In this document: positions 1 to 64,000 of the stretch, one piece after another | Layout of the letters: each line of letters starts with the position of its first letter | How positions within the stretch are numbered: the first letter of the stretch is position 1 | Origin: a virus | Length of the DNA: 64,000 bases | Direction: 5' to 3' (one strand) | UHGV virus genome: UHGV-0307316 | The notes under the pieces: generated by a model | What the model was told of the DNA's origin: nothing | What the model saw: only the letters and a program-made list of their open reading frames with translations | Database searches by the model: none | Made by a program: the position numbers and the translations under genes

Positions 1-2
1 CG

Positions 3-1379
3 GGTTCTCAAGAGGTCTTTTTAAATACTAATGCTGACTTGGTACTCTATGGTGGTGCTGCTGGTGCTGGTAAGACTGCCGCATTGTTAATGGACTCTTT
101 AAGATTTATTGAAGACCCTAACTATAATGCTGTATATTTCCGTCGAAATACAACACAGTTACAAGGTGGTTTATGGCCTGCTGCAAAGAAACTATTTGGT
201 AAGTTTGGTGGAATTCCTCACGAGCAGAAGATGACTATCACATTCCCTTCTGGGGCAACTATCAAGTTTACCTATCTAGAACTTGAAAAGCACGCTGAAG
301 GTCATCAGGGTATTGAATACTCAGCTATTTACTTTGACGAAGGCACACACTTCTCTGCTTCACAGATTTCATACCTACAAACCCGTCTACGTTCTGGTGC
401 TGAAGGCGATTCATACATGAAGATTTCCATGAACCCAGACAGAGACCACTTTATTTACGATTGGGTAGAGCCATTCTTAGATGAAGAAGGCTACCCAGAC
501 CCTGAAAAATGTGGTCGTATTCGTTGGTATGTGATGAACGATGGTGTGATGGTTTCTGATTGGGAGAGAGACAAGATTCTTGAAATGTTCCCCCTTGAGA
601 TTCCTCAAACATACACCTTTATTTCTGGTACGATTGATGATAACCCAATCCTTGACTTCTTAGAGCCTAAGTACCGTGGTAAGTTGGAAAACAACACTCC
701 TGTAAACGTTGCAAGACTTCGTTTCGGTAACTGGAAGGCTCGTGCAGAAGGTTCAAACTATTGGCAAAGACAATGGTGTGAAATTGTTGATTCACTCCCA
801 GAAGATGTATTTGATGTTAGAGCATGGGACTTAGCAGCAACTTTACCATCTGAGATTAACCCTAATCCAGACTGGACAGCAGGTGTTAAGATGGGTAAAT
901 CTAAAAAAGACGGTTGCTATTATATCATTGATGTAGTAAGATTTAGAGATAGACCCTCTGGAGTCGAAACACAAATTAATTTGACTGCTGAAAGTGACGG
1001 TAAGCGAACTGGTATTTTTATCCCTCAAGACCCAGGCGCTGCTGGTAAATCCTACGCAACATCCCTCATCAGGAAACTTGCCGAGAAAGGTTATCGAGCA
1101 AGAGCCAAACCAACAAATAAAGATAAAGTTACCCGCTTTGCGGGATTTTCTGCTGCTTCTGAAGCTGGACTTGTAAAAGTCTTGAGAGGTAGTTGGAATG
1201 AAGCTTACTTTCAAGAACTTGAAGGCTTTTGTGGTGACGGTAAAACTAAAGATGACCAAGTGGATGCTACCAGTGATGCTTTCAACAGTCTTAACGAAGT
1301 TAAATTATTCAAGCCACCATCAATGGGTGCTCACACAGATTTAGTGAGAGGAAACCCATATGAGGGGCTTAGACGTTGA
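3..1379 (+). CDS. terL: Terminase large subunit, 5'-partial (frame is open upstream of the TTG at 39 to the window edge)
   Basis: Walker A P-loop GGAAGAGKT at the N-terminus of the listed ORF; upstream in-frame translation (..SQEVFLNTNADL..) has no stop; acidic nuclease-like C-terminal half; first gene of the structural block. Confidence 0.8.
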   Translation, partial: GSQEVFLNTNADLVLYGGAAGAGKTAALLMDSLRFIEDPNYNAVYFRRNTTQLQGGLWPAAKKLFGKFGGIPHEQKMTITFPSGATIKFTYLELEKHAEGHQGIEYSAIYFDEGTHFSASQISYLQTRLRSGAEGDSYMKISMNPDRDHFIYDWVEPFLDEEGYPDPEKCGRIRWYVMNDGVMVSDWERDKILEMFPLEIPQTYTFISGTIDDNPILDFLEPKYRGKLENNTPVNVARLRFGNWKARAEGSNYWQRQWCEIVDSLPEDVFDVRAWDLAATLPSEINPNPDWTAGVKMGKSKKDGCYYIIDVVRFRDRPSGVETQINLTAESDGKRTGIFIPQDPGAAGKSYATSLIRKLAEKGYRARAKPTNKDKVTRFAGFSAASEAGLVKVLRGSWNEAYFQELEGFCGDGKTKDDQVDATSDAFNSLNEVKLFKPPSMGAHTDLVRGNPYEGLRR

Positions 1380-1386
1380 TAGCTAG

Positions 1387-2862
1387 GTGAGAAGAATGGC
1401 AGATATTACAGAAACACAAGAAAGCTTACCACCATTTAGAATGGGTGAAGTAGGTTCTTTGGGTCTGAAGGTTAAGAATGGAAGAATCTATGAAGAACCT
1501 CGTCAGGCACTAAGGTTCCCTGAAAGTATTAAAACTTTCCAATTAATGATGCGTGACCCTGCTGTAGCAGCATCTGTAAATATTATTAAGATGTTTGTCA
1601 GAAAAGTCAACTGGAGATTCGTACCTCCAAAGGGAAAAGAGCAAGACCCTAAAATGCTTGAAAGAGCAGACTTCTTTAATTCTTTAATGGATGACATGGA
1701 GCATGATTGGGCAGATTTTATTAATTCTGTAATGTCATTCTGCACTTATGGGTTCTGTGTTAACGAGAAAGTTTATAAGAAGCGACAGGGTAAAAAAGGA
1801 AAGTACCAGTCAAAATTTGATGATGGTCTAATTGGATGGGCTAAATTACCAATCAGAAACCAATCAACACTTGATAAGTGGTATTTTGACGAAGACTTTA
1901 GAAAAGTTACTGGTGTTAGACAGAATCTGAGAAATGTTTCACATATTGCTGGAGCAATTAATCTCGGAGAAAGGCCACTAACAAGAAAACTTCCACGAGC
2001 TAAATTCATGCTGTTTAAGTATGATGATGAATATGGAAACCCAGAAGGTCGTTCACCATTACTTAATGCCTATGTACCGTGGAAGTATAAAGTTCAGATT
2101 GAAGAGTACGAAGCCGTTGGTGTTTCAAGAGACTTGGTAGGTATGCCAAAGATTGGTTTACCACCAGATTATCTGGATGAAAATGCAGAACCTGAAAAGA
2201 AAGCTTTCGTACAATACTGCAAAACTGTTGTTAACGATATGATTGCTAATGATAGAGCAGGTTTAATCTGGCCTAGATATATCGACCCAGATACTAAAGA
2301 GGATATTTTCGAGTTCTCATTAGTTTCTAGACAGGGTGCTAAAGCATACGATACAGGTTCTATTATTGACAGATATTCCAAGCAGATTATGATGGCATTT
2401 ATGTCAGATGTTCTTGCTATGGGTCAGTCAAAATATGGTTCATTCTCTCTTGCAGATTCTAAGACAAGCTTACTAGCAATGTCAGTGGATATTCTGCTGA
2501 AGCAAATTAAGAACGTAATTAACCGTGATTTAGTTGCACAGACTTATGCTCTTAATATGTGGGACGATGAAGAACATGTACAAATCACTTATGATGATAT
2601 CGAAACTCCAGACCTTGAAGCAATTGGTTCTTATATCCAGAAGACTGTTGCAGTAGGTGCTTTGGAAGTTGACAAAGAGCTATCTAACAAGCTTAGAGAG
2701 CATATTGGTCTTCCTCCTGCTGATGAGTCTCAACCAGTATCTGAAAAGCTTTCTCCAAATAGTCAAAGCCGTTCAGGAGATGGTTATAAGACCGCTGGAG
2801 AAGGTACTGCAAAGACACCTTCAGCGAAAGACCCAAGCACAGCAAATAAGGCAAATAAATAA
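1387..2862 (+). CDS. Portal protein
   Basis: 491 aa ORF immediately downstream of terminase with a 7-nt gap; size and position typical of portal; no motif-level proof. Confidence 0.7.
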   Translation: MRRMADITETQESLPPFRMGEVGSLGLKVKNGRIYEEPRQALRFPESIKTFQLMMRDPAVAASVNIIKMFVRKVNWRFVPPKGKEQDPKMLERADFFNSLMDDMEHDWADFINSVMSFCTYGFCVNEKVYKKRQGKKGKYQSKFDDGLIGWAKLPIRNQSTLDKWYFDEDFRKVTGVRQNLRNVSHIAGAINLGERPLTRKLPRAKFMLFKYDDEYGNPEGRSPLLNAYVPWKYKVQIEEYEAVGVSRDLVGMPKIGLPPDYLDENAEPEKKAFVQYCKTVVNDMIANDRAGLIWPRYIDPDTKEDIFEFSLVSRQGAKAYDTGSIIDRYSKQIMMAFMSDVLAMGQSKYGSFSLADSKTSLLAMSVDILLKQIKNVINRDLVAQTYALNMWDDEEHVQITYDDIETPDLEAIGSYIQKTVAVGALEVDKELSNKLREHIGLPPADESQPVSEKLSPNSQSRSGDGYKTAGEGTAKTPSAKDPSTANKANK

Positions 2863-3362
2863 TGGCTGAAGTTATCTCTATTTCAAATGCTACACGAGTG
2901 CATTCGTATAGAGGTGTTCTTATTATCACTGACAAATTATCTGTAGGGGCTGGCTCAAGGGTCAGCCTTTCAGGTTATGTAAGTGATGGTGGAACCTCTG
3001 ACGTTTTCACTATTTGTAGGTTACTTGATTCTCCAATGAGTGGAAAACCGTTTATTTCAGGAAATTGTAGTGAAATTGTTAAAATTCCATTTGACAGTTC
3101 ATGCCTTTTGGGTGTAAAGTTATATAACTGCGAGAATAAACGTATCAATGTTAATAGCATTGAAGCCGCTTTCATTACCCTCGACACTGCATTTCAATCT
3201 CCAATGACAGTTAATAAAGAAACAAACAGACTTGAATACATTTTTTCACAAAATGATTACAAAGTACTTGTCAAAGGCAAAGTATATGATATGATTGTAA
3301 ATGTGGTAGATGAATCTGGTAACCATTCAACAGTCCTTAAACAAAAAGTAAGGTTTAATTAA
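2862..3362 (+). CDS. Hypothetical virion-module protein
   Basis: ORF in operon context between portal and protease, start overlapping previous stop. Confidence 0.4.
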   Translation: MAEVISISNATRVHSYRGVLIITDKLSVGAGSRVSLSGYVSDGGTSDVFTICRLLDSPMSGKPFISGNCSEIVKIPFDSSCLLGVKLYNCENKRINVNSIEAAFITLDTAFQSPMTVNKETNRLEYIFSQNDYKVLVKGKVYDMIVNVVDESGNHSTVLKQKVRFN

Positions 3363-3694
3363 TGGGAACATTAACTATTGATGGTAAGAATAAAATCCTC
3401 GCCACGCTAACCCCAACGACTATTATTTTACACAATGTAGACCCAACGGCAGACCCTACAGCAAATAAGGTTACTCAGCCAGTGGCTATTTATTTTTCTG
3501 AACCGGATAATGGCTTAATTGCCTCAGAAGATACAGTTAATATTACTGTTCCAGCTTCTGCAACGGTCTCACACTATAGCTTGTGGGATGCTAACGATAA
3601 ATGCGTGGCAACTGGTGCTCTTAGCAAACCTCAATTCTTTGCTGAAGAAGGTATCTATGTTATCTCTTCAGTCTCTGTAGATTTAAACAAATAG
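3362..3694 (+). CDS. Hypothetical virion-module protein
   Basis: Translationally coupled ORF (ATG overlaps preceding stop). Confidence 0.4.
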   Translation: MGTLTIDGKNKILATLTPTTIILHNVDPTADPTANKVTQPVAIYFSEPDNGLIASEDTVNITVPASATVSHYSLWDANDKCVATGALSKPQFFAEEGIYVISSVSVDLNK

Positions 3695-3705
3695 GGTGAG
3701 TAAAA

Positions 3706-5052
3706 ATGAGTTCGAATATCTTCAGACTTGCTGATAGATTATTCAACCAACCTTTACTAGCCACTGAATCATTAGCTCACTCAGCAGCAACTTATGTGAA
3801 TAACAGATTGCTGGGTGATGTCCAAGCAGCAGTAAACTTTGATAAACCCAAAGGTGAAGCAAGAAGTCTTTTAAAAGTAAAAGATGACATTGCTATTATT
3901 CCTATTATGGGTGGTTTAACCCATCGTATGACATTCATTGATGCAATGTGTACAGGTGGATTAAGCTCTTATGAAGGTTTGCGTAGAGGCTTTGACGAAG
4001 CTTTAGCAGATGAGTCAATCAAGACTATTGTTCTGCACATCGATTCTGGTGGTGGTGAAGCTTCAGGTTGCTTTGAATTAGCACGTCACATTATGGCTTC
4101 AAGAGGCCAAAAGAAAATTATTGCTTATGTAGATGAGTTCGCTTGTTCCGCTGCATACGCTCTTGCATCTTCTGCTGAAGAAATTATTGCATCACCAGAT
4201 GCAGATGTTGGTTCTATTGGTGTAATTATGGTTCATCAGGAATTAACTAAGGCATTTGAAAAGAATGGCGTAACAATTAACGTCATCAAAGCTGGTGAGT
4301 TTAAAGGTATGGGTTCACCATTCCAAGCACTCTCAGAAGAAAGCAAAGAAAGACTTCAAAAGAGAATTAATGATACCTACGCAACCTTTACAGGTTTTGT
4401 AGCCGAATCTCGTAATCTCTCTGAAGAAGCTGTAAAGAATACTGAGGCGAATGTTTATTCTGCTCAGGAAGCTCTTGAACTTGGTTTAATTAACTCAATC
4501 ATGTCTCAAGATGATTTCTTAAATTACTTACAAGGTTCTGAAGAGGCTCCTGTAAGTTTAAACGTTAACAATTCAGGTGAAGAAATGACTGAACAAGAAA
4601 AGCAAGAACTAGAAGCTTTGCGTCTTCAGGTTGCTCAAATGAAAGCTAAAGAACAGGAAGCTGCTTTGTCAGATTTGACTAATAAGATTTCTGCTTCTGC
4701 TGAAGCTTTTGGATTTGATGCAAAAGAAGCTGCAACGACTATTTTAGGTGCTGGTCTTGACAACCCTCTGAGTGTTCTGTTTATGAATGCTATGGAAGGT
4801 GCTAACCAGAAACTTAATGAAACTATCGCGTCCCATGCTTCTGCAATGGAAGAAAAAGAATCAGAAATTACCAAGCTGAAAGAAACTGCTGGTGCTGTTC
4901 TTGAACATTCCAATGCTATGGAAGAAATGGGTAATGACGGCGAAGCTGATTTGGTTGAAGAAGAAAAAGAACCAGCTAAGAATGCTTCCGAAGACACCGC
5001 TGAACAACGCAAACTGGCTCTCCAGAATGCTCTAAAATCTCTTATTAAATAA
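3706..5052 (+). CDS. Prohead serine protease (S49/SppA-ClpP-like) with C-terminal coiled-coil scaffold-like domain
   Basis: N-terminal half has S49-like signatures (IIPIMGG, HIDSGGGEASG, SAAYALASSAEEI); C-terminal third is E/K/A/Q-rich coiled-coil; lies between portal and capsid genes. Confidence 0.7.
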   Translation: MSSNIFRLADRLFNQPLLATESLAHSAATYVNNRLLGDVQAAVNFDKPKGEARSLLKVKDDIAIIPIMGGLTHRMTFIDAMCTGGLSSYEGLRRGFDEALADESIKTIVLHIDSGGGEASGCFELARHIMASRGQKKIIAYVDEFACSAAYALASSAEEIIASPDADVGSIGVIMVHQELTKAFEKNGVTINVIKAGEFKGMGSPFQALSEESKERLQKRINDTYATFTGFVAESRNLSEEAVKNTEANVYSAQEALELGLINSIMSQDDFLNYLQGSEEAPVSLNVNNSGEEMTEQEKQELEALRLQVAQMKAKEQEAALSDLTNKISASAEAFGFDAKEAATTILGAGLDNPLSVLFMNAMEGANQKLNETIASHASAMEEKESEITKLKETAGAVLEHSNAMEEMGNDGEADLVEEEKEPAKNASEDTAEQRKLALQNALKSLIK

Positions 5053-5063
5053 GGAACACAATA

Positions 5064-5441
5064 ATGGCATATCAAGGTTTTACTAAGTTAGGTAACAGAG
5101 AACCTCTGAATGATATCATTCTTTGGGAACAGGTTACCCCAACAGGCCACTCTCGTAAAGAGTATACTCCAAAAGCTTCTACAGAATACCGTGTAGGTGA
5201 AGTTCTGAAAGCAGATGGCTCTAAAGTTGCAGCAGGAGAAGAAGCTCAGGCTGATTCTGTATGTATCGTTAACTTTTATGCAGACCTGCAACTGTCTTAC
5301 CACGGTCAGTTGAAAGTGGTTGGTATTTACCGCGACGCAGAACTGAAAGACATGCTTACTCTTGAGTCAGATGTTGATGCTGATGAAGTCAAGAAAGCAC
5401 TGGCTGCTAAAGGTATTGATTTCGTACCAACTGGCCTGTAA
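5064..5441 (+). CDS. Hypothetical head protein (possible decoration or scaffold accessory)
   Basis: 125 aa ORF between protease and major capsid gene. Confidence 0.35.
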   Translation: MAYQGFTKLGNREPLNDIILWEQVTPTGHSRKEYTPKASTEYRVGEVLKADGSKVAAGEEAQADSVCIVNFYADLQLSYHGQLKVVGIYRDAELKDMLTLESDVDADEVKKALAAKGIDFVPTGL

Positions 5442-5474
5442 TAACAATAATAAGACATTCTGGAGAATTTTACA

Positions 5475-6581
5475 ATGTTGACTAATTCTGAAAAAAGCAG
5501 ATTTTTCCTTGCTGACCTGACTGGTGAAGTCCAGTCTATCCCAAATACTTATGGGTATATTTCCAACTTAGGTCTGTTCCGTTCAGCACCAATCACCCAA
5601 ACTACTTTCCTTATGGACTTGACTGATTGGGATGTTAGCTTGCTTGATGCGGTAGACCGTGATAGCCGTAAAGCAGAGACTAGCGCACCTGAGCGTGTTC
5701 GTCAAATCAGCTTCCCAATGATGTACTTCAAAGAAGTTGAAAGCATCACTCCTGATGAAATTCAGGGTGTACGTCAGCCAGGCACTGCAAACGAACTGAC
5801 TACTGAAGCTGTAGTACGTGCTAAGAAGCTGATGAAGATTCGTACCAAGTTCGATATTACTCGTGAGTTCCTGTTTATGCAAGCTCTGAAGGGTAAAGTT
5901 GTTGATGCTCGTGGTACGCTGTATGCTGACCTGTACAAGCAGTTCAACGTTGAGAAGAAGACTGTTCACTTCGACCTTGACAACCCTAATGCTGACATCG
6001 ACGCTTCTATTGAAGAACTGCGTATGCACATGGAAGACGAAGCGAAGACTGGCACTGTAATCAACGGTGAAGAAATTCACGTAGTTGTTGACCGTGTGTT
6101 CTTCAGCAAACTGACTAAACACCCTAAGATTCGTGACGCTTATCTTGCACAGCAGACTCCGCTGGCTTGGCAACAGATTACTGGTTCTCTGAGAACTGGT
6201 GGTACTGACGGCGTTCAGGCTCATATGAACACTTTCTACTACGGTGGTGTTAAGTTTGTCCAGTACAACGGTAAGTTCAAAGACAAGCGTGGCAAGGTTC
6301 ACACTCTGGTGAGCATTGATAGCGTAGCAGACACTGTTGGTGTTGGTCATGCTTTCCCTAACGTTTCTATGCTGGGTGAAGCAAACAACATCTTCGAAGT
6401 GGCTTATGGCCCATGTCCTAAGATGGGTTATGCAAATACACTTGGTCAGGAACTGTACGTATTCGAATACGAAAAAGACCGTGACGAAGGTATTGACTTT
6501 GAAGCTCACTCTTACATGCTGCCATACTGTACTCGTCCTCAGTTGCTGGTAGATGTTCGCGCTGACGCCAAAGGTGGCTGA
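5475..6581 (+). CDS. Major capsid protein
   Basis: 368 aa ORF after protease/scaffold; codon usage typical of a highly expressed gene (cgt/ctg/aaa rich); size fits HK97-fold capsid proteins. Confidence 0.7.
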   Translation: MLTNSEKSRFFLADLTGEVQSIPNTYGYISNLGLFRSAPITQTTFLMDLTDWDVSLLDAVDRDSRKAETSAPERVRQISFPMMYFKEVESITPDEIQGVRQPGTANELTTEAVVRAKKLMKIRTKFDITREFLFMQALKGKVVDARGTLYADLYKQFNVEKKTVHFDLDNPNADIDASIEELRMHMEDEAKTGTVINGEEIHVVVDRVFFSKLTKHPKIRDAYLAQQTPLAWQQITGSLRTGGTDGVQAHMNTFYYGGVKFVQYNGKFKDKRGKVHTLVSIDSVADTVGVGHAFPNVSMLGEANNIFEVAYGPCPKMGYANTLGQELYVFEYEKDRDEGIDFEAHSYMLPYCTRPQLLVDVRADAKGG

Positions 6582-6601
6582 TAAATTTAGGAGGGTTATG
6601 A

Positions 6602-7051
6602 ATGTGTTATACAGGCGACCCAGCCAATAACCCTCTTGATAGAGTAAGAATCCTCTGCACAGACACTAATAATGATGAAATCCTTATTGAGCAGTCTGTG
6701 CTAGAGTGGTTCTATCTAGAATCTGGAAAGGATGAAAAGAAAGCAGCCATCAAAGCTCTTAAATATTTACTCTTTCAAGTAGCCAAGATGGGAGATGAGA
6801 AGGTTGGTGGTGTTTATTTACGTAACTCTTCCAGATTCAAATCTCTGAAAGCTGTTTATGACGACCTTGTTAAAAGCTCTGTTTCAGGACTACCCTATGC
6901 AGGTGGTATTAATCAGTGTGATATTGACATGCGTCGTCAGAATCCTTGCTCTGTCAAGAAATACACAGAATATGGTGATGCTGCCAGATACGAAGGCAGA
7001 GATTACTGCAACCGTGTTAATGGCGTATTTATTATCGAGCGAGATGAATAA
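6602..7051 (+). CDS. Head completion / neck protein (putative)
   Basis: Position between capsid and tail genes; tightly packed operon. Confidence 0.35.
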   Translation: MCYTGDPANNPLDRVRILCTDTNNDEILIEQSVLEWFYLESGKDEKKAAIKALKYLLFQVAKMGDEKVGGVYLRNSSRFKSLKAVYDDLVKSSVSGLPYAGGINQCDIDMRRQNPCSVKKYTEYGDAARYEGRDYCNRVNGVFIIERDE

Positions 7052-7533
7052 TGGTTAAAAGGGTTATTCACCCCGCGAGAGCAAAATTAGTCGGGGCTAT
7101 GAAGAACTTGCAAACGGCTAATGCTCAAGTTGGGTATTTTCAAGAACAAGGTCAACATAGCTCTGGTTTTTCTTATCCTGCTTTAATGTATTTACAAGAA
7201 GTTATTGGGGTTCCTTCAGCTTCTGGTAAAGTATATCGTAGGTTGTTTGAAATCACTATGATGCTAAACAAACAGACCTTGTTAGAGCAGACTAAGAAGA
7301 ATCTATATAAGCAACTTAGCAGTCTCAACACAGACCCTTCAAATACCTTAGAAGCATTTGCAAAGAATACTCAAAAGGTAATTAAAAGGGGTTTTGGTAA
7401 TTCTGCTATCCTCCCTCCTAACGCACCTTCCACAGTCAAGAAAAAAGGCTTTAACGCACCTCTTGTTGAGACAGGTGACTTAAGAGATAACCTTGCTTAT
7501 AAAATTTCTACTAAGAAGGGTATTAAAAAATGA
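7051..7533 (+). CDS. Head-tail connector protein (putative)
   Basis: Position; start overlaps previous stop. Confidence 0.35.
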   Translation: MVKRVIHPARAKLVGAMKNLQTANAQVGYFQEQGQHSSGFSYPALMYLQEVIGVPSASGKVYRRLFEITMMLNKQTLLEQTKKNLYKQLSSLNTDPSNTLEAFAKNTQKVIKRGFGNSAILPPNAPSTVKKKGFNAPLVETGDLRDNLAYKISTKKGIKK

Positions 7534-7931
7534 GACTCTTAAACAGACACAGCTTTGTAGTAAAGCGTAAAGTCTCTGAAGATGGTTATTATAATGATGA
7601 TGGTGATTGGGTAGCTTCACAAGATATTGTAGAGGTTAACTGTAAAGGTAATATTCAGCCATATATCAAAGGTTCTGTAAAGAATGGTACACAGATTGCT
7701 TTACCGGAAGGTATTAGGCTTACCGATACAAGAATCCTGTATACCACATATAAGCTTAGAACTTCAGATGATGTAGAGTGGAATGAGTCTGACATTGTTA
7801 TGATTGATGGTCATGAGTATGAAGTATTTATGACTATGGATTGGTCACAGCAATTAGCCCATACATCCCATTATGAATATATCATTATTAGAAGGGATAA
7901 AATGAATGCAGTTAGAAACAGCAGAACTTGA
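7530..7931 (+). CDS. Head-tail joining protein (putative)
   Basis: Position; overlapping start/stop. Confidence 0.35.
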   Translation: MRLLNRHSFVVKRKVSEDGYYNDDGDWVASQDIVEVNCKGNIQPYIKGSVKNGTQIALPEGIRLTDTRILYTTYKLRTSDDVEWNESDIVMIDGHEYEVFMTMDWSQQLAHTSHYEYIIIRRDKMNAVRNSRT

Positions 7932-8505
7932 AAAAGGTCTAGTTAGAACCTTAGTGGATGTTATTGGTCACAGATTAGCTCGTGATAAAAATAATAGACC
8001 AAACGTAATTAGAGCTTACCCTTCTGATAACTCAAATGACAAAGGTTTAAAACCTGACCAGCCATTTATTACCGTATATTGTCAAGATGCTGCAACACCT
8101 TATGGTTGGGTTCTTGATAAGTTTGTTGAAGATGATGTAGCTTGTTACAGAATCGCTTTTCAGATTCCTGTATTGATTACGGTAAATGGTAAAGGTGCTC
8201 ACAGTATTATGCTTGAGCTTAAACAAAGATTAGAGATGAGTTCAGTCAGAGATTTAATCCTTGAAGAAACAGGAGCTACAGTATTAGACACTGGAGCAAT
8301 CCCTAACGATTACACTTATCTCAATACAGATTTCGAAAATTCTGCGCCTCTTGTTGTAACTCTTGTAAAAAACTCAGTCCTGAAAGATGAACGTGGAAGT
8401 ATTATTGAGCGTGTCATTGTTGATGGTGAGTTGGTTTATGAAGAAGGGCAAGAGCCACCAGAATATACTATCCATCTAGATGTAGACTCCAAAGGGGTAA
8501 AATAA
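7906..8505 (+). CDS. Tail completion / neck protein (putative)
   Basis: Position directly upstream of putative sheath gene. Confidence 0.35.
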   Translation: MQLETAELEKGLVRTLVDVIGHRLARDKNNRPNVIRAYPSDNSNDKGLKPDQPFITVYCQDAATPYGWVLDKFVEDDVACYRIAFQIPVLITVNGKGAHSIMLELKQRLEMSSVRDLILEETGATVLDTGAIPNDYTYLNTDFENSAPLVVTLVKNSVLKDERGSIIERVIVDGELVYEEGQEPPEYTIHLDVDSKGVK

Positions 8506-9858
8506 ATGTGGAATCCAATTGTTAATGTAGATATTACATTGAACACCGCAGGAACTACAAGAGAAGGTTTTGGTTTGCCACTATTCTTAGCTTCAACAGA
8601 TAACTTTGAAGAAAGAGTGCGTGGTTATACTTCCTTAACTGAAGTTGCTGAAGATTTCGATGAGAATACTGCTGCATATAAGGCTGCTAAACAACTTTGG
8701 AGTCAGACTCCTAAAGTAACTCAGCTTTATATTGGTAGACGCGCTATGCAGTACACTGTATCAATTCCTGATGAGGTTACTGAGAGCACGGACTACTCAA
8801 TTACTGTAGCTGTCGGTGGGGGAATGTCACAACCATTCCAGTACACCTCACAAGGTGAAGATACTGCCGAGAATGTATTACAACAGTTTAAAACACAGAT
8901 TGAAGCTGACCAATCAATTAAAGATAAAGTTTCAGTCAATGTTACTGGTAGCAACGGTTCTGCCACAATGGTCATCTCCAAAGCTGGTGACAATGATTTC
9001 GTGAAGGTAACCACTACAGCACAAACTGTGTCTATTGCAAGCACAACTGCTGATACAGCGTCAACTGCTCTGGCAGCTATTGAAGCTTATTCTACCGACT
9101 GGTATTTCATTGCAGCAGAAGACAGAACTCAACAGTTTGTTTTGGCAATGGCTTCTGAGATTCAGGCTCGTAAGAAAATCTTCTTCACAGCTAACTCTGA
9201 TGTAGCAGCACTGCAAGGTACAGAATTAAATAGTGCAAATGATGTTCCAGCACAGCTTGCTAAGAGTATGTATACTCGCACAGTTTGCTTGTGGCATCAC
9301 ACAGCGGCAGAAGATTATCCAGAGATGGCATATATTGCTTATGGCGCTCCATACGATGCAGGGTCAATTGCTTGGGGTAATGCTCAGTTGACTGGTGTAG
9401 CTGCTTCTTTACAGCCAGCTAATAAGAGACCTCTGACAAGCATTCAGAAGTCAGCTTTAGATGTACGTCACTGTAACTTTATCGACCTTGATGGTGGTGT
9501 TCCAGTGGTTCGTAGAGGGATTACTTCTGGTGGGGAATGGATTGATATCGTCCGTGGTGTTGACTGGTTAGAATCAGACCTGAAAACTTCTCTGAGAGAC
9601 TTGCTAATTAACCAGAAGGGTGGTAAGATTACTTATGATGATACTGGTATTACCCGTATTCGTCAAGTCATTGAAACCTCTCTACAAAGAGCAGTCAACA
9701 GAAACTTCCTGTCATCTTACACAGTTAATGTTCCTAAAGCCTCTCAAGTTGCTTTGGCAGACAAGAAAGCTCGTATCCTGAAAGATGTTACCTTCGCAGG
9801 TATCTTAGCAGGGGCTATCTTGGATGTTGACTTGAAAGGTACAGTGGCTTACGAATAA
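8506..9858 (+). CDS. Tail sheath protein (putative)
   Basis: 450 aa ORF followed by a ~150 aa ORF, chaperone pair and tape measure: the canonical sheath-tube-chaperone-TMP order of contractile tails. Confidence 0.5.
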   Translation: MWNPIVNVDITLNTAGTTREGFGLPLFLASTDNFEERVRGYTSLTEVAEDFDENTAAYKAAKQLWSQTPKVTQLYIGRRAMQYTVSIPDEVTESTDYSITVAVGGGMSQPFQYTSQGEDTAENVLQQFKTQIEADQSIKDKVSVNVTGSNGSATMVISKAGDNDFVKVTTTAQTVSIASTTADTASTALAAIEAYSTDWYFIAAEDRTQQFVLAMASEIQARKKIFFTANSDVAALQGTELNSANDVPAQLAKSMYTRTVCLWHHTAAEDYPEMAYIAYGAPYDAGSIAWGNAQLTGVAASLQPANKRPLTSIQKSALDVRHCNFIDLDGGVPVVRRGITSGGEWIDIVRGVDWLESDLKTSLRDLLINQKGGKITYDDTGITRIRQVIETSLQRAVNRNFLSSYTVNVPKASQVALADKKARILKDVTFAGILAGAILDVDLKGTVAYE

Positions 9859-9873
9859 TAGAGGTAAATTGGA

Positions 9874-10320
9874 ATGGCTATGTATCAGCAATATTCCCCT
9901 AAAGACGTTGTATGTAGCTGGAATGGTATTGCCATTGAAGGCTTTGCCCCAGACTCATTTTTACGTCTACAGAGAACATCACCACTTATCACACCAGTTG
10001 TAGGTGCAGGTGGTCAGGTTGCTCTGACAAGAAATGCAGACAAGACAGGTACTATTGAGATTGAGCTAATGCAGACTTCTCTCTCTAACCAGATGCTTTC
10101 TGCAATTCAAGCTAAACAAGACAACATGGAACTTGAAGAAGATATCTCTTCTAACTTCGTAATCTACGACCCATCAGGCTCTGTTCTGGCAACTGGTATT
10201 AATGCTTGGTTGCAGGAATTACCACAGATTGAACTTGGGCGTGACCAGAACTCTAAAACTTGGATTTTTGGTTGTGAGAAGCTAGACTACACTTCTACAA
10301 TTCCAGCGTCAAGTGTTTAA
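9874..10320 (+). CDS. Tail tube protein (putative)
   Basis: 148 aa ORF between putative sheath and chaperones, followed by a strong terminator (typical attenuation after major tail genes). Confidence 0.5.
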   Translation: MAMYQQYSPKDVVCSWNGIAIEGFAPDSFLRLQRTSPLITPVVGAGGQVALTRNADKTGTIEIELMQTSLSNQMLSAIQAKQDNMELEEDISSNFVIYDPSGSVLATGINAWLQELPQIELGRDQNSKTWIFGCEKLDYTSTIPASSV

Positions 10321-10332
10321 TAAATCCTATAA

Positions 10333-10365
10333 GGGGGAGACTTTAAAAGGTCTTCCCCTTTTTTG
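10333..10365 (+). terminator. Rho-independent terminator after tail tube gene
   Basis: GGGGGAGAC-loop-GTCTTCCCC hairpin followed by TTTTTT. Confidence 0.6.
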
Positions 10366-10393
10366 TTTCTTTTAAAAGTATTAAGGAATCACA

Positions 10394-10792
10394 ATGAAAA
10401 CAGAATCTAAAGTAATTAATGGTAAGAAAGTAAATATCGTTCTGCTTGGGGCAAGAGATGGGATTAAGATGTCTATGAAGCTGGGTAAAATTGTTGTTCC
10501 AACATTTGCACAGATGCTATCAAGTCTGACTGATAAAGATAAGAAAGAAGCTCCAATGGTTCCATTTAAAGACCTTGTTGAAGCTTGTTTTGACAGAATT
10601 GAAGAAATTAACCTTGAAGAAATGGCTACCCTGTTATTTCAAGGGGCAACTGTTGATGACTTCCCACTCAATATTGATACATACTTCCAAGCAAACTACG
10701 GTGAGTTTATTGATTACTTAGCATTTGCGCTGGAGGCAAACTTCGGAAGTTTTTTCGAAGCAAGCATTTTCAAAAGCCTAACTTCTCAGTAA
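10394..10792 (+). CDS. Tail assembly chaperone (G-like, 0-frame product)
   Basis: Small ORF immediately upstream of tape measure; ends with slippery site and -1 frame ORF. Confidence 0.6.
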   Translation: MKTESKVINGKKVNIVLLGARDGIKMSMKLGKIVVPTFAQMLSSLTDKDKKEAPMVPFKDLVEACFDRIEEINLEEMATLLFQGATVDDFPLNIDTYFQANYGEFIDYLAFALEANFGSFFEASIFKSLTSQ

Positions 10793-11033
10793 ACATGGGT
10801 AATACTCTACAGACACCACTAACTGATGCTGCTGTAGAGGCAACCTATGAAGAAGCAGACGAGATGAAATTTGTGCTTGCTATTTATGGTATGGAAGGGT
10901 GTAAAGAAACACTTGACCAACTCTTTGCTATGACATTCTCTGATTTATTATCATTGAGACAATTTCTTGAAATTCAGAGGTCGTATAAAGAGGAAATTGC
11001 TTACAACGAACTTAGAAGAGCAGGAAAAATGTA

Positions 11034-11034
<1 letters not shown>
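10394..11034 (+). CDS. Tail assembly chaperone -1 frameshift fusion product (G-T-like); shift at 10750-10756
   Basis: Heptamer T_TTT_TTC at 10750-10756 in X_XXY_YYZ register of the 0 frame; -1 frame is open from the shift site through the 10795-11034 ORF, which ends 1 nt before the TMP start. Confidence 0.5.
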
Positions 11035-19143
<8,109 letters not shown>

Positions 19144-19145
19144 TA

Positions 19146-20318
19146 ATGGCAGTAGGTGAAATTCAAATTAGTGCCTTGCCTCAAGCATCCTTACCAATTG
19201 ACCTTAGTGATATCTTCCATCTTAAGCAGGGTATTGAGGATAAGAGGTGTACTCTTGAGCAATTACTTGCTCCACACGCAAGCCTAAGAAATAACCCTCA
19301 TGGTGTTACTAAAACACAAATTGGTTTAGATAATGTTATTAATGCTCTTCAGTTAGTCGCTGCAAATAACTTATCAGATATTGTTAATGTAGCTGAGGCA
19401 AGAGCAAATCTACAGATTATGTCTTCAGAAGAGGTTAATAACCTTGTCCAGCAACATATCAAGGACAAGAGTAACCCACACAATACAACTAAGGCACAGG
19501 TTGGTTTAAGTAATGTTCAGAACTGGACAACATCTAATCTGTATAACGAAGATGCAGATAAGTATGCTACAGCAAGAGCATTAAATAACTTGTACAAGGC
19601 TGTTCAGGCTTCTTATCCAGTAGGTACTATCCATCTTTCTATGAACTCTGCAAACCCTTCCACATACTTAATTTGTGGAGGTACTTGGGAGTTAGTTTCA
19701 AAAGGCAGGGCATTGGTTGGCTATGACTCTGATACAAGACCAGCAGGTTCTATATTTGGCGCTTCAACTGTCACTTTGTCAGTTAATAACATACCTCAGC
19801 ACTCCCACTCTGTGTCTCTTAGCGGTGGTGGTCACACTCATAATGCAACTGTGTCAATTTCAGCTTTTGATTATGGGACTAAGACTACAAACTCTTTTGA
19901 CTATGGGACAAAAGCTACTAACACAACTGGTAACCATACACACAGTGTGTCAGGTAACACTAGCACCAATGGTACTCACAACCATGATGTGTATCCTAGA
20001 GCAAATGATGGCTCTGGTAATGCTGTGGCTGACTCTGATGGTGGTGGTCCAAGAAGGACATCAAGGACTTCTAGTGATGGTGCGCACTCACACAGCTTTA
20101 ACGTCACATCTGGTGCATCAGGTGACCACAGCCACACGGTTGGTATTGGTGCTCACAGTCATACAGTTGGTATTGGTTCACATACGCATAGTGGCACTGT
20201 AACAGTTTCTTCTTCTGAACATACACATAGTGGCAATACAAATAGTGTTGGTGGAGGTCAGGCAGTTAATATTGAACAGCCATCCTTCGTACTGTATGTA
20301 TGGCAGAGAACAGCTTAA
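19146..20318 (+). CDS. Tail fiber protein (short paralog) with His-X-His C-terminal module
   Basis: N-terminal tail-fibre-type repeats (NPHGVTKTQIGLDNV / NPHNTTKAQVGLSNV); C-terminus SFDYGTK(T/A)TN repeats and HxH runs (GAHSHSF, DHSHTVGIGAHSHTVGIGSHTHSG) like T4 gp37-type metal-binding fiber tips. Confidence 0.7.
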   Translation: MAVGEIQISALPQASLPIDLSDIFHLKQGIEDKRCTLEQLLAPHASLRNNPHGVTKTQIGLDNVINALQLVAANNLSDIVNVAEARANLQIMSSEEVNNLVQQHIKDKSNPHNTTKAQVGLSNVQNWTTSNLYNEDADKYATARALNNLYKAVQASYPVGTIHLSMNSANPSTYLICGGTWELVSKGRALVGYDSDTRPAGSIFGASTVTLSVNNIPQHSHSVSLSGGGHTHNATVSISAFDYGTKTTNSFDYGTKATNTTGNHTHSVSGNTSTNGTHNHDVYPRANDGSGNAVADSDGGGPRRTSRTSSDGAHSHSFNVTSGASGDHSHTVGIGAHSHTVGIGSHTHSGTVTVSSSEHTHSGNTNSVGGGQAVNIEQPSFVLYVWQRTA

Positions 20319-20327
20319 TTTCTTTAC

Positions 20328-20348
20328 AGGGGCTTTATAGCCCCTTTT
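20328..20348 (+). terminator. Rho-independent terminator between the two fiber genes
   Basis: AGGGGCT-TTAT-AGCCCC hairpin followed by TTTT. Confidence 0.5.
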
Positions 20349-20364
20349 AAGAGGAAAATTTATA

Positions 20365-22713
20365 ATGGCAGATTACAAATTGAGTGAGCTAAACTCAATC
20401 GACACAATCCGTTCAGATGACCTTCTTCATGTCAGAGTTAAAAAGAGACCTAAAATGCTGGGTGATGAAGACCGTCGAATGACCTATCAAGATTTCTTAG
20501 CATCTTTTAAGCTTGAAAGATTTGTTCAGATTGCTGGTAGCACTATGACGGGTGACTTAGGAATTGTTAAGCTACTTTACGGTGGCAAGGCTGTATTCGA
20601 CCCCACAGGCTCTTCTGAGATTACTGTTGGTGATATTTTAAAGACTTTTAAAATCAACGCAAACGACCTTAAACTAACTATTGCAGACGCTTCAAGGTCG
20701 GCAACTGTTTATCATACTTTGAATAAGCCAAGCCCTAATGAACTTGGGATGAGAACTAATGAAGAGAATGACGCAAGGTATGCAAGACTAGCCGTGAATA
20801 ATACCTTTAGAGGTACTCAAGCTATCCTCTCTGACAATGGAGCGCTCATTATTAAAAATATCACTCAAGGTGCTCCACTCTATCTTCGTGGTCAAGATGC
20901 AGATGGTACTAACAGATGGTATCTAGGTAATGATAATAGGGGTACAAATAATCTTGTATTGAAGAATGTAAAGTCTGACGTTTCAATTGCTATTTTAGAG
21001 AATTTGGTGAAAGTCAACAGAACTCTTCAAATTGCTGGCCAAGTTCAGCCTTCAAGTTTTGCTAACTTAGATGCTAGGTATTTTACCCAGACAGCAGCTA
21101 ATCAGAGATTTGCGCAGTTAGCTGGTAATAACACTTTTACTGGTACTAACACTTTCTCTAATTTTGTTGCTAAGAAGAATGCTGAAGCCATCACTCTGCG
21201 AAATGTGGACACTGCTCCCTCTTTATATATCCGAGCAAGAAAGTCAGATGGGAATTATAAGTGGTATATTGGTAATGACGGTGATGAGAACATTTTAAAA
21301 ATCTATAACTATCTAACAGAAACACAAGTCTCACTAGGTAACACTATTGCCATGAGCAAAACAGTTCGAATTGATGGTCAAGTACAACCTTCTGATTGGA
21401 CTAACATTGATTCTAGATATATTCCGGCAGCCACTTTGAGTAATCTCCCTAAACTTAATGTTGCTAATACTTTCACAAATGTGCAGACTATTGTATCAGA
21501 TAATGAAGGTTTAGTATTAAGGAGCTTAACACAGGGACAGCCACAATATATCCGTGGTGTTGATACTGCGAATGTATCTAGGTGGTGGCTGGGCGTAGGA
21601 ACTGCTAATTCTAACGTGGTAACCTTGAGCAACAGCTTTTCAGGCACTCAAATTTCCCTAGAGCCAACATTGGTTAGTATGAATAAGAATCTGTATATTA
21701 ATGGGCAGGTTCAACCAAAAAATTGGTCTAACTTAGATGCTAGATACTTTGTTAAGACTCAGTTATTAAATCAATCTTTGATGACTGCATCTGTAGATAA
21801 TCTTGAAAACCCTTCAGCATTTAATCTTGGGTATTCAGGTTTTGTCAGAAACAACAATGTGACTAGTGGTCTGAAAGAGTTGGCAATTCATGTTGCTCAC
21901 TCTAGTAAGACTGCTGCACACGCAAGGGGTATCTCTTTTGTATACGGTTCAAACGGTTTGGCAACATTCACCTATGCCTATGACAAAAATGGTGACTATG
22001 CCGGAGAGGCACAGATTTACACAACTGATTTTAAACCAACCCCTTCAGAGATTGGTGCATATACTAAAGCAGAAACTGACCAGAAATTTGCAACAGCAAT
22101 TAGTGACTCTACAGACCTTAATAAAATCTATCCAGTAGGTATTGTAACTTGGTTTAACAGTGATGTTGACCCTAATACAGCACTACCTGGGTTAACTTGG
22201 ACGTATCTTAACAATGGTGTTGGTAGGACTATCAGGATTGCAGCAGCAGATGGTTCAGATGTTGCTACAACAGGTGGTTCAGACTCTGTGGTGTTATCTG
22301 TTGGTAACTTACCGTCACACACCCATAGTTTCTCTGCTACCACTTCATCTTTTGATTATGGTACGAAGAACACTAATAGTACTGGTGCTCACACCCACTC
22401 AGTTAGTGGTACTGCTGCATCTGCTGGGCAACACGCACACAGAATTTCACAGGGTGACAACGCTAACGTTCCATCAGGTAGAGTTGCATCTTCGAACTCT
22501 GCTCAGACCCATGTTGGTTGGACTGAAAATGATGGTGCTCACACCCACTCAGTTAGTGGTACTGCTGCATCTGCTGGTGGACATGCTCACTCTGTAGGTA
22601 TTGGTGCTCACAGCCACACAGTTAGTGGTAACACTGGTGGTACAGGCTCTGGTTCAGCATTTAGTGTTACTAACCAGTTCTACAAGTTAATGGCTTGGGT
22701 AAGAACTGCTTAA
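20365..22713 (+). CDS. Tail fiber protein (long paralog) with internal ~70-aa repeats and His-X-His C-terminal module
   Basis: Three degenerate repeats ending in LDARYF/IDSRYI; C-terminus SSFDYGTKNTNSTGAHTHSVSGTAASAG (duplicated), GHAHSVGIGAHSHTVSG. Confidence 0.75.
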   Translation: MADYKLSELNSIDTIRSDDLLHVRVKKRPKMLGDEDRRMTYQDFLASFKLERFVQIAGSTMTGDLGIVKLLYGGKAVFDPTGSSEITVGDILKTFKINANDLKLTIADASRSATVYHTLNKPSPNELGMRTNEENDARYARLAVNNTFRGTQAILSDNGALIIKNITQGAPLYLRGQDADGTNRWYLGNDNRGTNNLVLKNVKSDVSIAILENLVKVNRTLQIAGQVQPSSFANLDARYFTQTAANQRFAQLAGNNTFTGTNTFSNFVAKKNAEAITLRNVDTAPSLYIRARKSDGNYKWYIGNDGDENILKIYNYLTETQVSLGNTIAMSKTVRIDGQVQPSDWTNIDSRYIPAATLSNLPKLNVANTFTNVQTIVSDNEGLVLRSLTQGQPQYIRGVDTANVSRWWLGVGTANSNVVTLSNSFSGTQISLEPTLVSMNKNLYINGQVQPKNWSNLDARYFVKTQLLNQSLMTASVDNLENPSAFNLGYSGFVRNNNVTSGLKELAIHVAHSSKTAAHARGISFVYGSNGLATFTYAYDKNGDYAGEAQIYTTDFKPTPSEIGAYTKAETDQKFATAISDSTDLNKIYPVGIVTWFNSDVDPNTALPGLTWTYLNNGVGRTIRIAAADGSDVATTGGSDSVVLSVGNLPSHTHSFSATTSSFDYGTKNTNSTGAHTHSVSGTAASAGQHAHRISQGDNANVPSGRVASSNSAQTHVGWTENDGAHTHSVSGTAASAGGHAHSVGIGAHSHTVSGNTGGTGSGSAFSVTNQFYKLMAWVRTA

Positions 22714-22792
22714 TCCCTTGTTAACTGATTGTTAAGATGGTGTTAATATTCTTTATGGGTATTCTCACCATCTTGGCTGATGAGGTGATTAA

Positions 22793-22987
22793 ATGCCTAC
22801 AATCCTAGCAATTCTTCTAAAAAATCTAGGTAGCTTCTTCTGGAAACTCATTTTATCCCTTCTAAGTGAATACATGATTGAGAAAGTGTTCTTTAAGCTT
22901 GCAAGATATCTTGCGAGTAAAACAGACACACCTATTGATGATGAGTTCGTAGATAACTTAGAAAAAGCTTTTAAGGGGGAGAAATAA
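22793..22987 (+). CDS. Small hydrophobic protein (function unknown)
   Basis: 64 aa with hydrophobic N-terminal segment; follows tail fibers. Confidence 0.3.
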   Translation: MPTILAILLKNLGSFFWKLILSLLSEYMIEKVFFKLARYLASKTDTPIDDEFVDNLEKAFKGEK

Positions 22988-23359
22988 ATGAAGTGGCTAG
23001 AGGAAGCTTTTAAAAATAATATTGGTGCAATTGTAGTTGGTATTTTTAGTGTTATTGGGATGTATACCACCATGCAAGTTTCAAGTGGTAAACAAGAAGT
23101 GTCTGTCACAACAAAGTTACAGCAGCTAGATAATTATTCAAAAAGTAACTATTCAGCTATTCATGATTTACAGTCTGACATGAGATTGATTCAGCTAGGG
23201 ATGGAGAACCAGAAAGTTCAGTTAGAGAATGTTAAGGGCGAAAACGCAAAACTTACCAAAACTCTTGATAAATTCTCTGACAGTGTAAATAATCTGGCTC
23301 AATCAGTATCAGCCCTCCAAGCTATTACTGAGAAGAACACAAAGAATACTGAAAAATAA
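22988..23359 (+). CDS. Membrane-anchored coiled-coil protein (function unknown)
   Basis: N-terminal TM helix (IGAIVVGIFSVIGMY) then coiled-coil-like sequence; last gene of + block 1. Confidence 0.3.
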   Translation: MKWLEEAFKNNIGAIVVGIFSVIGMYTTMQVSSGKQEVSVTTKLQQLDNYSKSNYSAIHDLQSDMRLIQLGMENQKVQLENVKGENAKLTKTLDKFSDSVNNLAQSVSALQAITEKNTKNTEK

Positions 23360-23365
23360 AATTTA

Positions 23366-23396
23366 AGGCTCCCGTAAAAAGGAGCCTTTTTTGTTT
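23366..23396. terminator. Bidirectional rho-independent terminator at convergent junction
   Basis: AAGGCTCC-CGTAAAAA-GGAGCCTT hairpin flanked by A-run upstream and T-run downstream; sits between + block end (23359) and - block end (23396). Confidence 0.6.
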
Positions 23397-24295
23397 TACT
23401 TACCTACTGACAGAGGTGCTTCAATCTTCCCTGCATGTTGGTAGTTGTTAATGCCACCAATAAAATCACTTGCAGTGAGATGTTTTAGGTCACTTAAAGT
23501 GTTAAGTGGGATACCAATCTCAAAAGTTGGTGCATGGAACTCTTCATTGTTCATCAGTTCATAAACCTGCTTCATATGGTTCTGATAAATCTGAGTATCT
23601 CCAAAGACACCTATCAAATATCGTGGAGTGTATCCAGTCATCTTACAAAGGACTTCCAGAATAAAACCATAAGATGCAATGTTAAACGGAAGCCCTAAAA
23701 AGGTGTCTACAGAACGCTGATACCATTGTAAGTCAACTTCACCCTCGTTGGTGATATAAATCTGAAACAGAACATGACAAGGTGCTAAAGCCATTGAGTT
23801 TGCTGCAATATCTGCTGCATTCCAAGCGTTAACAAGCATGTAACGGTCTGTGATATCACCCTTCATCTTCGCTACTAAGGTCTCTAACTGGTCTACAACA
23901 CAACCATCATGACCCTCAAAGTTTCTCCACTGAACCCCGTAGATTCTACCACCTGCATCCTCTAACCAGTCTTGTTCAGAGGAATAATTAGAGCTTAACC
24001 AGCGTTTAAAATCATCTGACCAGATAGTCCAGCGTTCCCCATCATTTTCACCCCAAGTACGGTAACGAAGTTCACCAAGTTTATTCTCACCATTCAGGAA
24101 CCATAAAGCTTCCCCAATAACTTGCCGTGTAAACACCTGTTTAGATGTTAAGAGTGGGAAACCAGTTCGCATATCAAAACGAAACTGTGGTGGAGCAAAT
24201 GCAGAGATAACCTCTCCAGTTCGTGTAGTACGCAGTTCACCAACGGATAAAACATGGTTCAGGATATTTTTGTAACTCAAATCAGCTTGTGACAT
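23396..24295 (-). CDS. thyA: Thymidylate synthase
   Basis: N-terminal RTTRTGE motif and active-site PCH (ALAPCHVLFQ) in the translation. Confidence 0.85.
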   Translation of the reverse strand: MSQADLSYKNILNHVLSVGELRTTRTGEVISAFAPPQFRFDMRTGFPLLTSKQVFTRQVIGEALWFLNGENKLGELRYRTWGENDGERWTIWSDDFKRWLSSNYSSEQDWLEDAGGRIYGVQWRNFEGHDGCVVDQLETLVAKMKGDITDRYMLVNAWNAADIAANSMALAPCHVLFQIYITNEGEVDLQWYQRSVDTFLGLPFNIASYGFILEVLCKMTGYTPRYLIGVFGDTQIYQNHMKQVYELMNNEEFHAPTFEIGIPLNTLSDLKHLTASDFIGGINNYQHAGKIEAPLSVGK

Positions 24296-24296
24296 A

Positions 24297-24842
24297 TCAA
24301 AAGTGTCCTTTTACTTGTGGAACATAAATTTCAAAGGTTGCTTTACCATCATCCGATGGCCTTGACTGTACCTTTGCAAATACACGGCTATCATACAGCT
24401 TCTCAAAGAAGTTTTCAAAAGGTAAATGCACAGTGGCCTCTTCAGTAACTTTATGGAAGACTGTATGGAACACCACACCAGCATACGGTAAAGCATTGAC
24501 AAGGACACCTGCACCACCAATTACAAAGACATCTTCATCAATAGAGCTATCAAGATACTTCAAAAATGCTCCAAATGACTCTTTACTGGCTTTAGCATAC
24601 ATTACATCATCTTTGCCAAAGTCTATGCCTAAGTATGGTACAGAATTTGTTAAGATTAGGTTTGCACGTTCTGGTAGAGGTTTACTACCCAGAGTCTTAA
24701 AAGTCTCATTACCCATCACTACTAAGTTATTTTTAGTGAGTCTCTTAAACTCTTGCATGTCCTGTTTATGTCGAGGCCACGGCATACCAGTTGGAGTACC
24801 AAACTCACCATTTTCACCACTTGCAAAGATTAATTTAATCAT
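24297..24842 (-). CDS. Dihydrofolate reductase
   Basis: N-terminal IFA..NGEFG..MPW and VVMGNETFKTLG..PLPER motifs; adjacent to thyA. Confidence 0.8.
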   Translation of the reverse strand: MIKLIFASGENGEFGTPTGMPWPRHKQDMQEFKRLTKNNLVVMGNETFKTLGSKPLPERANLILTNSVPYLGIDFGKDDVMYAKASKESFGAFLKYLDSSIDEDVFVIGGAGVLVNALPYAGVVFHTVFHKVTEEATVHLPFENFFEKLYDSRVFAKVQSRPSDDGKATFEIYVPQVKGHF

Positions 24843-25099
24843 TTTGTAAATCCTTTCTTAATGAACCAGTTGATAACACTCTTCACAACTTTACTACGAT
24901 GGTAGATAAAATGTGGAGAGGGTTGGTATGAACCATAAGCCCAGAAAGCGATAATTTCATTACACACTGTGCATCGGGTACTTTCTTCAGCAATATGACC
25001 GTTAACTATTTCACTTACCTCACCTTGTAAGTCTGTACACCCACAATGTGGACAACGGATAGGTGTTCCATCAGACTCATAGCAGTGTTCAATTTTCAT
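24839..25099 (-). CDS. Zinc-ribbon protein (hypothetical)
   Basis: CPHCGC ... CTVCN cysteine pairs. Confidence 0.35.
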   Translation of the reverse strand: MKIEHCYESDGTPIRCPHCGCTDLQGEVSEIVNGHIAEESTRCTVCNEIIAFWAYGSYQPSPHFIYHRSKVVKSVINWFIKKGFTK

Positions 25100-25615
25100 C
25101 TATTTAACCTCAAAAACTGGTTCAAGAACCAATATAAAGTCTACACAGTCATCTTCTTCATCCAGAATACCATCAAAGTTCTTAGGTACAAAGTCGAAGA
25201 GACTCATAGAATATCGGTCAGAAGTAACCCTGATAGTGTTCCCTAGATTCTCTACAGTTAATATTGTACGGCTTTCTGTTACCTCACTTAGAAGATTACT
25301 CACAAAGTCATCTAAGAAGTGTTTCATCAGTGACTTGAAGCCTTTAGGGTAATCTGTACCAGAGTATGTTTCAATCTGAGGAACAAGCTTAACATTTATA
25401 CTAGTCTTTGTTAAGAACGTTTTAGAGAACATGCTATCAGGTAGCTTACAAACAGTCTTTCCAGTACCTTCATGTTCAATCTCAACAAAACCAGCTTCGT
25501 CGCCACATGTAACTATTTTAAAAGATGCTTCATTCTCATACTGTGAAGCCATAAACTTTTTAAGCATCTCTTTAAGGAAATCTGCATGAGCATCTTGTAA
25601 GTAGACATCAATCAT
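25100..25615 (-). CDS. Hypothetical protein
   Basis: 171 aa ORF in - strand operon. Confidence 0.35.
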   Translation of the reverse strand: MIDVYLQDAHADFLKEMLKKFMASQYENEASFKIVTCGDEAGFVEIEHEGTGKTVCKLPDSMFSKTFLTKTSINVKLVPQIETYSGTDYPKGFKSLMKHFLDDFVSNLLSEVTESRTILTVENLGNTIRVTSDRYSMSLFDFVPKNFDGILDEEDDCVDFILVLEPVFEVK

Positions 25616-25628
25616 AGTTAATCACCTA

Positions 25629-25988
25629 TTATGGGAACAGACACTTAATGTCATCGTTTTTGAAAACGAAACTTGTGTAGTTGTGACCATCAACATCCAA
25701 CCAAACAGCCTGAACATCTACACCATCAATATTCTGGTAAAGCTCTTTAATGAAGTGGTCTTTCACAAACTGACTGCTAGTGGTTTCCAGCTTGATGTTT
25801 GAGATTGCTGAACCTACAGCCATATAACCCATGACACGTTTCTTCTCAGTATGCTTAATCTTACCATCTTTGTAAGCCATAATGAGATTGGAGAGAATCT
25901 TCACACCATAATACTTTTCAAGGTGAGTAGGTACACCGTAAAAGCCTAATGCGAAGTTTTCAGAGTGGATAATGTTTTCACGTTTCAT
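25629..25988 (-). CDS. Hypothetical protein
   Basis: 119 aa ORF in - strand operon. Confidence 0.35.
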   Translation of the reverse strand: MKRENIIHSENFALGFYGVPTHLEKYYGVKILSNLIMAYKDGKIKHTEKKRVMGYMAVGSAISNIKLETTSSQFVKDHFIKELYQNIDGVDVQAVWLDVDGHNYTSFVFKNDDIKCLFP

Positions 25989-25989
25989 A

Positions 25990-26319
25990 TTAATCTGCCA
26001 ACCTTAAATTAAAATTAACACCAAATTTTTCACATACTTCCAACATATACTCAAGGGAGACATTACCAGTGAGATGAATTATGTTGGACACACGAGCCTG
26101 AGAGATACCACAAATTTTAGCAACTTGCTCTTGAGAAAGACCTCTGGATTTAATCTCTCTCTTAAAACGATGTGCAACGAAGTCTCTCATTTCGTCTACA
26201 TCCATTGGACAAATATAACTCTCCATTTCAGCCTCTCTATCAGCCTCCCAATCATCTTGTGGGGCATAAGGGTCAAAAACCTCATTCATCTTTCTTCTTC
26301 CGTTTGCGTGAAGTATCAA
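25990..26319 (-). CDS. HTH (XRE-like) DNA-binding protein
   Basis: Helix-turn-helix signature GLSQEQVAKICGISQARVSNI in C-terminal half. Confidence 0.5.
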   Translation of the reverse strand: MILHANGRRKMNEVFDPYAPQDDWEADREAEMESYICPMDVDEMRDFVAHRFKREIKSRGLSQEQVAKICGISQARVSNIIHLTGNVSLEYMLEVCEKFGVNFNLRLAD

Positions 26320-26494
26320 TTAATGAGTCTATGTTAGTAGCCCTGACCTTTTCACGTTCATCGTTAAGATAATCATCAAGAGCCTTTTCAATCTGTGAAT
26401 CATCTTGACAGATAACTGTAAAGACTGTAAAGCCGTCTGTATCGTCAATTATCTTACCATAACCGCTTCTGGGATGTAACTTTTTAAGAGCCAT
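26282..26494 (-). CDS. Hypothetical small protein
   Basis: 70 aa ORF; first gene downstream of repeat module A on - strand operon path. Confidence 0.3.
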   Translation of the reverse strand: MALKKLHPRSGYGKIIDDTDGFTVFTVICQDDSQIEKALDDYLNDEREKVRATNIDSLIDTSRKRKKKDE

Positions 26495-26495
26495 A

Positions 26496-26879
26496 TCAAA
26501 TACCTGTGCAGCTTCTGTTTTCTAAGAAATACTCAACACCATACATAGCTTTTTGCATCAAATCTTCTTTAAACTGAATACGATGATTAAGCATAGCCTG
26601 TACATCAATATCATCATGGTGCTTCTCTTTAATATTTGCAGATTGCAGGAAATACTCTGCAAGAACACGATACTGATAGTCAGTTACCTTGTCAGTCATC
26701 TCTGTTAAAGACTCTTCAGAGATTGGTTTAAGTAACTCACCATTAGCCAAAGCAACACCTTTAACAATCTGACAAGTGTCTTCTGGAACACCTGATAAGT
26801 CCACATTTGGAAGTTCTGTTGCATTGACTGGTAAATTCATTGCCATAACCATTGCAGCAGCTAATAAAATCTTTTTCAT
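26496..26879 (-). CDS. Secreted/periplasmic protein (signal peptide)
   Basis: N-terminus MKKILLAAAMVMAMNLPVNA with A-x-A cleavage-type site. Confidence 0.45.
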   Translation of the reverse strand: MKKILLAAAMVMAMNLPVNATELPNVDLSGVPEDTCQIVKGVALANGELLKPISEESLTEMTDKVTDYQYRVLAEYFLQSANIKEKHHDDIDVQAMLNHRIQFKEDLMQKAMYGVEYFLENRSCTGI

Positions 26880-26923
26880 AATGACCTCAAAGTTATATTG
26901 AATTTTGTATTACATTGAGTATA

Positions 26924-26952
26924 AAAATAAGCTATAACACCTGACTTGTCAA
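26924..26952 (-). promoter_or_regulatory. Candidate sigma70-like promoter for 26879 gene (TTGACAAG -35 type)
   Basis: On - strand: TTGACAAG, 17-nt spacer, TATTTT about 45 nt upstream of the start codon. Confidence 0.3.
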
Positions 26953-26996
26953 CAGACTTTATAGCTTATTTGGCAGATTTTTTATAAGGCTACTGC

Positions 26997-27390
26997 CATC
27001 CTTCCATACCACACCTCACCCAACCATACCATGCCTTACCAGACCGCACCTTGCCTCATTAAAAGACCCTCTTAAAAGACCTTTTAAAAAGGTAAGTCTC
27101 ATTTTAATGTAGCTGAGACTAACTACCCGCACCGAACCTCACCTGACCTGACCGCGCCATACCTAACCGCGCCTTACCACACCTCACTTAAAAACCCTAT
27201 GAGATACTCTATCGAATATAATTTAAAGACTCTTAAGTGATGTAATCGAATTTTTATGTAGCTCCGATTAACTACCCGCACTTTACCAAACCTCACCCTA
27301 CCCTACCAGACCTTACCTAACCGCGCCGTACCTCATTAAAAGACCCTCTTAAAGACCTTTTAAAAAGGAGCCTCCGAAGAGGCTACCTAG
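26997..27390. repeat. Intergenic repeat module A (two sub-copies): phased CC/ACC 5- and 10-bp repeats plus conserved hairpin cores
   Basis: Cores CATTAAAAGACCCTCTTAAAAGACCTTTTAAAAAGG and TAAGTCTCATTTTAATGTAGCTGAGACTAACTACCC; ACC every 5 bp across 27121-27185; paralogous to 28510-28790. Confidence 0.8.
27362..27386 (-). terminator. Rho-independent terminator for - strand gene 27396-27836
   Basis: On - strand: AGCCTC-TTCG-GAGGCT hairpin followed by CCTTTTT. Confidence 0.55.
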
Positions 27391-27395
27391 TCAAC

Positions 27396-27836
27396 TTAGA
27401 AAGGTTTTCTACGTTGCTTGTTAATGTTAGCTTTCATAGCAGCTAAATGGTTTTGCTGTTCAATTAGTCGTGAACGTTCTTGATGGCTAAGTACCATAGT
27501 GTTCACATTCTCAATCGCTTGAGTGGCTTGCTTTAAAGCACGACCAATCTTACCAGACATTTTACGTTTTGCAATAGTTGCTTGATGCTTAGGTTCAACC
27601 ACACGATAACCAACACCCATTGAAGCAACCAGATAAATCTTCTCTTCTTTAAGAAGCTTCTCAATAAACTTCTCAAGTCGATTTAAGCGTGTAAGTGCGT
27701 AAGCTTTCATTTCATCTTCGTACTTAACAATGTCACCTTGATAAGTTGGCTTCACAATACCTAAGAAGGTATCCATCTCAGAGTGTGATACAGTGTCACC
27801 GTAACTAAACTTTGCTGCTAATGCTTTTGTATTCAT
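27396..27836 (-). CDS. Hypothetical protein (repeat-bracketed cassette)
   Basis: 146 aa ORF; basic C-terminus; flanked by repeat modules. Confidence 0.4.
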   Translation of the reverse strand: MNTKALAAKFSYGDTVSHSEMDTFLGIVKPTYQGDIVKYEDEMKAYALTRLNRLEKFIEKLLKEEKIYLVASMGVGYRVVEPKHQATIAKRKMSGKIGRALKQATQAIENVNTMVLSHQERSRLIEQQNHLAAMKANINKQRRKPF

Positions 27837-27838
27837 AA

Positions 27839-28444
<606 letters not shown>

Positions 28445-28509
28445 TTAGTTGATTGTTAAGTTGTTTGTAAAGAACCCTCAACAGAAGACTCTTTAGAAAC
28501 TTGGTAGAT

Positions 28510-28790
28510 TTTTAACGTGGATACTACCATCCACCCATACCGTGCCACACCACACCGGACCGTACCATGCCCAACCCTACTACACCAGACCTTATTAAAA
28601 GACCCTCTCCAAAGACCTTTTAAAAAGGTAAGTCTCATTTTAATGTAGCTGAGACTAACTACCCATACATTACCGCACCATATTATACCCTACCCCACCA
28701 TACTTCACTGCACCGAGCCACGCATTACATCACTTAAAAAACCTTTTCAAAGACTCTTAAGTGATGCTGGTGAGTACCCGTTGGTTTATG
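28510..28790. repeat. Intergenic repeat module B (paralog of module A)
   Basis: Shares the core GACCTTTTAAAAAGGTAAGTCTCATTTTAATGTAGCTGAGACTAACTACCC (28614-28664, identical to 27078-27128) and ATTAAAAGACCCTCT, plus CC/ACC-phased tracts and CACTTAA...TTAAGTG hairpin. Confidence 0.8.
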
Positions 28791-28830
28791 CTGCTCAGTA
28801 TACTCACCAAATTTTCTATGTCAACAACTT

Positions 28831-29967
28831 TTATTCGTAGTCTCGAATAACGAGACCAACAGGGAACTGTAAAGAACCCTTACGAGTCATCTTCTGGAAC
28901 TGAACCGTTAAAGGTTTCCCGATAAACTCTTCAGGATGCTCAGCAAGATACTGTTTCTTCTCGTGTGTAGTTTTCCATGAAACATCTACAAAGACGTTAG
29001 GAAGAGTCTCTACAACGAACTTACCATGACCACGCTTATCAGTCTTTACACCAGTCACTTTAAACTCTTCAGTGTGCATCTTCTTGTGCTTAATCAAGAA
29101 GTATGAACGGTGACCACACTCATAGAAAGATTCTTCAGAGATTGAACGGTACATTGCACCTTCAAACTTAGCTTCAACCCACTTATCATGAGCTTCATCA
29201 AACTCTTCCCAAGAATTTACACGGATAGTCTGTACAGGAACAACTCTACAGGTATCCCCAAGCTCAACAATAGGTGAGTTATCAATAACTTCACGACGCT
29301 CAGGCCAAGATTTTGAATTGTCACAGATATCATACCAGTAGAATTTAAGAAGGTGACGGTCTGGATTGTCAGCATTCTTAATCATAGATACAATATCTTC
29401 TAAGTCCCAACCATGAGCATAAATCTCTCCGTCAAAGTCTTCAACTTGCGGATGTAATTTAAGCAACAAAAGCAAATCTGGGATTAGTTCTGTTGGAACG
29501 TTGTAAACAGTATTCTCACGAGAATAAGCTGTGAAACTGACTGAATCAGCATCTCTTGAGATTCTACAACGTACACCATCAAGTTTTGGTTGAGCATCAG
29601 CAGGGAACTTCAGATACTTTGCATGACTAACCTTTGCAGCATCATGAGCAAGCTGTACACCTACCTTCTCAGTATTCTGTGCAGACTCTTTTGTGTAAGC
29701 ATAACCTTTACGGTCAACTTGCTTTTTATACTTAGCAGCAACTTCAAAGAGAGCTTGCTGTTCAGCGTTACGCTCATTCTTTTTACCGATGTTCTTAGGC
29801 TCTGCTGTATACTCTTCAAACATCATCTTGCCATTCTCTTTACCATAGGTTGTAATAACTTTGTCACCTACAGCAACACATGACCAGACGTTGAAGGAAC
29901 CATCTTTATTTTGTTTGTACAGAATTGTCATTTTTAACCTCTGAGTGATACCAAGTATTGCAAGCAT
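28831..29967 (-). CDS. ATP-dependent DNA ligase
   Basis: Adenylation motif I KLDGVRC (KxDGxR) in the translation; size as for T7-type ligases. Confidence 0.8.
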   Translation of the reverse strand: MLAILGITQRLKMTILYKQNKDGSFNVWSCVAVGDKVITTYGKENGKMMFEEYTAEPKNIGKKNERNAEQQALFEVAAKYKKQVDRKGYAYTKESAQNTEKVGVQLAHDAAKVSHAKYLKFPADAQPKLDGVRCRISRDADSVSFTAYSRENTVYNVPTELIPDLLLLLKLHPQVEDFDGEIYAHGWDLEDIVSMIKNADNPDRHLLKFYWYDICDNSKSWPERREVIDNSPIVELGDTCRVVPVQTIRVNSWEEFDEAHDKWVEAKFEGAMYRSISEESFYECGHRSYFLIKHKKMHTEEFKVTGVKTDKRGHGKFVVETLPNVFVDVSWKTTHEKKQYLAEHPEEFIGKPLTVQFQKMTRKGSLQFPVGLVIRDYE

Positions 29968-30124
29968 TACATGCGTAAAGCTCTAAGTCATTTTTATCTG
30001 GTTTGTGGAAACAGTTTGACCCACAACGACACCGGAATAGCTTACCATCAACACGAAGAATGAATGTTTCAAGCTCACCATCTTCTGTAAGAACTGCGTT
30101 CTTAAATTTATCTTCTACAGTCAT
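29906..30124 (-). CDS. Zinc-finger small protein (hypothetical)
   Basis: CRCGSNC ... CNACN cysteine pairs. Confidence 0.35.
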   Translation of the reverse strand: MTVEDKFKNAVLTEDGELETFILRVDGKLFRCRCGSNCFHKPDKNDLELYACNACNTWYHSEVKNDNSVQTK

Positions 30125-30327
30125 TTTCTCTTACCACCAATCTCTACGTCGATAACTTGAACATCGCCAGCAACATCAAACTTATGAATGATGCTTTCCA
30201 CAGTGTAAGTCCAACCCTCAATGCGAACCAACTCACCTTCTCGTGGGACGATTGGATTACGTTGAGCTACGGTTGTAGTGGAGTGAACAACATCATAACA
30301 ATAGATGTAGTTTACTAAGACTTCCAT
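30121..30327 (-). CDS. Hypothetical protein (start trimmed to internal Met to avoid overlap with lipoprotein gene)
   Basis: ATG at 30325-30327 (- strand) preceded by GAGG; the longer listed ORF would overlap 30338-30607. Confidence 0.3.
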   Translation of the reverse strand: MEVLVNYIYCYDVVHSTTTVAQRNPIVPREGELVRIEGWTYTVESIIHKFDVAGDVQVIDVEIGGKRK

Positions 30328-30337
30328 CGTGAAAACC

Positions 30338-30607
30338 TCACTCAATAACCGTAGTGTGTGATTGACCATTTTTGCCATAGCTATAAGATGTTGTTGTTTG
30401 GGAGTTTGGACATCTGACAACAACAATATCTCTGCTTATAGCATCACCATGTAACTTGTATACTCTGCAATCTTGCATCTCTGGTGGGAGACTGTAAGAA
30501 GCATTTTTATCTTCATAAGAAGGGTTGCAGCCAGATAGAAAAACAACACCAAGCGCAATTACTGCTTTCCACATAATACTTCCCCAGAGACTGTACATTT
30601 TCTTCAT
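30338..30607 (-). CDS. Small lipoprotein (candidate superinfection-exclusion / receptor-masking protein)
   Basis: Signal peptide with lipobox (VVFLSGC); short mature domain with an additional Cys. Confidence 0.5.
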   Translation of the reverse strand: MKKMYSLWGSIMWKAVIALGVVFLSGCNPSYEDKNASYSLPPEMQDCRVYKLHGDAISRDIVVVRCPNSQTTTSYSYGKNGQSHTTVIE

Positions 30608-30837
30608 AGCAACTCCAGAATATCAATACGTTCACCTTTGAGTACTCCAGTACGGTCTTTTGCAATCTTACCGTCAACAATAAGAATGTGTGCAGACCTT
30701 AAAGTGTCGCTGTTAAAGGCTTTTACGAACTTGCTAGGCATCACTACAATACACATCTCCTGAATCAACTCTGGAGTATAGCAATTGTCGTGAAGTTGCT
30801 GAATAACGTCTGCAAGTGTCATTTTTGATGTCTCCAA
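30604..30837 (-). CDS. Hypothetical protein
   Basis: 77 aa ORF, translationally coupled. Confidence 0.3.
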   Translation of the reverse strand: METSKMTLADVIQQLHDNCYTPELIQEMCIVVMPSKFVKAFNSDTLRSAHILIVDGKIAKDRTGVLKGERIDILELL

Positions 30838-31028
30838 TATTCAATATCTACAAGTTCTTGTGCAATGCTTTTAAGGTTACTTTTGAGGAAAACTTTCTCA
30901 CCACCAGACAGGGAAGTGTTATCAATGAGTCTATTCATTCTCTCAAACAACTTCTGCTTACGGTTCTTGATAGTTTCCTTTGAAGCACCTTTCATCATCG
31001 CTGCATGGGTTCTTCCACGGTGACTCAT
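30819..31028 (-). CDS. Hypothetical small basic protein
   Basis: 69 aa ORF. Confidence 0.3.
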   Translation of the reverse strand: MSHRGRTHAAMMKGASKETIKNRKQKLFERMNRLIDNTSLSGGEKVFLKSNLKSIAQELVDIEYWRHQK

Positions 31029-31079
31029 AAGCCCTCCTATATAAGATATAGTATAAGGTACTCTTCCATGAGCACCTTG

Positions 31080-31595
31080 TCAACTTAGTTTTGCAAACTC
31101 TCCGTGGAGTTTTACAGCAGCTTCACAGTAAGCTTTATGGGCTTCTTCTTCCGTTGTGTATGTTCCTATATGTATAGTCTTACCATTATGGTTAATCTGG
31201 GCTACCCACTTACCAGACTTGCTTCTACTTGTGCCTTTTAAGTTTTTTGATGTTCTAGGTTGTCTCCTATTAGACATGTTCTGTTCTTTTGTGGCCTCTC
31301 TTAAATTGTTCCAAGCGTTATTCAAGCCATCTCCATCTTTGTGGTCAATGTGTTTATCAGGCCACTTGCCTGTCATCCAGAACCAAGCAATTCGGTGATT
31401 ACCTGTCCTGTATCCTAAAATCTGTGTGTGCATATACACACCAGACCTTGTGCGCTTAATTGCTCCGGCTTGGCTTCCAATAACCACCCTACTACTATGT
31501 GGAGGTCTACCAATCCATGTTAAGACCCCTGTTTCGGGGTCATAATCTAACCAAGACTTTAACTGTTCATGTGTGAATCCACAATCTCTCATCAA
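31080..31595 (-). CDS. HNH homing endonuclease with AP2-type DNA-binding domain
   Basis: HNH core IDHKDGDGLNNAWNNLREATKEQN; C-terminal AP2-like segment SKSGKWVAQINHNGKTIHIGTYTTEEEAHKAY; start abuts DNA polymerase stop. Confidence 0.7.
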   Translation of the reverse strand: MMRDCGFTHEQLKSWLDYDPETGVLTWIGRPPHSSRVVIGSQAGAIKRTRSGVYMHTQILGYRTGNHRIAWFWMTGKWPDKHIDHKDGDGLNNAWNNLREATKEQNMSNRRQPRTSKNLKGTSRSKSGKWVAQINHNGKTIHIGTYTTEEEAHKAYCEAAVKLHGEFAKLS

Positions 31596-34321
31596 TGTAC
31601 CTCATACCAGCTCTTACCAACCTTACCTGTGCCAGTTACAAGCGTCTCACTCTTCAAACCTAAATTCTTAGATGCCTGACCATACATCCAGTCAGTTATG
31701 GCTTTAACTTCTTGAGTCATACTTTCTGGGCATTCCCAACTGTTTTCATCGTGGTATGCCAGCAAAAGCCTAGCACCGATTGCTGGTTTTCGTCCATTTA
31801 ATTTTGTCAATCCTTCTTCACATGCTCTTCTACAAGCAAGATTAATTGCCTCATTTTGAATCTGAGCCTCTGAACCCATGAGCAAATAATTCAATAACTT
31901 ATGTGGAGATTTACACCACAACCAAGCTCCAGCAACCTTTACAAAACCACCTTTAGAGATTGCAGCAGTCTTACCAAATACCTCTTCAAGTGCCTTTTTA
32001 GTTGCTTTGTAGTCAGCTTCCAAGTCATCTAGCAGCTTTTTAATTTTAGGCAAACGAATAAAGTAAGTCTGTTTAGTCAGCGCACCTTCCTGAGTAGTTG
32101 CAGCTTTAATCGTCTTAGCAAACTTCTCATCACCTGCACCGAACAGCAGTGCATAGATACCATTCTTAGCTTTCTTACGACCCTTGCTAATCTCATGAAG
32201 AAGATTCTCATCCTGAGTAGCTCGACAAGTCAAGATGTCCTGCTCATCGTTCAAGTTAAAGTAAATACTGTTCAGTGTATGTGCATCAGTCCCTGAATAG
32301 ACAACGTACAGGTCATTCTCAGAGTCATAGCGAAGGTACTTATCAATCTCTGGGTTGAGGTACTCATCAAAGTGTTTACAGTAATAGCGTCCATCTTCTT
32401 GACGAATGAACTCAATTTCTTCTTTACCTTGCGTTACCGCTTTGGTGAAGTCTTTATCACCCATAAAGTTACAAAGAAGAACTAGCTGGGCTGAGTTCAT
32501 GTCTACAGAGACAACGTTAGTACCTTCCTCACAAATCCACACTGCCCTCATTGGTTCCCCATAGACAGCAGCACCAGACGGTACGTTTACAATACCATAC
32601 TGTGTCATACGTCCAGTTGAAGTACCAAACACCATTGCACCAGCACTAAGGCGACCATCAGGACGAATCTGGTTCAACCAACCTTTTTCATCATCCTTTG
32701 AGTTCTCAATAGTTCTGCGTCGGTGCATCAAAGTGTAGTATTTAGCAATCTTCTGTCCAAGCTCACCTTCAATCGTATCGTAAGATGATTCAGTAAGTTT
32801 TGGTGAAGTACGGATTAAGCAAGGCTCAAGCAAATCTGTGTACTTCTTCACAGACCAGTTATGCTCAATGTACTGGACGCCTTCGTGTTCAACATAACTC
32901 AAACCACACCGCTCAACCATTTCCTGCCACTTAGGATGCTTTGTAATCATCTTTTTATTGTCTTTGAAACGACAAACTTTGACAGGGCGACCATCAGAGT
33001 CTTTCTTGTAGTTCCAGTCATCTGGAATCCAACCAACTGATTTCAAGTAGTCTTTAACAACTGCTACCTGAGTCATACGAGAAACTTCAAACTCAATTGG
33101 TGTATATGGTGCATCAATCAAACCTGTGTAGCGACTTGACTCAAGTTCAAAGTGGTTAACAACGTGGCTGTTATAGTACTTCACAGTTTTGACTGTTTTT
33201 ACTGGCTTCCAGTCTTTGCATTTCTTACCAATCTTTGCGTTCAACTCATTGCAAATTGCACGAGCATCCTTCATTGCTACAAAGCCTTCCTTGTACTCTT
33301 CACCAGTTACAGAGTTGGTTGGTGTATAGCAATTCCTTTTTTCAATGTTAAAAATCTTTGTAGTTGGCTTACCAAATGGTTTGATTTCGTATGTCTGCAT
33401 CTCGCCATTACGTACCTGCTGACGATACTTTGTCTTAGGGTACTTGGTAATTCTTTTCAGTCCATCTGCATGACCAAATGTTTCAACATACTCATTCCAA
33501 GCTTTTGCAAACTCTTCTCCAGTGACTTTACCTTTGGTCTTAATAGTTGGAGGTAGATGTGGTTCAACCTCTGAAGCAAGCTCATTAGTCAACTTGTCAA
33601 GTTCCTTTACATGGAACTCCATAAGCTCTTTATCAGCTTTCCAACCATTGATAGCTTGTTGACTCATCCAGAAAGATGTTTCTTTAGCTCGCATGTAGGT
33701 TTCATAAGTGTCTATGCCACACTTCTTAAGCTTGAGATACTCATTATCAAGTGCCCGTTTAGTTTTGGCGTTAATACGGATATCTTCTACAACACGAGTG
33801 AAGATTTCTGCATTCCACACACCCCAATGTTCAATCTCTGGTTTACGAACACCAACACGAGCACCCCATGCAGCCAAGCCATGAGCACCTTTATAACCCT
33901 TTGGAGTTGGTCTATCCATCCACTGAACACGAGACTGGATAAGAGAATCCTGAAAGAAATTACTCCACGGCTTACACTTTGGATTATCAAAGTTCCATAA
34001 ATCCGGTGCAATGTGATTGAAAACCCACCAGTCATAACCTAGACCATTATGAATGCAAAGACGTTTTGCCTTTAACGCAAACTCAATACCTTCACGTAAG
34101 CCACCCTTAATGTACTTGGTATACTTGTGACCGAGGATAGGCTCATCTGTAAAGACCCATACAGGTGGCTCTTCATCGTCAGATTTATAGTCTGCGAAAG
34201 CCATTACGTGCACTTTAGTGAACTCAAGGAGTAAACCATCAGTTTCTGTATCACCAACTAAATGTAAGTTTTTAAAATCTACGTTTTCCATTTTTACTCC
34301 CTCTAAAATCATTAACCTCAT
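31592..34321 (-). CDS. DNA polymerase, family A (T7 gp5-like) with 3'-5' exonuclease domain
   Basis: Exo I VGDTETDGL; Pol motif A VSVDMNSAQLVLL; motif B KKAKNGIYALLFGAG; motif C AYHDE. Confidence 0.9.
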   Translation of the reverse strand: MRLMILEGVKMENVDFKNLHLVGDTETDGLLLEFTKVHVMAFADYKSDDEEPPVWVFTDEPILGHKYTKYIKGGLREGIEFALKAKRLCIHNGLGYDWWVFNHIAPDLWNFDNPKCKPWSNFFQDSLIQSRVQWMDRPTPKGYKGAHGLAAWGARVGVRKPEIEHWGVWNAEIFTRVVEDIRINAKTKRALDNEYLKLKKCGIDTYETYMRAKETSFWMSQQAINGWKADKELMEFHVKELDKLTNELASEVEPHLPPTIKTKGKVTGEEFAKAWNEYVETFGHADGLKRITKYPKTKYRQQVRNGEMQTYEIKPFGKPTTKIFNIEKRNCYTPTNSVTGEEYKEGFVAMKDARAICNELNAKIGKKCKDWKPVKTVKTVKYYNSHVVNHFELESSRYTGLIDAPYTPIEFEVSRMTQVAVVKDYLKSVGWIPDDWNYKKDSDGRPVKVCRFKDNKKMITKHPKWQEMVERCGLSYVEHEGVQYIEHNWSVKKYTDLLEPCLIRTSPKLTESSYDTIEGELGQKIAKYYTLMHRRRTIENSKDDEKGWLNQIRPDGRLSAGAMVFGTSTGRMTQYGIVNVPSGAAVYGEPMRAVWICEEGTNVVSVDMNSAQLVLLCNFMGDKDFTKAVTQGKEEIEFIRQEDGRYYCKHFDEYLNPEIDKYLRYDSENDLYVVYSGTDAHTLNSIYFNLNDEQDILTCRATQDENLLHEISKGRKKAKNGIYALLFGAGDEKFAKTIKAATTQEGALTKQTYFIRLPKIKKLLDDLEADYKATKKALEEVFGKTAAISKGGFVKVAGAWLWCKSPHKLLNYLLMGSEAQIQNEAINLACRRACEEGLTKLNGRKPAIGARLLLAYHDENSWECPESMTQEVKAITDWMYGQASKNLGLKSETLVTGTGKVGKSWYEVH

Positions 34322-34548
34322 ACATTACTGCAAAAAATTATAAAAAGCAAGTTGACAATGCACTTGACAAGGTGTTAATCTTTGCGAAGTGGGTTTTTAC
34401 TTAAAAGGTTACTTAACAGTTTAACTATACAGATACTTTAAATCTCTTAAAAGATTATTTAATAGCTTTTAAAAAGCTTTAAAGTATAACGTATAGAATA
34501 CGTTAAGATAAAAGATTAAAACTTAATAGTTACTTAAAAGAGGCTTAC
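34322..34548. promoter_or_regulatory. Divergent AT-rich control region between the - and + replication blocks
   Basis: Tandem TTGACA (34352, 34364), perfect palindrome AACGTATAGAATACGTT (~34490-34506), near-palindrome AGCTTTTAAAAAGCT, repeated CTTAAAAG. Confidence 0.5.
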
Positions 34549-34971
34549 ATGCAGAAAATGTTTGTTCACCCAGACATAGCTGACTTTGTTAGAGCTTTGC
34601 AGAAGTTGGAAGAACTTGACATTGCTGCTCAACGGGAATATGCTCACCATCACAGGAGAATGGTTGATATACAACATGAAATAGAGTTGTCTGAAAACTA
34701 TGAAGATGACTTAAAATGCTCTGTATTTGAGCATATGAAAGATGTTGCTACAGCAAGACGTAAAGCTAAAGACACAGTTGCTTTACTGGATTCTCTTAAA
34801 AAGAGGTTGCAAAGTGGTACAGACCTGTGTAATCTAGCGTCACTGATTAACGATGTTGAAACTTCTTGGGATAGGCACTATTATCCACGTTCTGAAAAGA
34901 CACTTGACTTTTCTTCATCAGAAAACTTAAAATGTTCTAGAAAGAAACTTAACCAACTGAGAGAGAAATAA
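34549..34971 (+). CDS. Hypothetical protein
   Basis: 140 aa ORF, first gene of + block 3. Confidence 0.35.
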   Translation: MQKMFVHPDIADFVRALQKLEELDIAAQREYAHHHRRMVDIQHEIELSENYEDDLKCSVFEHMKDVATARRKAKDTVALLDSLKKRLQSGTDLCNLASLINDVETSWDRHYYPRSEKTLDFSSSENLKCSRKKLNQLREK

Positions 34972-34972
34972 T

Positions 34973-35785
34973 ATGAATATCAATGTGGAACAGATGCTTG
35001 AAGAGAAAGGTGTTGATGAAGCATTCTTAATCAATGCCGTAGAAAGCATGGCTATGATTCTTCGTGGAAATAACTACACAGAACAGTTTATGCCTGCAAG
35101 CTACAACTTACCTGAAGACAAGTCTGATAGTAGTGCTTTTGCAGAGCAGGTTAATATGATGCTGTGTGACAAAACGCTTGCTTTAGCATCTATCGTTGTA
35201 GGTGTCGATGCTCTTGCAGAGTTCATTTTTTATGAGATGCAGAAAAATGACTATATTGCCATGACATCTGAAGAAAAAGACTCGCTGCTGCTCTTAGATA
35301 ATGATGAGCTAGTTGGCCTGTTAATTTCTTCAACGAGTGCTGTTATGGCTGCTCTTGAGAAGCGTATGAATGAGAAGTTGTCACGGTATGAAAAACTTGA
35401 TTGGGGCGTAGAAGAATTAAACCCACGAATCAAAGAGATTATCCAGCAAACCAAAGCTTCTTTGGAAGAAGCTGTGAAAGATGATTATGTAGCTGGCATA
35501 GAACCACTACAGGTGAAAGTTGCATTGATGATGCCAGCTATCTCTACGATGATGAATATCGTTGCATTAATCCAGCTTTCACAGATGATGGGTACAACCA
35601 TCGAGTTCATTGAGAGTATGACTGGTGGTGTCAGTATGCAAGCAATCAATGATGTTTTGGTGAGCATTGGAGCTTCAATCATTGAAGAGAAACTGCGCAT
35701 TAACTTTGGTGACGATTTTGTGAAGCAAATCGCAGCTATGGCTGAAAAAGAACACTCACAGATTACCACTGAACAACTGCACTGA
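34973..35785 (+). CDS. Hypothetical protein
   Basis: 270 aa ORF. Confidence 0.4.
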   Translation: MNINVEQMLEEKGVDEAFLINAVESMAMILRGNNYTEQFMPASYNLPEDKSDSSAFAEQVNMMLCDKTLALASIVVGVDALAEFIFYEMQKNDYIAMTSEEKDSLLLLDNDELVGLLISSTSAVMAALEKRMNEKLSRYEKLDWGVEELNPRIKEIIQQTKASLEEAVKDDYVAGIEPLQVKVALMMPAISTMMNIVALIQLSQMMGTTIEFIESMTGGVSMQAINDVLVSIGASIIEEKLRINFGDDFVKQIAAMAEKEHSQITTEQLH

Positions 35786-35802
35786 GTTTTTATAAATATT
35801 AC

Positions 35803-35827
35803 AAGCCTCCTTAGTTGGGGGCTTTTT
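35803..35827 (+). terminator. Rho-independent terminator
   Basis: AAGCCTCC-TTAGTT-GGGGGCTT hairpin (one G-U pair) followed by TTT. Confidence 0.45.
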
Positions 35828-35846
35828 AGTAATTAAGGGAGATAGA

Positions 35847-36590
35847 ATGAGTAATATTATCGCATTTACTGGAAAGGCACGCTCTGGAAAAGACACCTCA
35901 TGTTCTATTGTGAAGAACATCTTAGAGGATGAGTACGGCTACAATGTTGCTGTAATGGCCTTTGCAGACAACCTTAAAATGTCTGCATCAAAGATATTTG
36001 ACCTGACTTGGAATGACCTGTATGGTGAAACTAAAGAGACTCCACAGGTATTTGACTTATCATATCCTGAACTGATGTTTAAAGTTACGGAAGCTATGGA
36101 GTTCACCTTCAGAGATGAACGTTACCATATGGACTTCAAGCTTATGTCAGAGTTAACCGGACGATTAATCATGGAGCTTAAGAAGGTTGCTAAACCTACC
36201 CTATTAACACGTCTGGGATTTAGTAAAAAGTATAAATTCTCATCAAGACAAATTCAACAGATTTGGGGTACTGAAGTTGTCCGTAAAGTAATGGGCGACA
36301 AGTTCTGGTCTAAAGACCTTGAAAAAAGAATGGTTAGATTCCATGAAATGTGCTCACTTAGAAATCAATATGGTTTTGTCTTAATCAGTGATTTAAGATT
36401 TGACTCTGAAGCTGAATGGCTGAGTAGATTTGCACACCAAACTATTGAAGTAAAAAGAGACAATGTGGACAAAGTTTCATCACATGTTTCAGAAAATGGG
36501 ATTTCTACAAAATATGAGCGTGACATTATTCATAATAATGGTACTCTTGCAGACCTTGAGAACAAGCTAAGAGCCATCATTAAAGTTTAA
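35847..36590 (+). CDS. Deoxynucleoside monophosphate kinase (T4 gp1-like)
   Basis: P-loop FTGKARSGKDT and colinear similarity to T4 gp1 blocks (..IWGTEVVRKVMGDKFW.., ..IHNNGTLADLENKL..). Confidence 0.65.
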   Translation: MSNIIAFTGKARSGKDTSCSIVKNILEDEYGYNVAVMAFADNLKMSASKIFDLTWNDLYGETKETPQVFDLSYPELMFKVTEAMEFTFRDERYHMDFKLMSELTGRLIMELKKVAKPTLLTRLGFSKKYKFSSRQIQQIWGTEVVRKVMGDKFWSKDLEKRMVRFHEMCSLRNQYGFVLISDLRFDSEAEWLSRFAHQTIEVKRDNVDKVSSHVSENGISTKYERDIIHNNGTLADLENKLRAIIKV

Positions 36591-36598
36591 AAGAGAGA

Positions 36599-36799
36599 AT
36601 GAAGATGAGAGTAAAAGACAATTTTAAAGTTATTGACCACCGTTTAGTGGAACTCTCATCTCTTTCCAATGAGGTAATGATTGAACGTCTTAAGAGAGTT
36701 GAATCACGAAGGAAAGAGATTGCAGATGAAATTCATGAACTGGACAAGATTGAAAATGGATTGAAGGCAGAACTACAACGAAGAGGTGCTAATGTCTAA
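36599..36799 (+). CDS. Hypothetical small coiled-coil protein
   Basis: 66 aa ORF. Confidence 0.3.
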   Translation: MKMRVKDNFKVIDHRLVELSSLSNEVMIERLKRVESRRKEIADEIHELDKIENGLKAELQRRGANV

Positions 36800-38777
36800 A
36801 GGTCGTAAATTGAAAGAGGCTGGTCAGTTTGTTGGTCATTGCGCATGTCCACGTTGTGGTTCATCAGATGCTGGTTCAATCTATCATCATGACGATGATT
36901 CTTATTCAATGACTTGCTTTAGTTGTAACAAAGGTTTCCCAGAGTGGGATTTTGATAAAGGACAAATTGTGAGCACTTATTCTACTGGTTCAGACAATAA
37001 AAACCGTACTTTCCGTGGAATGGATTTAGACGATGTAAAAGAAAACCTAGAAGCAATGGACTTGAAAGATAGGAAGATTCCTGCAAAAGTCCTTGAACGC
37101 TTAGGTATCAAGGTTGACATTGACAGTGATGGTGAAATTGACGCGCATTTCTATCCAACTTACAAACGTAATGAAGATGGTAAGCTAGAGCACGTTGGCT
37201 ACCGTGTTCGTCACCGTTACCCAGAAGACCATCCAAAAGAACACCTACGAGGTAAGTTAAAAGACTTTTCTGGTGGTGTTGGAGACATTAAAGGTGAACT
37301 GGCAATGTTCGGTTCATGGATTGCTCCAGAAGGTGGTAACCGTCTATTCATCTGGGAAGGTGAGATGGAATGTGCGACAGCAATCTATATGACTTCTCTT
37401 GCGATTAAGGATAAATCTCGTCGTAAGAATTACTGTCACGTATCTGTTCCATCAGGTGCAAACATCAAGTCTATCAAAGATAACTATCAGTACATTACAT
37501 CATTTGATGAGATTTACTTGTGCTTTGATAACGATGAAGCAGGTGCTAAAGCCACTAAAGATGCTGCTGGTATCCTACCTATTGAGAAGGTTCGTTTATT
37601 CCAGTATCCAGAAGGCGTAAAAGACCTTAACGAGTGGTGGACAAAGTTCTATAAAGAGAAAGACACAGTTCTGGAAGGATTTAAGCAGCGTATCTACAAT
37701 GCACCTCGTTACTGTCCTGCTGGTATCAAGAACTTTGCAGATGGTTTTGAGGCAATGAAGAATCGTGGTCAGATTCCATTGATTCCTTTCCCAGAATCTT
37801 TCGGAGATTTGAACAGGCTGACTTATGGTGGTTACGGTTTAGGTGAGATTACAACTATTGCAGCACCATCTTCAGTAGGTAAGTCAGCTTACACTCGTGA
37901 GATGATTTATTCAGCTTGGAAAGAAACTGATTATAATATCGGTGTAATTCCTGTAGAAGATACTTACGAAGAACTTATGGAAATGCTCTGTGCAATCCAC
38001 CTGAGCAAGCAGATTTCTGAGATTCCTTATGATGAACGGGATTGGGATGAATTAAAAGGAGCACACGCAGAACTATCTAAAGGCCGTCGTATCCATATCG
38101 TTGACCATCAAGGGGCAATTGACCAAGATAACCTGCTAGAGTTTGTTGACTATCTTGTTAACAGTTTAGACTGTAAGATTATCATTCTTGACCCTATCAC
38201 GTTAGCCCTGTCACGTTCTGATACGGATGAAGAAGAAGTTTTGTCTGAGCTATTGCGTCGTTGCAAACGCTACCAGTATGCGCAGGTAAACGTATGTCAC
38301 GTTCGTAAGAGTGCAGGTGGTCAGAAAGCTAACTCTGAAGGTGGAGATATCTCTGAAGAGGATATTAAAGGTTCTGGTGCGTATTTCCAGATTTCTATGA
38401 ACAACATTCTGTTAATGCGTAACAAGGTTGACCCAGACCCTGTTAAGAAAAACTTGACAAAAATCAAGTTAACTAAGTGTCGTCGTCATGGTAAGTCAAC
38501 AGGTATTGCTGGTCATACTTGGTACAATCCAGATACAGGACGTCTTATCAAAGCTTCTGGATGTGGTGTTGATATTGATGGTGCAGCAGAAAATATTCGC
38601 CAGCAGTTTGGTATTGGTGAAGCTGAAGACCATTACGATGACTCTTTGCCACATTATGAGGACGAAGTGTTTGACCGTGAGACTGGTGAAGTCTATACTG
38701 AAGAGCAGCGTCAAAGCTCAACGATTCCACCTGTATTAAGTGAGGATGCAGATGACTGCCCGTTCGAAACTGAGTGA
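36786..38777 (+). CDS. DNA primase-helicase (T7 gp4-like)
   Basis: N-terminal Cys4 zinc ribbon (CPRCGS...CFSCN), TOPRIM-like acidic motifs (CFDNDEAG), DnaB-type Walker A (APSSVGKSAY) and Walker B (IIILDP). Confidence 0.85.
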   Translation: MLMSKGRKLKEAGQFVGHCACPRCGSSDAGSIYHHDDDSYSMTCFSCNKGFPEWDFDKGQIVSTYSTGSDNKNRTFRGMDLDDVKENLEAMDLKDRKIPAKVLERLGIKVDIDSDGEIDAHFYPTYKRNEDGKLEHVGYRVRHRYPEDHPKEHLRGKLKDFSGGVGDIKGELAMFGSWIAPEGGNRLFIWEGEMECATAIYMTSLAIKDKSRRKNYCHVSVPSGANIKSIKDNYQYITSFDEIYLCFDNDEAGAKATKDAAGILPIEKVRLFQYPEGVKDLNEWWTKFYKEKDTVLEGFKQRIYNAPRYCPAGIKNFADGFEAMKNRGQIPLIPFPESFGDLNRLTYGGYGLGEITTIAAPSSVGKSAYTREMIYSAWKETDYNIGVIPVEDTYEELMEMLCAIHLSKQISEIPYDERDWDELKGAHAELSKGRRIHIVDHQGAIDQDNLLEFVDYLVNSLDCKIIILDPITLALSRSDTDEEEVLSELLRRCKRYQYAQVNVCHVRKSAGGQKANSEGGDISEEDIKGSGAYFQISMNNILLMRNKVDPDPVKKNLTKIKLTKCRRHGKSTGIAGHTWYNPDTGRLIKASGCGVDIDGAAENIRQQFGIGEAEDHYDDSLPHYEDEVFDRETGEVYTEEQRQSSTIPPVLSEDADDCPFETE

Positions 38778-39033
38778 TAGTTATAAAAGAGAGGGGTTCA
38801 CACCATTCTTTGAAGAAAAAAGTTTAAATAAATTTCAGGAAGAGTGTTTGACAAAGATTGATAGGTTCTATAGAATGCTCCACATGAAATGCGATGGAGA
38901 AGTTGAAATAGAACAACAGTTCCATCAAAGTATGATTACAGTCATCATTACACTGCCTCAGCATAATATTGGTTGGCTGTTTATAATGAAAGAAAATGTG
39001 TTTGAATATCAAGTATATCGGAGAATATCATGA
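38740..39033 (+). CDS. Hypothetical protein
   Basis: 97 aa ORF overlapping helicase 3' end; coding status uncertain. Confidence 0.25.
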   Translation: MRMQMTARSKLSDSYKREGFTPFFEEKSLNKFQEECLTKIDRFYRMLHMKCDGEVEIEQQFHQSMITVIITLPQHNIGWLFIMKENVFEYQVYRRIS

Positions 39034-39186
39034 AACACTCTAAAGCATTTGAAAAAGTTTTTGGGGATTCCTTAAAAGCCACTGCTGGAAAACCAGCAAA
39101 ATACTATGAAGAAAAACGTGTAAGAACTGGAAAAACTGCACGTAAAGCAGCTTCTAAAGATAAGCACAACTTCCAGTAATTAGTAT

Positions 39187-39215
39187 TTGACAATAGAGTA
39201 TCAACAAATTAGAAT
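39187..39215 (+). promoter_or_regulatory. Sigma70-like promoter upstream of SSB gene
   Basis: TTGACA (39187-39192), 17-nt spacer, TAGAAT (39210-39215). Confidence 0.5.
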
Positions 39216-39251
39216 TGGTACTCTTCATAAATTGAGATAGAGGTTTAAATA

Positions 39252-40109
39252 ATGTCTAAAGTTGTTAAAATGAAAGCTCCGGTAGAGAAGTACAACGGTA
39301 CTGAACGTCAAACTCTGCGTTACCTGCTGAAAGATGTCTGGTTTTATTACCTGAACACTTCACCACGTCCGGGAAAAGGTAAATCTATTGACAAGAAATT
39401 CCCAGGAAAAGATTGTAACTACAGCGTATCAATTCTGGCAGAAGACGGTAACAAACTCTTTAAAGAGTTTACTAAGTCTAAGAAGAACCCAGAAGGTTGG
39501 GATAAAGTTACTACTGAAGCAGTTGATGCAGATGACTTCGAAGAGAAGTTTGGCTGCAAACCACCATTTGAAGCAGACACTTACTACATCTTGAAAGTAA
39601 GTCGTGCAGCAGCTTATAAAGATGGTGCTGTATGGACAGCTAAACAGTCATTCCCTGTAATGCTGATTGAAGAAGTGAATGGTAAGCGTGTAGCTGTTAA
39701 GCAGCCGATGAAGAAAATTAAAGCTCAAGCATCTGATAAACACGAAGATGACAAGAACTATGATGTAATTCATCCAGATATTGCAGTTGGTAACGGTTCT
39801 TTTGGTAGTGTGATTCTCTCTACTCACTTCTACACTTTTGAGAACAATGTTCTGACAAAACCTATTCAGGAACAGTTTATCATTGATACCCTTGTACCTT
39901 ACACTGGTGGTAACGGTGCTAATGGTGAACCTGAACTGGATGAAGATGAACTGGCTATGCTTGGTCTTGATGGTGTCGAAGATAACGGTGAAATCACTGA
40001 AGAAGACGCAACAGACCATAAATCTTCGAATGATTCTGATGATGGTGATGATGAAGATTTGCCAGACCCAGATGACGAAGAAGATGAAGACTTCGATACA
40101 GAAGATTAA
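39252..40109 (+). CDS. ssDNA-binding protein (T7 gp2.5-like, putative)
   Basis: Highly acidic C-terminal tail with aromatic residue (..DDEEDEDFDTED); sits between primase-helicase and exonuclease. Confidence 0.45.
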   Translation: MSKVVKMKAPVEKYNGTERQTLRYLLKDVWFYYLNTSPRPGKGKSIDKKFPGKDCNYSVSILAEDGNKLFKEFTKSKKNPEGWDKVTTEAVDADDFEEKFGCKPPFEADTYYILKVSRAAAYKDGAVWTAKQSFPVMLIEEVNGKRVAVKQPMKKIKAQASDKHEDDKNYDVIHPDIAVGNGSFGSVILSTHFYTFENNVLTKPIQEQFIIDTLVPYTGGNGANGEPELDEDELAMLGLDGVEDNGEITEEDATDHKSSNDSDDGDDEDLPDPDDEEDEDFDTED

Positions 40110-40126
40110 TCTCTAAAGTTACTTTA

Positions 40127-40154
40127 AAGCCCTGTACTCCGTATGGGGCTTTTT
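40127..40154 (+). terminator. Rho-independent terminator
   Basis: AAGCCC-loop-GGGCTT hairpin followed by TTTT. Confidence 0.45.
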
Positions 40155-40170
40155 CATATGGAGAGCCATA

Positions 40171-41211
40171 ATGGAGAAGTACACATTAACAAAACTTCCC
40201 GATTCAGTTACACATGTCTTTATTGACTCTGACAGTATTGCCTATAAAGGTGCTTGTGTAGTTGAGAAAGCAAAATATAAATACGTCAATAAACTCACAG
40301 CAGAAGAATCTGAACCATTTGACAATGCGAAAGATGCTGCAAGATGGTTAGCAGACCAGAGAATCCTTGTGGAAGAACTTGGCCTGACATTTGATGAAGA
40401 TGAATGGGAAAGACAGACTTGGAAAGAAGCTAAGAGTGAAAAAGAAGCTATCATGGCTACTCAACAGGTGCTTCAGGAATGGCTTAAGGTTGTTGGTAAA
40501 GAAAGAACTTGGGTAGGTTATTTAACAGAGAAAGGTGTGCATAAACATAAAGACATTAAAGGTCTTGAGCACCAATATCAAGGTAACCGTAAAGATGCTG
40601 TCACACCAACACACTTAGTTGCTTGTCGTGAATACCTTTTATCCAGACCAGAGTTCAAGCTCTTAAAGGGGGGCTTCGAAGCCGATTCAATCGTAATTGC
40701 TAAAGCTGAAAAGATGGGTAAGAAGGCTGCTCTTATGAGTATTGATAAAGACCTTCGACAAGCTGAAGGAACTTATTGTATTGATATGACTTATGAAAAA
40801 TCACCACTAATCTTTATTGCTGATAATAATGTTGGTGATATCTGGGATTGTCCTATCAAATCAAAACCAAAAGCTGCAAAAACAGTTGGTGTAGGTTTTA
40901 AGTTCTTGTGCTATCAGGCTGTTGCTGGAGATAATGCAGACAACTACTTCGGACTTAAAGGTGCTGGTAAAGTAGCTGTGATGAATGCTTTAGATGGTAA
41001 AGAGACCTACAAAGAGTGTCTTGATGCTATCTATGAACTCTATGCTAAAAAAGACTCTTATACCTATGTGTCATGGGATGGACAGACTGTTACAAAGACA
41101 CCGTTAGAGTTAATGGAACAGCATTTCTGGATAGCATATCAAGAGAGAAATCCAAAAGACAATTTCTCTTTCAAGAAATATAATTGGGAGCCGTGTATGA
41201 ATGAAGATTAA
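40171..41211 (+). CDS. 5'-3' exonuclease (T7 gp6-like)
   Basis: Colinear T7 gp6-like blocks: VFIDSDSIAYKGA, YQGNRK, MSIDKDL, GDNADNYFGLKGAG. Confidence 0.75.
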   Translation: MEKYTLTKLPDSVTHVFIDSDSIAYKGACVVEKAKYKYVNKLTAEESEPFDNAKDAARWLADQRILVEELGLTFDEDEWERQTWKEAKSEKEAIMATQQVLQEWLKVVGKERTWVGYLTEKGVHKHKDIKGLEHQYQGNRKDAVTPTHLVACREYLLSRPEFKLLKGGFEADSIVIAKAEKMGKKAALMSIDKDLRQAEGTYCIDMTYEKSPLIFIADNNVGDIWDCPIKSKPKAAKTVGVGFKFLCYQAVAGDNADNYFGLKGAGKVAVMNALDGKETYKECLDAIYELYAKKDSYTYVSWDGQTVTKTPLELMEQHFWIAYQERNPKDNFSFKKYNWEPCMNED

Positions 41212-41698
41212 AGGATTTGGCAATTGCCCTACCTACGGTCATTGGGTATCTTTATGTGGGGAAGTTGACCCCACTAAACATTTTGGCTTTGTCTATTTAG
41301 TACACTGTAAGAAGACTGGACAATATTATATAGGAAAGAAACAGCTTAACAGTGTGACCAAAAGAAAAGTTGCTGGGAAGACTCGGAAGAAGGTAGTCAC
41401 TAAGGAAAGTGATTGGATGACTTACGAAACCTCTTCTGAGTATATTAAAAAAGATATTGAGAGCTTTGGAAAAGAATTTTTTGACTTTTACATTATTCAG
41501 ACCTACTACACAAAAGGTGGCCTAGTCTATGGTGAAGCAAACCTTCAACATAAATTCGATGTAATGACAAAAAGGATTGACTCGAAGCTCAGACTCTTCT
41601 ACAATGCCAATATTGCAGCAATTAAGTTTATTACTAAAGAAACTTATGAAGATGCTGAAAAAAGAATCCATAAGGTAATGAAAGCAAATTGTGCTTGA
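41201..41698 (+). CDS. GIY-YIG-like nuclease domain protein (putative homing endonuclease)
   Basis: FGFVYLVHCKKTGQYYIGKK resembles the GIY..YIG signature; small basic protein. Confidence 0.35.
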   Translation: MKIKGFGNCPTYGHWVSLCGEVDPTKHFGFVYLVHCKKTGQYYIGKKQLNSVTKRKVAGKTRKKVVTKESDWMTYETSSEYIKKDIESFGKEFFDFYIIQTYYTKGGLVYGEANLQHKFDVMTKRIDSKLRLFYNANIAAIKFITKETYEDAEKRIHKVMKANCA

Positions 41699-41704
41699 TA
41701 ACTA

Positions 41705-41968
41705 TTGAGAGAGAATAAAATGTTTAACAAAAGCAAAGCTGTGAGTCATGTAGCAAAAGTTGACAGCAAGATTGAAGAACTTGAGCGCATCCTTGCAAAT
41801 GCCAGAGAGTCAATAATCAAAGAAGTTGAAGCTGTTGAATCTCAAATGCAGCACCTAATGCTTAAACGTCAAGAGCTACGTGAGCATCTAGAATATATTG
41901 AAACACGAGAGCTAAAAGTTAACAGATATTTTAAGGAGTCCGAATGTTTAACTCAAGAGAATCAGTAA
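41705..41968 (+). CDS. Hypothetical coiled-coil protein
   Basis: 87 aa ORF. Confidence 0.3.
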   Translation: MRENKMFNKSKAVSHVAKVDSKIEELERILANARESIIKEVEAVESQMQHLMLKRQELREHLEYIETRELKVNRYFKESECLTQENQ

Positions 41969-42699
41969 AAAACTGGAACCTTCGTTGTGGAAACACTCAA
42001 AAGCAACCTTACAGTGATGAGTATTGGGAATCTTTAAAATCTCAATCTCTGTGTATGCTTGAAGAAGCAAAAGAGCTTGTAAAAGCAATTGAAGAGAAAG
42101 ACCCCATTGAGACACTGGATGCTCAGGCAGATTTGCAATATGTTCTTGACGGTTTGATTTACCTGTCACAACATGACCATAACGGTGCTATGAAAGCTGT
42201 TTGCCGTAATAATGACCTGAAGTACACAGATGACTATGAAGAAGCTTTAAAACGTCTTGCAGACATTGAAAAGCGTACTGGTCAAGAGTGTATTATCAGA
42301 ATGTCAGTAGTTGATGGTAAAGAGTGGTATGCGATTGTTCGTACAGCCGATGGGAAGATTATGAAGCAATCAAATCTCCCTAAAGTACAGCTTGGTGAAT
42401 ACATTGTAGAGCTTGAAAGCCAAGAACTTTTTGTGGTAGTATCTGAGACATGCGTTATCTGCAAAGGTATTGTAGGTAGCTTAAAGGATTTGGGTGTAGA
42501 TGGTTTTGTAGAAGTTAATCCAATTACCTCTAAAGCAGATAAAGACTTCTGTAAAGAGAACGGACTATGGATTGCAGATATTGTCTACTATGATGGTGAG
42601 CAGTTCCATGTAACCTCATACCCGAAACTGAATTATGATGCTAATAACCTGAAGTGCTGGTTAAAAGGGGTTGGTTATAATGGATTCACAGAACATTAA
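41944..42699 (+). CDS. Hypothetical protein, possible MazG-like NTP pyrophosphohydrolase N-terminal domain
   Basis: Acidic helix pair (LEEAKELVKAIEE ... DAQADLQYVLDGL) reminiscent of MazG EExxE...D motifs; weak. Confidence 0.3.
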   Translation: MFNSRESVKNWNLRCGNTQKQPYSDEYWESLKSQSLCMLEEAKELVKAIEEKDPIETLDAQADLQYVLDGLIYLSQHDHNGAMKAVCRNNDLKYTDDYEEALKRLADIEKRTGQECIIRMSVVDGKEWYAIVRTADGKIMKQSNLPKVQLGEYIVELESQELFVVVSETCVICKGIVGSLKDLGVDGFVEVNPITSKADKDFCKENGLWIADIVYYDGEQFHVTSYPKLNYDANNLKCWLKGVGYNGFTEH

Positions 42700-43003
42700 T
42701 AAAGAGGGTGTGGCTCAAAAGAGCCACTTCTCAAACTACAATATTTCTATGACGGTGTTTATGAATGACCCGTTACTAGAAAAATATGGTGAGACTCCAG
42801 ATACACTTCTGGACAATGAACAAGTTTTAAAAGCAGTCCTATACAAATACGGGATTGATATTGAGAAAGAATATTCCTTTGAAATCTGCCAACACAGGAA
42901 TACTTTCGGTAAAGTTGTGATGGCTCCACTCTTTATGGGTGTAGAAAGGACTGACTATGGTTGGTTGTATCTAAAAAGAAACTTGGAGAAATACCGTGTC
43001 TAA
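42671..43003 (+). CDS. Hypothetical protein
   Basis: 110 aa ORF. Confidence 0.3.
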   Translation: MVIMDSQNINKEGVAQKSHFSNYNISMTVFMNDPLLEKYGETPDTLLDNEQVLKAVLYKYGIDIEKEYSFEICQHRNTFGKVVMAPLFMGVERTDYGWLYLKRNLEKYRV

Positions 43004-43334
43004 AGCAAAAAAGCTATCTTATGATGATATTGTCTCAGGTGCTAAGTTAGGCGTTGACAGCCTCGGACAAGATGTTAAGCACGGGGACACAGTTATGTAC
43101 TGTGATGACCGAAGAGGTAGAAGTGCAATCTTGTTTGGAAGAATTGTTTGCAAGATGCGAGGCAATTACGTTGTTGCAGACATGGATGTGAACGTTACAC
43201 AAAAACTTGAAACACTTATGGATGATAATACATCATCATGGTTCTCCCTGAATTGTATGCACACTTCTTCAGTCACAAAAGTAAGTGATAAGTTTTACGA
43301 TATGTGGCAGAATGAGCAAATTTTCAAGATTTAA
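42996..43334 (+). CDS. Hypothetical protein
   Basis: 112 aa ORF. Confidence 0.3.
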   Translation: MSKAKKLSYDDIVSGAKLGVDSLGQDVKHGDTVMYCDDRRGRSAILFGRIVCKMRGNYVVADMDVNVTQKLETLMDDNTSSWFSLNCMHTSSVTKVSDKFYDMWQNEQIFKI

Positions 43335-43340
43335 ACTAGG

Positions 43341-43362
43341 GAGCCTCTTCGGAGGCTCTTTT
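43341..43362 (+). terminator. Rho-independent terminator (UUCG tetraloop family)
   Basis: GAGCCTC-TTCG-GAGGCTC followed by TTTT. Confidence 0.6.
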
Positions 43363-43380
43363 CATCTGTAGGATTCGAAA

Positions 43381-45615
43381 ATGATTAAGACAATTAAAAA
43401 ATCAAATGGTACAGTAGTAAGCTTTGACCCAGAAAGACTGAATAAGTGGGCATCATGGGCAGATAAACGTGGAATTATCTGGTCAGAAGTCACTATGGAA
43501 GCTATGAAACGTGTCTATGAGGGTTGCACTACAAAAGAGATGCACCAAGCCATGATTGATGTTTGTGTTGATAAACAAACTCAAGAGTACTCAGATATGG
43601 CTGGACGACTGCTTTTGGGTATTATCTACAAAGAAGCATTTGGAGGATTTACTAAGGTTCCTACGCTGGTTACCTTCGTTAAAAATATGGAGAGAGCAGG
43701 ACTTTGGGAGAAGATGGACTACTCACAGGAAGAGCTTGAATACCTGCAAGGTTACATTGTGCACTCAAAAGATATCTCTTACGGTTATGCAGTCTTGAAA
43801 CAGTTCAGAGACAAGTATGGTATCCGTGATATTAAAACGGGAAGACTTTTTGAGTCACCACAATTTATGTTCATGGGTATGGCTATGAAAGCCTTTGAGA
43901 AGCAACCAAAGCACCGTAGACTGCAAGATGTTATCAAGCTGTACACTTACCTATCTGACCTGAAGATTAACGCTCCTACGCCCTATTTAAACGGGTTAAG
44001 AGCAACTAAATCAGGTTATGCGTCATGCTGTTTGATTAAGGCAAATGATACTGCTGAGTCTCTCGGTATTGCTGCAAAGGTTGCTTATGATATGACTACA
44101 AAGCAAGCTGGCATTGGGATGCTGATGGAGACTCGTACTATTGGTGATGGTATCCGTCAAAATACTATTGAGCACATGGGTAAACTACCTTATTACAAGC
44201 TTGTACGCTCATCTGTAGAGGCAAACAAACAGAAGAGTCGTGGTGGTTCAGCTAATAACTTCTACACTGCTCTAGACCCGCAGATTGAAGATTTACTGCG
44301 TTTGAAGCACCCTACAACGGTTCCTTCTAAACGTATTAATGAGATGGACTACTCATTTGGTACAAATGATTATTTCTGGCAGTGTGTTCAATATGATACA
44401 GACTGGTTGCTATTCTCTTACAAAGATGCACCAAAACTCTATGACATGTTCTACACAGCATCTGCTGATGAGTTTGCTATGGCAGTTGGTCACGCAGTGC
44501 ATTCAGGTGTTAAGCACAGACGAGTAAAGGCTCGTGAAATTGCTAAACTGTTTATCCAGCAGCGTTATGCAACAGGTCGTGTGTACCCATTCTTCACGAA
44601 TAATGCAAACACACATACACCATTTAAAGAGCCTTTGAAGATGTCAAATCTTTGTATGGAAATTGTATTGCCAGTGTATGGTTTTGAGAAAGAGACAGAC
44701 CTTTACAGAGATGATGCTGTGAAAGAGGATGGTGAGGTGGCTCTTTGCTTCCTAGCTAGTTTGGTTGCAGGGAGAATTTCAGAAGATGAATACGCTGACG
44801 TTGCTTATTATGCTCTTGCAATGGTTGACTCCGTTATTGACCTTATGGATTATCCGTATCCGTCGATGCGTAACCACGTTCAGAAGCGTCGTTCTGTTGG
44901 GATTGGCCTTACAAATGTGGCTCATTACCTTGCGAAGAACTACGTGAACTACTCTTCACGAGCAGGTAAAACGAAACTTCATGAACTGGCAGAGATGCAC
45001 TCTTACTATCTGCATGAAGCCTCTCTGAGACTTGCTAAAGAACGTGGCGTGCCAGAGTACATGAAGTTCACTAAGTATCCTGAAGGCTGGGTTCCTCCAA
45101 AGACAGCTAACAAGAAGATTGATGAAAAGCATGATGCAAAACTACGATATGATTGGGATGACTTAGCACAACGTATCAAAGAAAATGGTGGAATCCGAAA
45201 CTCTGTATTAGAAGCTTACATGCCTAATGAGAGTTCTTCACTGGCAACCAATACGACAAATGGTTTGTACCCAATTCGTGACTTTATTTTAACTAAAAAG
45301 TCTGCAACTGGTAACGTACTGTTTATTGTTCCAGATTATGAAGAATTGAAGTATGTCTATGAAATTGCTTGGGATATCGACACCTTTGATATGATTGACT
45401 GTTATGCAATTGTTCAAAAGTTCACTGGTCAAGCTATCTCTTCAGACTTCTATGTTGACTATGCAAAGTCTAAGAAGGTATCATTGGCTCAAGCTTTGAA
45501 GTACATGATTTATGCCAACTCGGTAGGTATGAAAACCATGTACTACCTTAACAGTCGCATTGGTGTAGGTAAATCTGCACTGCAAGATGCTTATTGCGAG
45601 GGTTGTGGTGTTTAG
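43381..45615 (+). CDS. nrdA: Ribonucleotide reductase class Ia large subunit
   Basis: N-terminal ATP-cone (IKKSNGTVVSFDPERL), active-site NLCMEI, C-terminal Cys pair; followed by nrdB. Confidence 0.9.
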   Translation: MIKTIKKSNGTVVSFDPERLNKWASWADKRGIIWSEVTMEAMKRVYEGCTTKEMHQAMIDVCVDKQTQEYSDMAGRLLLGIIYKEAFGGFTKVPTLVTFVKNMERAGLWEKMDYSQEELEYLQGYIVHSKDISYGYAVLKQFRDKYGIRDIKTGRLFESPQFMFMGMAMKAFEKQPKHRRLQDVIKLYTYLSDLKINAPTPYLNGLRATKSGYASCCLIKANDTAESLGIAAKVAYDMTTKQAGIGMLMETRTIGDGIRQNTIEHMGKLPYYKLVRSSVEANKQKSRGGSANNFYTALDPQIEDLLRLKHPTTVPSKRINEMDYSFGTNDYFWQCVQYDTDWLLFSYKDAPKLYDMFYTASADEFAMAVGHAVHSGVKHRRVKAREIAKLFIQQRYATGRVYPFFTNNANTHTPFKEPLKMSNLCMEIVLPVYGFEKETDLYRDDAVKEDGEVALCFLASLVAGRISEDEYADVAYYALAMVDSVIDLMDYPYPSMRNHVQKRRSVGIGLTNVAHYLAKNYVNYSSRAGKTKLHELAEMHSYYLHEASLRLAKERGVPEYMKFTKYPEGWVPPKTANKKIDEKHDAKLRYDWDDLAQRIKENGGIRNSVLEAYMPNESSSLATNTTNGLYPIRDFILTKKSATGNVLFIVPDYEELKYVYEIAWDIDTFDMIDCYAIVQKFTGQAISSDFYVDYAKSKKVSLAQALKYMIYANSVGMKTMYYLNSRIGVGKSALQDAYCEGCGV

Positions 45616-45670
45616 TTTTAACAACTATGAGGGTCGTAAAAGACCCTCTAAAAATAACTTTGGAGAGACC

Positions 45671-45928
45671 ATGAAAGATTTAATAGAAAAACATGAGCGA
45701 CCTATATACTTGCTCCACAAGCCTCGGAAAACGATGTACTATGTGAGTAGCACAGATATGATGATAAAACAAAAGGATGACTCATGGGTTGCTGGTATCT
45801 CTTACATCTCTACAGCAGATGGTAAAATCTACGCAAGACCTTATGAGATGTTCAACAAAGAAAATTGGGAAGTTTTAGACAGAAAACAAGCCTTAGAAAT
45901 GATAAAGAAAGGAGAAATCACGCTATGA
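45671..45928 (+). CDS. Hypothetical protein (start set to internal Met with GGAGAG RBS)
   Basis: ORF between nrdA and nrdB. Confidence 0.3.
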   Translation: MKDLIEKHERPIYLLHKPRKTMYYVSSTDMMIKQKDDSWVAGISYISTADGKIYARPYEMFNKENWEVLDRKQALEMIKKGEITL

Positions 45929-46998
45929 TTAACCAGCACCCAATCTTTTTAGGTGGTGAGAGAAAAACTTTTGACTCACTTAATAAACACTACCCAAAAA
46001 TCTTTGAACTTTATAAACAACAAAAAGCACAAGACTGGTCAGAAGATGAGTTCACTTTTGAACAATCACGTCTTGATTTTGAGAGTGTCCCAGCATCAAT
46101 GTCAGGTGTAATGCTTGAGATTCTTAAGTGGCAGTGGGAAGCAGATACTCAAGTTGCTAAGAGCTTGGCATTTGCCTTTGCACCATTTATCTCTGATGAC
46201 ATCTATGCAACTGCAATTATGAAGCAGTCTGAGATTGAAAACCTACATGCCCTTACTTACTCAGAGATTGTAAGGCAATGTATTAAAAACCCTGAAACAA
46301 TCTTAGATGAGATTAACCAGAATGTTGCTGTGCAAGACCGATTAAAAACTGTGAATCGTGTTCTTGAAGAATTACTGGATGAAGGTATAAACTATCGTCT
46401 GAGTTATGTGCGTGATTCACTTCTGGACAAAGACCCTTTACACTTCCATAAAGTGATTCTGAAAGGGCTGTTTGCAGTGACTGCACTTGAAGGTATATCT
46501 TTTATGGCATCCTTTGCATGTACTTTTGCACTTGATGCTCAAGATAAATTTCAGGGTATTGCTCAAGCTGTGCAGAAGATTATGCTTGATGAAATCCTTC
46601 ACACTAAAATTGATATTGAAGTTTTAAAAGAAACTTTAAGAGATGATGAGTGGCAGAAAGCTTTTCAACAAATTCTTCCAGAGATTAAAGTAATCTTAGA
46701 TGAAGTAGTTGAAAGTGAAGAGAAATGGTCGTATTATATCTTCTCCGAAGGACGTGCTGTAGTTGGCTTAAATACAAAGCTTCTTCATGAGTGGGTTTAC
46801 TATAATGCTGCCCCACTGTATGATATGTTTGGCATTCCCAGAGATTTTGTAGCTCCTAAAGAACCACCTTTGAAGTACATGATTAAGAAGATGGAAATTG
46901 ATAAAGAGCAGAATGCTAATCAGGAGCAACAGAACGGTGCGTACCTATTGAATACTGTTGTAGATGATTTGAATAGTGGATTTTTAGAGGTTCCTTAA
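45925..46998 (+). CDS. nrdB: Ribonucleotide reductase class Ia small subunit
   Basis: Start at ATG 45925 preceded by AAAGGAG; di-iron/tyrosyl-radical type helices; directly follows nrdA. Confidence 0.85.
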   Translation: MINQHPIFLGGERKTFDSLNKHYPKIFELYKQQKAQDWSEDEFTFEQSRLDFESVPASMSGVMLEILKWQWEADTQVAKSLAFAFAPFISDDIYATAIMKQSEIENLHALTYSEIVRQCIKNPETILDEINQNVAVQDRLKTVNRVLEELLDEGINYRLSYVRDSLLDKDPLHFHKVILKGLFAVTALEGISFMASFACTFALDAQDKFQGIAQAVQKIMLDEILHTKIDIEVLKETLRDDEWQKAFQQILPEIKVILDEVVESEEKWSYYIFSEGRAVVGLNTKLLHEWVYYNAAPLYDMFGIPRDFVAPKEPPLKYMIKKMEIDKEQNANQEQQNGAYLLNTVVDDLNSGFLEVP

Positions 46999-47240
46999 TG
47001 ACTTATGTAATTTACTCCAAAACTGGATGCCCTCAGTGCGAGACTGCAAAGAATTTTGCAAAAGCTCGTGGTATTGACCATGTTGTGAGAATGTTAGGGC
47101 AGGACTATGAACTATCAGACCTGATTGATATTGCACAGATGCCAGTTCGTCAGATGCCATTCATCATGAAAACTGATGGGCAAAACCTAAAACCTGTTGG
47201 TACGCTACAGAATTTTATGGCAGAGGTGAATAATGCTTAA
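46998..47240 (+). CDS. Glutaredoxin/NrdH-like redoxin
   Basis: N-terminal CPQC active-site motif in an 80 aa protein; coupled to nrdB. Confidence 0.6.
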   Translation: MTYVIYSKTGCPQCETAKNFAKARGIDHVVRMLGQDYELSDLIDIAQMPVRQMPFIMKTDGQNLKPVGTLQNFMAEVNNA

Positions 47241-47439
47241 ACGCATTTGGGAAGGTTTGTTTGTTGATGCACCAGCTATTGTGATTGGTATGCTTATCGT
47301 TAACCTATTTACTGACTTTGAACAAGGTTCATTGTTTGGAGCCATGTTACTATGGGTTATCTTCGAAATATTAGAGATACAGTTAGGTATCACTGAAAAA
47401 CTAAGAGAACTCTTTGCGAAGTTTTCTAAAAAGATTTAA
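47233..47439 (+). CDS. Small membrane protein
   Basis: 68 aa with hydrophobic helices. Confidence 0.3.
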   Translation: MLKRIWEGLFVDAPAIVIGMLIVNLFTDFEQGSLFGAMLLWVIFEILEIQLGITEKLRELFAKFSKKI

Positions 47440-47445
47440 AATGAA

Positions 47446-47469
47446 AGGGTCTCTTCGGAGACCTTTTTA
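47446..47469 (+). terminator. Rho-independent terminator (UUCG tetraloop family)
   Basis: AGGGTCTC-TTCG-GAGACCT followed by TTTTT. Confidence 0.6.
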
Positions 47470-47487
47470 GCATGTAAAGGGGCAATA

Positions 47488-49632
47488 ATGAACAAAGTAC
47501 AGATTATTAAAAAGAATGGCTCACTTGAAGAACCTGATATCAAAAAAGTTTTAGCAGCAGTCACAAAGTCAGCTAACAGAGTTGGTTATAAAGAGCTTCC
47601 ACCAGATGTTACTCAAGCTCTTGAGTCAGCATTTATGAGGATTCTGGTAAAGTCCACTAAGCAGAATAATTTGCTAATTTCGGTAAATGATATTCACAGT
47701 ATTGTTGAGGGTGCTTTGGCAGAAGTCAATCACGAGATTTATGAGTCTTACTCAACATATAGAAATTACCGTAAAGAGGTTGCTCAAAATTGGGATGAAC
47801 TCTACCAGAAGACCAAAGATACACTCTTCTTAGGCGACCGAGAAAACGCTAATTTTGACAGCAGTTTAATTTCTACAAAAGGCTCAATTATTCGTGGTTA
47901 CCTGACTAAAGAAATCTTTAAACAGTACCATTTAACACCAGAGGAACTTGAAGCCATTGAAAAAGGATTTATCTATATCCATGATTTAAGAGACCTAATT
48001 TTTGGTGGTATCAACTGTTGCCTGTTTGACATTGGTAAAGTCCTGAAAGGTGGCTTTGAAATGTCTGGCATCGAATATTGTGAACCGAAGTCTGTGCTGT
48101 CAGCCTTACAGGTTATTGGTGATGTAGTTCTTTCAGCAACTGCACAGCAATTTGGTGGCTTTACTTTAGCAGAGATTGATAAGGTACTTGTACCGTATGC
48201 TAAGAAGTCTCTACGCTATCATGCTGAGAAAGCAGCATCTTATGGTATTCCTAAAGAACATTACCATAATTATGTCATGGAGCAGCTACAGATTGAATTA
48301 ACTCAAGGTTTTCAGTCACTTGAAATGAAACTGAACACTGTACCTTGCAGCCGTGGTGATTTCGCATTCACAACTTTAACATTCGGGTTACTTGACTCAG
48401 ATATGTCTAATGAAGACAACCGACTACAATACATGATTGCAAGTACTCTCCTAGATGTTCGTATGAATGGACAAGGTAAGAGCAAGAAGCCTGTTGTATT
48501 TCCTAAACTGGTTTATATTTATGACCAGAAGAGACATGATGAAAATATCTGTCAAGGTCACCTGTACAGTAAAGCTATTGAGTGTTGCTCTAAAGCAATG
48601 TATCCAGATTTCTTAAGTGTATCTGGTCATGGTGCTGTAGCAGAGGCTTTTGAGCGTTCTGGCAAGGTTATTTCGCCGATGGGTTGCCGAGCGTTCTTAT
48701 CTCCGTATCTTAACGAGAATGAGGAAGAGTTCTACGTTGGTCGTGCTAACATTGGTGCTGTATCTTTGAACTTACCAATGATTTACCAGTATTCTAAAGA
48801 GAATGGTTTAGATTTCTGGAAAGAGCTTGATAAGTACCTAGAGATGATTCGCAGCTTCCACAAGAAACGTTACGAAATGATTGCTAATATGCCAGCAAGT
48901 TCTAACCCTCTTGCATTCACACAAGGTGGTCTGTACAAAGGGACTAAGAAACCTACTGACAGGGTTGGTTGGGATATTGTGAAATCCTTCACAGCTTCTT
49001 TTGGGGTTACTGCTCTTGATGAGCTGTCTGTTCTTGCTGAAGGTAAACGACTTCATGAAGTTGGAAGCTATAGTTTTGCATACGATGTTCTGGCATACAT
49101 TAACATGAAAACTGAAGAGTTTAAGAACGAAGATGGCTTCCTGTATGCGGTATATGGCACTCCAGCAGAATCACTTTGTGGAACTCAGTTAAAACAGTTC
49201 AGGGATATGTTTGGTGTTATTAAAGGTGTCTCTGACAAGGAATACTTTACAAACAGTTTCCATATGAATGTTGCAGCAGACATCTCACCATTTGATAAGC
49301 AGGACTTAGAAGAACCATTCTTCCATATCTGTAGAGGTGGCAGAATCCAGTATGTAAGGGTAGCTAACCCAGAAAACTTACCAGCACTTAAAAGTTGTAT
49401 TACCAGAGGGATGTTGAAAGGTTTTTATCAGGGACTTAACTTTGACTTAGCAATCTGTGAGCATTGTGGTAACAGACCAAAATCAGATGTTGAAGAGTGT
49501 GAAGTTTGTCACTCACATGATATCTCTGTGATTAACAGAGTGTGTGGGTATCTTGGATGGACTAAGATTAAAGGTGAATCCCGAATGAACGATGCAAAAA
49601 TCGCTGAGATTCGTGATAGAGTCTCTATGTAA
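47488..49632 (+). CDS. nrdD: Anaerobic ribonucleoside-triphosphate reductase (class III)
   Basis: N-terminal ATP-cone, C-terminal Zn ribbon (CEHCGN...CEVCHS) and glycyl-radical motif RVCGY. Confidence 0.9.
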   Translation: MNKVQIIKKNGSLEEPDIKKVLAAVTKSANRVGYKELPPDVTQALESAFMRILVKSTKQNNLLISVNDIHSIVEGALAEVNHEIYESYSTYRNYRKEVAQNWDELYQKTKDTLFLGDRENANFDSSLISTKGSIIRGYLTKEIFKQYHLTPEELEAIEKGFIYIHDLRDLIFGGINCCLFDIGKVLKGGFEMSGIEYCEPKSVLSALQVIGDVVLSATAQQFGGFTLAEIDKVLVPYAKKSLRYHAEKAASYGIPKEHYHNYVMEQLQIELTQGFQSLEMKLNTVPCSRGDFAFTTLTFGLLDSDMSNEDNRLQYMIASTLLDVRMNGQGKSKKPVVFPKLVYIYDQKRHDENICQGHLYSKAIECCSKAMYPDFLSVSGHGAVAEAFERSGKVISPMGCRAFLSPYLNENEEEFYVGRANIGAVSLNLPMIYQYSKENGLDFWKELDKYLEMIRSFHKKRYEMIANMPASSNPLAFTQGGLYKGTKKPTDRVGWDIVKSFTASFGVTALDELSVLAEGKRLHEVGSYSFAYDVLAYINMKTEEFKNEDGFLYAVYGTPAESLCGTQLKQFRDMFGVIKGVSDKEYFTNSFHMNVAADISPFDKQDLEEPFFHICRGGRIQYVRVANPENLPALKSCITRGMLKGFYQGLNFDLAICEHCGNRPKSDVEECEVCHSHDISVINRVCGYLGWTKIKGESRMNDAKIAEIRDRVSM

Positions 49633-49642
49633 AACTTGACAA

Positions 49643-49681
49643 GGTGATGTGGGTCTTGATAGGCTTACATCACCTTTTTTA
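49643..49681 (+). terminator. Rho-independent terminator after nrdD
   Basis: GGTGATGT ... ACATCACC hairpin followed by TTTTTT. Confidence 0.55.
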
Positions 49682-49786
49682 TTGGATGTTAGATATGGCA
49701 GAAAGTATTATTGGGTTGTTCATAGGTTCTGTCTCACTAGGGTTCTTTTTAGGACTCTCTTATTGTGAATTGAAAGGTAAGTTAAA

Positions 49787-49987
49787 ATGTTTAAGATATC
49801 AAAAGCGTTGATATACATACTCCATATTCTAGTCTTCTTCTTTGGGGTTAGTGTTATGGTATGGGGTTTTTCAGACCCACAATGGAGTTTCTCATATCAT
49901 GGTCAGATGGATTTATGGTCATGCTTCAAACCATTTTTAGGGTTAGTCATAGCATTCAGTGCATTACCAACTAAGGTGAAATTATGA
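49787..49987 (+). CDS. Small membrane protein
   Basis: 66 aa, two hydrophobic segments. Confidence 0.3.
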   Translation: MFKISKALIYILHILVFFFGVSVMVWGFSDPQWSFSYHGQMDLWSCFKPFLGLVIAFSALPTKVKL

Positions 49988-50379
49988 TTAAGTTGAGCCA
50001 AAAACAGCTAGAGTGGATTAAAGATTATGCCTCAGAGTGTGGCTCTTGTGAAAAGAATCACGTAAGATACTCAACATTCCACACGGTCTTCACATTGTAT
50101 ATCGGTGACAATGTTCTAAGTGATTCTGTAGAAGATGGTGTAGCATTGCCTAATGAATTGCTTGACAAATTAGCTGTAGTCACTGGAACTTGGTCTGAAG
50201 AAGATGGTCACGAACTATCTGATGATGTTGTCTTCTACAGTCTTGAAAACATCATGAATCCAGAGTACATTATGCTAATGACTTGCGCACAAGATTGTGT
50301 ACCATTACAAAACTTCATTAAAGAGCATTGTGAAGAGTTTATTACTAAACAGGTTCCTTGTCAGGTGGTGTTTGAATGA
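49984..50379 (+). CDS. Hypothetical protein
   Basis: 131 aa ORF. Confidence 0.3.
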   Translation: MIKLSQKQLEWIKDYASECGSCEKNHVRYSTFHTVFTLYIGDNVLSDSVEDGVALPNELLDKLAVVTGTWSEEDGHELSDDVVFYSLENIMNPEYIMLMTCAQDCVPLQNFIKEHCEEFITKQVPCQVVFE

Positions 50380-50675
50380 GTAAAACAATTCGAAGAAAAG
50401 GTTTGAAGAACGTTCATGGACTCTATGAGTGGAGAAATGAGGTACGTAACAGAGAAAATGCTTCAGATGTCTACTTCCATTCTGATATGATGTCCAGAAA
50501 AGGAGGCTCTTATGACTTTACAAGCCAGCCTTGTAGAGAGATTAAGAAGGCCACTAAACGTCTTACAAGAACACAAATAAGGCAGCTTTCTAAGACATCC
50601 TTCTTAGATGAAGACTTTGACATTGATAGCAAGTCTCCAAAGAAAGCTGCTAAGAACACTTATATGTATTGGTGA
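50376..50675 (+). CDS. Hypothetical basic protein
   Basis: 99 aa ORF. Confidence 0.3.
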   Translation: MSKTIRRKGLKNVHGLYEWRNEVRNRENASDVYFHSDMMSRKGGSYDFTSQPCREIKKATKRLTRTQIRQLSKTSFLDEDFDIDSKSPKKAAKNTYMYW

Positions 50676-50684
50676 GGTAACTAG

Positions 50685-51170
50685 ATGAATTACATGGAGA
50701 TTCGACCATTTGATACAGCTAATGGTGAAGGGGTTCGTGTAAGCCTCTTCGTAGCTGGTTGTAAGCATCACTGCGAAGGCTGCTTTAACAGGGAGTCTTG
50801 GAAGTTTAATGCTGGTAAAGAGTTTACTTATGCAAACCTTTATGGCATTCTAAGACTTTTGGAAGATGACTCTTTAAGTGGGCTGTCTATCCTCGGTGGA
50901 GAACCATTGGATGACCGTAACATTGGAGAAGTCACTAAGATTTGTCAGAAGGTTAAATCAATCTATCCAGAGAAATCTATCTGGCTCTGGACAGGTTTTC
51001 AGTTACATGAAAAAATTCACCTTGATGTGATGAAATATGTTGACGTGGTGATTGATGGTAAGTATGATTCATCTAAACCAACAGTTAAACCATATCGTGG
51101 TTCTAATAACCAAAACCTCTGGAGAAAAGAGTATGGGTGGCAAGGTGATTGTCAGTGGAGAGCAGAGTGA
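50685..51170 (+). CDS. nrdG: Anaerobic RNR activating protein (radical SAM)
   Basis: CKHHCEGC radical-SAM cysteine motif near N-terminus; small size; near nrdD. Confidence 0.8.
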   Translation: MNYMEIRPFDTANGEGVRVSLFVAGCKHHCEGCFNRESWKFNAGKEFTYANLYGILRLLEDDSLSGLSILGGEPLDDRNIGEVTKICQKVKSIYPEKSIWLWTGFQLHEKIHLDVMKYVDVVIDGKYDSSKPTVKPYRGSNNQNLWRKEYGWQGDCQWRAE

Positions 51171-51250
51171 TTATTCTGGCAAATGGACTAAGGTATAACT
51201 CCAATTGGTATCACTGAAGAAGAACTTCATAAGTTCTGTATTAAACTTTA

Positions 51251-51535
51251 ATGAGAGAGAGACTAAAAATGGGAATTTTAGGTAATATGAAAGCTGGATT
51301 CTTGAAGGCACTGGAAAAAGCAGCAGCAATTGTTTCTATGACTGGAAAGCAGGTCGGTGTAGATGCTTCAGTGGTTGCACAGGTTCTTGCAAGCCAAATT
51401 GAACAGCAGCCTTACATCTACGTAGGCCGTGGTAAAGGTGGTAAGAAACAAGCCCACCGTCCGTCTGGTGCAGCAGCTATTAAACGAGCAGCTAAGAAAG
51501 CTCGTAACCGTAAACGTAATAAGAAGGCTAAATAA
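51251..51535 (+). CDS. Hypothetical protein with Lys/Arg-rich C-terminus
   Basis: 94 aa; C-terminal AKKARNRKRNKKAK. Confidence 0.3.
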   Translation: MRERLKMGILGNMKAGFLKALEKAAAIVSMTGKQVGVDASVVAQVLASQIEQQPYIYVGRGKGGKKQAHRPSGAAAIKRAAKKARNRKRNKKAK

Positions 51536-51537
51536 TC

Positions 51538-51858
51538 ATGAGCAAAGTTTATAACACTCGCAAATTACAGATTTTCGTACTGTGCCAGTTTATGGCTAAA
51601 GAATACAACTTCTACTATTGTGGTACAGGTTTTATTAGTGATGATGATGGCTCATACCTCCCATTTAAAGAAGCTGTAAAGCTCTTTAATGAAGAGAAAA
51701 GCTCTAAGAAAGATATTGAAAAGGTTAAGCTAACCTACAGCAAGAAAGATAAGAAGATTATCTGCCTAGATAACTTTGTGAAAGTTACTGGAGAAGCAAA
51801 AGAGTTTATGGATGAGAGTGAGATTTCATTCACAAGCATCTTGAAAGTAGCTCAGTAA
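51538..51858 (+). CDS. Hypothetical protein
   Basis: 106 aa ORF. Confidence 0.3.
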   Translation: MSKVYNTRKLQIFVLCQFMAKEYNFYYCGTGFISDDDGSYLPFKEAVKLFNEEKSSKKDIEKVKLTYSKKDKKIICLDNFVKVTGEAKEFMDESEISFTSILKVAQ

Positions 51859-51871
51859 ACAGATACTATAA

Positions 51872-51896
51872 GGGGACTGTAAAGGTTCCCTTTTTA
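51872..51896 (+). terminator. Rho-independent terminator
   Basis: GGGGAC-loop-GTTCCC hairpin followed by TTTTT. Confidence 0.45.
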
Positions 51897-51909
51897 TTTT
51901 GGAGATGAT

Positions 51910-52425
51910 ATGTATCTGTCAAACCTAAAACGTTCTGCTGCAATGTCAGTGCTAAGACTCAGCTTTGAGGAACGTCAAGAGTTCATTGACTCCCACCAAT
52001 ACGACCCCTCAAACTCCAATCACATGATTCTCTGGAATCGTGAAAGTACTCGTGAAAGAGCACTATTCCGTTATTACCCACACTACACTATAGATAACCT
52101 GTATGAATTGTTTGTTGTGAAGAACACCATTACAGTGCTCAATAAACTTTGCAGATACACAGGTAGCCAATCCTTCACATTAGGTCACCACAAGCCTGTT
52201 ACAAAGGGTGGTGAGCATCACTGTGCAAACTGGTTTATCCAGACTAAGCTTGATAACCAGAAGCAAGGCGACAGTCTTCTAAGCATCCCTAAGATGACCT
52301 ACGAAGAGCAAGAGAAATATATCAAAAATAATATGCCAGATGTGCTTGACAACAACTATACAGATTTGGCAATATCTCTCCTGTTGAAGTTCGAGACAGT
52401 TTATAGGGCAACTTACAATGGCTAA
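51910..52425 (+). CDS. HNH endonuclease (putative)
   Basis: LGHHKPVTKGGEHHCANWFIQTKLDNQKQG resembles the HNH core (His pair, Asn, Cys). Confidence 0.45.
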   Translation: MYLSNLKRSAAMSVLRLSFEERQEFIDSHQYDPSNSNHMILWNRESTRERALFRYYPHYTIDNLYELFVVKNTITVLNKLCRYTGSQSFTLGHHKPVTKGGEHHCANWFIQTKLDNQKQGDSLLSIPKMTYEEQEKYIKNNMPDVLDNNYTDLAISLLLKFETVYRATYNG

Positions 52426-52696
52426 AGAGAAGTGGGAAATTTTACCATTAGTCAGTGAAGGTGGTAATGGTTGTGAAATGTACATGATACGTGGTCATGT
52501 TCCAGAACCAATTGCACTTGAGATGGTAAACAACTTTACAGATGGTTCTTACAAAGACTTAGGAGAGCCAACTATAAAGCATCAATGGGTAAAACCTGTA
52601 CCAGACAGCACAGGTAACTGTAGTGTACTTTACCACGTTGTAGACCCTGTAAAATGCAAATCTGCAATGGCAGTAACAAACGTAACCTTTGATTGA
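52418..52696 (+). CDS. Hypothetical protein
   Basis: 92 aa ORF. Confidence 0.3.
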   Translation: MAKEKWEILPLVSEGGNGCEMYMIRGHVPEPIALEMVNNFTDGSYKDLGEPTIKHQWVKPVPDSTGNCSVLYHVVDPVKCKSAMAVTNVTFD

Positions 52697-53589
52697 GAGA
52701 CAAAACTATGAAAACATCTATCCGTGTTACAGTTCATTCACCAACTAAAGGGACTCACGAAGAAGAGTTTAACATCGTCCAATTTCCTTCTGGTGAGATT
52801 GGTGGACATTTTTCACCAGAGTTTGTTGATTTTACTGCTTATGCTGCATCATCCATCAACAACGTGATTATGATTATAAAGGGTTATGACAAAGACACAT
52901 TATTTGCTGTGGCACTTGCTAAAGAGGTAATTGATGATTTAGTACCTCATAAGTTTGCTATGAAGACTGCTATCTTTTACTATTTGCCAAATGCACGTTA
53001 CGACCGTCACATGTTTAAAGGTGATGCAGCAGCTTTGAAAGTGTTTGCACAACAGGTTAATGCAATGGGTTTTGATGCAGTCTGTGCAGTTGACCCTCAT
53101 AGTTACGTTCCAGATAACCTTTTCAATTGCTTCCAGAGTATTCCTCAAAAGGAGATTGCAGTCCATTACGCAAATGACCCTCTGATTGATTACTTAGTAG
53201 CCCCAGATGCAGGTGCTTCTAAGAAGATTGCAGAGACTGCTAAAGAGGTGGATAAACCATATATCACAATGTCTAAGGTGCGAAATCTTAAGACTGGAGA
53301 AATCACTGGTATGCGAATCCTTGACGATGTTGATTTGACCGATAAAACCGTCATGATTCTTGATGATATCTGTGATGGTGGTCGAACCTTCGTAGAGGCA
53401 GCTAAACACCTACGTGAAGCAGGTGCAAAACGTGTAGAGCTTTATGTAACACATGGTATCTTCTCTAAAGATGTTGAAAACCTTCTTGACAATGGTATCG
53501 ACCATATTTACACTACAAACTCTTTAGGCGAAGCTAAAGACCGTGGCTTAACACATTACAGTCAAGTTACTGTAGCAAACCTTGATTGA
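52693..53589 (+). CDS. Ribose-phosphate pyrophosphokinase family protein (Prs-like; candidate ADP-ribose pyrophosphokinase Adps)
   Basis: PRPP-synthetase-type C-terminal half: VAPDAGA, phosphoribosyl-binding loop VMILDDICDGGRT, YVTHGIFS. Confidence 0.75.
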   Translation: MRDKTMKTSIRVTVHSPTKGTHEEEFNIVQFPSGEIGGHFSPEFVDFTAYAASSINNVIMIIKGYDKDTLFAVALAKEVIDDLVPHKFAMKTAIFYYLPNARYDRHMFKGDAAALKVFAQQVNAMGFDAVCAVDPHSYVPDNLFNCFQSIPQKEIAVHYANDPLIDYLVAPDAGASKKIAETAKEVDKPYITMSKVRNLKTGEITGMRILDDVDLTDKTVMILDDICDGGRTFVEAAKHLREAGAKRVELYVTHGIFSKDVENLLDNGIDHIYTTNSLGEAKDRGLTHYSQVTVANLD

Positions 53590-53636
53590 AACTTTATATG
53601 GGCTTGAAAGACCCATTTTGAGAGAGAGATTAAAAG

Positions 53637-55418
53637 ATGACTAAATCACTTTATGCAGTACCAGCAGGTTTAAACGCGGATGCTTACAAGTCTGGCCATG
53701 TTTACCAGTACCCTAGTGCAACAGAATACTTGATGTTCAACCTGACACCACGTAGTGACAAATGGTTTAACAGCCCTTTAGCAATTGACGGTGTAGTGGC
53801 TTTTGGTATTCAACGTTTTGTTAAAGATTACTTGATAGACCACTGGAACGCCACTTTCTTTGAACGTGATAAAAAAGAAGCAATTGACGAAATCTTAGAA
53901 GTCATGAATGGTGTTCTGGGTAAAGATGCTATCGGTCGAGAGCATTGGGAAGCACTTCACGACTTAGGTTATCTACCAGTTGAAGTATACGCGGTAGAAG
54001 AAGGTACAGTTGTCCCTATGCGTGTCCCAATGATTGTCTTCCAGAACACTGTTTCAGGTTTCCATTGGGTAGCAGGTTATCTGGAAGATGCTTTCTCTGC
54101 TGAGATTTGGAAGGCTTGCACTATTGCAACTATTGCATTGCATTACAAACGCATCTGTAAGAAGTGGGCTGACCTTACTTGTGACAACGACTTACATCTG
54201 CCCTATCAGTGCCATGACTTTGCTATGCGTGGTATGTCCGGCTTTACTGATGACGCATTTAACGCTGTAGGTCACTTAACCAGCTTTAAAGGAACCGATA
54301 GCTTCCCTGCTGTATACACGGCTAAACGCATCTATGGACAGTCTTACCCAATCTCTGATATTGGTAGTTCTGTACCAGCCACTGAACACTCTGTAATGTG
54401 TGCAAACATTGCTTGGGAAGGTGGTAATGAATTGATTGAAGAAGAAAGACGCTTTAAAGGTGAGTTACAAACCTTCCGTCGTTTCTTAACAGAAACTTAC
54501 CCAACTGGTATTGCAAGTATTGTTTCAGATACTTATAACTTCTGGAGAACTGTGTCAGAAATCTTACCAGCACTCCGTAAAGAAATTATGGAACGTGATG
54601 GTAAACTGGTAATTCGCCCTGACTCTGGAGACCCTGTACATATTGTCACAGGTTATAAAGCAATCCACTTAGAGTGTGCTAAAAAGGCTTATTACGAGCA
54701 CCTAAGCAAGCTTGAAGCCAGCGACACAATGTTGAATGCTGTTCTGAACATGAAGCTTGAAAACATCAACTATGGTATTGCTGGATGGCTACTGTCAGAA
54801 GGCTACGAAATGGTTGTTGACAGAGAAGACTTTGAAGTAGCCGATACAGTGTTGCTGAAAGATGCTTACATCAACGGCTCTGCAAACGTTGTAACACGTC
54901 CTGTAGCGGAGATTGATGGAGCTATTAAGACACTGTACAACATCTTTGGGGGAACTATTAACTCTAAAGGGTTTAAGGTACTGGATGAGCACATTGGCCT
55001 TATCTATGGCGACTCTATCACGCTGGAACGTGCAAACGAAATCCTGAAGCGTCTGTATGAAATGGGTTTTGCAAGCTCTAACGTAGTGTTTGGTGTAGGC
55101 TCTTACACTTACCAGTACATGACTCGTGACACCTTTGCATTTGCTGTTAAAGCAACTCTTGCAAGCATTGGTGGTAAAGAGATTATGCTTGCAAAAGACC
55201 CTAAAACAGATAGTGGTGTTAAGAAGTCTGCTTTTGGTGGTGTAGTACCTATGTGGAATGGTGATAAGTTGAAAGCTGTAGATGGCTATGGATTCCAGAG
55301 CTTTGCAGATGTACTTGAACATCCAGCTTGTGCTCTACGTTTAGTCTTTAGTGACTCTGAGCAGTATGGTTACACATCTCTTGGTGATATTCGAAATAAT
55401 ATTGACAAGCAGCTTTAA
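53637..55418 (+). CDS. Nicotinamide phosphoribosyltransferase family protein (NadV-like; candidate nicotinamide ADPR transferase Namat)
   Basis: 593 aa ORF with NAMPT-like N-terminus (NADAYKSGHVYQYP); immediately downstream of Prs-like gene. Confidence 0.7.
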   Translation: MTKSLYAVPAGLNADAYKSGHVYQYPSATEYLMFNLTPRSDKWFNSPLAIDGVVAFGIQRFVKDYLIDHWNATFFERDKKEAIDEILEVMNGVLGKDAIGREHWEALHDLGYLPVEVYAVEEGTVVPMRVPMIVFQNTVSGFHWVAGYLEDAFSAEIWKACTIATIALHYKRICKKWADLTCDNDLHLPYQCHDFAMRGMSGFTDDAFNAVGHLTSFKGTDSFPAVYTAKRIYGQSYPISDIGSSVPATEHSVMCANIAWEGGNELIEEERRFKGELQTFRRFLTETYPTGIASIVSDTYNFWRTVSEILPALRKEIMERDGKLVIRPDSGDPVHIVTGYKAIHLECAKKAYYEHLSKLEASDTMLNAVLNMKLENINYGIAGWLLSEGYEMVVDREDFEVADTVLLKDAYINGSANVVTRPVAEIDGAIKTLYNIFGGTINSKGFKVLDEHIGLIYGDSITLERANEILKRLYEMGFASSNVVFGVGSYTYQYMTRDTFAFAVKATLASIGGKEIMLAKDPKTDSGVKKSAFGGVVPMWNGDKLKAVDGYGFQSFADVLEHPACALRLVFSDSEQYGYTSLGDIRNNIDKQL

Positions 55419-55429
55419 AAGTATATGAT
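55402..55429 (+). promoter_or_regulatory. Candidate promoter inside 3' end of NadV-like gene
   Basis: TTGACAAG (55402-55409), ~16-nt spacer, TATGAT. Confidence 0.35.
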
Positions 55430-55431
55430 AA

Positions 55432-55455
55432 AAGGCTCCCGTAGGAGCCTTTTTA
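55432..55455 (+). terminator. Rho-independent terminator after NadV-like gene
   Basis: GGCTCC-CGTA-GGAGCC followed by TTTTT. Confidence 0.6.
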
Positions 55456-55471
55456 ATTTCTGGAGAAGACT

Positions 55472-55807
55472 ATGAAAATCAAAGAAATGAACATCAACAT
55501 TGTCTTAGAAGAACGTTGGGAGAACATCAAGAAGCATGAAGATGGTCATAAGTTCCTTAACAAAATTTTAGTAGCAGCTAAAGAAGAACTGGCTGGCAAG
55601 GTTGCAGCAGCAATCACAATAAAGGTTTGTGTAAAAGGTCTTCCACAACATCACCAATTTGCACTTGACGAGTTTAAAGAAAGCTTCTACAATCCAAACA
55701 AACAGATGCTTGAAAGTAACTTTGCAGTATCTACAAGTATCGTTCATGACAGAAGCTTTATCCTTTACAAGAATATGAGAGGTGAGTCATGCAAGCATAT
55801 TGGATAG
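55472..55807 (+). CDS. Hypothetical protein
   Basis: 111 aa ORF. Confidence 0.3.
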   Translation: MKIKEMNINIVLEERWENIKKHEDGHKFLNKILVAAKEELAGKVAAAITIKVCVKGLPQHHQFALDEFKESFYNPNKQMLESNFAVSTSIVHDRSFILYKNMRGESCKHIG

Positions 55808-55965
55808 AAATTTTACTGTCACTTGGTAGTGTAGCAGTATTTGTTTACCTCCTTTGTAAGTACTTTGCAGAGCACAAAAAATGTGACTACTGTAATGGAG
55901 AGGGGTACATAAGGGCAGGATGTTGTCCTATGTGTGGTGGTTCTGGTAAAATGTTTAATAAGTAA
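55789..55965 (+). CDS. Unlisted small ORF (58 aa): membrane-anchored protein with two DnaJ-type CxxCxGxG zinc-finger motifs
   Basis: ATG at 55789 preceded by GAGGTGAG; translation MQAYWIEILLSLGSVAVFVYLLCKYFAEHKKCDYCNGEGYIRAGCCPMCGGSGKMFNK; below the 60-aa ORF-track cutoff. Confidence 0.45.
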   Translation: MQAYWIEILLSLGSVAVFVYLLCKYFAEHKKCDYCNGEGYIRAGCCPMCGGSGKMFNK

Positions 55966-55993
55966 TTTAACAGTAAACTGAGAGGAAAGTATT

Positions 55994-58360
55994 ATGCGCA
56001 TGGTAAATGACCACGCAGAAGTGATTAAGAGTTCAACTTCTTTAGAGACGTCTCAAGCACAGATTACAATGACACCTGAGATGTTCAGCCTTTTGAGTTC
56101 TGGTGTATATACCTTTAAAGAAAGGGCAGTGATTCGTGAACTGTCATGTAACGCAGTAGATGCTCAGAAAGAAGCTGGAAAAGAGAACATCCCATTCCAT
56201 GTGCATTTACCTACTCGTTTTGAGCCTTACTTCGAAGTTCGTGATTTTGGAACTGGATTGACTCATGATAAAGTTATGAGTTTGTACCTAAACTATGGAG
56301 CTTCTACGAAGAATGACTCTAATGACTACATTGGTGCAATGGGTATCGGCTCAAAGTCACCATTTGCAATTGCTCAGTCATTCACAGTATCTAGTTATGT
56401 TGACGGTGTTGTTAATAAGTACTCTGTTTATCTTGAGAATGGTATCCCTCAAGTAACTAAGCTGACAACTAACCAAACAAAAGAACCTAATGGTTTAGCT
56501 GTACGTGTGGCAGTTGCTGACCACCGTATCTCAAAGTTCTTTGAAGAAGCTGGGAATGTGTACTCATACTTCACTGTAAAACCAGAAAGTAATATTGAGT
56601 ACGACGATGTATTAGCAGATATGAACGTAATTGCCCGTGAAGAAGGTGTTTATGATGCCATGATTCATAAGCACAGCTGGCGTTCTAGTGATAACAGGAC
56701 AGAGTTTAATGTGGTGATGGGTAACATTGCCTATCCAGTGAACATGGAAGCGTTACTTGGTGATGATTTCTTCAAAGTCTTGCCAGAGTTTTTCCGTAGG
56801 AGCGTAGACCTTGTAAACATCTACATGCCTATTGGTTCAGTTGCTATTGCAGCTTCTCGTGAAGCATTGCAGATGAATGACACGACAAAAAATGTTATCA
56901 TTGAGGCTACTAAAAAGATAACTGAAGCAATTACAAAGGATGTTATCAAGAAAGTTAATAGCCAACCTACACTCATGGATGCTGCACAGGCTTATGCTGA
57001 GTTACGTTTGAACTCACGAGAGATGTTTAATGCTGTGTGTCCAAAGCTAGAGTGGGGTGGCGTTAAGCTTGATTCTCTGGAAGAAGAATTGCTAAACATT
57101 CGTCGTGGAATTATCTACGCAGAAGACGGCTCAGTCATTTATGAACGTGATGGTAAAGGCAATATTAAGGTTGATAGGAACGGGAACAATATACCTAAAG
57201 TAGATTATCTTTATGACCCAGTTGCTTATGTCAAGTTCAACTCTTTAGAGAGTAAGATTCGTGCAACATCGCTTTCCTACACTCAAGAGGCAAGTATGTT
57301 CAATATCTTTGGTGCAATGCGTAAAAGCCAAATTGAACAGTTTTTGTTCGTGATTAATGACCGTCGCAATAAAAATGGTACTGAGAAGACTGTAGGCCGC
57401 AATCAGATTCTGCGTGGTGCATGTCGAGACTACGCCAGTGAGTCAAGTCTGTTTCACAGATACAATGGTATTGTGTTTGTATTCTCGACTGAAAAAGAGT
57501 TAGACGACCTAATCAATCTACACAAACTTGATAAAAGCTTGTTAAAGATTGTGAAAATGTCTGATAAGGAGCACCATTACCAGCGCAAAGAAGCTGTAAG
57601 GGGTGTTGTAAAACTCTGGAAAGCTGTTCCAGCAGAAGGTGTAGCTTCCTATAAAGAGGTTTCAGAGGACTTAGACACAATTGAAGAACCTCAGCTTTAC
57701 ATTAAGGCAATTGGTGACACAGTTGATGGTGAATGTTTTTGCTCATCCCCAGAAGATGTAGCTAAGTCAGTTGCTAATGTTATTGGAAAGACAGTCTATG
57801 TTTTCCGAAAAGCAAATTGGAAAAAGATACCAGAAGACTGGATTGAAGTAGATGAGAAGCTCTTGAACGACAGCTTAACTGATGTTCATTGGATTAATCA
57901 TAACAGGTATACGACACGCATCTACATGAATGGTGTTCTTGACCTTACAAGTAGCTGGATTATTGCCAGAAACTTTACGTTCAATAACAGGAAGATTTCT
58001 CGTGGCTATTGCTATTCACGGGATACAAACAAAACTATCTTCCTAGAAGGTAATGAAGAGGCTGTAGAGGCAATGTTTGGTAAAATCCAGTATGTTGCTG
58101 CACCATTTGCATACACTTACACTATTAGTGTGTTGAAAACTTTGAAAGATTGTCTTGACAACGATACAAAGCTTTACAAGAAAATTAAGAAAGCTGGTGA
58201 CCGTATGGTTATTAAGGTGACAAACTACCTTTCAAAAAGAAAACAAGAAAACTTCTTGCTTTCTCATTTAGATTGGAATAAAGTGTCACCCATCGAAGTG
58301 AGTAAGTTCTTAGGTTTTGATGTGAAGTGTGTTCCAGAAGGAACTACAGTTTACGATTAA
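55994..58360 (+). CDS. rIIA-like protein with N-terminal GHKL-type ATPase domain
   Basis: Bergerat-fold motifs: N-box ELSCNAVDA (ExxxNAxDA), G1 box DFGTGLT, G2 box GAMGIGSKS; ~790 aa as for rIIA-family proteins. Confidence 0.5.
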   Translation: MRMVNDHAEVIKSSTSLETSQAQITMTPEMFSLLSSGVYTFKERAVIRELSCNAVDAQKEAGKENIPFHVHLPTRFEPYFEVRDFGTGLTHDKVMSLYLNYGASTKNDSNDYIGAMGIGSKSPFAIAQSFTVSSYVDGVVNKYSVYLENGIPQVTKLTTNQTKEPNGLAVRVAVADHRISKFFEEAGNVYSYFTVKPESNIEYDDVLADMNVIAREEGVYDAMIHKHSWRSSDNRTEFNVVMGNIAYPVNMEALLGDDFFKVLPEFFRRSVDLVNIYMPIGSVAIAASREALQMNDTTKNVIIEATKKITEAITKDVIKKVNSQPTLMDAAQAYAELRLNSREMFNAVCPKLEWGGVKLDSLEEELLNIRRGIIYAEDGSVIYERDGKGNIKVDRNGNNIPKVDYLYDPVAYVKFNSLESKIRATSLSYTQEASMFNIFGAMRKSQIEQFLFVINDRRNKNGTEKTVGRNQILRGACRDYASESSLFHRYNGIVFVFSTEKELDDLINLHKLDKSLLKIVKMSDKEHHYQRKEAVRGVVKLWKAVPAEGVASYKEVSEDLDTIEEPQLYIKAIGDTVDGECFCSSPEDVAKSVANVIGKTVYVFRKANWKKIPEDWIEVDEKLLNDSLTDVHWINHNRYTTRIYMNGVLDLTSSWIIARNFTFNNRKISRGYCYSRDTNKTIFLEGNEEAVEAMFGKIQYVAAPFAYTYTISVLKTLKDCLDNDTKLYKKIKKAGDRMVIKVTNYLSKRKQENFLLSHLDWNKVSPIEVSKFLGFDVKCVPEGTTVYD

Positions 58361-58365
58361 AGTGT

Positions 58366-58395
58366 TTGACAAGGGGCTTCAAAGCCCCTTAGAAT
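58366..58395 (+). promoter_or_regulatory. Sigma70-like promoter with terminator-like hairpin in the spacer
   Basis: TTGACAAG (58366-58373), 18-nt spacer containing palindrome AGGGGCTTCAAAGCCCCT, TAGAAT (58390-58395). Confidence 0.45.
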
Positions 58396-58439
58396 ATCCT
58401 CACAAAATGATTTATTAACTAACAAGAGAGAGTAATAAG

Positions 58440-59549
58440 ATGACTACTAAAACTAAAGCACAGATTGACGCAGAAATTTACAAACTGGTTAAAGAAGGTA
58501 AGCTGACTAAAACAGCTATTGCACAGAAATTTAATACTTCAACCCGTTCAGTCGGTCGTGCTGTAGAGCGTCATGAAGCAACATTAAAAGGGAATAAGAA
58601 GGTAACTTCTACACCAGCTACGAAGACTTTGAAGCAAGTTGCTAAGACCTTTAAAAAGAAAGCTGACAAACCAGTTGAAAAGGTTGTTAAAGATTCTGTA
58701 CAGAAAGCTCCAGTAAATAAACTGCACGAAGCTATGCAGAAAGATGACAAGATTGAGTACATGATTACTGGCGACTCTGTAATTATGACTTACGGTTCAG
58801 AATCTGAAATTGTTGAGTCTACTCATCCGAACTATCAAGAGATTGTAGTTCATGTTGTGAAAGGTGAGTTCAAGAAAGCCTTTGAACTGATGAACATTCG
58901 TAAGTCTATCGAAAACTTCACGCAGGGAGCTATCACAATCAAAGGTGATAAGCTATTCTACGGTGCTGTTGAGATGCGTTCTACTCTGGTTGACCGTATC
59001 CTTCACATGATGAAGACTGGTGATAAAGGTTTTGAACGACTTGTAATGTTCTTCGAAAAACTGATGGAAAACCCATCTAAAGATTCTGTAGAACAACTTT
59101 GGGGATTCATATCTCACCTTGATGTTGAAATTGATGAAGAAGGCTACATCATTGGTTGGAAGAAAGTCTCTACTCGTGAAGGCAAGCTGGTTGACTCCCG
59201 CACCTGCAAAGTACCTAATGATTTGGGTAACATTGTAGAAATGCCACGTTGGATGGTTGATAATAACCGTAACGTGACTTGCTCTCAAGGTCTTCACGTT
59301 GGTGCTTGGGATTATGTTCGTTACTTCTCAGGTGATACAATTCTGAAGGTTCGTGTCCATCCACGAGACGTTGTATCCGTACCAACTGATTACAACGATA
59401 TGAAGATGCGCTCGTCTCGTTATGAAGTTGCAGCAATCGTTGATAATCAACGTAAAGTACTGAAAGCATGGGATGGCAAGACTGAAGCTTTGCATGTCAT
59501 CGTTGGCACTGCTGGTGAACTTATCTCTGAGCGTAAACGTGAAATCTAA
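58440..59549 (+). CDS. Putative rIIB-like protein (by position after rIIA-like gene)
   Basis: 369 aa ORF immediately after rIIA-like gene; Lys-rich N-terminus; no diagnostic motif. Confidence 0.3.
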   Translation: MTTKTKAQIDAEIYKLVKEGKLTKTAIAQKFNTSTRSVGRAVERHEATLKGNKKVTSTPATKTLKQVAKTFKKKADKPVEKVVKDSVQKAPVNKLHEAMQKDDKIEYMITGDSVIMTYGSESEIVESTHPNYQEIVVHVVKGEFKKAFELMNIRKSIENFTQGAITIKGDKLFYGAVEMRSTLVDRILHMMKTGDKGFERLVMFFEKLMENPSKDSVEQLWGFISHLDVEIDEEGYIIGWKKVSTREGKLVDSRTCKVPNDLGNIVEMPRWMVDNNRNVTCSQGLHVGAWDYVRYFSGDTILKVRVHPRDVVSVPTDYNDMKMRSSRYEVAAIVDNQRKVLKAWDGKTEALHVIVGTAGELISERKREI

Positions 59550-59566
59550 TAAGTAATTTCTTAAAA

Positions 59567-59588
59567 GGCTGCTTCGGCGGCCTTTTTT
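59567..59588 (+). terminator. Rho-independent terminator (UUCG tetraloop family)
   Basis: GGCTGC-TTCG-GCGGCC followed by TTTTTT. Confidence 0.6.
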
Positions 59589-59649
59589 ATTTGTATTTTG
59601 TGCAGAGTGCTGTATAATTGTTGTCACGATAAACTAAACAGGAGAACCA

Positions 59650-60198
59650 ATGAAGAAATTGATTCTAGGTTTGTGCTTAATGTTTACAGCACACTTATCT
59701 TATGCAGTTGACTGCCCAGAGCTATCAATTAGCCAAAAAGTAAACATGTTAAAAGCTTACCAGTATGGTGAGAACAACATGGGTAAAGGTTGGGGTATCA
59801 CTCTAGCTGCTATAGCCTTACAAGAGTCAGAGTTAGGTCTGAAGGTAGAGAATAAAAAGACACATGATTATGGTATTTTCCAGAATCACTTGAAGACTGT
59901 TGTAAAGCGTAACAAAATTAGTCCTAATATGGCTAAAAAGAAACTCTTAAAAGACTTTAACTATGCTGCGAAGGAAACTCACAAAGAGCTTGAGTTTTGG
60001 ACAAAGGTGCATGGTCAGCCAAAGTCAAAGAAGACTTTACAAAAAGTTTTAGCATCATATAATGCTGGGTATTCGTACAAAATCCCTAAAGCTAAGAAAT
60101 ATTCTCAAGATGTCTATAACAACATGAAAGTCATTGCTCAATGTGAATTTGCAACAAACATTTCTAAGGTAAACCATGAAAAAATTAAAAAAGTCTGA
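59650..60198 (+). CDS. Lytic transglycosylase (SLT domain) with signal peptide; candidate endolysin
   Basis: Signal peptide MKKLILGLCLMFTAHLSYA; SLT motifs QESEL (ES), DYGIFQ (GLMQ-like), SYNAGYS (AYNxG). Confidence 0.7.
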   Translation: MKKLILGLCLMFTAHLSYAVDCPELSISQKVNMLKAYQYGENNMGKGWGITLAAIALQESELGLKVENKKTHDYGIFQNHLKTVVKRNKISPNMAKKKLLKDFNYAAKETHKELEFWTKVHGQPKSKKTLQKVLASYNAGYSYKIPKAKKYSQDVYNNMKVIAQCEFATNISKVNHEKIKKV

Positions 60199-60871
60199 TG
60201 AAGTACTGTGTCATGCTTACGACTTACATCCTCATGAGTTAGGTCTTGATTCCTGTGTATGGACTCCAGAACAGTGTAGGGATTTTGAAGACACTGCAAG
60301 AGAAGTTGTATGCTCACTCGAAGAGTTCCACACATCAGAGCCAATTGTGAATGTTGTAGATAAAGAGACTGGACAAACTATAGGTGTAAGTCGTGATAGC
60401 TTAGTCATAGTCAATAAAGACCTTGTAGAAAAAGGTAACCTCATCTTAGCAGATATTGATGGTGTTCTTACAAATTTTAATCACGAAGATTGCTCAACGG
60501 AATTGACTGATGGGTCATTCTCACAGTACACTAATCTTCTTGACTCTGTAAGAGCAAAACCAACGTATGTCTTTAGTATTATTGATGCAATTGCTAATCA
60601 TGCTGCCATTGGACTCTTGACAGCGAGAGGTGAATCTCAGAGAATACCTACTGAGATGTTTTTAAGGCACAATATAGAGCATGATTACTTGCTTTTTATG
60701 CGTGGTTTTGGAACTAACTCTATAAGTGCAGAAAGTTTGAAAGTGAGGATGATTCAGTCTTGCATTCTTCCTTACTTTAATATAGTATGTTTTATAGAAG
60801 ATACAGAGAAGAATGTTCAGAAGGTAAACAGAATCCTTCCACACATTAAAACCATGTTAGTTAAACACTGA
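60176..60871 (+). CDS. HAD-like hydrolase domain protein (putative phosphatase)
   Basis: HAD motif I-like LILADIDGVLT, motif II-like LLTARGE, acidic motif CFIEDTEKN; N-terminal extension unusual. Confidence 0.35.
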   Translation: MKKLKKSDEVLCHAYDLHPHELGLDSCVWTPEQCRDFEDTAREVVCSLEEFHTSEPIVNVVDKETGQTIGVSRDSLVIVNKDLVEKGNLILADIDGVLTNFNHEDCSTELTDGSFSQYTNLLDSVRAKPTYVFSIIDAIANHAAIGLLTARGESQRIPTEMFLRHNIEHDYLLFMRGFGTNSISAESLKVRMIQSCILPYFNIVCFIEDTEKNVQKVNRILPHIKTMLVKH

Positions 60872-60880
60872 GAGAAACTT

Positions 60881-61345
60881 ATGAACAATATCATTACGGT
60901 AGCACTGGACGTTACAGCAAACAAATCTGAAGTAGTTCGTAACATTATCAAGAGCAACTTTGAAGGTAAAATCTTCCGTGCTGTCAATGTAAAAGCAGAC
61001 GGTAACATCCGGGAGTATCGTGCTCTTCTGAATGTTAAGAAACACGTAAAAGGTGCTGGTTCAACGACTGCACACAAAGAAAACCTGATGACTATCTATG
61101 ATATGGGTATGGCTTCAGAGTTAGGTACTGAAGGTATCGTTAAAGAAGGTGCTCCGTATCGCTCTTTCAATCTGGAAACTGCTCTTATGCTTTCCTTTAC
61201 AAGTGGTTCTAAAACAACTACTTATCTCTTTACTGATGCTGCAACGGTATCTGCTATCAAGGATAGCACCGTCAAAGCTGGGGTAGCTGCTGCTGCAAAA
61301 GCTTCTTCGATGGCTGCAAATGTCCTTGCTAAAGTCCTCGGTTAA
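60881..61345 (+). CDS. Hypothetical protein
   Basis: 154 aa ORF. Confidence 0.3.
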   Translation: MNNIITVALDVTANKSEVVRNIIKSNFEGKIFRAVNVKADGNIREYRALLNVKKHVKGAGSTTAHKENLMTIYDMGMASELGTEGIVKEGAPYRSFNLETALMLSFTSGSKTTTYLFTDAATVSAIKDSTVKAGVAAAAKASSMAANVLAKVLG

Positions 61346-61357
61346 GGTTAAGATACA

Positions 61358-61380
61358 GGCTCCTTCGGGAGCCTTTTTCA
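61358..61380 (+). terminator. Rho-independent terminator (UUCG tetraloop family)
   Basis: AGGCTCC-TTCG-GGAGCCT followed by TTTTT. Confidence 0.6.
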
Positions 61381-61397
61381 TTTCAGGAGATTGTTAA

Positions 61398-61745
61398 ATG
61401 ACATTTAAAGAGTTCTGTCAAGCTACTTTCATAATTGTTTTCTTAGTTGGGGCAGGTGTCTGGGGAGGATACTCTTACAGAGACTATCAAGTTGCTGAAG
61501 TTGAGCTAAATAATGAGAAACTAATAAGTGTTGCCAAAGATGCTTATCAGGAAGGTTTAGCCACACTGAGCACCAATTACAAAAATGATTTGAAAGATGT
61601 GCTTGCTAAGAATAAGCATACAAAAGAGGTACTAACGTATGAAAAGACTAAGCCAGAGTTTTATAATGTTTGTGTTACTGATAATTATGTCAGGGTGTTC
61701 AACGAACAAAGTGAGCAGTACATTCAAAAACTCCCAAGTAAGTGA
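61398..61745 (+). CDS. i-spanin (Rz-like, putative)
   Basis: N-terminal TM helix (FIIVFLVGAGVWGGY) then coiled-coil periplasmic domain; lipoprotein ORF begins inside its 3' end. Confidence 0.5.
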   Translation: MTFKEFCQATFIIVFLVGAGVWGGYSYRDYQVAEVELNNEKLISVAKDAYQEGLATLSTNYKNDLKDVLAKNKHTKEVLTYEKTKPEFYNVCVTDNYVRVFNEQSEQYIQKLPSK

Positions 61746-61908
61746 GAGTGATAAGTACACTCAAGAAGAATCACGGTATATCATCAAAGGCAACACAGGC
61801 AGCGATGTAGCAGCAGCCCTTGAGTTCTATCGTGACGGCTTTTACCAGTGCACAATCAAAGCTAACAACCTTATTGACATGATTTTATTAGGGAATAAGC
61901 AGCAATGA
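61639..61908 (+). CDS. o-spanin (Rz1-like lipoprotein, putative), overlapping the i-spanin gene out of frame
   Basis: Signal peptide with lipobox (LLIIMSGC); starts within 61398-61745 in a different frame. Confidence 0.5.
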   Translation: MKRLSQSFIMFVLLIIMSGCSTNKVSSTFKNSQVSESDKYTQEESRYIIKGNTGSDVAAALEFYRDGFYQCTIKANNLIDMILLGNKQQ

Positions 61909-62174
61909 CAGAGAATCAAGATACTTTTTACGTAGAAGGGTACTTACTGTTACCACGACCAAAAGAGACTTATATGCGAATTGATTTCTCACCAACCATT
62001 ATGGATAATGTGATGTGCCATATCTTTATGCAAGGTGTCACAGCACAGCTTAAACATGTTGGTAAAGAGTGCAAAATAAAGGTTGACACTCATCCAGAAA
62101 TCAAAGAGAATCACTACACATGGTTCTTACCAGATTCTAAAGAAATCTTAGCAGTTCTTAAAACGAGGAAGTAA
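61905..62174 (+). CDS. Hypothetical protein
   Basis: 89 aa ORF. Confidence 0.3.
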   Translation: MTENQDTFYVEGYLLLPRPKETYMRIDFSPTIMDNVMCHIFMQGVTAQLKHVGKECKIKVDTHPEIKENHYTWFLPDSKEILAVLKTRK

Positions 62175-62176
62175 CT

Positions 62177-62500
62177 ATGCAGATTAATGGAAGAGACTTT
62201 GTAGCCATTTACTATGAGAAAGGTAAAGAAGTTGGCGTAGCACAAGTATCTTATGGCAATGGTAAGTGGCTATATGGAACAATCGCAGTAGTAGGAACAA
62301 GAAGTGATACAAAAACCTTTAAAGATTGTGTTGACCTTCTTGAAGAATCCATCCAGAATCATTGGTGTCTGATATGGATGACTGATAACGAAGTGATGGA
62401 GCGTTTCAAAAAGATTGATATCAACATTGACAGTATTGAGCATGTTGATTTATATGAACTAACCGAAAAGGTAAGCTATGAAAGCTCTAGAGGTAATTGA
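62177..62500 (+). CDS. Hypothetical protein
   Basis: 107 aa ORF. Confidence 0.3.
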   Translation: MQINGRDFVAIYYEKGKEVGVAQVSYGNGKWLYGTIAVVGTRSDTKTFKDCVDLLEESIQNHWCLIWMTDNEVMERFKKIDINIDSIEHVDLYELTEKVSYESSRGN

Positions 62501-62705
62501 TAAAGACACTGGAGAAGTTACATCAGCATGTGTTTTCGTTAGTAACGACACAGTGATACCATTTTACAATCTCGATAGTTTTAGTTTTACAGGGATAACT
62601 CCAGAAGAATACTTTGAAGACCTCACCTTTGCCAGAATCTCTATAGACACATTCTATAAATGCTTCTATGATGAAGGTAAAGAATTACGAGAAACTGAAC
62701 TATAA
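62478..62705 (+). CDS. Hypothetical protein
   Basis: 75 aa ORF. Confidence 0.3.
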   Translation: MKALEVIDKDTGEVTSACVFVSNDTVIPFYNLDSFSFTGITPEEYFEDLTFARISIDTFYKCFYDEGKELRETEL

Positions 62706-62717
62706 GGTATATATTAT

Positions 62718-62918
62718 ATGGCTGACTTCTGTAAAGACTGTTCTATCGAAATGTTCGGACGTGATACAGGTGACTTAAAAGGTCTTATCACTGAAGATGA
62801 CTTTAAAGCTGGTTATGCAATGCCAGTAATCTGTGAAGGTTGTGGGTGTATCTGGGTAGACCATGAAGGGCAACGTGTAAAACCTTCAGAAGATAAAGAA
62901 TCTTGGGAGAGATGCTAA
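62718..62918 (+). CDS. Zinc-ribbon small protein (hypothetical)
   Basis: CKDC ... CEGCGC cysteine pairs. Confidence 0.3.
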   Translation: MADFCKDCSIEMFGRDTGDLKGLITEDDFKAGYAMPVICEGCGCIWVDHEGQRVKPSEDKESWERC

Positions 62919-63704
62919 ATGGGTATTGTAAAAATCATCAATGGTGATATCTTTGCTGCATTTGATAAAGGTAAGTTTGACATCATTGGTCATGGTTGTA
63001 ACTGCATGAACCTAATGGGCGCAGGTATCGCTGACAAGATTTCTAAACTTTACCCAAAAGCATATGAGACCGATACAGAAGTTTATCTCTATGCAGGTGG
63101 TATAGGTCACAAACCCTGTGAGAATTTACTAGGTAATTTCTCTGTAGCACGCTTAAAACAAGGTCGTATAGCTAACCTTTACACTCAGCTTAAGACTGGT
63201 AAAGATGCCCGATACAGTGCTTTAGAGTCATCTTTGAAGCAACTTAACAGATACTGTGAAGTTAATCAGTTGAAGAAAGTTGGTTTACCTATGATTGGTG
63301 CAGGTATCGGTGGACTTGACCCTCAAGCCGTCACAGTTATCATCAATCAGGTGATGAAGAGTGTAGATGTTTATCTATATGTCTATGAAGGAGAGATGTA
63401 CCACAAGTTACTCTCAGGTTGGAAGAACTACTGTGAACCAGAATACTTTGCAGGTGTAGCAGTGTTCACAGATAACGCAGTTACCCTCTTCAGACGAAGA
63501 AAAGGTAAGATACATCAAAGTAACCCTCCGGTTGAAAAGATGTCTCTAAGTAACGCTCTAGTTACCCACCTGTCAAAGAGCAATCACAGAATTGCTGTAA
63601 CATTTGGTAGTGATGCAGAAGCTTATATCTATGCAAGAACTGATGAGGATATTGAGGCAATCTTCTCTTCACCAGAAGTTACCTTCTTAGACGCAAAGAA
63701 CTAA
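62919..63704 (+). CDS. Macro-domain protein (TARG1/DarG-like ADP-ribosyl hydrolase, putative) with C-terminal unknown domain
   Basis: N-terminal 140 aa resemble TARG1-type macro domains: GDIF...IGHGCNCMNLMGAGIA and GLPMIGAGIGGLD. Confidence 0.5.
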   Translation: MGIVKIINGDIFAAFDKGKFDIIGHGCNCMNLMGAGIADKISKLYPKAYETDTEVYLYAGGIGHKPCENLLGNFSVARLKQGRIANLYTQLKTGKDARYSALESSLKQLNRYCEVNQLKKVGLPMIGAGIGGLDPQAVTVIINQVMKSVDVYLYVYEGEMYHKLLSGWKNYCEPEYFAGVAVFTDNAVTLFRRRKGKIHQSNPPVEKMSLSNALVTHLSKSNHRIAVTFGSDAEAYIYARTDEDIEAIFSSPEVTFLDAKN

Positions 63705-63750
63705 GAAACTCTGTAGGATATTCACAATAGCCTAAGCCTTTCTTATCTGG

Positions 63751-63960
63751 TAAATTTTTCAGGTAAGGAGGGCTTTTTCATTTCAGATTTGTGCAGGTAG
63801 AGTTCTGTAGAGAAATCTATAGAGAAAATTTTGAACTCCAAAGAGAAAATTCATTTTCAAACTGTGCAGGTAATCTCCAAAGAGCTTTTTCATTTTCAAA
63901 ACGTGCAGACCCCGCTCAGGTCGGGCAAGAAAAATCATTTTAGAATTGTGCAGGTAGGTT
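63751..63960 (+). repeat. Array of four direct repeats TCATTTTCA(A/G)A-N2-3-TGTGCAG(G)TA in terminal intergenic tract
   Basis: GTGCAG at 63791, 63864, 63903, 63947, each preceded by (T)TCATTT(T)CA(G/A)A; related TTTTGTGCAGAG at ~59596. Confidence 0.6.
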
Positions 63961-64000
63961 TTTATAGACAGCCAGCCCAACCCCTCTCCCCCTCTTACTC

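Follow-up and report, generated by a model that had tools for sequence, protein, structure and literature searches.

Two adjacent, co-oriented open reading frames of 390 and 782 amino acids, indicated below as STF (short tail fibre) and LTF (long tail fibre), were confirmed on the + strand of the window, a stretch of 64,000 nucleotides from the virus genome UHGV-0307316. The genes, with the flanking features referred to below, are:

18841–19143, + strand: long-fibre platform protein, 100 amino acids, orthologue of Bas63 gp025 (phmmer against PDB, 9ndy_S, E 3.1e-64, full length; phrog_4141)
19146–20318, + strand: STF gene, open reading frame of 390 amino acids (phrog_2097, tail fiber, E 4.5e-135)
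20365–22713, + strand: LTF gene, open reading frame of 782 amino acids (phrog_4277, E 0, full length)
23365–23388, no strand assigned: bidirectional terminator-like hairpin, closing the + strand structural block

Judged from its sequence, the phage is a Felixounavirus (a Felix O1-like coliphage). The region is matched by 234 Felixounavirus records, the top one, ULIM9, showing 92.6% identity across 100% of its length. STF is the orthologue of Bas63 gp26 and VpaE1 gp74 (75% identity to Bas63 gp26, full length; 98% to ULIM3; 95% to VpaE1 STF), and LTF of Bas63 gp27 and VpaE1 gp75 (63% to Bas63 gp27, full length; 91% to ULIM9; 73% to VpaE1 LTF). Both lie directly downstream of the genes for wedge 2, a full-length match to Bas63 gp023 (9ndy_H, 1032 bits), wedge 1 and the LTF platform, whose Bas63 gp25-type counterpart is the attachment point of the long fibre (PMC12609058; PDB 9NDY). 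Bas63 (gp23–gp27), Felix O1 (ORF73–77), ULIM9 and VpaE1 all share this gene order. In 8 of 8 relatives, nucleotide identity is at least 86% over STF aa 1–180 and at least 81% over LTF aa 1–150. Synteny, full-length homology and this conserved N-terminal, baseplate-binding part place the two proteins among the Felixounavirus STF and LTF orthologues. Downstream of LTF, two small open reading frames with hydrophobic N-terminal segments (22793–22987 and 22988–23359) precede the hairpin; they match phrog_402 and phrog_4038, both families of unknown function. Farther downstream are the genes for thymidylate synthase and dihydrofolate reductase, and upstream those of the baseplate.

STF is composed of the following parts:

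19293–19517, + strand: N-terminal shaft, with two copies of NPHxxTKxQxGLxNV (motif search)
19581–19799, + strand: collar, aa ~146–218, of the T4 gp37 D10 / gp10 C-terminal type (Pfam, 2XGF alignment)
19800–19985, + strand: ascending needle strand, aa 219–280, with HxH motifs at 219, 230, 264 and 278 and two FDYGTK units
19986–20084, + strand: head segment, aa 281–313, DVYPRANDGSGNAVADSDGGGPRRTSRTSSDGA, between the innermost HxH pair
20085–20315, + strand: descending needle strand, aa 314–361, and C-terminal return to the collar, aa 362–390

The N-terminal repeats, which the sequence-only reading had ascribed to the short protein, do exist, as NPHGVTKTQIGLDNV at aa 50–64 and NPHNTTKAQVGLSNV at aa 110–124; aa 36–145 are matched by many tail-fibre PHROGs. 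The collar aligns to the 2XGF chain from position 18 on and matches T4 gp10 at STF aa 143–220; Pfam Gp10_C (PF21939) is found at aa 154–269 with 64 bits, above the cut-off of 27. With those of the descending strand (314, 328, 337, 346 and 359), the HxH motifs amount to nine. HxH 230 and one FDYGTK unit sit in an insertion relative to T4. The head segment, aligned with residues 932–965 of the T4 gp37 tip, is presumed to be the region of chain reversal and receptor contact.

The corresponding parts of LTF are:

20782–21747, + strand: three shaft repeats, aa 140–239, 240–352 and 353–461 (Pfam, BLASTP)
21805–22101, + strand: pre-collar domain, aa 481–579, partly like the tail fibre protein S of phage Mu (phmmer against PDB)
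22120–22317, + strand: collar, aa ~586–651 (aligned with the collars of STF and T4)
22318–22440, + strand: ascending needle strand, aa 652–692, with HxH motifs at 652, 676 and 690 and one SFDYGTK unit
22383–22427, + strand: 45-nt perfect direct repeat, copy 1, in the ascending strand, encoding GAHTHSVSGTAASAG
22441–22539, + strand: head segment, aa 693–725, RISQGDNANVPSGRVASSNSAQTHVGWTENDGA
22533–22577, + strand: 45-nt perfect direct repeat, copy 2, in the descending strand
22540–22710, + strand: descending needle strand, aa 726–751, with HxH motifs at 726, 740 and 749, and C-terminal return, aa 752–782

Three long-fibre repeats with LDARYF/IDSRYI ends had been proposed, with a length of ~70 aa. 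The repeats and their ends are present, each closing with QVQPxxxxN(L/I)D(A/S)RY (xDxRY at aa 235, 348 and 457); their measured length is 100–113 aa. They are 34–44% identical in pairwise BLASTP (E 1e-17 to 1e-29), are covered in three stretches by Pfam gp37_trimer (PF20744, E 1.8e-54), and are the counterparts of the beta-helix repeat domains known from Bas63 (PMC12609058). The pre-collar domain matches residues 335–430 of chain 8ju3_A (E 4.1e-4). Since the Gp10_C score at aa 586–696 is below threshold (22.1 bits, cut-off 27), the LTF collar was assigned by aligning it with those of STF and T4. Pfam Phage_fiber (PF03335) is found in the descending strand and return, with 32.5 bits (cut-off 20). 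LTF features six HxH motifs in total. The segment AHTHSVSGTAASAG, described earlier as duplicated, does occur twice (aa 675–688 and 725–738), yet no extra domain is involved: the two copies are the up-going and the down-going needle strand, flanking the head.

A C-terminal module shared by the two fibre genes was the central claim of the sequence-only reading, and about 200–245 residues are indeed homologous. BLASTP aligns STF 157–341 to LTF 589–753 with 37% identity (E 5e-27). The module is longer than described, running from the collar (YPVG..., at STF ~146 and LTF ~586) to the C-terminal W(Q/V)RTA. The motifs quoted for it are all in place: AFDYGTKTTN and SFDYGTKATN at STF 240–259, SFDYGTKNTN at LTF 662–671, GAHSHSF at STF 312–318, and GHAHSVGIGAHSHTVSG at LTF 739–755.

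The resemblance to the HxH tip of T4 gp37 extends over collar, needle and head, with the HxH motifs in register. STF 146–362 matches positions 18–228 of the 2XGF chain (E 1.5e-28) and LTF 647–761 positions 94–218 (E 2e-14), the SFDYGTK motif being included in both matches. All seven iron-binding motifs of T4 (883, 915, 929, 966, 980, 989 and 998) are aligned to an HxH of STF (219, 264, 278, 314, 328, 337 and 346, respectively), which has two more, at 230 and 359, without T4 counterpart. For LTF the correspondence holds for six of the seven (652, 676, 690, 726, 740 and 749), the equivalent of T4 998 being absent in the multiple alignment. Spacing around the head is nearly the same: 14/37/14/9/9 in T4, 14/36/14/9/9 in STF and 14/36/14/9 in LTF. 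Shuffling the residues gives on average 1.4 (STF) and 0.39 (LTF) HxH motifs, and the observed nine and six were attained in 0 of 20,000 shuffles. Among 40 diverse homologues, most of the HxH histidines are kept in at least 90%, namely H219/221, H230/232, H264/266, H314/316 and H346/348, and H316 is invariant. T4 G964, two positions ahead of the first descending HxH, is also conserved in these fibres. HxH runs on either side of a 33-aa head, followed by the conserved W(Q/V)RTA end, form a layout that fits a hairpin topology; in the Bas63 orthologues this topology is seen at domain resolution (PMC12609058). The T4 needle holds seven irons, H929 and H931 being essential iron ligands, and residues of the T4 gp37 tip bind LPS and OmpC (PMC6957217).

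The module shared by two adjacent, co-oriented genes may be seen as the trace of a recent tandem duplication within the Felixounavirus lineage, the two tips still being homogenised with each other. Exchange between both genes within one genome does occur, as indicated by the Felix O1 heads, 94% identical and with a 51-nt exact match. In the window, however, the tips of STF and LTF share 35% identity (131 bits), which is no more than that between the STF tip and T4 gp37 (39%, 141 bits); at the DNA level the two genes have no exact match longer than 17 nt, and over the N-terminal two-thirds the two proteins have no sequence relationship. A recent origin of this kind is thus unlikely, and the modular duplication at this locus suggested by the sequence-only reading is not supported. 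The two tips are either old paralogous lineages or separate acquisitions.

The short protein might otherwise be a T4 gp10-type baseplate component, its His-rich tail acting as a structural spacer with no receptor binding. Gp10_C is its strongest Pfam match, T4 gp10 is matched among PDB sequences with E around 1e-4, and the C-terminal domain of gp10 is the top Foldseek match of the AF2 monomer model (2fkk, E 0.16). This model has a mean pLDDT of 61.9; confidence is highest at the STF collar, the only part recovered by Foldseek, while the needle blocks (36–65) are too poor to show the topology. The likeness to gp10 is limited to aa 143–220, the collar, and the D10 collar of T4 gp37 shares its fold with gp10, gp11 and gp12 (PMC6957217). 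The gp37 tip is matched far more strongly, with needle and head included, and in Bas63 the orthologous protein was observed as a fibre of 430 angstroms (PMC12609058). A gp10-type protein is accordingly very improbable, and STF is better described as a fibre with a gp37-type tip.

The adjacency of two fibre genes that end in homologous modules, and the recurrence of conserved HxH-coding segments as direct repeats in both (family D1, 8 copies), could also suggest a programmed switch, in which genes or tips are alternately expressed or exchanged through site-specific inversion or recombination, on the model of the G segment of Mu and the C segment of P1; this is effectively refuted, because the two genes share one strand in a block ending at a terminator, with no alternative exons, the best inverted repeats found in 18500–23600 are 15–26 nt at 77–87% complementarity (26 nt at 77%), none flanking a cassette, no invertase or recombinase gene is adjacent among the neighbouring open reading frames examined (baseplate genes, the two small frames, thymidylate synthase and dihydrofolate reductase), and Bas63 carries both fibres on its virion simultaneously (PMC12609058). 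The possible host-range switching locus of the sequence-only reading is therefore not supported.

Host range evolves here by mosaic recombination and not by a programmed switch. The tip, as previously proposed, is a hot spot of modular exchange and a determinant of host range, in line with the head mosaicism described below and with published work (PMC12609058, PMC4690856). The STF head type is shared, at 88–91%, with ULIM9, ULIM3, VpaE1, EcoM2 and TH10, and could not be aligned with that of Bas63, KhF2 or Felix O1. The LTF head type is common to ULIM9, ULIM3, EcoM2, TH10, ev035, ASO1A, ev78 and ULIM8, and differs from those of Bas63, VpaE1, KhF2 and Felix O1. In other relatives nucleotide identity falls, in the head regions (STF aa 241–330, LTF aa 691–720), to 30–50%, which means essentially unalignable. 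Head cassettes also change context, as for the two near-identical heads of Felix O1 and for the LTF head of VpaE1, 88% identical to that of T4 gp37. The two heads of the window are unrelated in sequence to each other. Exchange of head and shaft cassettes would take place at the conserved collar, at the HxH needle segments and at the boundaries of the shaft repeats.

Bas63 (Escherichia phage JohannRWettstein; PMC12609058, PDB 9NDY) is the closest described system, with the same gene order, orthologous fibres and the same order of domains: N-terminal baseplate-binding part, shaft, gp37-type collar, HxH needle and head. HxH motifs number six in the LTF of either phage, whereas STF has nine in the window and seven in Bas63, where those nearest to the head are replaced; the cassettes differ for the two head segments and for LTF shaft repeats 2–5. 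In the Bas63 virion both fibres are present together by cryo-EM (PMC12609058), and VpaE1 gp74 and gp75 are discussed as its two tail fibre proteins beside the virion-protein figure and proteome (PMC4690856). In relatives the virion thus carries both fibres, rather than only one of the two. VpaE1 has the same STF head type as the window, while its LTF carries a T4-type head, compared with the 'RISQGDNANV' type of the window.

The T4 gp37 tip (D10–D11, 2XGF) is homologous to both fibres in collar, needle, head and return strand, SFDYGTKxTN included, although the head sequences found here are unrelated to that of T4. STF has two more HxH motifs and one more FDYGTK unit than gp37, and LTF lacks the seventh HxH. 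The T4 long fibre is made of four proteins, each fibre described here of a single one. Folding of T4 gp37 requires the chaperones gp38 and gp57A. Because no gp38 homologue was found in the window (tblastn of T4 gp38, best E 0.22), folding of these fibres must differ from T4 in that respect. Shigella phage Sf14, a Mooglevirus and hence of another genus of Ounavirinae, was compared by its published description: gp52 and gp53 are two fibre types carried on each virion, where they lie folded back against the sheath; the longer of them is like T4 gp37 at its distal tip, and each is a single protein, without a Mu-type chaperone (PMC11821841). The G segment of Mu (S/S', U/U', Gin) and the C segment of P1 (Cin) are invertible tail-fibre segments. 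They resemble the window in setting two receptor-binding specificities side by side, and LTF aa 481–579 partly resemble the Mu protein S (8ju3, E 4e-4); unlike them, this locus has no inverted repeats, invertase or opposed exons, and its two fibres would be produced and mounted together, not in alternation.

Taken together, the locus is described, with a probability of about 0.9, as encoding the two receptor-binding fibres, STF and LTF, of a Felixounavirus virion, with T4 gp37-type tips. From homology with T4 gp37 and with the virion structure of Bas63, each fibre is predicted to be a homotrimer, docked on the baseplate through its conserved N-terminus, STF on wedge 2 and LTF on the gp25-type platform, whose gene immediately precedes the two fibre genes. 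The C-terminal part would form the collar and then a six-stranded needle, the chain going out, reversing in the small head and running back. Each HxH, from three chains jointly, may coordinate one metal ion, Fe2+ in T4; the needle of STF is so predicted to hold nine metal sites and that of LTF six, those at STF 230 and 359 by extrapolation. Contact with the receptor, likely a lipopolysaccharide structure, would be made by the surface of the short head enclosed by the innermost HxH pair; receptors of Felixounavirus are LPS, compared with OmpC plus LPS in T4 (PMC8594841, PMC4690856). As their heads are unrelated in sequence, STF and LTF probably recognise distinct features of LPS. If T4 is taken as a model, LTF would bind first, reversibly, and STF second.

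The finding is real but ordinary, a gp37-type tip being already known in Felixounavirus. Homology of both tips to T4 gp37 was published in 2015 for VpaE1, where the C-termini of gp74 (aa 146–362) and gp75 (aa 584–780) are reported as homologous to the T4 adhesin (PMC4690856), and the collar-needle-head architecture in 2025, for Bas63 and Sf14. As a whole, the sequence-only reading was right on the gp37-type tip and on the exchange hot spot, found no support on duplication and switching, and was wrong on the ~70-aa period.

Two details are new, though minor. The LTF allele is a mosaic at the nucleotide level: aa 1–240 are 99–100% identical to ULIM3, aa 391–540 98–100% to ULIM9, and the tip, aa 661–750, 96–98% to ULIM3 again. 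The perfect 45-nt direct repeat, the longest exact repeat within the gene, brackets the LTF head, its copies lying 150 nt (50 codons, in frame) apart; in eight relatives that share this tip type, the longest exact runs are 15–41 nt.

The window belongs to a Felix O1-like myovirus of the genus Felixounavirus. Its 3.6-kb fibre region matches 234 phage records, nearly all from Escherichia or Salmonella Felixounaviruses, the best being ULIM9 (92.6% identity, 100% of the region covered). The two ORFs described by the sequence-only reading lie exactly at the positions it had given, adjacent and on the + strand, and both fall into PHROGs tail-fibre families: the short tail fibre (STF) into phrog_2097 (E 4.5e-135), the long tail fibre (LTF) into phrog_4277 (E 0, full length). 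The features of the locus are the following:

19146-20318, + strand: STF gene (390 aa)
20365-22713, + strand: LTF gene (782 aa)
22383-22427 and 22533-22577: perfect 45-nt direct repeat within the LTF gene, its copies flanking the head in frame at a spacing of 150 nt
22793-22987, + strand: small ORF 3' of the LTF gene (64 aa), family phrog_402
22988-23359, + strand: small ORF 3' of the LTF gene (123 aa), family phrog_4038
23365-23388: bidirectional terminator-like hairpin closing the + strand structural block

Upstream of the fibres, one gene is a full-length match to Bas63 wedge protein 2, gp023 (1032 bits; baseplate PDB 9NDY), and another, for the long-tail-fibre platform, to Bas63 gp025 (E 3e-64; PDB 9NDY). 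The order wedge 2, wedge 1, platform, STF, LTF is the same in Bas63 (gp23-gp27), Felix O1 (ORF73-77), VpaE1 (gp72-75) and ULIM9. STF and LTF are therefore the orthologues of Bas63 gp26 and gp27, to which they are 75% and 63% identical, respectively, over the full length.

The C-termini of the two fibres are homologous, as had been proposed (STF 157-341 vs LTF 589-753, 37% identity, E 5e-27 by BLASTP), and every motif quoted in that proposal is found in the sequence. The shared module, however, is larger than originally delimited, running from a collar (YPVG...) to a common C-terminus, ...W(Q/V)RTA. HxH motifs number nine in STF and six in LTF, counts reached in none of 20,000 residue shuffles (mean 1.4 for STF, 0.39 for LTF). 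Both modules match the T4 gp37 crystal structure 2XGF: STF 146-362 aligns with chain positions 18-228 (E 1.5e-28), LTF 647-761 with positions 94-218 (E 2e-14), and the SFDYGTK(x)TN motif is also present in T4 gp37 itself. The interpretation of the modules as gp37-type HxH tips is correct; the observation itself holds, and chance falls far short of explaining it.

In a multiple alignment of the tips, which included T4 gp37 785-1026, the T4 HxH motifs at 883, 915, 929, 966, 980, 989 and 998 correspond to STF 219, 264, 278, 314, 328, 337 and 346, and the first six of them to LTF 652, 676, 690, 726, 740 and 749. The spacing around the head is kept: 14/37/14/9/9 in T4, 14/36/14/9/9 in STF, 14/36/14/9 in LTF. 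In T4 these motifs hold seven irons spaced along the needle, for which H929 and H931 are essential ligands, and the tip that touches LPS and OmpC is made up of the residues between 932 and 959 (PMC6957217). Compared to T4, the outgoing strand of STF has an additional HxH and an additional FDYGTK unit (aa ~225-249), and its returning strand has an additional HxH at aa 359; its needle is therefore predicted to be about two metal layers longer than that of T4. Nine STF motifs are also found in Felix O1 and in most relatives, while Bas63 has seven.

An AF2 monomer model of STF, built on a 40-sequence alignment, has a mean pLDDT of 61.9, with values of 36-65 in the needle blocks and above 76 in collar blocks only. 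When this poor model was compared to the PDB by Foldseek, 2XGF was not recovered; the C-terminal domain of T4 gp10, matched by the collar, was the only hit (E 0.16, prob 0.97). Such a result is expected, because the chain would fold only as an intertwined, metal-bound trimer; for a structure of this kind a monomer model is uninformative, and it speaks neither for nor against the homology argument.

The repeats reported upstream of the tips are also present. STF contains two NPHxxTKxQxGLxNV motifs (aa 50-64 and 110-124). The three LTF repeats were found (aa 140-239, 240-352 and 353-461), with a period of 100-113 aa instead of the ~70 aa suggested; each terminates in QVQPxxxxN(L/I)D(A/S)RY. They are 34-44% identical in pairwise, unit-against-unit BLASTP (E 1e-17 to 1e-29), by which they were detected, self-BLASTP of the whole fibre proteins producing no off-diagonal matches; Pfam recognizes in them three copies of gp37_trimer (PF20744, E 1.8e-54). 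Degenerate relatives of the three repeats flank them at aa 40-139 and 462-575, an arrangement in keeping with the five beta-helix repeat domains of Bas63 (PMC12609058). The LTF segment AHTHSVSGTAASAG, noted as duplicated, does occur in two copies; these do not form an extra domain: one belongs to the needle strand that runs out to the 33-aa head (aa 693-725), the other to the strand that comes back from it.

Two explanations for the paired tips had been advanced, modular duplication and a host-range switch. The switch finds no support in the layout of the locus: the genes are co-oriented, the best inverted repeats are only 15-26 nt long at 77-87% complementarity, a recombinase is not found adjacent, and the block closes with the bidirectional terminator; programmed switching machinery was accordingly rejected, inverted-repeat scan and neighbour-gene check being both negative. 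As for duplication, the two tips are 35% identical (131 bits), and on the same scale the STF tip and T4 gp37 are 39% identical (141 bits); at the DNA level the two genes share no exact match longer than 17 nt. Given this low identity and short match, the tips appear, by sequence comparison, to be old paralogous lineages of a widespread module, not the product of a recent local duplication. Tip homologues number 1,879 at E <= 1e-5 and include Ounavirinae of Yersinia, Pectobacterium, Erwinia and Hafnia, as well as enterobacterial prophage fibres; no third gp37-type tip was found within the window.

The locus shows strong mosaicism. Across the 8 relatives compared, conservation is highest in the N-termini, in the collars and at the very ends of the C-termini: in none of the 8 does nucleotide identity fall below 81% for the N-termini (STF aa 1-180, LTF aa 1-150), below 87% for the LTF collar or below 93% for the LTF C-terminus. 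The heads (STF aa 241-330, LTF aa 691-720) and the LTF shaft repeats, in several relatives, are essentially unalignable, at 30-50% nucleotide identity. The LTF gene of the window is itself a patchwork: aa 1-240 match ULIM3 at 99-100% nucleotide identity; aa 391-540 have diverged from ULIM3 and match ULIM9 at 98-100%; in the tip, at aa 661-750, ULIM3 is once more the close match (96-98%).

Similar exchanges may be seen in relatives. In Felix O1 (record NC_005282, here L010; STF 5901-7067, LTF 7118-9466) the heads of the two fibres show 94% identity along 31 aa and share an exact stretch of 51 nt that extends into the descending strand; overall tip identity is 51%, compared to about 35% for the window phage. 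These nearly identical heads suggest the exchange of a head cassette between the two fibre genes of one genome. In VpaE1 (record KM657822, here L006; LTF 2220-4574) the LTF head is 88% identical to that of T4 gp37 (aa 932-965), the whole tip being 54% identical, which looks like cassette sharing between Felixounavirus and T-even phages; VpaE1 and T4 both use E. coli B LPS (PMC4690856). Records named 'VpaE1_ev' are natural infant-gut isolates (PMC6969025), so that their reading as laboratory-evolved lines with tip swaps was dropped.

The two copies of the 45-nt direct repeat lie in the needle strands around the LTF head. Among eight relatives sharing this tip type, the two arms agree at 37-43 of 45 positions, with longest exact runs of 15-41 nt. 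Over the nine phages with this tip type, arm mismatches average 4.1 within a phage, only slightly below the 4.7 found between phages; a permutation test for homogenisation gave 705 of 20,000, and 3 of the 9 phages are identical, so that the samples are non-independent. The signal of concerted evolution is therefore weak. In the 'RISQGDNANV' LTF tip type, which the window phage carries, ascending- and descending-strand DNA are nearly identical. An IMG/VR scan with a 29-nt core found three contigs, two with two copies at 150-nt spacing and one with a single exact copy; none of the three is a three-copy arm-head variant. It is improbable that gene conversion within the LTF gene maintains the two arms, which would then serve as portable recombination handles for exchanging, losing or doubling the 33-aa head cassette as one piece. 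Such a role would resemble the idea, put forward for T-even adhesin genes, that conserved His-motif segments promote recombination.

A working model of the fibres may be drawn from the T4 gp37 homology and the Bas63 map, not from this phage. Each fibre would be a homotrimer, N-terminally anchored, STF on wedge 2 and LTF on a gp25-type platform. The tip would proceed from the collar into a needle of six strands, in which metal ions, nine in STF and six in LTF, would each be held by three HxH motifs, and end in a small head contacting LPS. Felixounavirus receptors are LPS, not proteins (PMC8594841, PMC4690856). The STF and LTF heads of the window phage are unrelated in sequence, so that each fibre probably recognises a different feature of LPS. 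By analogy with T4 only, LTF may bind first and STF second, as the Bas63 authors likewise suggest.

A difference from T4 is that the window does not encode a gp38-type chaperone: similarity to T4 gp38 was found nowhere in it. A downstream chaperone or adhesin was not found among the ORFs at 22793-23359 either, their matches being only to families of unknown function. These two small ORFs directly follow the LTF gene in every relative examined, and both have a hydrophobic N-terminal segment; the second matches coiled-coil-type families weakly and an Rz-like spanin very weakly (E 0.0086). They could be lysis or fibre-assembly factors.

The core finding is already known for Felixounavirus. In the RefSeq record of Felix O1 the annotation of the short fibre is already 'Putative tail fiber protein GP37'. 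In VpaE1 (2015), gp74 aa 146-362 and gp75 aa 584-780 were both reported as homologous to the T4 gp37 adhesin and discussed beside the virion proteome, with a conserved N-terminus and variable C-terminus and middle region (PMC4690856). Sf14 (2025) has two fibre types, the longer with a gp37-like tip (PMC11821841). For Bas63 (2025), collar, HxH needle and head were described in both fibres, di-histidine motifs were counted and compared with 2XGF, and hypervariability across the genus was mapped to tips and beta-helix repeats (PMC12609058). Small points that these papers do not contain are added here: the 45-nt repeat, the nine STF motifs in most Felixounaviruses and the near-same heads of Felix O1. 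No new question is opened. Since fibre tips set the LPS types recognised, they determine which E. coli or Salmonella strains can be attacked; Felix O1-like phages serve in diagnostics and are under consideration for therapy. The window contributes one natural mosaic LTF allele and places the limits of the head cassette at residue level, which could guide fibre-swap engineering.

Scans of the whole 64-kb window (1-64000) found no tRNA genes and no Rfam families reaching threshold. An HNH endonuclease gene (31080-31595, - strand; phrog_99, E 8.8e-64) abuts a 909-aa ORF (31592-34321, - strand), an ordinary mobile-endonuclease arrangement; in Felix O1 an HNH endonuclease gene adjoins the DNA polymerase gene. 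The tape-measure gene (11034-13355) contains a perfect 93-bp tandem duplication at 12646-12837 (2.1 copies, 100% match, without indels), corresponding to 31 codons in frame, and its protein is 773 aa long, compared to about 742 aa in Felix O1. The best relatives, 25 out of 25, span 407-408 nt against the 501-nt query and therefore do not carry the duplication. If the duplication is real and not an assembly artefact, and if tail length is set by the length of the tape measure, this ruler would have gained about 31 residues.

Follow-up and report, generated by a model that had tools for sequence, protein, structure and literature searches.

A predicted type II VIPR cassette of the SUSP1 clade within a conserved block of genes in a Felix O1-like phage

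The window analysed here (the whole stretch of 64,000 nucleotides) is assigned by its sequence to Felixounavirus, i.e. to a Felix O1-like myovirus. The block at 24839–31028 is matched by 260 phage records at 80–99% identity, mostly from Felixounavirus, and synteny at this locus extends to SUSP1, dune, tootiki and wV8. It contains 14 minus-strand ORFs, comprising 13 small ORFs and a 378-aa ATP-dependent DNA ligase, and the GC skew is negative over 23–34 kb, in agreement with leftward transcription. An earlier note on this DNA described about 14 small ORFs of unknown function, with the ligase as a boundary of the block. The count of 14 holds, but the ligase is neither small nor unknown and is located mid-interval, inside the block. 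The features are as follows.

24839–25099, minus: 86-aa CxxC...CxxC zinc-ribbon protein (phrog_2993), homologue of Bas63 g32
25100–25615, minus: 171-aa protein (phrog_4422), homologue of Bas63 g33
25629–25988, minus: 119-aa protein (phrog_4116), homologue of Bas63 g34
25990–26289, minus: 99-aa Cro/C1-type HTH regulator (HTH_3, E = 6.1e-10; phrog_1373), homologue of Bas63 g35
26282–26494, minus: 70-aa protein (phrog_4473), homologue of Bas63 g36
26496–26879, minus: 127-aa protein (phrog_4332) with an N-terminal signal peptide by inspection, homologue of Bas63 g37
26924–26952, minus: sigma-70-like promoter of the 127-aa gene, TTGACA-17-TATTTT, 10 of 12 matches
26972–27055, minus: guide RNA (vrRNA) D3, 10 GGYNN units and a 'GGAAG' pseudoknot tail
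27095–27188, minus: vrRNA D2, 11–12 GGYNN units and a 'GGGTA' pseudoknot tail
27244–27332, minus: vrRNA D1, 11 GGYNN units and a pseudoknot tail
27369–27384, minus: terminator-like hairpin and T-run, immediately after vap1
27396–27836, minus: vap1, 146-aa VIPR accessory protein (phrog_5926)
27839–28426, minus: vipr, 195-aa RAMP protein (phrog_4652)
28503–28591, minus: vrRNA U2, 11 GGYNN units and a 'GGGTG' pseudoknot tail
28631–28734, minus: vrRNA U1, 11–14 units and a 'GGGTA' pseudoknot tail
28797–28824, minus: near-consensus sigma-70 promoter before U1-U2-vipr-vap1, TTGACA-16-TATACT, 11 of 12 matches
28831–29967, minus: ATP-dependent DNA ligase, 378 aa (PF01068, E = 3e-9; PF14743; phrog_114, E = 5e-98)
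29906–30124, minus: 72-aa Cys-rich protein (phrog_5768), homologue of Bas63 g40
30121–30327, minus: 68-aa protein (phrog_4427), homologue of Bas63 g41
30338–30607, minus: lipoprotein-like protein of at most 89 aa (phrog_902), homologue of Bas63 g42
30604–30822, minus: 72-aa protein (phrog_4230), homologue of Bas63 g44
30819–31028, minus: 69-aa protein (phrog_5180), homologue of Bas63 g45

The protein types that had been named in the earlier note are all present. Two zinc-ribbon-like CxxC...CxxC proteins (24839–25099 and 29906–30124, the latter gene overlapping the ligase start by 62 nt) were read off the sequence, and there is one HTH_3 protein by Pfam, the ORF of which as listed runs to 26319. 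Two exported proteins were recognized by inspection only: the 127-aa protein, with the signal-peptide segment MKKILLAAAMVMAMNLPVNA, and the lipoprotein-like protein, with the lipobox LSGC (...FLSGC). The cassette is indeed bracketed by repeats, at 27004–27356 and 28509–28743. The near-consensus sigma-70 promoters suggest that the block is expressed early. We read the interval as a leftward replication and nucleotide-metabolism operon region with more than one functional unit, in which a complete SUSP1-clade type II VIPR system would accompany the phage DNA ligase and eleven small genes conserved across the genus.

The small genes outside the cassette are not the hotspot of gene turnover that had been proposed, because they are syntenic and 76–100% identical at the amino-acid level in five Felixounavirus relatives (dune, tootiki, wV8, FO1a and Bas63). 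The 119-aa protein shows 97–98% identity in relatives and the HTH regulator 98–100%; the 171-aa protein shows 92–93% in Felixounavirus relatives versus 37% in SUSP1, and the 127-aa protein 97–100% versus 32%. The lipoprotein-like gene is missing from SUSP1, and the gene at 30819–31028 from both wV8 and SUSP1. The variable part of the block is the cassette (26972–28734). Vipr at 90% identity or more occurs in 118 phage records, compared with the 260 that match the block, and vipr is present in about 45% of related phages. Many relatives survive without vipr and vap1, and orphan vrRNAs are kept in all seven of the Vipr-less relatives sampled. Both the number and the sequence of the guide RNAs vary between phages.

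By homology, the repeat-bracketed cassette, flanked by the 127-aa gene and the ligase gene, is identified as a type II VIPR (Viral Interference Programmable Repeat) system of the SUSP1 clade. VIPR, which silences DNA under RNA guidance, was first reported in two preprints of 2026 (10.64898/2026.04.26.720920; 10.64898/2026.04.26.720927). The Vipr family profile matches PDB entry 36pp_D, 'SUSP1 Vipr protein', with E = 5.7e-81. Vipr, whose ORF as listed begins at a GTG at 28441, differs from SUSP1 Vipr at five of 195 residues, and no difference falls on a contact residue that was checked; His17, Glu71, Met72, Arg138, Cys173, Asp177, Trp178 and Arg179, reported as RNA contacts (10.64898/2026.04.26.720927), are all kept. 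The AF2 model of Vipr has a pLDDT of 94.4, and its best Foldseek matches in the PDB are Csm3/Cas7 and Cas6. The adjoining Vap1 differs from SUSP1 Vap1 at two of 146 residues, and 5.8 billion proteins contain just three near-identical clusters (at 90% identity). Codon differences from SUSP1 are predominantly synonymous (21 synonymous versus five non-synonymous for vipr, 23 versus two for vap1), which points to strong purifying selection on both proteins. The promoter at 28797–28824 also precedes the orphan vrRNAs of FO1a and Bas63, and the terminator-like hairpin after vap1 (AGCCTCTTCGGAGGCT, followed by the T-run) separates this gene from the three downstream guides.

Five vrRNAs flank the cassette genes, two upstream (U1 and U2) and three downstream (D1–D3), each with 10–14 GGYNN pentamers and then a tail with a covarying pseudoknot. 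The 64 kb contain five in-phase GGNNN arrays, which are confined to the minus strand and to the two intergenic regions that adjoin the cassette. They have 7–11 GG-starting units per 11-unit window versus a maximum of five in 20 mononucleotide shuffles of the window, and the repeats are thus far from chance. Among phages the NN codes vary whereas the GGY positions and tails are kept. In the tail pseudoknot 97% of the cells are paired, compared with 30–43% in slid-partner controls, and compensatory changes are seen at eight of nine pairs; the D1 tail has such changes in stem 2. The NN code of D3 reads AA GC CT AA AT AT TG GA GT AT, that of D1 is the same as in one vrRNA of phage dune and that of U2 as in one of phage wV8, while several units of U1 are degenerate (xGT).

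Comparison with SUSP1 indicates the same position of the system, with the 127-aa gene and the ligase gene on its two sides, the same vrRNA design of GGYNN pentamers with a pseudoknot tail, and the same targeted satellite family and 1-nt-skip rule. The two phages nevertheless belong to different genera (SUSP1 is a Suspvirus), and their neighbouring genes are only 32–77% identical. SUSP1 has four guides, one upstream and three downstream, where the window has five. The NN codes of the window are unlike the SUSP1 ones; two are those found in wV8 and dune.

Targets were sought with the published 1-nt-skip rule, scores being the number of NN bases matched. A satellite was found via its baseplate gene, carried by 474 of 5426 complete Escherichia coli genomes (about 9%), and 11 of the 474 satellite copies were scanned for guide matches. 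SCU-387 and O157:H7 Rafaela_II are among the strains bearing the satellite. One copy (L008) encodes WP_096972664 and WP_096972663, the proteins named for the VIPR-targeted satellite (10.64898/2026.04.26.720920). The satellite baseplate protein is 81% identical overall to that of the window phage, and near-identical over the first 185 residues, versus the 72% reported in the preprint for SUSP1; this shared gene suggests that the satellite exploits the phage. Three guides match the satellite at 82–95% of NN positions, none of them perfectly, with sites in the late-operon leader and the tape-measure gene. D1 matches 21 of 22 bases in L008, L009 and L025, a score reached by none of 300 shuffled codes; the site, ACAGCCTACGAACTTAGAAGAGACTTAAAAGC, is about 50 nt upstream of a 711-nt gene, with a consensus promoter on one side and the start codon on the other. 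D3 matches 18 of 20 bases upstream of the 711-nt gene in L005 and L011 (one of 300 shuffled codes reached this score), and U1 matches 19 of 22 (23 of 28 when extended) in the tape-measure gene of L005, L009, L010 and L023 (none of 300). In L005, L009 and L010 the base skipped by U1 is codon position 3. The best satellite match of U2, 17 of 22 with the first 14 of 14 bases paired, is not above the null in the 11 satellites, and D2 has no target at 80% or more in these satellites or in IMG/VR or GTDB genomes. Exact-pattern scans gave no hit for U2, D1 and D2 in IMG/VR or for D2 in the GTDB genomes. With a skip of 0, 2 or 3 bases, or with the window as its own target, at most 17 of 22 bases matched.

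The mechanism that we propose is that of the published SUSP1 work, carried over to the window cassette by near-identity. The host-type consensus promoter (28824–28797) would give a transcript of the two upstream guides followed by vipr and vap1, with three more guides downstream. The minimal RAMP protein Vipr, a relative of Cas7/Csm3, would polymerize on the vrRNA with one protomer per pentamer, sequestering every GGY and presenting every NN dinucleotide for pairing with double-stranded DNA, in which every third target base is skipped. The bound complex is predicted to block transcription, and Vap1, which increased VIPR protection (10.64898/2026.04.26.720920), would strengthen the silencing. 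D1 and D3 would target the leader upstream of the satellite 711-nt, tape-measure and baseplate genes, and U1 the tape-measure gene in codon phase. Given the complementarity of three of the five guides to the integrated satellite, the cassette would most likely serve to silence this satellite, which might otherwise parasitize the infection. For the window cassette itself, the analysis shows the homology, the anatomy of the RNAs, their covariation and the matches to targets; expression, ribonucleoprotein assembly and repression in this phage are inferred from SUSP1. We would put the reading as a whole, a Felix O1-like block whose cassette is a VIPR system silencing a parasitic satellite, at a probability of roughly 85%. 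The observation in the earlier note is thus real and its interpretation partly right, the core element being already known. Of the suggested host-takeover or anti-defence role, what stands is a weapon, one acting between mobile elements; its apparent target is another mobile element and not host defence or takeover.

The proposed assembly shares with Class 1 CRISPR-Cas (Cas7/Csm3 filaments on crRNA) the RAMP fold, with Csm3 and type VII Cas7 as the top Foldseek matches, as well as the use of one protomer per fixed RNA step and a variable guide segment capped by a conserved structured handle. It differs in having no CRISPR array, adaptation genes or nuclease, in a discontinuous guide of which two nucleotides are read per five of RNA and per three of DNA, and in being encoded by a phage and aimed at another mobile element.

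It is possible, though we think it rather doubtful, that the small proteins of the block and not the cassette are the main story, acting as early host-takeover and anti-defence factors. This is compatible with the preferred reading of the cassette. The consensus sigma-70 promoters in the block and the lack of a known family for most ORFs are in keeping with it, as are published data on Bas63 (JohannRWettstein). Genes g32–g45 of that phage have the same order as in the window, and the ligase and all small ORFs not belonging to the cassette are 83–100% identical in amino acids, so that the knockout results for Bas63 can be carried over by close homology; the gene mapping was checked in this analysis. 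Bas63 lacks vipr and vap1 and has two orphan vrRNAs and a 147-nt ORF (g38) instead. The PhageMaP preprint (10.1101/2024.10.10.617714) describes g32 as 'Lar-like' and as needed conditionally, on strains that have restriction systems, reports that g40 triggers the hhe defence, and finds fitness costs for several small genes. The window proteins are 83% identical to g32 and 97% to g40. However, the g32 homologue scores 17.2 bits against the NCBIfam Lar model TIGR03655, far below the cut-off of 39.6, and a defence trigger is not a counter-defence. Several small genes score like essential genes on host S17 even without an added defence system: knockout fitness is about −1.05 for g34, −1.2 for g35 and −2.4 for g40, compared with about −1.3 for the DNA polymerase. 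The cost for g40 is possibly a polar effect on the ligase (g39, about −1.6). The fitness of g33 is about 0, and g45, at +0.73, is dispensable. The conservation of these genes across the genus also argues against a cluster in turnover.

We consider it improbable that the VIPR cassette has another purpose, against rival phages or prophages and not the satellite, or that it is decaying and partly defunct. In favour, neither U2 nor D2 matches the satellite significantly, U1 contains degenerate GGY units, the two genes are lost from many surviving relatives, and other VIPR clades are reported to target prophage regulators (10.64898/2026.04.26.720920). Against it stand the strong purifying selection on Vipr and Vap1, the three guides that match the satellite well above the null, and only under the 1-nt skip, and the guides of dune, tootiki, wV8 and SUSP1, which match the same satellites at 81–95%.

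Very little credence is left for the GGU arrays as cis-regulatory leaders, in which a ring-shaped RNA-binding protein would occupy about 11 GGU triplets in the manner of a TRAP/trp-leader attenuator. The likeness to the Bacillus trp leader (11 (G/U)AG triplets, 11-mer ring) lies in some 11 purine-rich triplets with 2-nt spacers, each array having 11–12 triplets spaced exactly 5 nt apart, with hairpins and T-runs after them, and two arrays are in the 5' leader of the cassette. This model is already disfavoured: a TRAP-like protein is absent, the adjacent RAMP protein differs at only five residues from one solved with such RNA, three arrays are downstream of genes, and the two 'alternative' hairpins form a nested, covarying pseudoknot instead of an antiterminator/terminator pair. 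The hypervariable spacers have matches in foreign DNA. VIPR differs from TRAP in its protein fold, in forming a filament and not a ring, in holding its information in the spacers and not the triplets, and in targeting DNA in place of attenuation.

Least probable of all is that the repeats are inert, as recombination scars or promoter-terminator modules around an ordinary moron; the patchy presence of the cassette among relatives, with repeats at the deletion junction, and the absence of an Rfam match would fit, but sRNA sequencing and pull-down have been published for the near-identical SUSP1 locus (10.64898/2026.04.26.720920), and the strict 5-nt GGY phasing with free NN kept across phages and the compensatory base changes in the tails refute it as far as sequence analysis allows.

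The cluster of small genes of no known function that the earlier note placed on the minus strand at 24839–31028 is real but heterogeneous. Fourteen ORFs were counted in this interval, and the features ascribed to them were for the most part seen as well: two proteins with CxxC...CxxC patterns could be read in the sequence as zinc ribbons, a single HTH_3 domain accounts for the HTH regulator, inspection gave one signal-peptide protein and one lipobox protein as the exported products, and repeats are found on both flanks of the cassette (26972–28734). The ligase had been taken as a boundary of the block, but the gene for the ATP-dependent DNA ligase (28831–29967; PF01068, 37.2 bits with a cut-off of 26.2; phrog_114, E = 4.6e-98) sits within the interval, and the block is therefore not bounded by it. 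The OB domain of this ligase (PF14743) fell short of its cut-off, with 23.1 bits of the 28 required. The further suggestion that these are accessory conflict genes subject to turnover holds for the cassette, which encodes VIPR, an RNA-guided DNA-binding system and proposed ancestor of CRISPR effectors; for the other small genes it is unproven. The generic flag of small unknown early genes had concealed this specific system.

The block as a whole is matched by 260 deposited phage genomes with 80–99% identity, nearly all of them Felixounavirus or close Ounavirinae, and their hosts are Escherichia, Salmonella, Shigella and Citrobacter. A common leftward gene order is seen in the annotated relatives dune, tootiki, wV8, FO1a and Bas63 (Felixounavirus) and SUSP1 (Suspvirus), running from DNA polymerase through a homing endonuclease and five small genes to the ligase and then, past the position of the cassette, through six small genes and DHFR to thymidylate synthase. 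The GC skew is negative over 23–34 kb of the window, which fits minus-strand transcription, and a bidirectional terminator-like hairpin follows thyA at the operon end.

VIPR has been described in two 2026 preprints (10.64898/2026.04.26.720920 and 10.64898/2026.04.26.720927). As described there, a vrRNA consists of 9–16 YNNGG repeats with a conserved tail that in the SUSP1 clade folds into a pseudoknot. Each repeat is bound by one protomer of polymerising Vipr, which hides the GGY triplets and presents the NN dinucleotides, and the latter pair with double-stranded DNA with one target base in three skipped. The bound complex represses transcription, and protection is enhanced by Vap1. Of the 20 guides to which a target could be assigned in the SUSP1 clade, 18 are aimed at a satellite in E. 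coli genomes. In these preprints, vrRNA expression, Vipr binding and target repression are shown only for SUSP1 and P. fulva; from its near-identity to SUSP1 we infer that all three would also occur in the window phage.

No Pfam domain was found in the 195-residue protein of the cassette, which belongs to a large family (519 clusters at E ≤ 0.001). With a profile of 35 family members, the sole strong match in the PDB was 36pp_D, the `SUSP1 Vipr protein' (E = 5.7e-81). The two proteins are identical at 190 of 195 residues, and the SUSP1 clade is delimited in the preprint by a Vipr that is a minimal RAMP with a single RRM and is over 90% identical to that of SUSP1; the window protein falls within this clade. 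Its AlphaFold (AF2) model has a pLDDT of 94.4, and the closest structures are the Csm3/Cas7 and Cas6 RAMPs. One of the preprints (10.64898/2026.04.26.720927) lists His17, Glu71, Met72, Arg138, Cys173, Asp177, Trp178 and Arg179 as the residues that hold the GGY motif in SUSP1 Vipr, and the window protein has each of the eight at its corresponding position. We do note that the `T175' of the preprint is a valine in both SUSP1 Vipr and the window Vipr. The adjacent vap1 gene occupies the same position beside vipr as its SUSP1 counterpart, and the two products are identical at 144 of 146 residues. A search for Vap1 homologues gave three clusters only, all near-identical. Vap1 is predicted to have a DNA-binding fold, and a single-sequence AlphaFold model of it was poor (pLDDT 68).

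Viewed on the coding strand, both intergenic regions beside the cassette are runs of GGY-initial pentamers. A phase-aware scan of the whole 64 kb found five arrays, all on the minus strand and all at 27001–27337 or 28537–28724. Each array has 7–11 GG-starting units per 11-unit window, compared with at most five in shuffled sequence. These arrays correspond to five vrRNAs, two upstream of vipr (U1 and U2) and three downstream of vap1 (D1, D2 and D3).

vrRNAs of the cassette
28734–28631, minus strand, vrRNA U1, GGYNN array
28591–28503, minus strand, vrRNA U2, GGYNN array
27332–27244, minus strand, vrRNA D1, GGYNN array
27188–27095, minus strand, vrRNA D2, GGYNN array
27055–26972, minus strand, vrRNA D3, GGYNN array

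With 10–14 tandem units each, in intergenic sequence beside vipr and on the coding strand, the five arrays agree with the published description of vrRNAs. The last unit of each is conserved (GGGTA, GGGTG or GGAAG), and about 35 nt follow it. When compared with dune, tootiki, wV8 and SUSP1, the GGY triplets and the tails are conserved and the NN codes differ, which is the hypervariability expected of guides; two codes are shared outright, that of U2 with wV8 and that of D1 with dune. The tails form a pseudoknot of the type II VIPR kind. Among 12 distinct tails, one of which is from a satellite, 97% of the cells are paired and two-sided changes occur in eight of the nine pairs. Both the pairing and the covariation score exceeded those of all 500 shuffles, and sliding the 3' partners reduced the pairing to 30–43%. 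An Rfam scan of 24000–32000 with E values of up to 1 gave one weak, irrelevant match only; Rfam 15 is without a vrRNA family. The GGU arrays had at first been read as a TRAP-like attenuator with two alternative hairpins, and this reading was dropped once the adjoining protein proved to be Vipr.

To locate satellites, we used the Dit-like baseplate gene of the phage (window 13355–14152, plus strand). A copy of this gene is found in 474 of 5426 complete E. coli genomes, with about 91–94% nucleotide identity over the first ~560 nt. The copy in one E. coli satellite locus (L005, 14986–15756) shares 81% protein identity with that of the phage overall and is near-identical over the first 185 residues. 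In all 11 loci examined the baseplate copy lies within an element of ~11 kb, which is found at several different chromosomal sites and carries serine recombinases, a tape-measure gene and small genes without known function. The element in SCU-387 encodes WP_096972664 and WP_096972663, which the VIPR preprint names as proteins of the targeted satellite.

The 11 satellite copies were scanned with the 1-nt-skip pattern, and three of the five guides matched the satellite at 82–95% of their NN bases, above a threshold of 80%. Guide D1 matches at 21 of 22 NN bases in three copies, at a site that follows a consensus promoter and precedes a conserved 711-nt gene by ~50 nt. Guide D3 matches at 18 of 20 in two other copies, also upstream of the 711-nt gene. 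The U1 match (19 of 22, or 23 of 28 when extended) is within the satellite tape-measure gene in four copies, and the skipped base is codon position 3 in each of the three that were phase-checked (L005, L009 and L010). The observed scores were reached by none of 300 shuffled NN orders for D1, one of 300 for D3 and none of 300 for U1. Skips of 0, 2 or 3 bases gave at most 17 of 22, and the best match in the window itself was 16 of 22, which indicates the absence of self-targeting. No target above the null was found for U2 and D2 in the 11 satellite copies, and perfect-match 1-nt-skip scans of IMG/VR (U2, D1 and D2) and of GTDB genomes (D2) found nothing. The guides of dune, tootiki, wV8 and SUSP1 match the same satellites at 81–95%, which validates the scanning method.

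We also note a motif beginning CACTTAAGAGTCTT (coding strand) that recurs just upstream of several vrRNAs (window 28746–28766, 27222–27242 and 26704–26724). It resembles TTTTAAGTCTCTTCTAAG, which is found at the D1 target site in the leader of the SCU-387 satellite (L008, 7255–7290). Judged from sequence, the motif may be a common regulatory signal that the satellite has copied.

Guides of this type also persist in phages without the proteins. The seven Felixounaviruses without vipr and vap1 that were examined (the Felix O1-type FO1a, Bas63 and five more, L018–L022) all retain one or more orphan vrRNAs in the stretch from the ligase to the 127-aa gene.

Orphan vrRNA regions
L013 (FO1a) 4795–5090, orphan vrRNA region
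L017 (Bas63) 7205–7815, orphan vrRNA region

Every orphan consists of a GGYNN array with an intact pseudoknot tail, and in FO1a and Bas63, for which the full intergenic sequence was read, a consensus promoter like that of the window precedes them. The NN codes differ in all seven phages, and the GG content ranges from 5 of 10 to 15 of 17 units. The first Bas63 orphan equals one of the guides in tootiki, which is Vipr-positive, and matches a satellite at 21 of 24 bases. The available text of the VIPR preprint makes no use of the word `orphan'. In our view these vrRNAs are unlikely to be anything other than debris; if they are, they might be loaded in trans by the Vipr of a co-infecting phage or might act as decoys that soak up the Vipr of a rival. 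The SCU-387 satellite carries a vrRNA-like array of its own (L008, 3002–2920, minus strand) with a pseudoknot tail, stem 2 of which is compensated (GTCG/CGAC). A tblastn search found no Vipr or Vap1 homologue in eight satellites, so any satellite guides would, like the orphans, depend on the protein of a helper phage.

Vipr with at least 90% identity is found in 118 phage records, compared with the 260 that contain the block; it is carried by 77 of 120 Escherichia phages and by a smaller share of those from Salmonella (17 of 77). Comparison of the window with SUSP1 indicates high amino-acid identity from vap1 to the ligase (27396–29967; 97–99% for Vipr and Vap1 and 96% for the ligase), whereas the flanking genes have diverged (DHFR, 60%; 171-aa gene, 37%; 127-aa gene, 32%). 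Synonymous changes make up most of the codon differences (21 against 5 non-synonymous for vipr and 23 against 2 for vap1). The mosaic boundary between conserved and diverged genes indicates that the cassette has moved between genera recently, by exchange between Felixounavirus and Suspvirus. Phage typing and therapy make wide use of Felix O1-like phages, a group in which VIPR is common. Given its presence in only part of this group, relatives with and without VIPR may perform differently on satellite-bearing E. coli, the baseplate gene being present in ~9% of complete genomes. Little discovery value is left in the cassette itself: the preprints already describe the system together with its code and the satellite it targets, and a protein five residues from the published Vipr, with clade-level identity, offers low novelty. 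New results are limited to which guides the window phage carries, the closer relation of the satellite to Felixounavirus and the orphan vrRNAs of relatives that lack Vipr.

The eleven small ORFs outside the cassette belong to PHROG families without known function. The only curated domain among them is that of the Cro/C1-type HTH regulator (25990–26289; PF01381, HTH_3, 39.4 bits with a cut-off of 23); for the others, no Pfam or NCBIfam model scored above its cut-off. For ORF 24839–25099 the Lar family (TIGR03655) was considered and rejected: the model scored 17.2 bits where 39.6 is the cut-off (E = 0.005), and Pfam gave no match. The earlier note had expected a hotspot of gene turnover here, but the eleven ORFs are syntenic in dune, tootiki, wV8, FO1a and Bas63 with 76–100% amino-acid identity. 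Only the 69-aa ORF departs from this synteny, having no counterpart in wV8 or SUSP1.

Gene-by-gene knockouts of Bas63 (MZ501086) in host S17 are available from PhageMaP (10.1101/2024.10.10.617714), and the mapping of its genes to the window was confirmed. On the PhageMaP scale, clearly dispensable genes score about +1.

Knockout fitness of Bas63 genes in host S17
g32, 86-aa zinc-ribbon protein, -0.77
g33, 171-aa protein, ~0
g34, 119-aa protein, -1.05
g35, HTH regulator, -1.2
g37, 127-aa exported protein, ~-0.1
g39, DNA ligase, -1.6
g40, 72-aa Cys-rich protein, -2.4
g44, 72-aa protein (window 30604–30822), +0.2
g45, 69-aa protein, +0.73
g47, DNA polymerase (for comparison), -1.3

The same study terms g32 Lar-like, a label that comes from BLASTp annotation, and conditionally required; it also shows that g40 triggers the hhe defence (10.1101/2024.10.10.617714). 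Gene g40 has the lowest score in the block. Its homologue in the window overlaps the start region of the ligase by 62 nt (29906–29967) and is labelled `DNA ligase' in some records. Owing to this overlap the low score may be a polar effect, and either translational coupling or polarity on the ligase could explain it. The small genes outside the cassette behave as conserved genus genes, some of which are costly to fitness when knocked out.

A real turnover spot is found not among these ORFs but at the site of an HNH-AP2 homing endonuclease (window 31080–31595, minus strand), which lies just outside the interval, where it separates the DNA polymerase gene from the last of the small ORFs. This endonuclease has just 39–48% identity to those at the same site in relatives, wV8 is without one, and in tootiki an endonuclease of this type is flanked by separately annotated pieces of the polymerase gene. 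Elsewhere in the window, the gene for the 773-aa tape-measure protein contains, at 12646–12837 (plus strand), a perfect 93-nt tandem duplication (2.1 copies) followed by GCA-rich triplet repeats.

What the first reader, a model, noticed from the sequence alone, without database searches (positions are those of the whole stretch)
27001..27190. Helically phased CC/ACC repeats at 5- and 10-bp intervals
Within module A, 27001-27060 shows a 10-bp period (cttCCatACC acaCCtcACC caaCCatACC atgCCttACC agaCCgcACC) and 27121-27185 shows ACC every 5 bp (cgcACC gaACC tcACC tgACC tgACC ... ACC taACC). The same C/A-rich tracts recur at 28528-28590 and 28660-28720. On the - (transcribed) strand these are GGT-phased, G-rich runs (GGTAGGGTAGGGTGAGG). 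Such phasing suggests cooperative protein binding along one DNA face or a G-rich structured RNA; several units also carry CACCTC, the anti-Shine-Dalgarno core.
Basis: seen in the sequence. Interest (0 to 1): 0.6.

Follow-up and report, generated by a model that had tools for sequence, protein, structure and literature searches.

The report
Guide-RNA arrays of a phage VIPR system
The 5-base "ACC" periodicity is the DNA for five guide RNAs of a VIPR system, a recently described phage RNA-guided gene-silencing system, and here the guides point at a satellite element that parasitises this phage; it is real and striking but was explained by two 2026 preprints.

Summary
CC recurs at a strict 5-nt phase in five tracts (27001-27055, 27124-27183, 27273-27332, 28532-28591, 28660-28729) and nowhere else in the 64 kb. 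No dinucleotide shuffle reaches the observed phasing. The "10-bp" tract is also 5-bp periodic.

The window is a Felixounavirus. The tracts flank two minus-strand genes. One is 97.5% identical to the SUSP1 Vipr protein (PDB 36pp) and the other is 144/146 identical to SUSP1 vap1. On the minus strand each tract reads as 11-14 GGYNN units, followed by a 3' tail whose pseudoknot shows compensatory changes.

These are vrRNAs of a type II VIPR (Viral Interference Programmable Repeat) system. One Vipr protomer binds each GGY. The NN pairs read double-stranded DNA, skipping every third base, and silence transcription.

I tested this independently. Under the 1-nt-skip rule, all five guides have their best matches in a satellite island found in about 9% of complete E. 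coli genomes. Three matches are strong (23/24, 21/22, 18/20) and two are marginal (18/22). There is no self-target.

The DNA-face, G-quadruplex and anti-Shine-Dalgarno ideas are not supported. The system is already known, so interest is low to moderate.

The parts
28797..28824 (-). Sigma-70-type promoter TTGACA-16-TATACT, just downstream of the DNA ligase gene. It is the likely start of the VIPR transcription unit.
   Evidence: Consensus scan gives 11/12 matches; coordinates. Function is inferred, not shown.
28728..28766 (-). Leader hairpin (CATCACTTAA ... TTAAGTGATG) in front of vrRNA U1. The same leader type precedes D2, with its 5' arm at 27225-27242.
   Evidence: Read from the sequence (family D4, 85). 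Its role in 5'-end formation is unknown.
28660..28729 (-). vrRNA U1 repeat tract: 14 GGYNN units, several with a degenerate first G (TG, AG, AA). The guide dinucleotides are AA GT TC GC GA AT GG AG AT AT GC AA.
   Evidence: The predicted target matches 23/24 in the satellite tape-measure gene, with the skipped base at the codon wobble position.
28622..28659 (-). U1 3' tail, type A (GTAG/CTAC and AGTCTCA/TGAGACT pseudoknot), followed by a T5 run.
28532..28591 (-). vrRNA U2 repeat tract, 12 units, immediately upstream of vipr.
   Evidence: Only a weak target prediction: 18/22 in the satellite tape-measure gene, antisense, with the skip at the wobble position.
28502..28531 (-). U2 3' tail, type C (GTGG/CCAC and TGGTAG/CTACCA pseudoknot).
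27839..28426 (-). vipr gene, 195 aa from the ATG at 28426 (the mechanical ORF starts at a GTG at 28441). It encodes a RAMP-like RNA-binding protein that polymerises on the GGY motifs.
   Evidence: PDB 36pp_D 'SUSP1 Vipr protein', E=1.7e-127, aligning query residues 6-200 to chain residues 1-195. 195/200 identical to SUSP1. Residues H17, K33, R39, E71, M72, K82, K88, R138, D177, W178 and R179 are all present.
27396..27836 (-). vap1, the Vipr accessory protein, 146 aa.
   Evidence: 144/146 identical to the gene downstream of vipr in phiSUSP1. phrog_5926, no Pfam match. The paper reports that vap1 enhances protection.
27362..27387 (-). Intrinsic-terminator-like hairpin plus T run after vap1.
27273..27332 (-). 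vrRNA D1 repeat tract, 12 units.
   Evidence: The target matches 21/22 in the 5' leader of a 235-aa satellite ORF.
27244..27272 (-). D1 3' tail, type B (GTAG/CTAC and AATCGGA/TTCGATT pseudoknot).
27124..27183 (-). vrRNA D2 repeat tract, 12 units.
   Evidence: The target matches 18/22, with the first nine units perfect, in the satellite large serine recombinase gene; the skip is at the wobble position. This match is marginal.
27086..27123 (-). D2 3' tail, type A, plus a T5 run.
   Evidence: The sequence is identical to the U1 tail.
27001..27055 (-). vrRNA D3 repeat tract, 11 units.
   Evidence: The target matches 18/20 in the same satellite leader region as D1.
26971..27000 (-). D3 3' tail, type D (AAGG/CCTT and TGGCAG/CTGCCA pseudoknot).
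26924..26952 (-). Promoter-like site TTGACA-17-TATTTT within an inverted repeat, ahead of the next gene (26496-26879). It marks the downstream edge of the locus.
   Evidence: Whether it belongs to the system is uncertain.

Best explanation
The tracts are the repeat regions of five vrRNA genes of a type II VIPR (Viral Interference Programmable Repeat) system carried by a Felixounavirus. Two lie upstream and three downstream of the vipr-vap1 gene pair, all on the - strand.

Proposed mechanism. Experimental steps were shown in the two preprints for the near-identical SUSP1 system and are inferred here by homology; sequence-level steps were tested here.
1. The locus is transcribed from the - strand and gives RNAs of about 100 nt. 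Each is 11-14 GGYNN units capped by a 3' pseudoknot tail.
2. One Vipr protomer binds per unit. It flips out and sequesters G-G-Y and presents the two variable bases.
3. The filament reads double-stranded DNA with the NN pairs while skipping every third target base (5 RNA bases per 3 DNA bases), forming a gapped R-loop triplex.
4. Binding blocks transcription.

In this phage the guides are aimed at a roughly 10-kb integrative satellite island of E. coli that carries Felixounavirus-like tape-measure and baseplate genes. The predicted targets are the tape-measure gene (U1, perhaps U2), the leader of a 235-aa ORF (D1, D3) and the large serine recombinase gene (D2). The 5-nt periodicity is therefore the footprint of a protein-RNA register, and the variable positions are an address code.
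For: Protein components:
- The adjacent gene is Vipr: PDB 36pp_D, E=1.7e-127. It is 195/200 identical to SUSP1 Vipr, with the published RNA- and DNA-contact residues conserved (residues).
- vap1 is 144/146 identical to the SUSP1 gene.

Repeat tracts:
- In 63 unique tracts from the window and 19 related Felixounavirus loci, G1 is 85% G, G2 is 98% G and Y3 is 99% pyrimidine. N4 and N5 have 1.9 bits of entropy. Tracts have 7-19 units, median 12.
- Among 13 groups of closely related tracts, variable columns are 26% and 18% at N4 and N5, against 2-8% at G, G and Y.
- My tract detector recovers the published 1+3 arrangement in phiSUSP1 (L017).

Tail: the pseudoknot is 99.4% paired, 8 of 9 pairs have changes on both sides, and slid controls pair only 30-42%.

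Conservation: viral contigs whose Vipr is only 37-40% identical keep GG-phased tracts around the gene.

Independent target test on 17 satellite loci (306 kb):
- Every guide scores best with a 1-nt skip: U1 23/24, D1 21/22, D3 18/20, D2 18/22, U2 18/22.
- Skips of 0, 2 or 3 nt give 15-18.
- Of 300 shuffles of NN order, 0 reach the observed score for U1, D1 and D3, and 2-3 do for U2 and D2.
- The skipped base falls on the codon wobble position for the U1 and D2 hits, and for the 18/22 antisense U2 hit (a second 17/22 U2 site does not).
- The D1 site lies between a strong promoter and the ORF start.
- There is no self-target in the window (maximum 73%).

Published experiments on SUSP1 (sRNA-seq, Vipr pull-down, binding assays, GFP repression, plaque assays, 21 cryo-EM structures).
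Against: - Nothing about expression, processing or silencing was measured for this phage. All of it rests on 97.5% identity to SUSP1.
- The 5' ends of the vrRNAs and how they are made are not defined, either here or in the text I read.
- U2 and D2 targets are marginal (82% NN match; 2-3 of 300 shuffles equal them). Exact-pattern scans of IMG/VR for their full targets found nothing.
- Only 17 of about 485 satellite variants were scanned.
- U1 has 5 of 14 units with a degenerate first G and one AA unit, so it may bind Vipr less well. The paper does note frequent internal degeneracy.
- The four tail types are paralogues, so the compensatory changes represent few independent events.
- The source papers are preprints.
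Confidence: 0.93

Rival explanations
1. The tracts act as DNA. Phased CC/GG steps would create binding sites or curvature for a nucleoid-associated or phage early protein that coats one face of the helix.
For: The periodicity is real and strong, and the tracts are intergenic.
Against: - A 5-bp period alternates helix faces.
- Conservation is strand-specific and follows an RNA logic: the tails keep base pairs through compensatory changes.
- The two bases between the conserved triplets are hypervariable and spell matches to foreign DNA under a 1-nt-skip rule.
- The neighbouring protein is a solved RNA-binding RAMP.
Confidence: 0.02
2. The G-rich - strand, as RNA or displaced DNA, forms two-tier G-quadruplexes or stable R-loops. 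These would serve as a replication origin or transcription regulator, as in Ig switch-region pentamers or ColE1 RNA II.
For: (GGN3)n formally satisfies a two-tetrad G4 motif. The locus sits among replication genes (ligase, polymerase) downstream of a strong promoter.
Against: - Folding with G-quadruplex energies gives no G4 in any of the five RNAs.
- In the solved complexes the guanines are bound individually by protein.
- The model does not explain Y3 conservation, NN hypervariability, the pseudoknot tails or the target matches.
Confidence: 0.02
3. The RNAs bind Vipr but are not guides. They would be sponges or assembly scaffolds, like TRAP sites or CsrB, that regulate the protein or the flanking genes, and the NN bases would be neutral.
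For: A protein oligomer reading short triplets at about 5-nt spacing resembles the TRAP-trp leader interaction (from memory). Two of the five guides have only marginal targets.
Against: Three guides match satellite DNA at 90-96% of NN positions, only with the 1-nt skip, and 0/300 shuffles reach that. The skips fall at wobble positions. Reprogramming NN redirects silencing in SUSP1.
Confidence: 0.03

Closest known systems
Type II VIPR system of Escherichia phage SUSP1 (Vipr + vap1 + vrRNAs; bioRxiv 10.64898/2026.04.26.720920 and 10.64898/2026.04.26.720927; PDB 36pp)
   Same: - Vipr is 97.5% identical and vap1 is 144/146 identical.
- Gene order and strand are the same.
- The GGYNN units, tail types and pseudoknot are the same.
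- The same satellite family is targeted; locus L031 holds WP_096972663 and WP_096972664, which the paper names.
   Different: - The arrangement is 2 upstream + 3 downstream vrRNAs, against 1 + 3 in SUSP1.
- All NN codes differ.
- U1 is an extra, partly degenerate guide with its own leader hairpin directly behind the promoter.
Class 1 CRISPR-Cas effector complexes (Cas7 backbone on crRNA, e.g. Cascade)
   Same: RAMP-fold protomers with a thumb and a glycine-rich loop polymerise along a guide RNA. They flip out bases periodically and form an R-loop on DNA. This is as stated in the papers.
   Different: - There is no repeat-spacer array and no cas1/cas2 or other cas genes nearby.
- The guide is discontinuous: 2 of every 5 RNA bases pair, and 1 of every 3 DNA bases is skipped. 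In CRISPR it is 5 of every 6.
- No PAM is needed.
- The system is phage-encoded and aimed at a rival mobile element.
TRAP (trp RNA-binding attenuation protein) binding sites in Bacillus trp leaders
   Same: This is a mechanistic analogy only: many identical subunits each read a short triplet that recurs roughly every 5 nt on a single-stranded RNA (from memory).
   Different: - The triplets are (G/U)AG, not GGY.
- TRAP is a closed 11-mer ring, not an open helical filament.
- The spacer bases carry no address and no DNA is targeted.
- No TRAP-like protein is present here.

Membership tests
VIPR system (type II, SUSP1 clade) | A Vipr protein (minimal RAMP: RRM core, G-loop, thumb) is encoded at the locus. 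| tested here: met
   Window 27839-28426(-) matches PDB 36pp_D 'SUSP1 Vipr protein' at E=1.7e-127 and is 195/200 identical to phiSUSP1.
VIPR system (type II, SUSP1 clade) | Residues that read G1, G2 and Y3 and clamp the DNA are present (H17, D177, R138, W178, E71, M72, R179, K33, K82, K88, R39). | tested here: met
   All are present when numbering from the ATG at 28426 (residue list). The paper's T175 is V in both SUSP1 and this protein under my numbering.
VIPR system (type II, SUSP1 clade) | The vap1 accessory gene is adjacent to vipr. | tested here: met
   The 146-aa ORF at 27396-27836(-) is 144/146 identical to the SUSP1 downstream gene.
VIPR system (type II, SUSP1 clade) | vrRNAs have 9-16 tandem YNNGG/GGYNN units, with GGY conserved and NN hypervariable, in the intergenic regions flanking vipr on the same strand. 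| tested here: met
   There are five tracts of 11-14 units. In 63 unique tracts, G1, G2 and Y3 are 85%, 98% and 99% conserved and N4/N5 have 1.9 bits of entropy. Variable columns concentrate at N4 and N5.
VIPR system (type II, SUSP1 clade) | A conserved 3' tail forms a pseudoknot. | tested here: met
   An H-type pseudoknot is 99.4% paired across 19 distinct tails, with 8/9 pairs showing changes on both sides and slid controls at 30-42%. Caveat: the four paralogous tail types supply most of the changes.
VIPR system (type II, SUSP1 clade) | Guides match natural targets at >=80% of NN positions under the 1-nt-skip rule, not under other skips, and mostly in competing mobile elements. | tested here: met
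   Match rates are U1 96%, D1 95%, D3 90%, D2 82% and U2 82%, all in the satellite island. Skips of 0, 2 or 3 nt give at most 18 matches. U1, D1 and D3 are unmatched by 300 shuffles, and U2 and D2 by all but 2-3.
VIPR system (type II, SUSP1 clade) | No self-targeting. | tested here: met
   The best self-match in the 64-kb window is 65-73% of NN positions. The rest of the genome is not in the window.
VIPR system (type II, SUSP1 clade) | vrRNAs are expressed as roughly 100-nt RNAs and co-purify with Vipr. | not testable with these tools
   This is shown for SUSP1 only. Here there are only a predicted promoter and terminators.
VIPR system (type II, SUSP1 clade) | Guide-dependent transcriptional repression of the target. 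| not testable with these tools
   This is shown for SUSP1 by GFP and plaque assays.
CRISPR array | Identical direct repeats of about 24-48 nt alternate with unique spacers of similar length, with cas genes nearby. | tested here: not met
   The repeat finder reports only the roughly 107-140-nt vrRNA modules and short leader motifs. There is no Rfam hit and there are no cas-like neighbours.
TRAP-type RNA target | About 11 (G/U)AG triplets separated by 2-3 nt, with a TRAP (MtrB) protein. | tested here: not met
   The triplets are GGY at a fixed 2-nt spacing. The neighbouring proteins have no Pfam match and one of them is Vipr.
G-quadruplex-forming element | Four or more G-runs fold into stacked tetrads as the stable state. 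| tested here: inconclusive
   The motif is formally present. ViennaRNA with G-quadruplex energies predicts none in the minimum-free-energy structure. In the solved complexes the guanines are bound by protein. No wet-lab test was done.

The most novel reading that the evidence does not exclude
The arrays may be rewritten faster than point mutation and simple recombination would allow, by an as-yet-unknown guide-acquisition or diversification process that copies satellite sequence into the NN positions, in effect a primitive adaptation step.

What I see:
- There are 63 different tracts in 20 loci whose Vipr proteins are 96-100% identical.
- The array DNA is 76-80% identical where the flanking genes are about 90% identical.
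- Unit numbers change in steps of 5 nt.
- The same guide sits at different array positions with different tails. The window's D3, with tail D, is nearly identical in NN code (one base differs) to the first downstream guide of L001 and L011, which have tail B.

This shows cassette-level exchange but does not reveal how a new matching code arises.
Probability: 0.12. Interest if true: 0.85.

Novelty: already known. Interest (0 to 1): 0.3.

Why it matters
VIPR is a newly described way to address double-stranded DNA with RNA. The code is discontinuous: two bases are read and one is skipped. A 20-kDa protein held in register by GGY repeats does the reading, and the system is proposed to predate CRISPR.

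This window adds nothing to the mechanism, but it does three useful things:
- A reader with no tools picked the vrRNA arrays out of raw sequence by their periodicity alone.
- The published targeting rule was reproduced here from scratch on an independent phage. All five guides point at the same family of E. coli satellite islands, three of them strongly. This supports the phage-versus-satellite arms-race reading and gives concrete guide-target pairs to test.
- The arrays are unannotated, or overlapped by 'hypothetical protein' or 'repeat_region' features, in the Felixounavirus GenBank records I examined, and they are absent from Rfam 15. Annotation could be corrected.

Tried and rejected
- **Early hypotheses from the anatomy.** Before the Vipr hit I considered a TRAP-like ring-protein site, a CsrA/Hfq sponge, a two-tier G-quadruplex, an R-loop origin (Ig-switch-like pentamers) and a Rho rut site on the C-rich strand. 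All were dropped once the neighbouring gene matched Vipr and the NN code matched satellite DNA.
- **Coding.** A 60-aa ORF (28456-28638, -) overlaps U2. A 5-nt period is incompatible with a conserved reading frame, so it is spurious.
- **Databases that gave nothing.** Rfam gathering scans of the window and of seven other loci found no match. ARAGORN found no tRNA. Pfam gave nothing for Vipr or vap1, and PHROGs gave only 'unknown function'. The Felix O1 genome paper lists other repeats but not these.
- **Leader motif as a genome-wide promoter.** The RGTCTTT-type leader motif occurs in its long form only inside the arrays.
- **Exact-pattern scans.** IMG/VR scans for the complete U2 and D2 targets found 0 hits.
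- **A badly chosen query.** A 'spread' BLAST that included host flanks mostly returned tonB matches and had to be repeated with the island core.

Full report
**Observation**

The region lies in two long intergenic stretches (26880-27395 and 28442-28830) of a block of minus-strand genes. A scan of the whole 64-kb window counted CC or GG falling in a single 5-nt phase within 60-nt windows. Scores of 7-12 of 12 occurred in only five places, all as CC on the + strand, against a background maximum of 4.

Dinucleotide-preserving shuffles of each tract never reach the observed phasing (0/1000 for each of the five). CC autocorrelation peaks only at lags 5, 10, 15 and 20. A fifth tract, 27273-27332, is the source of the quoted GGTAGGGTAGGGTGAGG.

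**Where the window comes from**

The region is 90-97.5% identical to Felixounavirus genomes (Felix O1-like myoviruses of E. coli and Salmonella; best hit LF82P9). With a sensitive search, the array DNA itself is only about 76-85% identical in phages whose flanking genes are about 90% identical, and the number of modules differs between phages. GenBank records leave the region unannotated or mark a 'repeat_region'. The Felix O1 genome paper does not describe it. Rfam and tRNA scans are empty.

**Anatomy on the transcribed (minus) strand**

Reading 5' to 3':
- a near-consensus sigma-70 promoter (28824-28797);
- a leader hairpin;
- vrRNA U1 (14 units, 28729-28660) with a 3' tail and a T5 run;
- vrRNA U2 (12 units, 28591-28532) with a tail;
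- a 195-aa gene (28426-27839);
- a 146-aa gene (27836-27396);
- a terminator-like hairpin (27387-27362);
- three more units: D1 (27332-27273), D2 (27183-27124) and D3 (27055-27001), each with a tail.

Each unit of the tracts reads G-G-Y-N-N.

**Identification**

Both proteins are 'unknown function' in PHROGs and have no Pfam match. Relatives of the 195-aa protein with only 37-40% identity, found on environmental viral contigs, are also flanked by GG-phased pentamer tracts, for example GGCNN runs in L022. The protein-tract association is therefore ancient.

A sequence search of the PDB gave the answer. The protein matches chain 36pp_D, 'SUSP1 Vipr protein', at E=1.7e-127. Two 2026 bioRxiv preprints describe VIPR (Viral Interference Programmable Repeat) systems:
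- A Vipr protein, a minimal RAMP, works with a vap accessory gene and vrRNAs made of 9-16 YNNGG repeats with a conserved 3' tail.
- One Vipr protomer binds each repeat, sequesters GGY and presents NN.
- The filament reads double-stranded DNA by pairing NN while skipping every third target base, forming an R-loop triplex and silencing transcription.
- In the SUSP1 clade, 18 of 20 guides with identifiable targets hit a satellite phage.

**Membership tests run here**

1. **Vipr.** The window protein is 195/200 identical to phiSUSP1 Vipr. It keeps H17, K33, R39, E71, M72, K82, K88, R138, D177, W178 and R179.
2. **vap1.** The 146-aa protein is 144/146 identical to the SUSP1 downstream gene.
3. **Repeat conservation.** In 63 distinct tracts from the window and 19 related loci, G1 is G in 85%, G2 in 98% and position 3 is a pyrimidine in 99%. 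N4 and N5 carry 1.9 bits of entropy. Tracts have 7-19 units, median 12. Within 13 groups of close relatives, 26% and 18% of N4 and N5 columns vary, against 2-8% for G, G and Y. The same detector recovers the published 1+3 arrangement in phiSUSP1.
4. **Tail pseudoknot.** The four tail types align without gaps. An H-type pseudoknot (helix 1 columns 3-6 with 17-20; helix 2 columns 9-13 with 30-34) is 99.4% paired. Eight of 9 pairs change on both sides, while partners slid by 1-3 columns pair only 30-42%.
5. **Targets.**
   - *Finding the satellite.* The phage gene next to the tape measure (13376-13933) is 91-94% identical in DNA to a 'phage baseplate protein' gene in 474 of 5,426 complete E. coli genomes. 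That gene lies in a roughly 10-kb island with a tape-measure gene, small ORFs, an HNH endonuclease and a large serine recombinase, integrated at several chromosomal sites. The island core occurs in 485 genomes. One copy, in strain SCU-387 (locus L031), holds the exact proteins the paper names for the SUSP1 satellite.
   - *Scan result.* I scanned 17 islands (306 kb, both strands) with each guide's NN string spaced by 0, 1, 2 or 3 wildcards. With one wildcard the best scores were U1 23/24, D1 21/22, D3 18/20, D2 18/22 and U2 18/22, all inside the island. Other spacings gave 15-18. Of 300 shuffles of NN order, none reached the observed score for U1, D1 or D3, and 2-3 did for U2 and D2.
   - *Target context.* U1 hits the tape-measure gene and D2 the recombinase gene. 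In both, and in the 18/22 antisense U2 hit, the skipped base is the codon wobble position. D1 and D3 hit neighbouring sites in the long 5' leader of a 235-aa ORF, downstream of a TTGACA-17-CATAAT promoter. That placement fits a transcriptional roadblock. Different guides match different island variants.
6. **Self-targeting.** No guide matches the window itself above 73%.

Expression and silencing cannot be tested with these tools and are inferred from SUSP1.

**Interpretation and rivals**

The periodicity is the register of a protein-RNA filament, and the variable dinucleotides are an address code.

G-quadruplex folding is not predicted even with G4 energies enabled, and it contradicts the solved complexes. 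CACCTC is simply two adjacent units and is Shine-Dalgarno-like in the RNA. DNA-level, G4/R-loop and pure-sponge models fail to explain Y3 conservation, compensatory tail changes and the skip-1-specific matches.

**Limits**

- The supporting literature consists of preprints.
- The U2 and D2 targets are marginal, and exact-pattern scans of IMG/VR found no perfect sites.
- Only 17 of about 485 island variants were examined.
- The 5'-end formation of the vrRNAs is unresolved. The leader motifs are local to the arrays.
- U1 has several degenerate first guanines. The paper notes such degeneracy is common.

**Verdict**

This is a genuine, non-random feature that was correctly spotted. It is fully accounted for by a system already described and experimentally dissected in a near-identical phage. 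Novelty: already known. The added value here is an independent reproduction of the targeting rule, a guide-target map for this phage, and a few side observations listed separately.

Noticed in passing
L041 about 2310-2465 (- strand); L031 2948-3002 (- strand): Two of the 17 satellite islands carry their own vrRNA-like gene: GGYNN units, a type C pseudoknot tail like the phage's U2, and a terminator. Neither island has a vipr gene, so the RNA would need the helper phage's Vipr. In L031 the second tail helix is changed on both sides (GTCG/CGAC instead of GTAG/CTAC).
   Followed up: partly
L029 2012-2049 and L030 28-65 (- strand); L043 5082-5119: [quoted passage not shown] That 30-mer is in all 5,426 E. 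coli genomes, with a median of 19 copies. A perfect 26/26 match exists in Escherichia whittamii between uup and pqiA, but E. coli lacks that repeat at that locus. The guide may be host-directed, or a decoy that soaks up helper Vipr. The text I read mentions only satellite-versus-satellite targeting.
   Followed up: partly
window 13376-13933 (+), in ORF 13355-14152: This segment of the phage gene next to the tape measure (phrog_3721) is 91-94% identical in nucleotide sequence to the 'phage baseplate protein' gene of the satellite islands in 474 of 5,426 E. coli genomes. The paper quotes 72% protein identity for SUSP1, so this points to recent gene exchange between this phage lineage and its satellite.
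   Followed up: partly
window 27001-27055 versus L001 3404-3458 and L011 4111-4165: Essentially the same guide (NN code AA GC CT AA AT AT TG GA Gx AT) is the last vrRNA, with tail D, in the window. In two relatives it is the first downstream vrRNA, with tail B. Other relatives differ by whole 5-nt units. Guides therefore move and resize as cassettes.
   Followed up: no
window 28456-28638 (-); GenBank records: A 60-aa mechanical ORF overlaps vrRNA U2. Many Felixounavirus records list a 'hypothetical protein' under the match to 26960-27400; this may be only the end of the adjacent vap1 gene, which I did not check. bumzen marks a 'repeat_region' in the array. No vrRNA family exists in Rfam 15.
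   Followed up: no
L022 3565-3854 and 4323-4513; L021, L023, L025: Environmental viral contigs whose Vipr is 37-40% identical carry much longer arrays of GGCNN or GGTNN units on both sides of vipr and its neighbour. A conserved spacer (GGTTAGGCCATTGCGGGCGAATAGGTCGCTGTGGTCTTT) sits between tracts in L022. No Rfam family, hammerhead included, was detected.
   Followed up: partly
window 31080-31595 (-): A 171-aa ORF sits directly downstream of the DNA polymerase gene; its bumzen counterpart is annotated 'homing endonuclease'. The satellite islands also carry HNH endonuclease and AP2/ERF-annotated genes.
   Followed up: no

Follow-up and report, generated by a model that had tools for sequence, protein, structure and literature searches.

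A DUF4884-family lipoprotein encoded in the replication block of a Felixounavirus: a candidate envelope effector distinct from T5 Llp

To our knowledge, phage proteins that are exported before lysis have been little studied, and the described cases are mainly T5 Llp, Cor, and the Imm and Sp proteins of T4. The targets of such proteins expose weak points of the Gram-negative envelope. Of the T4 proteins, Imm is integral to the inner membrane, and Sp is helical and soluble in the periplasm; among the phage lipoproteins that act in lysis, the o-spanins typically carry a proline-rich segment. In T5, the llp gene divergently adjoins the receptor-binding gene oad (pb5), and the Cor cassette has been described as tracking the FhuA or BtuB receptor (PMC13164509).

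The present work concerns a small lipoprotein gene in UHGV virus genome UHGV-0307316, analysed over a stretch of 64,000 nucleotides (the window). A preliminary description of this DNA had regarded the product as a candidate superinfection-exclusion factor that, in the manner of T5 Llp, masks the phage's own receptor. We find that the sequence family is already catalogued (DUF4884/phrog_902) and that the protein, a lipoprotein of the envelope, has no relationship with Llp/Cor, Rz1, Imm or Sp.

Genomic setting and start of the lipoprotein gene

The window is from a Felixounavirus, a Felix O1-like myovirus. The 3-kb stretch around the lipoprotein gene shares 96% identity with Salmonella phage DaR-2019a and about 88-96% identity with the best-matching Felixounavirus genomes. 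The gene map was obtained by placing the proteins of phage vB_Si_35FD on the window (Table 1), and it agrees with the earlier statement that the gene lies among replication-associated genes: the minus-strand block runs from thyA through the ligase gene to the HNH endonuclease and DNA polymerase genes, and the lipoprotein gene, co-directional with this DNA-metabolism block, has the DNA polymerase gene on one side and the DNA ligase gene on the other. Judged solely by this position, the lipoprotein would be expressed early or in the middle of infection. An insertion, the homing endonuclease gene, separates the DNA polymerase gene from the small-gene cluster. The ORF of the zinc-ribbon-like protein overlaps the region in which the DNA ligase gene is annotated to start, and its product is labelled "DNA ligase" in phage Andreotti, yet it belongs to a separate PHROG.

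Table 1 Features of the window referred to in the text, with positions, strands and the basis of each assignment.
Feature	Position	Strand	Basis or remark
Terminase and structural genes	about 1 to 22.9 kb	+	vB_Si_35FD protein mapping
Tail fibre	about 19.1-20.2 kb	opposite to lipoprotein gene	vB_Si_35FD protein mapping
Holin	22988-23356		vB_Si_35FD protein mapping
thyA	23399-24295	-	first gene of the minus-strand block
Second exported protein, 127 aa	26496-26879	-	classical Sec signal peptide; phrog_4332
DNA ligase	28831-29967	-	
72-aa protein, CxC...CxxC spacing, zinc-ribbon-like	29906-30124	-	phrog_5768
Lipoprotein, longest ORF (89 aa + stop)	30338-30607	-	ATG overlaps the stop of the upstream gene (ATGA)
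Lipoprotein, canonical ORF (78 aa, starts MWK)	30338-30574	-	form found in most Felixounaviruses
N-terminal extension, 11 codons (MKKMYSLWGSI)	30575-30607	-	DNA alignment, ORF lists
Core signal peptide MWKAVIALGVVFLSG	30530-30574	-	ends in the lipobox
Lipobox L-S-G-C	30527-30538	-	Cys codon 30527-30529
Mature lipoprotein, 63 aa	30341-30529	-	alignments, AlphaFold2 model, dN/dS
HNH + AP2-domain homing endonuclease	31080-31595	-	HNH_3 E=7e-14, AP2 E=1.6e-9
DNA polymerase	31592-34321	-	
i-spanin, 115 aa, N-terminal TMD	61398-61745	+	phrog_1152 "Rz-like spanin", E=1.5e-41
o-spanin, 89-aa lipoprotein MKRLSQSFIMFVLLIIMSGC...	61639-61908	+	lipobox; starts inside the 3' end of the i-spanin gene

The 89-aa lipoprotein ORF is present exactly as the preliminary description had it (MKKMYSLWGSIMWKAVIALGVVFLSGC followed by NPSYEDKNASYSLPPEMQDCRVYKLHGDAISRDIVVVRCPNSQTTTSYSYGKNGQSHTTVIE). 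Its signal peptide combines an n-region of positive charge with a hydrophobic h-region and ends in the lipobox L-S-G-C, and a regular-expression search of all six frames found only one further lipobox ORF in the 64 kb, that of the o-spanin. The 89-aa ORF is 100% identical to a hypothetical protein of the E. coli phage vB_EcoM_LMP34. DNA alignment with phages Andreotti and vB_Si_35FD (comparison segments L001 4589-4735 and L007 26639-26794) revealed a 127-bp deletion in the window. In these two phages an ORF of its own, 48-51 aa long (MKKMYSLWG...), separates the lipoprotein gene from the 77-aa gene upstream; the deleted segment comprises most of this ORF, the first codons of which (MKKMYSLWG) are now in frame with the lipoprotein gene. 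The same deletion-derived, extended reading is found in phage LMP34. Because most homologues start with MWK (78 aa) and the deletion fused upstream codons to the gene, the ATG at 30574, which is preceded by the Shine-Dalgarno-like GGGGAAG, is the canonical start; the additional codons of the 89-aa reading lengthen the signal peptide and stem from the fusion. The mature protein would be the same from either start after cleavage by signal peptidase II. The deletion is apparently bounded by short similar sequences (GGAAGG / GAAGTA), and the segment immediately upstream of the lipoprotein gene is variable, with at least four N-terminal contexts among the IMG/VR alleles.

A second exported protein had also been noted in this block, and this too is borne out: the product of the gene at 26496-26879 (MKKILLAAAMVMAMNLPVNA followed by TE...) has a predicted cleavage site after VNA and a Cys near both ends of its mature part. 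Searches of Pfam and of PDB sequences revealed no relatives of this protein, which could be another periplasmic early effector.

Family membership, conservation and genomic neighbourhoods

The lipoprotein matches phrog_902 (E=7e-17, residues 11-87), and PF16225 (DUF4884) is the precomputed label of its homologues P0001 (93% identical) and P0002 (100% identical in the mature domain). All close and distant homologues carry the PF16225 label, the contig-level labels being unmarked, which means E<=1e-5. These precomputed labels are the basis of the Pfam membership; hmmscan against Pfam never returned PF16225, even for clear members (E<=10 or E<=1), and the model is apparently absent there. The window protein shares the pattern of DUF4884/phrog_902, i.e. 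the lipobox, the tether, (Y/F)xLPxxLKDCKxY, VVRCPNSxT and GK, and by its sequence it belongs to this family of small lipoproteins.

A first protein search returned 13 close relatives. A profile built from ten diverse mature domains recovered 290 clusters at 90% identity, and a HMMER search of 1.84 billion cluster representatives recovered at least 1184 clusters at 50% identity with E<=1e-3 (653 at E<=1e-10). By tblastn, homologues were found in 586 of 50,697 phage records. The carriers belong to many unrelated groups and are mostly large virulent phages with hosts in Enterobacterales, Vibrio, Aeromonas and Acinetobacter, and they include essentially all Felixounaviruses (among them the Felix O1 derivative FO1a, gp90), about 295 Vibrio phages of the T5-like Demerecviridae, Aeromonas phages of the genus Plateaulakevirus, jumbo phages of Eneladusvirus/Asteriusvirus (Serratia BF, Yersinia fHe-Yen9-03 and E. 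coli PBECO4/121Q), Acinetobacter phages of the genera Saclayvirus and Obolenskvirus, and rV5-like phages of the Vequintavirinae. Between phages of different families and bacterial orders the identity is kept at 33-55%. Weak BFVD structure matches (E about 0.02) led to lipoproteins of Aeromonas phages Aeh1 and phiAS5, which we take to be T4-like. In 5,426 complete E. coli genomes blastn found no homologue, and the search of 185,579 species genomes with one motif pattern gave no confirmed relative; both results fit a function tied to lytic infection. Two partial matches are located in Acinetobacter plasmids of 113-115 kb. Neither the protein nor the family profile had a meaningful match in Pfam-A, NCBIfam or the PDB sequences, the weak TrbK, InsA zinc-ribbon and SIR2_2 matches being below cutoff or within the signal peptide only. 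In the literature on DUF4884, PF16225, Felixounavirus/Ounavirinae lipoproteins and phage exclusion lipoproteins we found no functional study of the family.

The mature protein starts with Cys1, the putative site of lipidation, and an Asn at +2; a tether of about 10 aa then leads to a small predicted beta domain. In the AlphaFold2 model (five strands, pLDDT 74) this domain of about 50 aa is predicted to be beta-rich, with two conserved Cys residues flanking a predicted hairpin; the overall confidence of the model is moderate, and the pLDDT is 53-61 across its C-terminal third. Alignments showed that the lipid Cys and the first internal Cys (Cys21) are invariant, that P15, D20, V38-R39-C40-P41, S43 and G52-K53 (mature numbering) are near-invariant, and that the VVRCPNS motif is invariant or near-invariant. 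The lipobox expression matched in 118 of 122 retrieved homologues, the four misses showing a visible lipobox too, and 108 of 118 homologues have exactly two extra Cys residues. All 22 IMG/VR alleles are intact. The pooled Nei-Gojobori dN/dS over 21 Felixounavirus alleles was 0.12 in the mature part (63 codons) and 0.55 in the signal peptide, and the mature domain is under strong purifying selection. The homologue clusters, the conserved lipobox and Cys residues, the intact IMG/VR alleles and the low dN/dS identify a real gene and not a chance ORF. In two metagenomic alleles (P0012 and P0013) the frame shifts past about residue 45, and what follows is an unrelated tail (...CCCQMSKLSNNNIL); these alleles represent either sporadic pseudogenes or faulty assemblies. 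The idea that the C-terminal TTV(I/V)(E/D) strand resembles a TonB box was set aside, as the pattern is generic for a beta strand.

At every locus inspected, the DUF4884 gene lies among small genes that carry no functional annotation, and at several of these loci DNA-replication or nucleotide-metabolism genes flank the small-gene cluster. The more specific associations are each confined to a lineage. In Acinetobacter phage SHI (ON480525; L013 8001-8670) and in a related metagenomic contig (L014), an Imm-family gene is located two genes downstream; it encodes a 70-aa protein with two transmembrane segments that scores 52 bits on Imm_superinfect (PF14373), where the cutoff is 27.9. Saclayvirus has a PspA/IM30-like gene two genes upstream of the DUF4884 gene, and in Serratia phage BF a gene for a membrane protein with two transmembrane segments overlaps it on the upstream side. 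All-against-all BLAST found no neighbour gene conserved across the six lineages, and membrane proteins within three genes on each side (9 of 54 vs 15 of 141) are not significantly enriched. From the joint presence of DUF4884 and Imm genes, a small cluster of exclusion genes in Obolenskvirus seems possible. The Imm association is limited to one lineage, and phmmer with the SHI Imm protein found no Imm homologue in the window or at the other loci.

Receptor masking, lysis, host takeover and gene decay as alternative explanations

The idea that the lipoprotein masks the phage's own receptor in the way of T5 Llp did not survive the comparison, in which the profile, the fold, the gene position, the distribution and the use of LPS are all contrary. 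A protein of the Llp/Cor type would attach to a receptor protein of the outer membrane from the periplasmic side and so prevent, by an allosteric effect, the adsorption of the phage itself or of FhuA/BtuB-type competitors. Such a role would suit a small lipoprotein similar in size to Llp, with a putative disulfide and a type II signal peptide in which the lipobox is followed by a residue other than Asp (LSGC followed by N), as in the sorting of Llp and Cor; by the +2 rule, the protein would probably be sorted to the outer membrane. Two sequence comparisons also point this way: hhalign against Llp returned a probability of 73%, which is limited to the signal peptide and another 12 residues (P..KDC..Y), and one member of the DUF4884 family has a weak match to phrog_1119 (E=0.004). 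However, the lipoprotein of the window did not match phrog_1119, the Cor superinfection exclusion protein, at E<=0.01, whereas T5 Llp, used as the control and confirmed against PDB 8A60_B and 7QJF, did so with E=1.1e-19. The family profile retrieved no Llp chain from the PDB sequences at E<=10, and the predicted structure of the lipoprotein had no match to the Llp fold (8A60_B or 7QJF). While llp neighbours a receptor-binding gene, the lipoprotein gene is 8-10 kb away from the tail-fibre genes, on the opposite strand and inside the replication block, and at no inspected locus does a DUF4884 gene stand beside an annotated tail-fibre or receptor-binding gene. A search for diverse members of the Cor/Llp family yielded only four close homologues of Llp. 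True Llp was found by tblastn in only 34 phage records, all with at least 90% identity, whereas DUF4884 is conserved in phages with quite different receptors, and selection on the lipoprotein is purifying, not diversifying. Moreover, the reported target of Felixounaviruses is LPS, with no protein receptor (PMC8594841). From the periplasmic leaflet, where it would sit, the lipoprotein could not cover LPS. The DUF4884 lipoprotein is unrelated to T5 Llp and the analogy is wrong in its specifics; a mechanism of the Llp/Cor type is thus unlikely.

A small, putative outer-membrane lipoprotein with Cys residues also recalls the Rz1-type o-spanins and could be thought of as a lysis protein, either a second o-spanin or a regulator of spanin/holin function. 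The window, however, already encodes an overlapping i-spanin/o-spanin pair (Table 1), the neighbours of the lipoprotein gene have no transmembrane domain and thus offer no adjacent membrane-anchored partner, and the protein has no spanin PHROG match. The gene is in the replication block, and the mature part is a conserved, predicted beta domain with only four prolines. We consider a role in lysis very improbable, and the o-spanin identity itself was rejected for 30338-30607 in view of the genuine overlapping pair at 61398-61908. In GenBank MZ327261 (vB_Si_35FD) the labels "i-spanin" and "o-spanin" are on the wrong ORFs: one of these starts with GTG and is a fragment of the o-spanin frame, and the other is the next gene, the product of which is without TMD or lipobox. 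Still further down the scale is the view that the ORF is spurious or a decaying gene without function. The frameshifts in P0012 and P0013 would fit it, as would the fact that the gene is unannotated or "hypothetical" in many deposited genomes, but hundreds of intact homologues across phage families, the invariance of the lipobox and the Cys pair and the dN/dS of 0.12 effectively refute it, and we give it next to no credence. A role in envelope maintenance or host takeover is of another order and deserves to be taken seriously, even if it is on the whole doubtful. Here the lipoprotein would inhibit or sequester a conserved host factor of the periplasm or the outer membrane, candidates being a peptidoglycan hydrolase or its lipoprotein activator, an RcsF-type stress sensor, Tol-Pal, Bam/Lpt, or a periplasmic nuclease or protease, and would thereby preserve the envelope, or suppress host responses triggered from it, up to the time of programmed lysis. 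The broad range of hosts and phages, the purifying selection on the mature codons and the short tether are consistent with this role, as are the PspA/IM30-like gene nearby in Saclayvirus and the absence of the gene from E. coli chromosomes; what speaks against it is that Pfam, NCBIfam, PDB sequence and fold searches found no similarity to known inhibitors, among them Ivy, MliC/PliC and Spackle.

Proposed action in the periplasm and comparison with known systems

The reading that we favour, tentatively and as a possibility short of being probable, is that the DUF4884 lipoprotein is a receptor-independent effector of the periplasm, which either excludes other phages after their adsorption or protects the envelope. 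The precursor would be exported by Sec, acylated (Lgt, Lnt) and cleaved by signal peptidase II (LspA). With Asn as the residue at +2, the Lol system would, by the +2 rule, deliver the product to the outer membrane, on its periplasmic leaflet. A disulfide between Cys21 and Cys40 would be formed by DsbA. Held on a tether of about 10 residues, the domain might bind an envelope component that is conserved in Gammaproteobacteria and is not the LPS receptor; such binding might in turn change the envelope of the infected cell, and its likeliest effect, if we may speculate so far, would be to block secondary phages at a step after adsorption, for example tail-tip penetration or genome entry. The wide host range together with the strong purifying selection points to a conserved envelope partner and not to a variable receptor, and the dN/dS of the mature codons, compared with that of the signal peptide, argues for a constrained interaction with such a partner and not for an arms race over a receptor. 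The Imm-family neighbour in one lineage of Acinetobacter phages is a weak hint of an exclusion role. Asp is found at +2 in 13 of 118 family members, such as CDQK in rV5-like E. coli phages; this predicts retention in the inner membrane, so the protein may act elsewhere than at the outer membrane, and the target may be one that can be reached from either membrane.

A more general form of this proposal, which we find conceivable though rather doubtful, is that the DUF4884 proteins are widespread periplasmic effectors of numerous phage families that all bind one conserved machine of the gammaproteobacterial envelope, e.g. a Ton/Tol energy transducer, Bam/Lpt or a peptidoglycan-remodelling lipoprotein. 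If this were true, the outcome would be either the exclusion of secondary phages whatever their receptor or a "lock-down" of the envelope in the course of lytic growth, and the mechanism would have no kinship with Llp/Cor, Imm or Sp in either sequence or fold. In our ranking, exclusion or envelope protection comes before envelope maintenance or host takeover, which is followed by Llp-like masking, a lysis role and finally a spurious ORF, the remainder falling to functions that were not considered.

The family is far more widespread than Llp, by the count of phage records as well as by that of clusters, and, being both large and constrained, it is a good experimental target. Identification of the component to which these proteins bind would explain a gene that is common in therapeutic and biocontrol phages (among them Felix O1-related, rV5-related and Acinetobacter phages) and could reveal whether such phages exclude one another in cocktails.

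Compared with the known systems, the lipoprotein resembles the Rz1-type o-spanins in being a small, putative outer-membrane lipoprotein with conserved Cys residues, but differs from them in that no i-spanin gene stands beside its gene, which is located outside the lysis region. With Llp and Cor it shares the type II signal peptide, the probable location on the periplasmic leaflet of the outer membrane, a mature domain of about 60 aa with one disulfide (predicted here) and synthesis that would precede lysis; it differs from Llp in the spacing of the Cys residues, which is 19 residues in the DUF4884 protein and 47 in Llp, and unlike the narrow set of Llp variants its family spans phages with unrelated receptors. 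The analogy that we propose is with T4 Imm and Sp, since like these the lipoprotein would be an early, exported envelope protein of a virulent myovirus acting independently of the receptor. It has no sequence similarity to either of them (Pfam and PDB sequence searches found no relation to Imm_superinfect or Spackle), and unlike them it is a lipoprotein with a predicted beta-rich domain; in function, however, its proposed action would be nearer to that of T4 Sp/Imm than to that of T5 Llp.

Follow-up and report, generated by a model that had tools for sequence, protein, structure and literature searches.

Does the small open reading frame that begins where the DNA polymerase gene ends, in the window (the whole 64,000-nt stretch of viral DNA that was analysed), encode a mobile homing endonuclease, and what is its relation to the polymerase gene that it adjoins? 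The original prediction had placed an HNH endonuclease with an AP2-type DNA-binding domain at 31080-31595 and had taken it to be a selfish homing gene, free-standing and at the same time fused to the polymerase gene. We found that the reading frame is present and that its protein matches Pfam HNH_3, Pfam AP2 and PHROG 99, as predicted. The features around the junction are listed here.

31592..34321, minus strand: family A DNA polymerase gene, 909 aa, uninterrupted (Pfam, PHROG)
31592..31613, minus strand: polymerase end variant, last ~14-22 nt, TGG TAT GAG GTA CAT TGA (...SWYEVH-stop)
31080..31592, minus strand: HNH-AP2 endonuclease gene, 170 aa from the ATG at 31592-31590 (ORF list, Pfam, PHROG 99)
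31080..31595, minus strand: the same gene from an alternative TTG start at 31595-31593, 171 aa
31082-31080, minus strand: endonuclease stop codon, TGA (read from the sequence)
31051..31083, minus strand: conserved right-junction motif TTGACAAGGTGCTCATGGAAGAGTACCTTATAC, 33 nt, overlapping the endonuclease stop codon
30819..31028, minus strand: downstream 69-aa gene, phrog_5180, the right neighbour of occupied and empty sites in most relatives

On the sense strand the junction reads ...TGG TAT GAG GTA CAT TGA TGA GAG ATT..., with the polymerase stop TGA at 31594-31592. The endonuclease start does lie on the polymerase stop, as had been predicted; however, the overlap is not the ATGA that was described. 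The strand reads TGATG (1 nt of overlap) if translation begins at the ATG, which is the start chosen in annotated relatives, or TTGA (4 nt of overlap) if it begins at the TTG. The claim that the two genes are fused does not hold: their ORFs are in different frames, the polymerase frame is closed by two stops (TGA TGA), and the same ...EVH-stop end of the polymerase is found in phages without the endonuclease. A Shine-Dalgarno-like GAGG is present at 31603-31600, within the last polymerase codons and 7 nt before the endonuclease ATG. When we scanned 30500-32000 for sigma-70 promoters and terminators, we found no signal above shuffled expectation and no promoter-like or terminator-like site between the two genes. 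From the GAGG in the polymerase end, the TGATG overlap and the lack of any such site between the genes, we infer that the endonuclease is co-transcribed and translationally coupled with the polymerase.

Two other arrangements were considered and rejected. An intron-encoded endonuclease of the I-HmuI type does not fit, because the gene follows the polymerase stop, nothing interrupts the polymerase and no intron model matches; a search of 29000-35000 for introns and other RNAs gave no Rfam match, group I and group II introns included. An intein-associated endonuclease does not fit because the reading frame differs from that of the polymerase, which is itself closed by the two stops. The endonuclease is a separate ORF outside any intron or intein, that is, free-standing, and a search of the window with all four gene types found at this site (described below) returned no paralogue.

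The domain matches of the endonuclease are far above chance. Pfam HNH_3 scores 51.7 bits (cut-off 24.8; E 6.9e-14), Pfam AP2 scores 38.4 bits (cut-off 33.3; E 1.6e-9) and PHROG 99 'HNH endonuclease' matches the protein end to end (E 8.8e-64); an NCBIfam scan of the protein returned no family. The domains and the aligned active-site positions fall as follows.

31275..31397, minus strand: HNH_3 nuclease domain (Pfam), residues 67-107 in the 171-aa TTG numbering
31101..31229, minus strand: AP2/ERF-type DNA-binding domain (Pfam AP2), residues 123-165 in the 171-aa TTG numbering
31346-31344, minus strand: catalytic/structural D83 (ATG numbering; I-HmuI alignment)
31343-31341, minus strand: catalytic/structural H84 (ATG numbering; I-HmuI alignment)
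31307-31305, minus strand: catalytic/structural N96 (ATG numbering; I-HmuI alignment)
31280-31278, minus strand: catalytic/structural N105 (ATG numbering; I-HmuI alignment)

These positions come from the alignment to I-HmuI of Bacillus phage SPO1 (PDB 1U3E), whose sequence match to the middle of the endonuclease is weak (E about 0.05) and whose HNH_3-type active site aligns at D-H, N and N: D74, H75, N87 and N96 of chain 1u3e_M (in its own count) stand opposite the identical D83, H84, N96 and N105. I-HmuI is a nickase with a helix-turn-helix domain at its C-terminus, and its gene lies in a group I intron within a DNA polymerase gene. The window gene is unlike I-HmuI in that it has no intron, follows the polymerase stop codon and encodes an AP2 domain as its C-terminal domain. 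This C-terminal part matches solved plant AP2/ERF domains (7wq5 at 1.2e-7, also 5wx9, 7et4 and 1gcc). In a single-sequence AlphaFold model (mean pLDDT 51) the HNH part is unusable, and residues ~120-165, the AP2 part, are the sole confident part, modelled as three strands and a helix with pLDDT 77-90. The protein has only two cysteines (C4 and C156) and no CX2C, and its motif is DH...NN..NLRE....QN. An N-terminal HNH domain followed by a C-terminal AP2 domain in one polypeptide, and an HNN-type motif without CX2C zinc-binding dyads, are both as in the HNH-AP2 family, and the nuclease domain is an intact HNH (beta-beta-alpha-metal) domain of the homing endonuclease class. In the relatives that carry this same gene (type A), all copies are intact ORFs with pairwise dN/dS of 0.04-0.15, indicating that the endonuclease is under purifying selection.

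To which phages does the locus belong, and is the gene always there? The 6 kb around the locus match 266 phage records, most of them 90-97% identical. Nearly all of these records belong to Felix O1-like phages whose hosts are Escherichia, Salmonella, Shigella and Citrobacter and which fall in Felixounavirus or in neighbouring Ounavirinae genera; Felixounavirus is also where the window belongs. One IMG/VR contig (L020) is 100% identical to it in every segment compared, from 1.2 kb upstream to 1.1 kb downstream of the polymerase stop. A match to some part of the gene (an HNH gene with a shared tail) is present in 156 of the 266 GenBank records; only 50 records match at least 80% of the gene, and the remaining matches cover just its last 70 or 147 nt. 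For empty sites we sampled 60 of 261 records, evenly spaced, and searched them for the empty junction. About 26 of the 60 are endonuclease-free: 12 are contiguous across the site and 14 have an unrelated small gene further downstream, the latter counted as endonuclease-free on the basis of two loci (L005 and L006). We also classified 41 loci, 10 from GenBank and 31 from IMG/VR found with the polymerase C-terminus, by the state of the site.

Type A (the gene present in the window): 8 loci, the window itself not counted
Type B (LMP25-like): 4 loci
Type C (REP5-like, one diverged C' included): 7 loci
Type D (Felix O1 ORF95): 4 loci
Empty (polymerase stop, then 5-6 nt, then TTGACAAGG...): about 18 loci

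Among ~265 related genomes the rough proportions are 40% empty, 19% type A and 40% other HNH-AP2 genes. The gene is not universally conserved, and the endonuclease-free allele to be expected of a homing gene was looked for and found, with ~40% clean empty sites. Presence and absence are polymorphic at one precise site among close relatives, as expected of a free-standing phage homing gene.

The empty site can be compared with the occupied one base by base. In KhF3 (L001, KT184315), window positions 30579-31083 and 31588-32300 adjoin with 2 nt between them; KhF3 is without 504 bp relative to the window, and the absence is clean. Phage wV8 and typing phage 12 are further examples with an empty site. 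The empty site of KhF3 reads ...GAGGTTCAC TGA TTAGTA TTGACAAGGTTCTCATGGAAGAGTACC..., and the occupied site reads ...GAGGTACAT TGA TG, followed by the endonuclease gene, ...CTAAGT TGA CAAGGTGCTCATGGAAGAGTACC... at its far end. The right-junction motif lies 5-6 nt after the polymerase stop in empty alleles and is highly conserved in all Felix-like loci, just after either the polymerase stop or the HNH stop. We rejected this motif as a canonical sigma-70 promoter: the TTGACA-TATACT spacer is 22 nt and the scan does not call a promoter there. Both Erwinia-phage outgroups (L031 and L032) also lack a gene at the site and have a TTGACA junction much like this one, so that the empty state is the ancestral one.

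The left edge of the element lies inside the polymerase gene. All nine type A copies, the window's included, end the polymerase in TGG TAY GAG GTR CAT TGA (...SWYEVH-stop), and nearly all empty alleles end it in TGG CTT GAR GTN CAC TRA (...SWLEVH-stop). The junctions at the 41 loci and the near-isogenic pairs place the start of the HNH-linked polymerase sequence 14-22 nt ahead of the stop. This re-coded end and the endonuclease ORF together form a cassette of ~500 nt, in which the re-coded end provides both the GAGG ribosome-binding site and the TGATG stop-start overlap. One endonuclease-free phage, UAB_Phi87 (L014, 3730-3760), has the polymerase end TGGTATGAGGTACAC (WYEVH), an end that elsewhere travels with type A and type C endonuclease genes; it may be a trace left when the gene was lost, or a conversion that did not bring the gene with it. 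On the other side of the site, the order and presence of the small downstream genes (30604-31028; phrog_5180 of 69 aa and phrog_4230 of 72-77 aa) differ from one relative to another. O157 typing phage 12 lacks the 210-nt downstream gene, DE17 and Sf14 have an extra gene of ~200-219 nt that separates the 210-nt gene from the polymerase, and in mistaenkt such an extra gene separates the 210-nt gene from the endonuclease gene.

Has the cassette moved between phages? We found three near-isogenic occupied/empty pairs (L034/L036, L010/L016 and L022/L025). In each, the polymerase ends are 94-98% identical until 30 nt before the stop, and beyond that point the occupied member has the re-coded end and a ~502-nt insert that ends at the TTGACA motif. 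When the last 240 nt of the polymerase gene were clustered, type A was found on at least seven polymerase 3' haplotypes, three of which also occur empty. Type A is present in at least two genera (Felixounavirus and Suspvirus) and in an unclassified contig (L033). In that contig the DNA of the endonuclease gene is 90-98% identical to the window copy, as compared to 60-75% for the polymerase flank, and the sequence downstream is unrelated (52-75% for the flanks overall). In PMBT20 and L034, likewise, the gene is 96-99% identical as compared to 73-87% for the polymerase end. A gene that is more similar than its flanks, on several polymerase backgrounds, is the signature of horizontal spread. When the window was compared with two type B phages (L011 and L007), the polymerase was 94-100% identical until about 14 nt before the stop and identity of 93-97% resumed from the endonuclease 3' tail, the cassette alone being different. 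An apparent ectopic copy in Shigella phage vB_SflM_004 was considered separately and rejected as evidence of transposition, as it consists of ten short colinear fragments. These fragments of the gene (22-124 nt; L042, MK295205.1, 386-3269) lie in a holin/thymidylate synthase region, nine being about 90-100% identical and one 73%, and the most likely explanation of the fragmented copy is a chimeric assembly of that record.

Taken together, these data suggest that the ORF is likely to be a free-standing HNH-AP2 homing endonuclease gene inserted immediately after the DNA polymerase stop codon. The view of it as a selfish element, put forward in the original prediction, is supported by the comparative evidence: empty alleles, many polymerase backgrounds, a gene closer than its flanks and an intact, selected protein. 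During co-infection with an empty-site relative, the endonuclease would bind DNA through its AP2 domain and nick or cut near the polymerase stop/intergenic junction (TGGCTTGAAGTACACTAA-TTAGTA-TTGACAAGG); on the empty allele the expected cut region is near ...TGGCTTGAAGTACACTAATTAGTATTGACAAGG.... Its own allele would be immune, the junction being split and the last polymerase codons re-coded; the steady difference in these codons between occupied and empty alleles gives an indirect hint of such cutting and immunity. Recombinational repair, with the endonuclease-carrying genome as template, would then give the recipient the cassette and sometimes part of the neighbouring polymerase sequence as well. 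Three further diverged HNH-AP2 genes occupy the same site; these would replace one another by recombination between the polymerase end and a shared 70-nt tail. We infer the binding, cutting, immunity and repair steps from known free-standing phage homing endonucleases; in the literature we found no Felixounavirus HNH-AP2 protein for which activity, a cleavage site or biased inheritance had been reported.

One observation counts against this reading. In the Suspvirus relatives (mistaenkt L009, and L022), the gene has diverged about as far as its flanks have, with dS about 1.1, which indicates long vertical residence in Suspvirus besides transfers elsewhere. Such residence under strong purifying selection is not necessarily to be expected of a purely selfish element that decays once it is fixed. 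The gene might be a domesticated accessory nuclease that arrived as a mobile element and is now kept for a benefit to the phage, possibly by excluding or degrading co-infecting relatives without copying itself, or by aiding recombination-dependent replication. The strong purifying selection noted above, the apparently vertical residence and an expression that seems tightly coupled to the polymerase would all fit such a role. We nevertheless consider it unlikely, given that about 40% of close relatives have no gene at the site, that the site holds four interchangeable diverged genes, and that recent transfers across diverged backgrounds show the gene to be still moving.

If the gene had instead been ancestral and lost repeatedly, the presence/absence pattern would come from recurrent deletion and not from insertion or homing, and the common position and 3' tail of the four gene types could mean a single old insertion. 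This is very unlikely. The Erwinia-phage outgroups lack the gene and have a junction of this kind, the empty sites are uniform and base-precise in many lineages, and loss alone cannot yield a gene that is far closer than its flanks, as it is in L033, PMBT20 and L034. Finally, an inactive nuclease kept to regulate the downstream early genes through AP2-type DNA binding would account for the AP2 domain being the best conserved part of the protein and for a gene 3' end that abuts a conserved motif upstream of the next genes, but it is highly improbable, as the D-H...N...N catalytic positions are kept in types A, B and D (type C, in REP5, has serine for the last Asn), purifying selection covers the whole ORF, and empty alleles express the same downstream genes without the endonuclease.

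A homing gene of this kind is not new to these phages. The same gene, annotated as 'homing endonuclease', is gp47 of Escherichia phage Andreotti (QHR70864.1), in the same position after the polymerase stop and with 99% protein identity, and equivalents in PMBT20, Si3, Meda, BPS17L1 and others are in the same position (protein identity 97-99%, Andreotti included). No substantive difference separates these genes from the window gene; their labels are by similarity only, and homing-endonuclease-like labels occur in dozens of related phage records. Felix O1 ORF95/gp95 (NP_944955) occupies the same site with the same HNH-AP2 architecture and has an identical last 23 aa. In contrast to the equivalents above, its protein is only 40% identical to that of the window, the two genes resemble each other in DNA only within the 70-nt tail, the overlap with the polymerase gene is 19 nt long as compared to 1 nt in the window, and its polymerase terminus is ..TWYAVH-stop. 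The Felix O1 genome has six HNH homing-endonuclease-like genes, of which ORF95 is one (PMC3185647). According to PMC5318435 and PMC10448857, HNH-AP2 is a recognised homing endonuclease family, and Felix O1 genes were in its original description (Magnani 2004).

The same arrangement is found in other phage lineages. Xanthomonas phages Xp10, OP1 and Xop411 encode HNN-AP2 endonucleases without CX2C zinc dyads (PMC2248197), and among the divergent ICP1-like AP2-associated HNH genes (IPA-HNH), 29% adjoin DNA polymerase genes (PMC10448857). Like the window gene, these proteins have an N-terminal HNH/HNN domain without CX2C and a C-terminal AP2 domain, and their genes are multi-copy, free-standing and often beside DNA polymerase genes (PMC2248197, PMC10448857). 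They differ in phage lineage, and the ICP1 versions are too diverged for Pfam HNH_3, which the window gene matches clearly. In T4-like phages, free-standing endonuclease genes (Seg and Mob; Hef and SegH replacing mobE/mobC) are intergenic, adjoin essential genes, and spread by cutting the endonuclease-free allele and co-converting flanking markers, and one site may house different endonuclease genes in different phages (compare PMC10448857). Those endonucleases belong mostly to other families (GIY-YIG, or HNH without AP2) in a different phage group, and their cleavage and homing have been demonstrated experimentally, whereas the window gene is known from sequence comparison. The element is thus already known, a routine selfish gene that is annotated in many Felix O1-like phages and belongs to a family two decades old. 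By-products of the present analysis are a base-precise definition of the cassette and its empty site, and a census of one site (roughly 40% empty, 19% type A and 40% three other genes). With the near-isogenic occupied/empty and type A/type B pairs, experiments on cleavage and homing would be straightforward.

How do four different genes come to share one site? Types A-D have 40-54% protein identity with one another and no DNA similarity across most of their length. Their last 70 nt, however, are nearly the same.

31080..31149, minus strand: shared 3' tail, 70 nt (last 23 codons), present in the four gene types and not in empty sites

We compared the tail at these window positions and at the equivalents in seven loci (L004, L007, L008, L012, L013, L021 and L030). 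The tail DNA is about 93-100% identical across types A-D and the similarity breaks off abruptly; the last 23 aa are alike except at one I/V/M position. Most simply, one endonuclease gene would take the place of another through recombination, with one crossover right where the polymerase gene ends and a second in or beyond the shared 70-nt tail, which is probably the right-hand crossover zone of such replacements. Homologous endonuclease genes have turned over at the same location in other phages (PMC10448857). The type A/type B pair L020/L011 comes from one metagenome and has flanks that are >93% identical.

A more speculative possibility, which we put forward tentatively, is that the site is contested by the four diverged HNH-AP2 cassettes, each protected by its own re-coded polymerase terminus. 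The re-coded last 4-7 polymerase codons would then serve as a ribosome-binding and start signal and also as target-site immunity against the cassette's own endonuclease, an immunity that would perhaps not extend to rival endonucleases, and gene-by-gene replacement would be resolved within the shared 70-nt tail. If this is true, co-circulating Felixounaviruses would be a natural and easily crossed system for endonuclease-versus-endonuclease competition and turnover. Two records named for unrelated hosts, Staphylococcus phage SA1 (GU169904.1) and Campylobacter phage A132 (MG065664.1), have a Felix O1-like locus with 97% identity to the 70-nt tail; these are probably contaminating or mis-assigned sequence.

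The polymerase gene next to the cassette also has a patchwork of identities. To locate the change, we compared the window with nine endonuclease-free phages (L001, L002, L005 and L014-L019).

31592..31837, minus strand: mosaic tract, ~245 nt, at the polymerase 3' end (identity comparison with endonuclease-free phages)

Identity to these relatives is 94-100% upstream of ~31837 and drops sharply to 66-80% within 31592-31837. The ~245-nt tract is common to only two type A and two type B phages. It has the look of a co-conversion tract, but this is suggestive only. We rejected a strict linkage of polymerase 3' haplotype to endonuclease type, since the haplotype clusters mix A, B, C and empty loci. 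Because haplotype and endonuclease type are only loosely linked, the mosaic tract cannot be tied to one homing event. For Felixounavirus engineering and typing (phage therapy, Salmonella diagnostics), the polymerase 3' end is flagged by this analysis as a recombination hot spot. In many relatives a second insert splits the polymerase gene about 470-560 nt before its stop. This insert is an 'endonuclease VII' gene or, depending on the phage, an HNH gene or an unannotated gap; the split polymerase is found in PMBT20 (L010, 2497-6022), Si3, FM4b, REP5 (L008, 2140-3746), garuso and Shigella phage Tf. In some phages, then, an endonuclease site lies on either side of the polymerase 3' region, whereas the window's polymerase has no such second insert.
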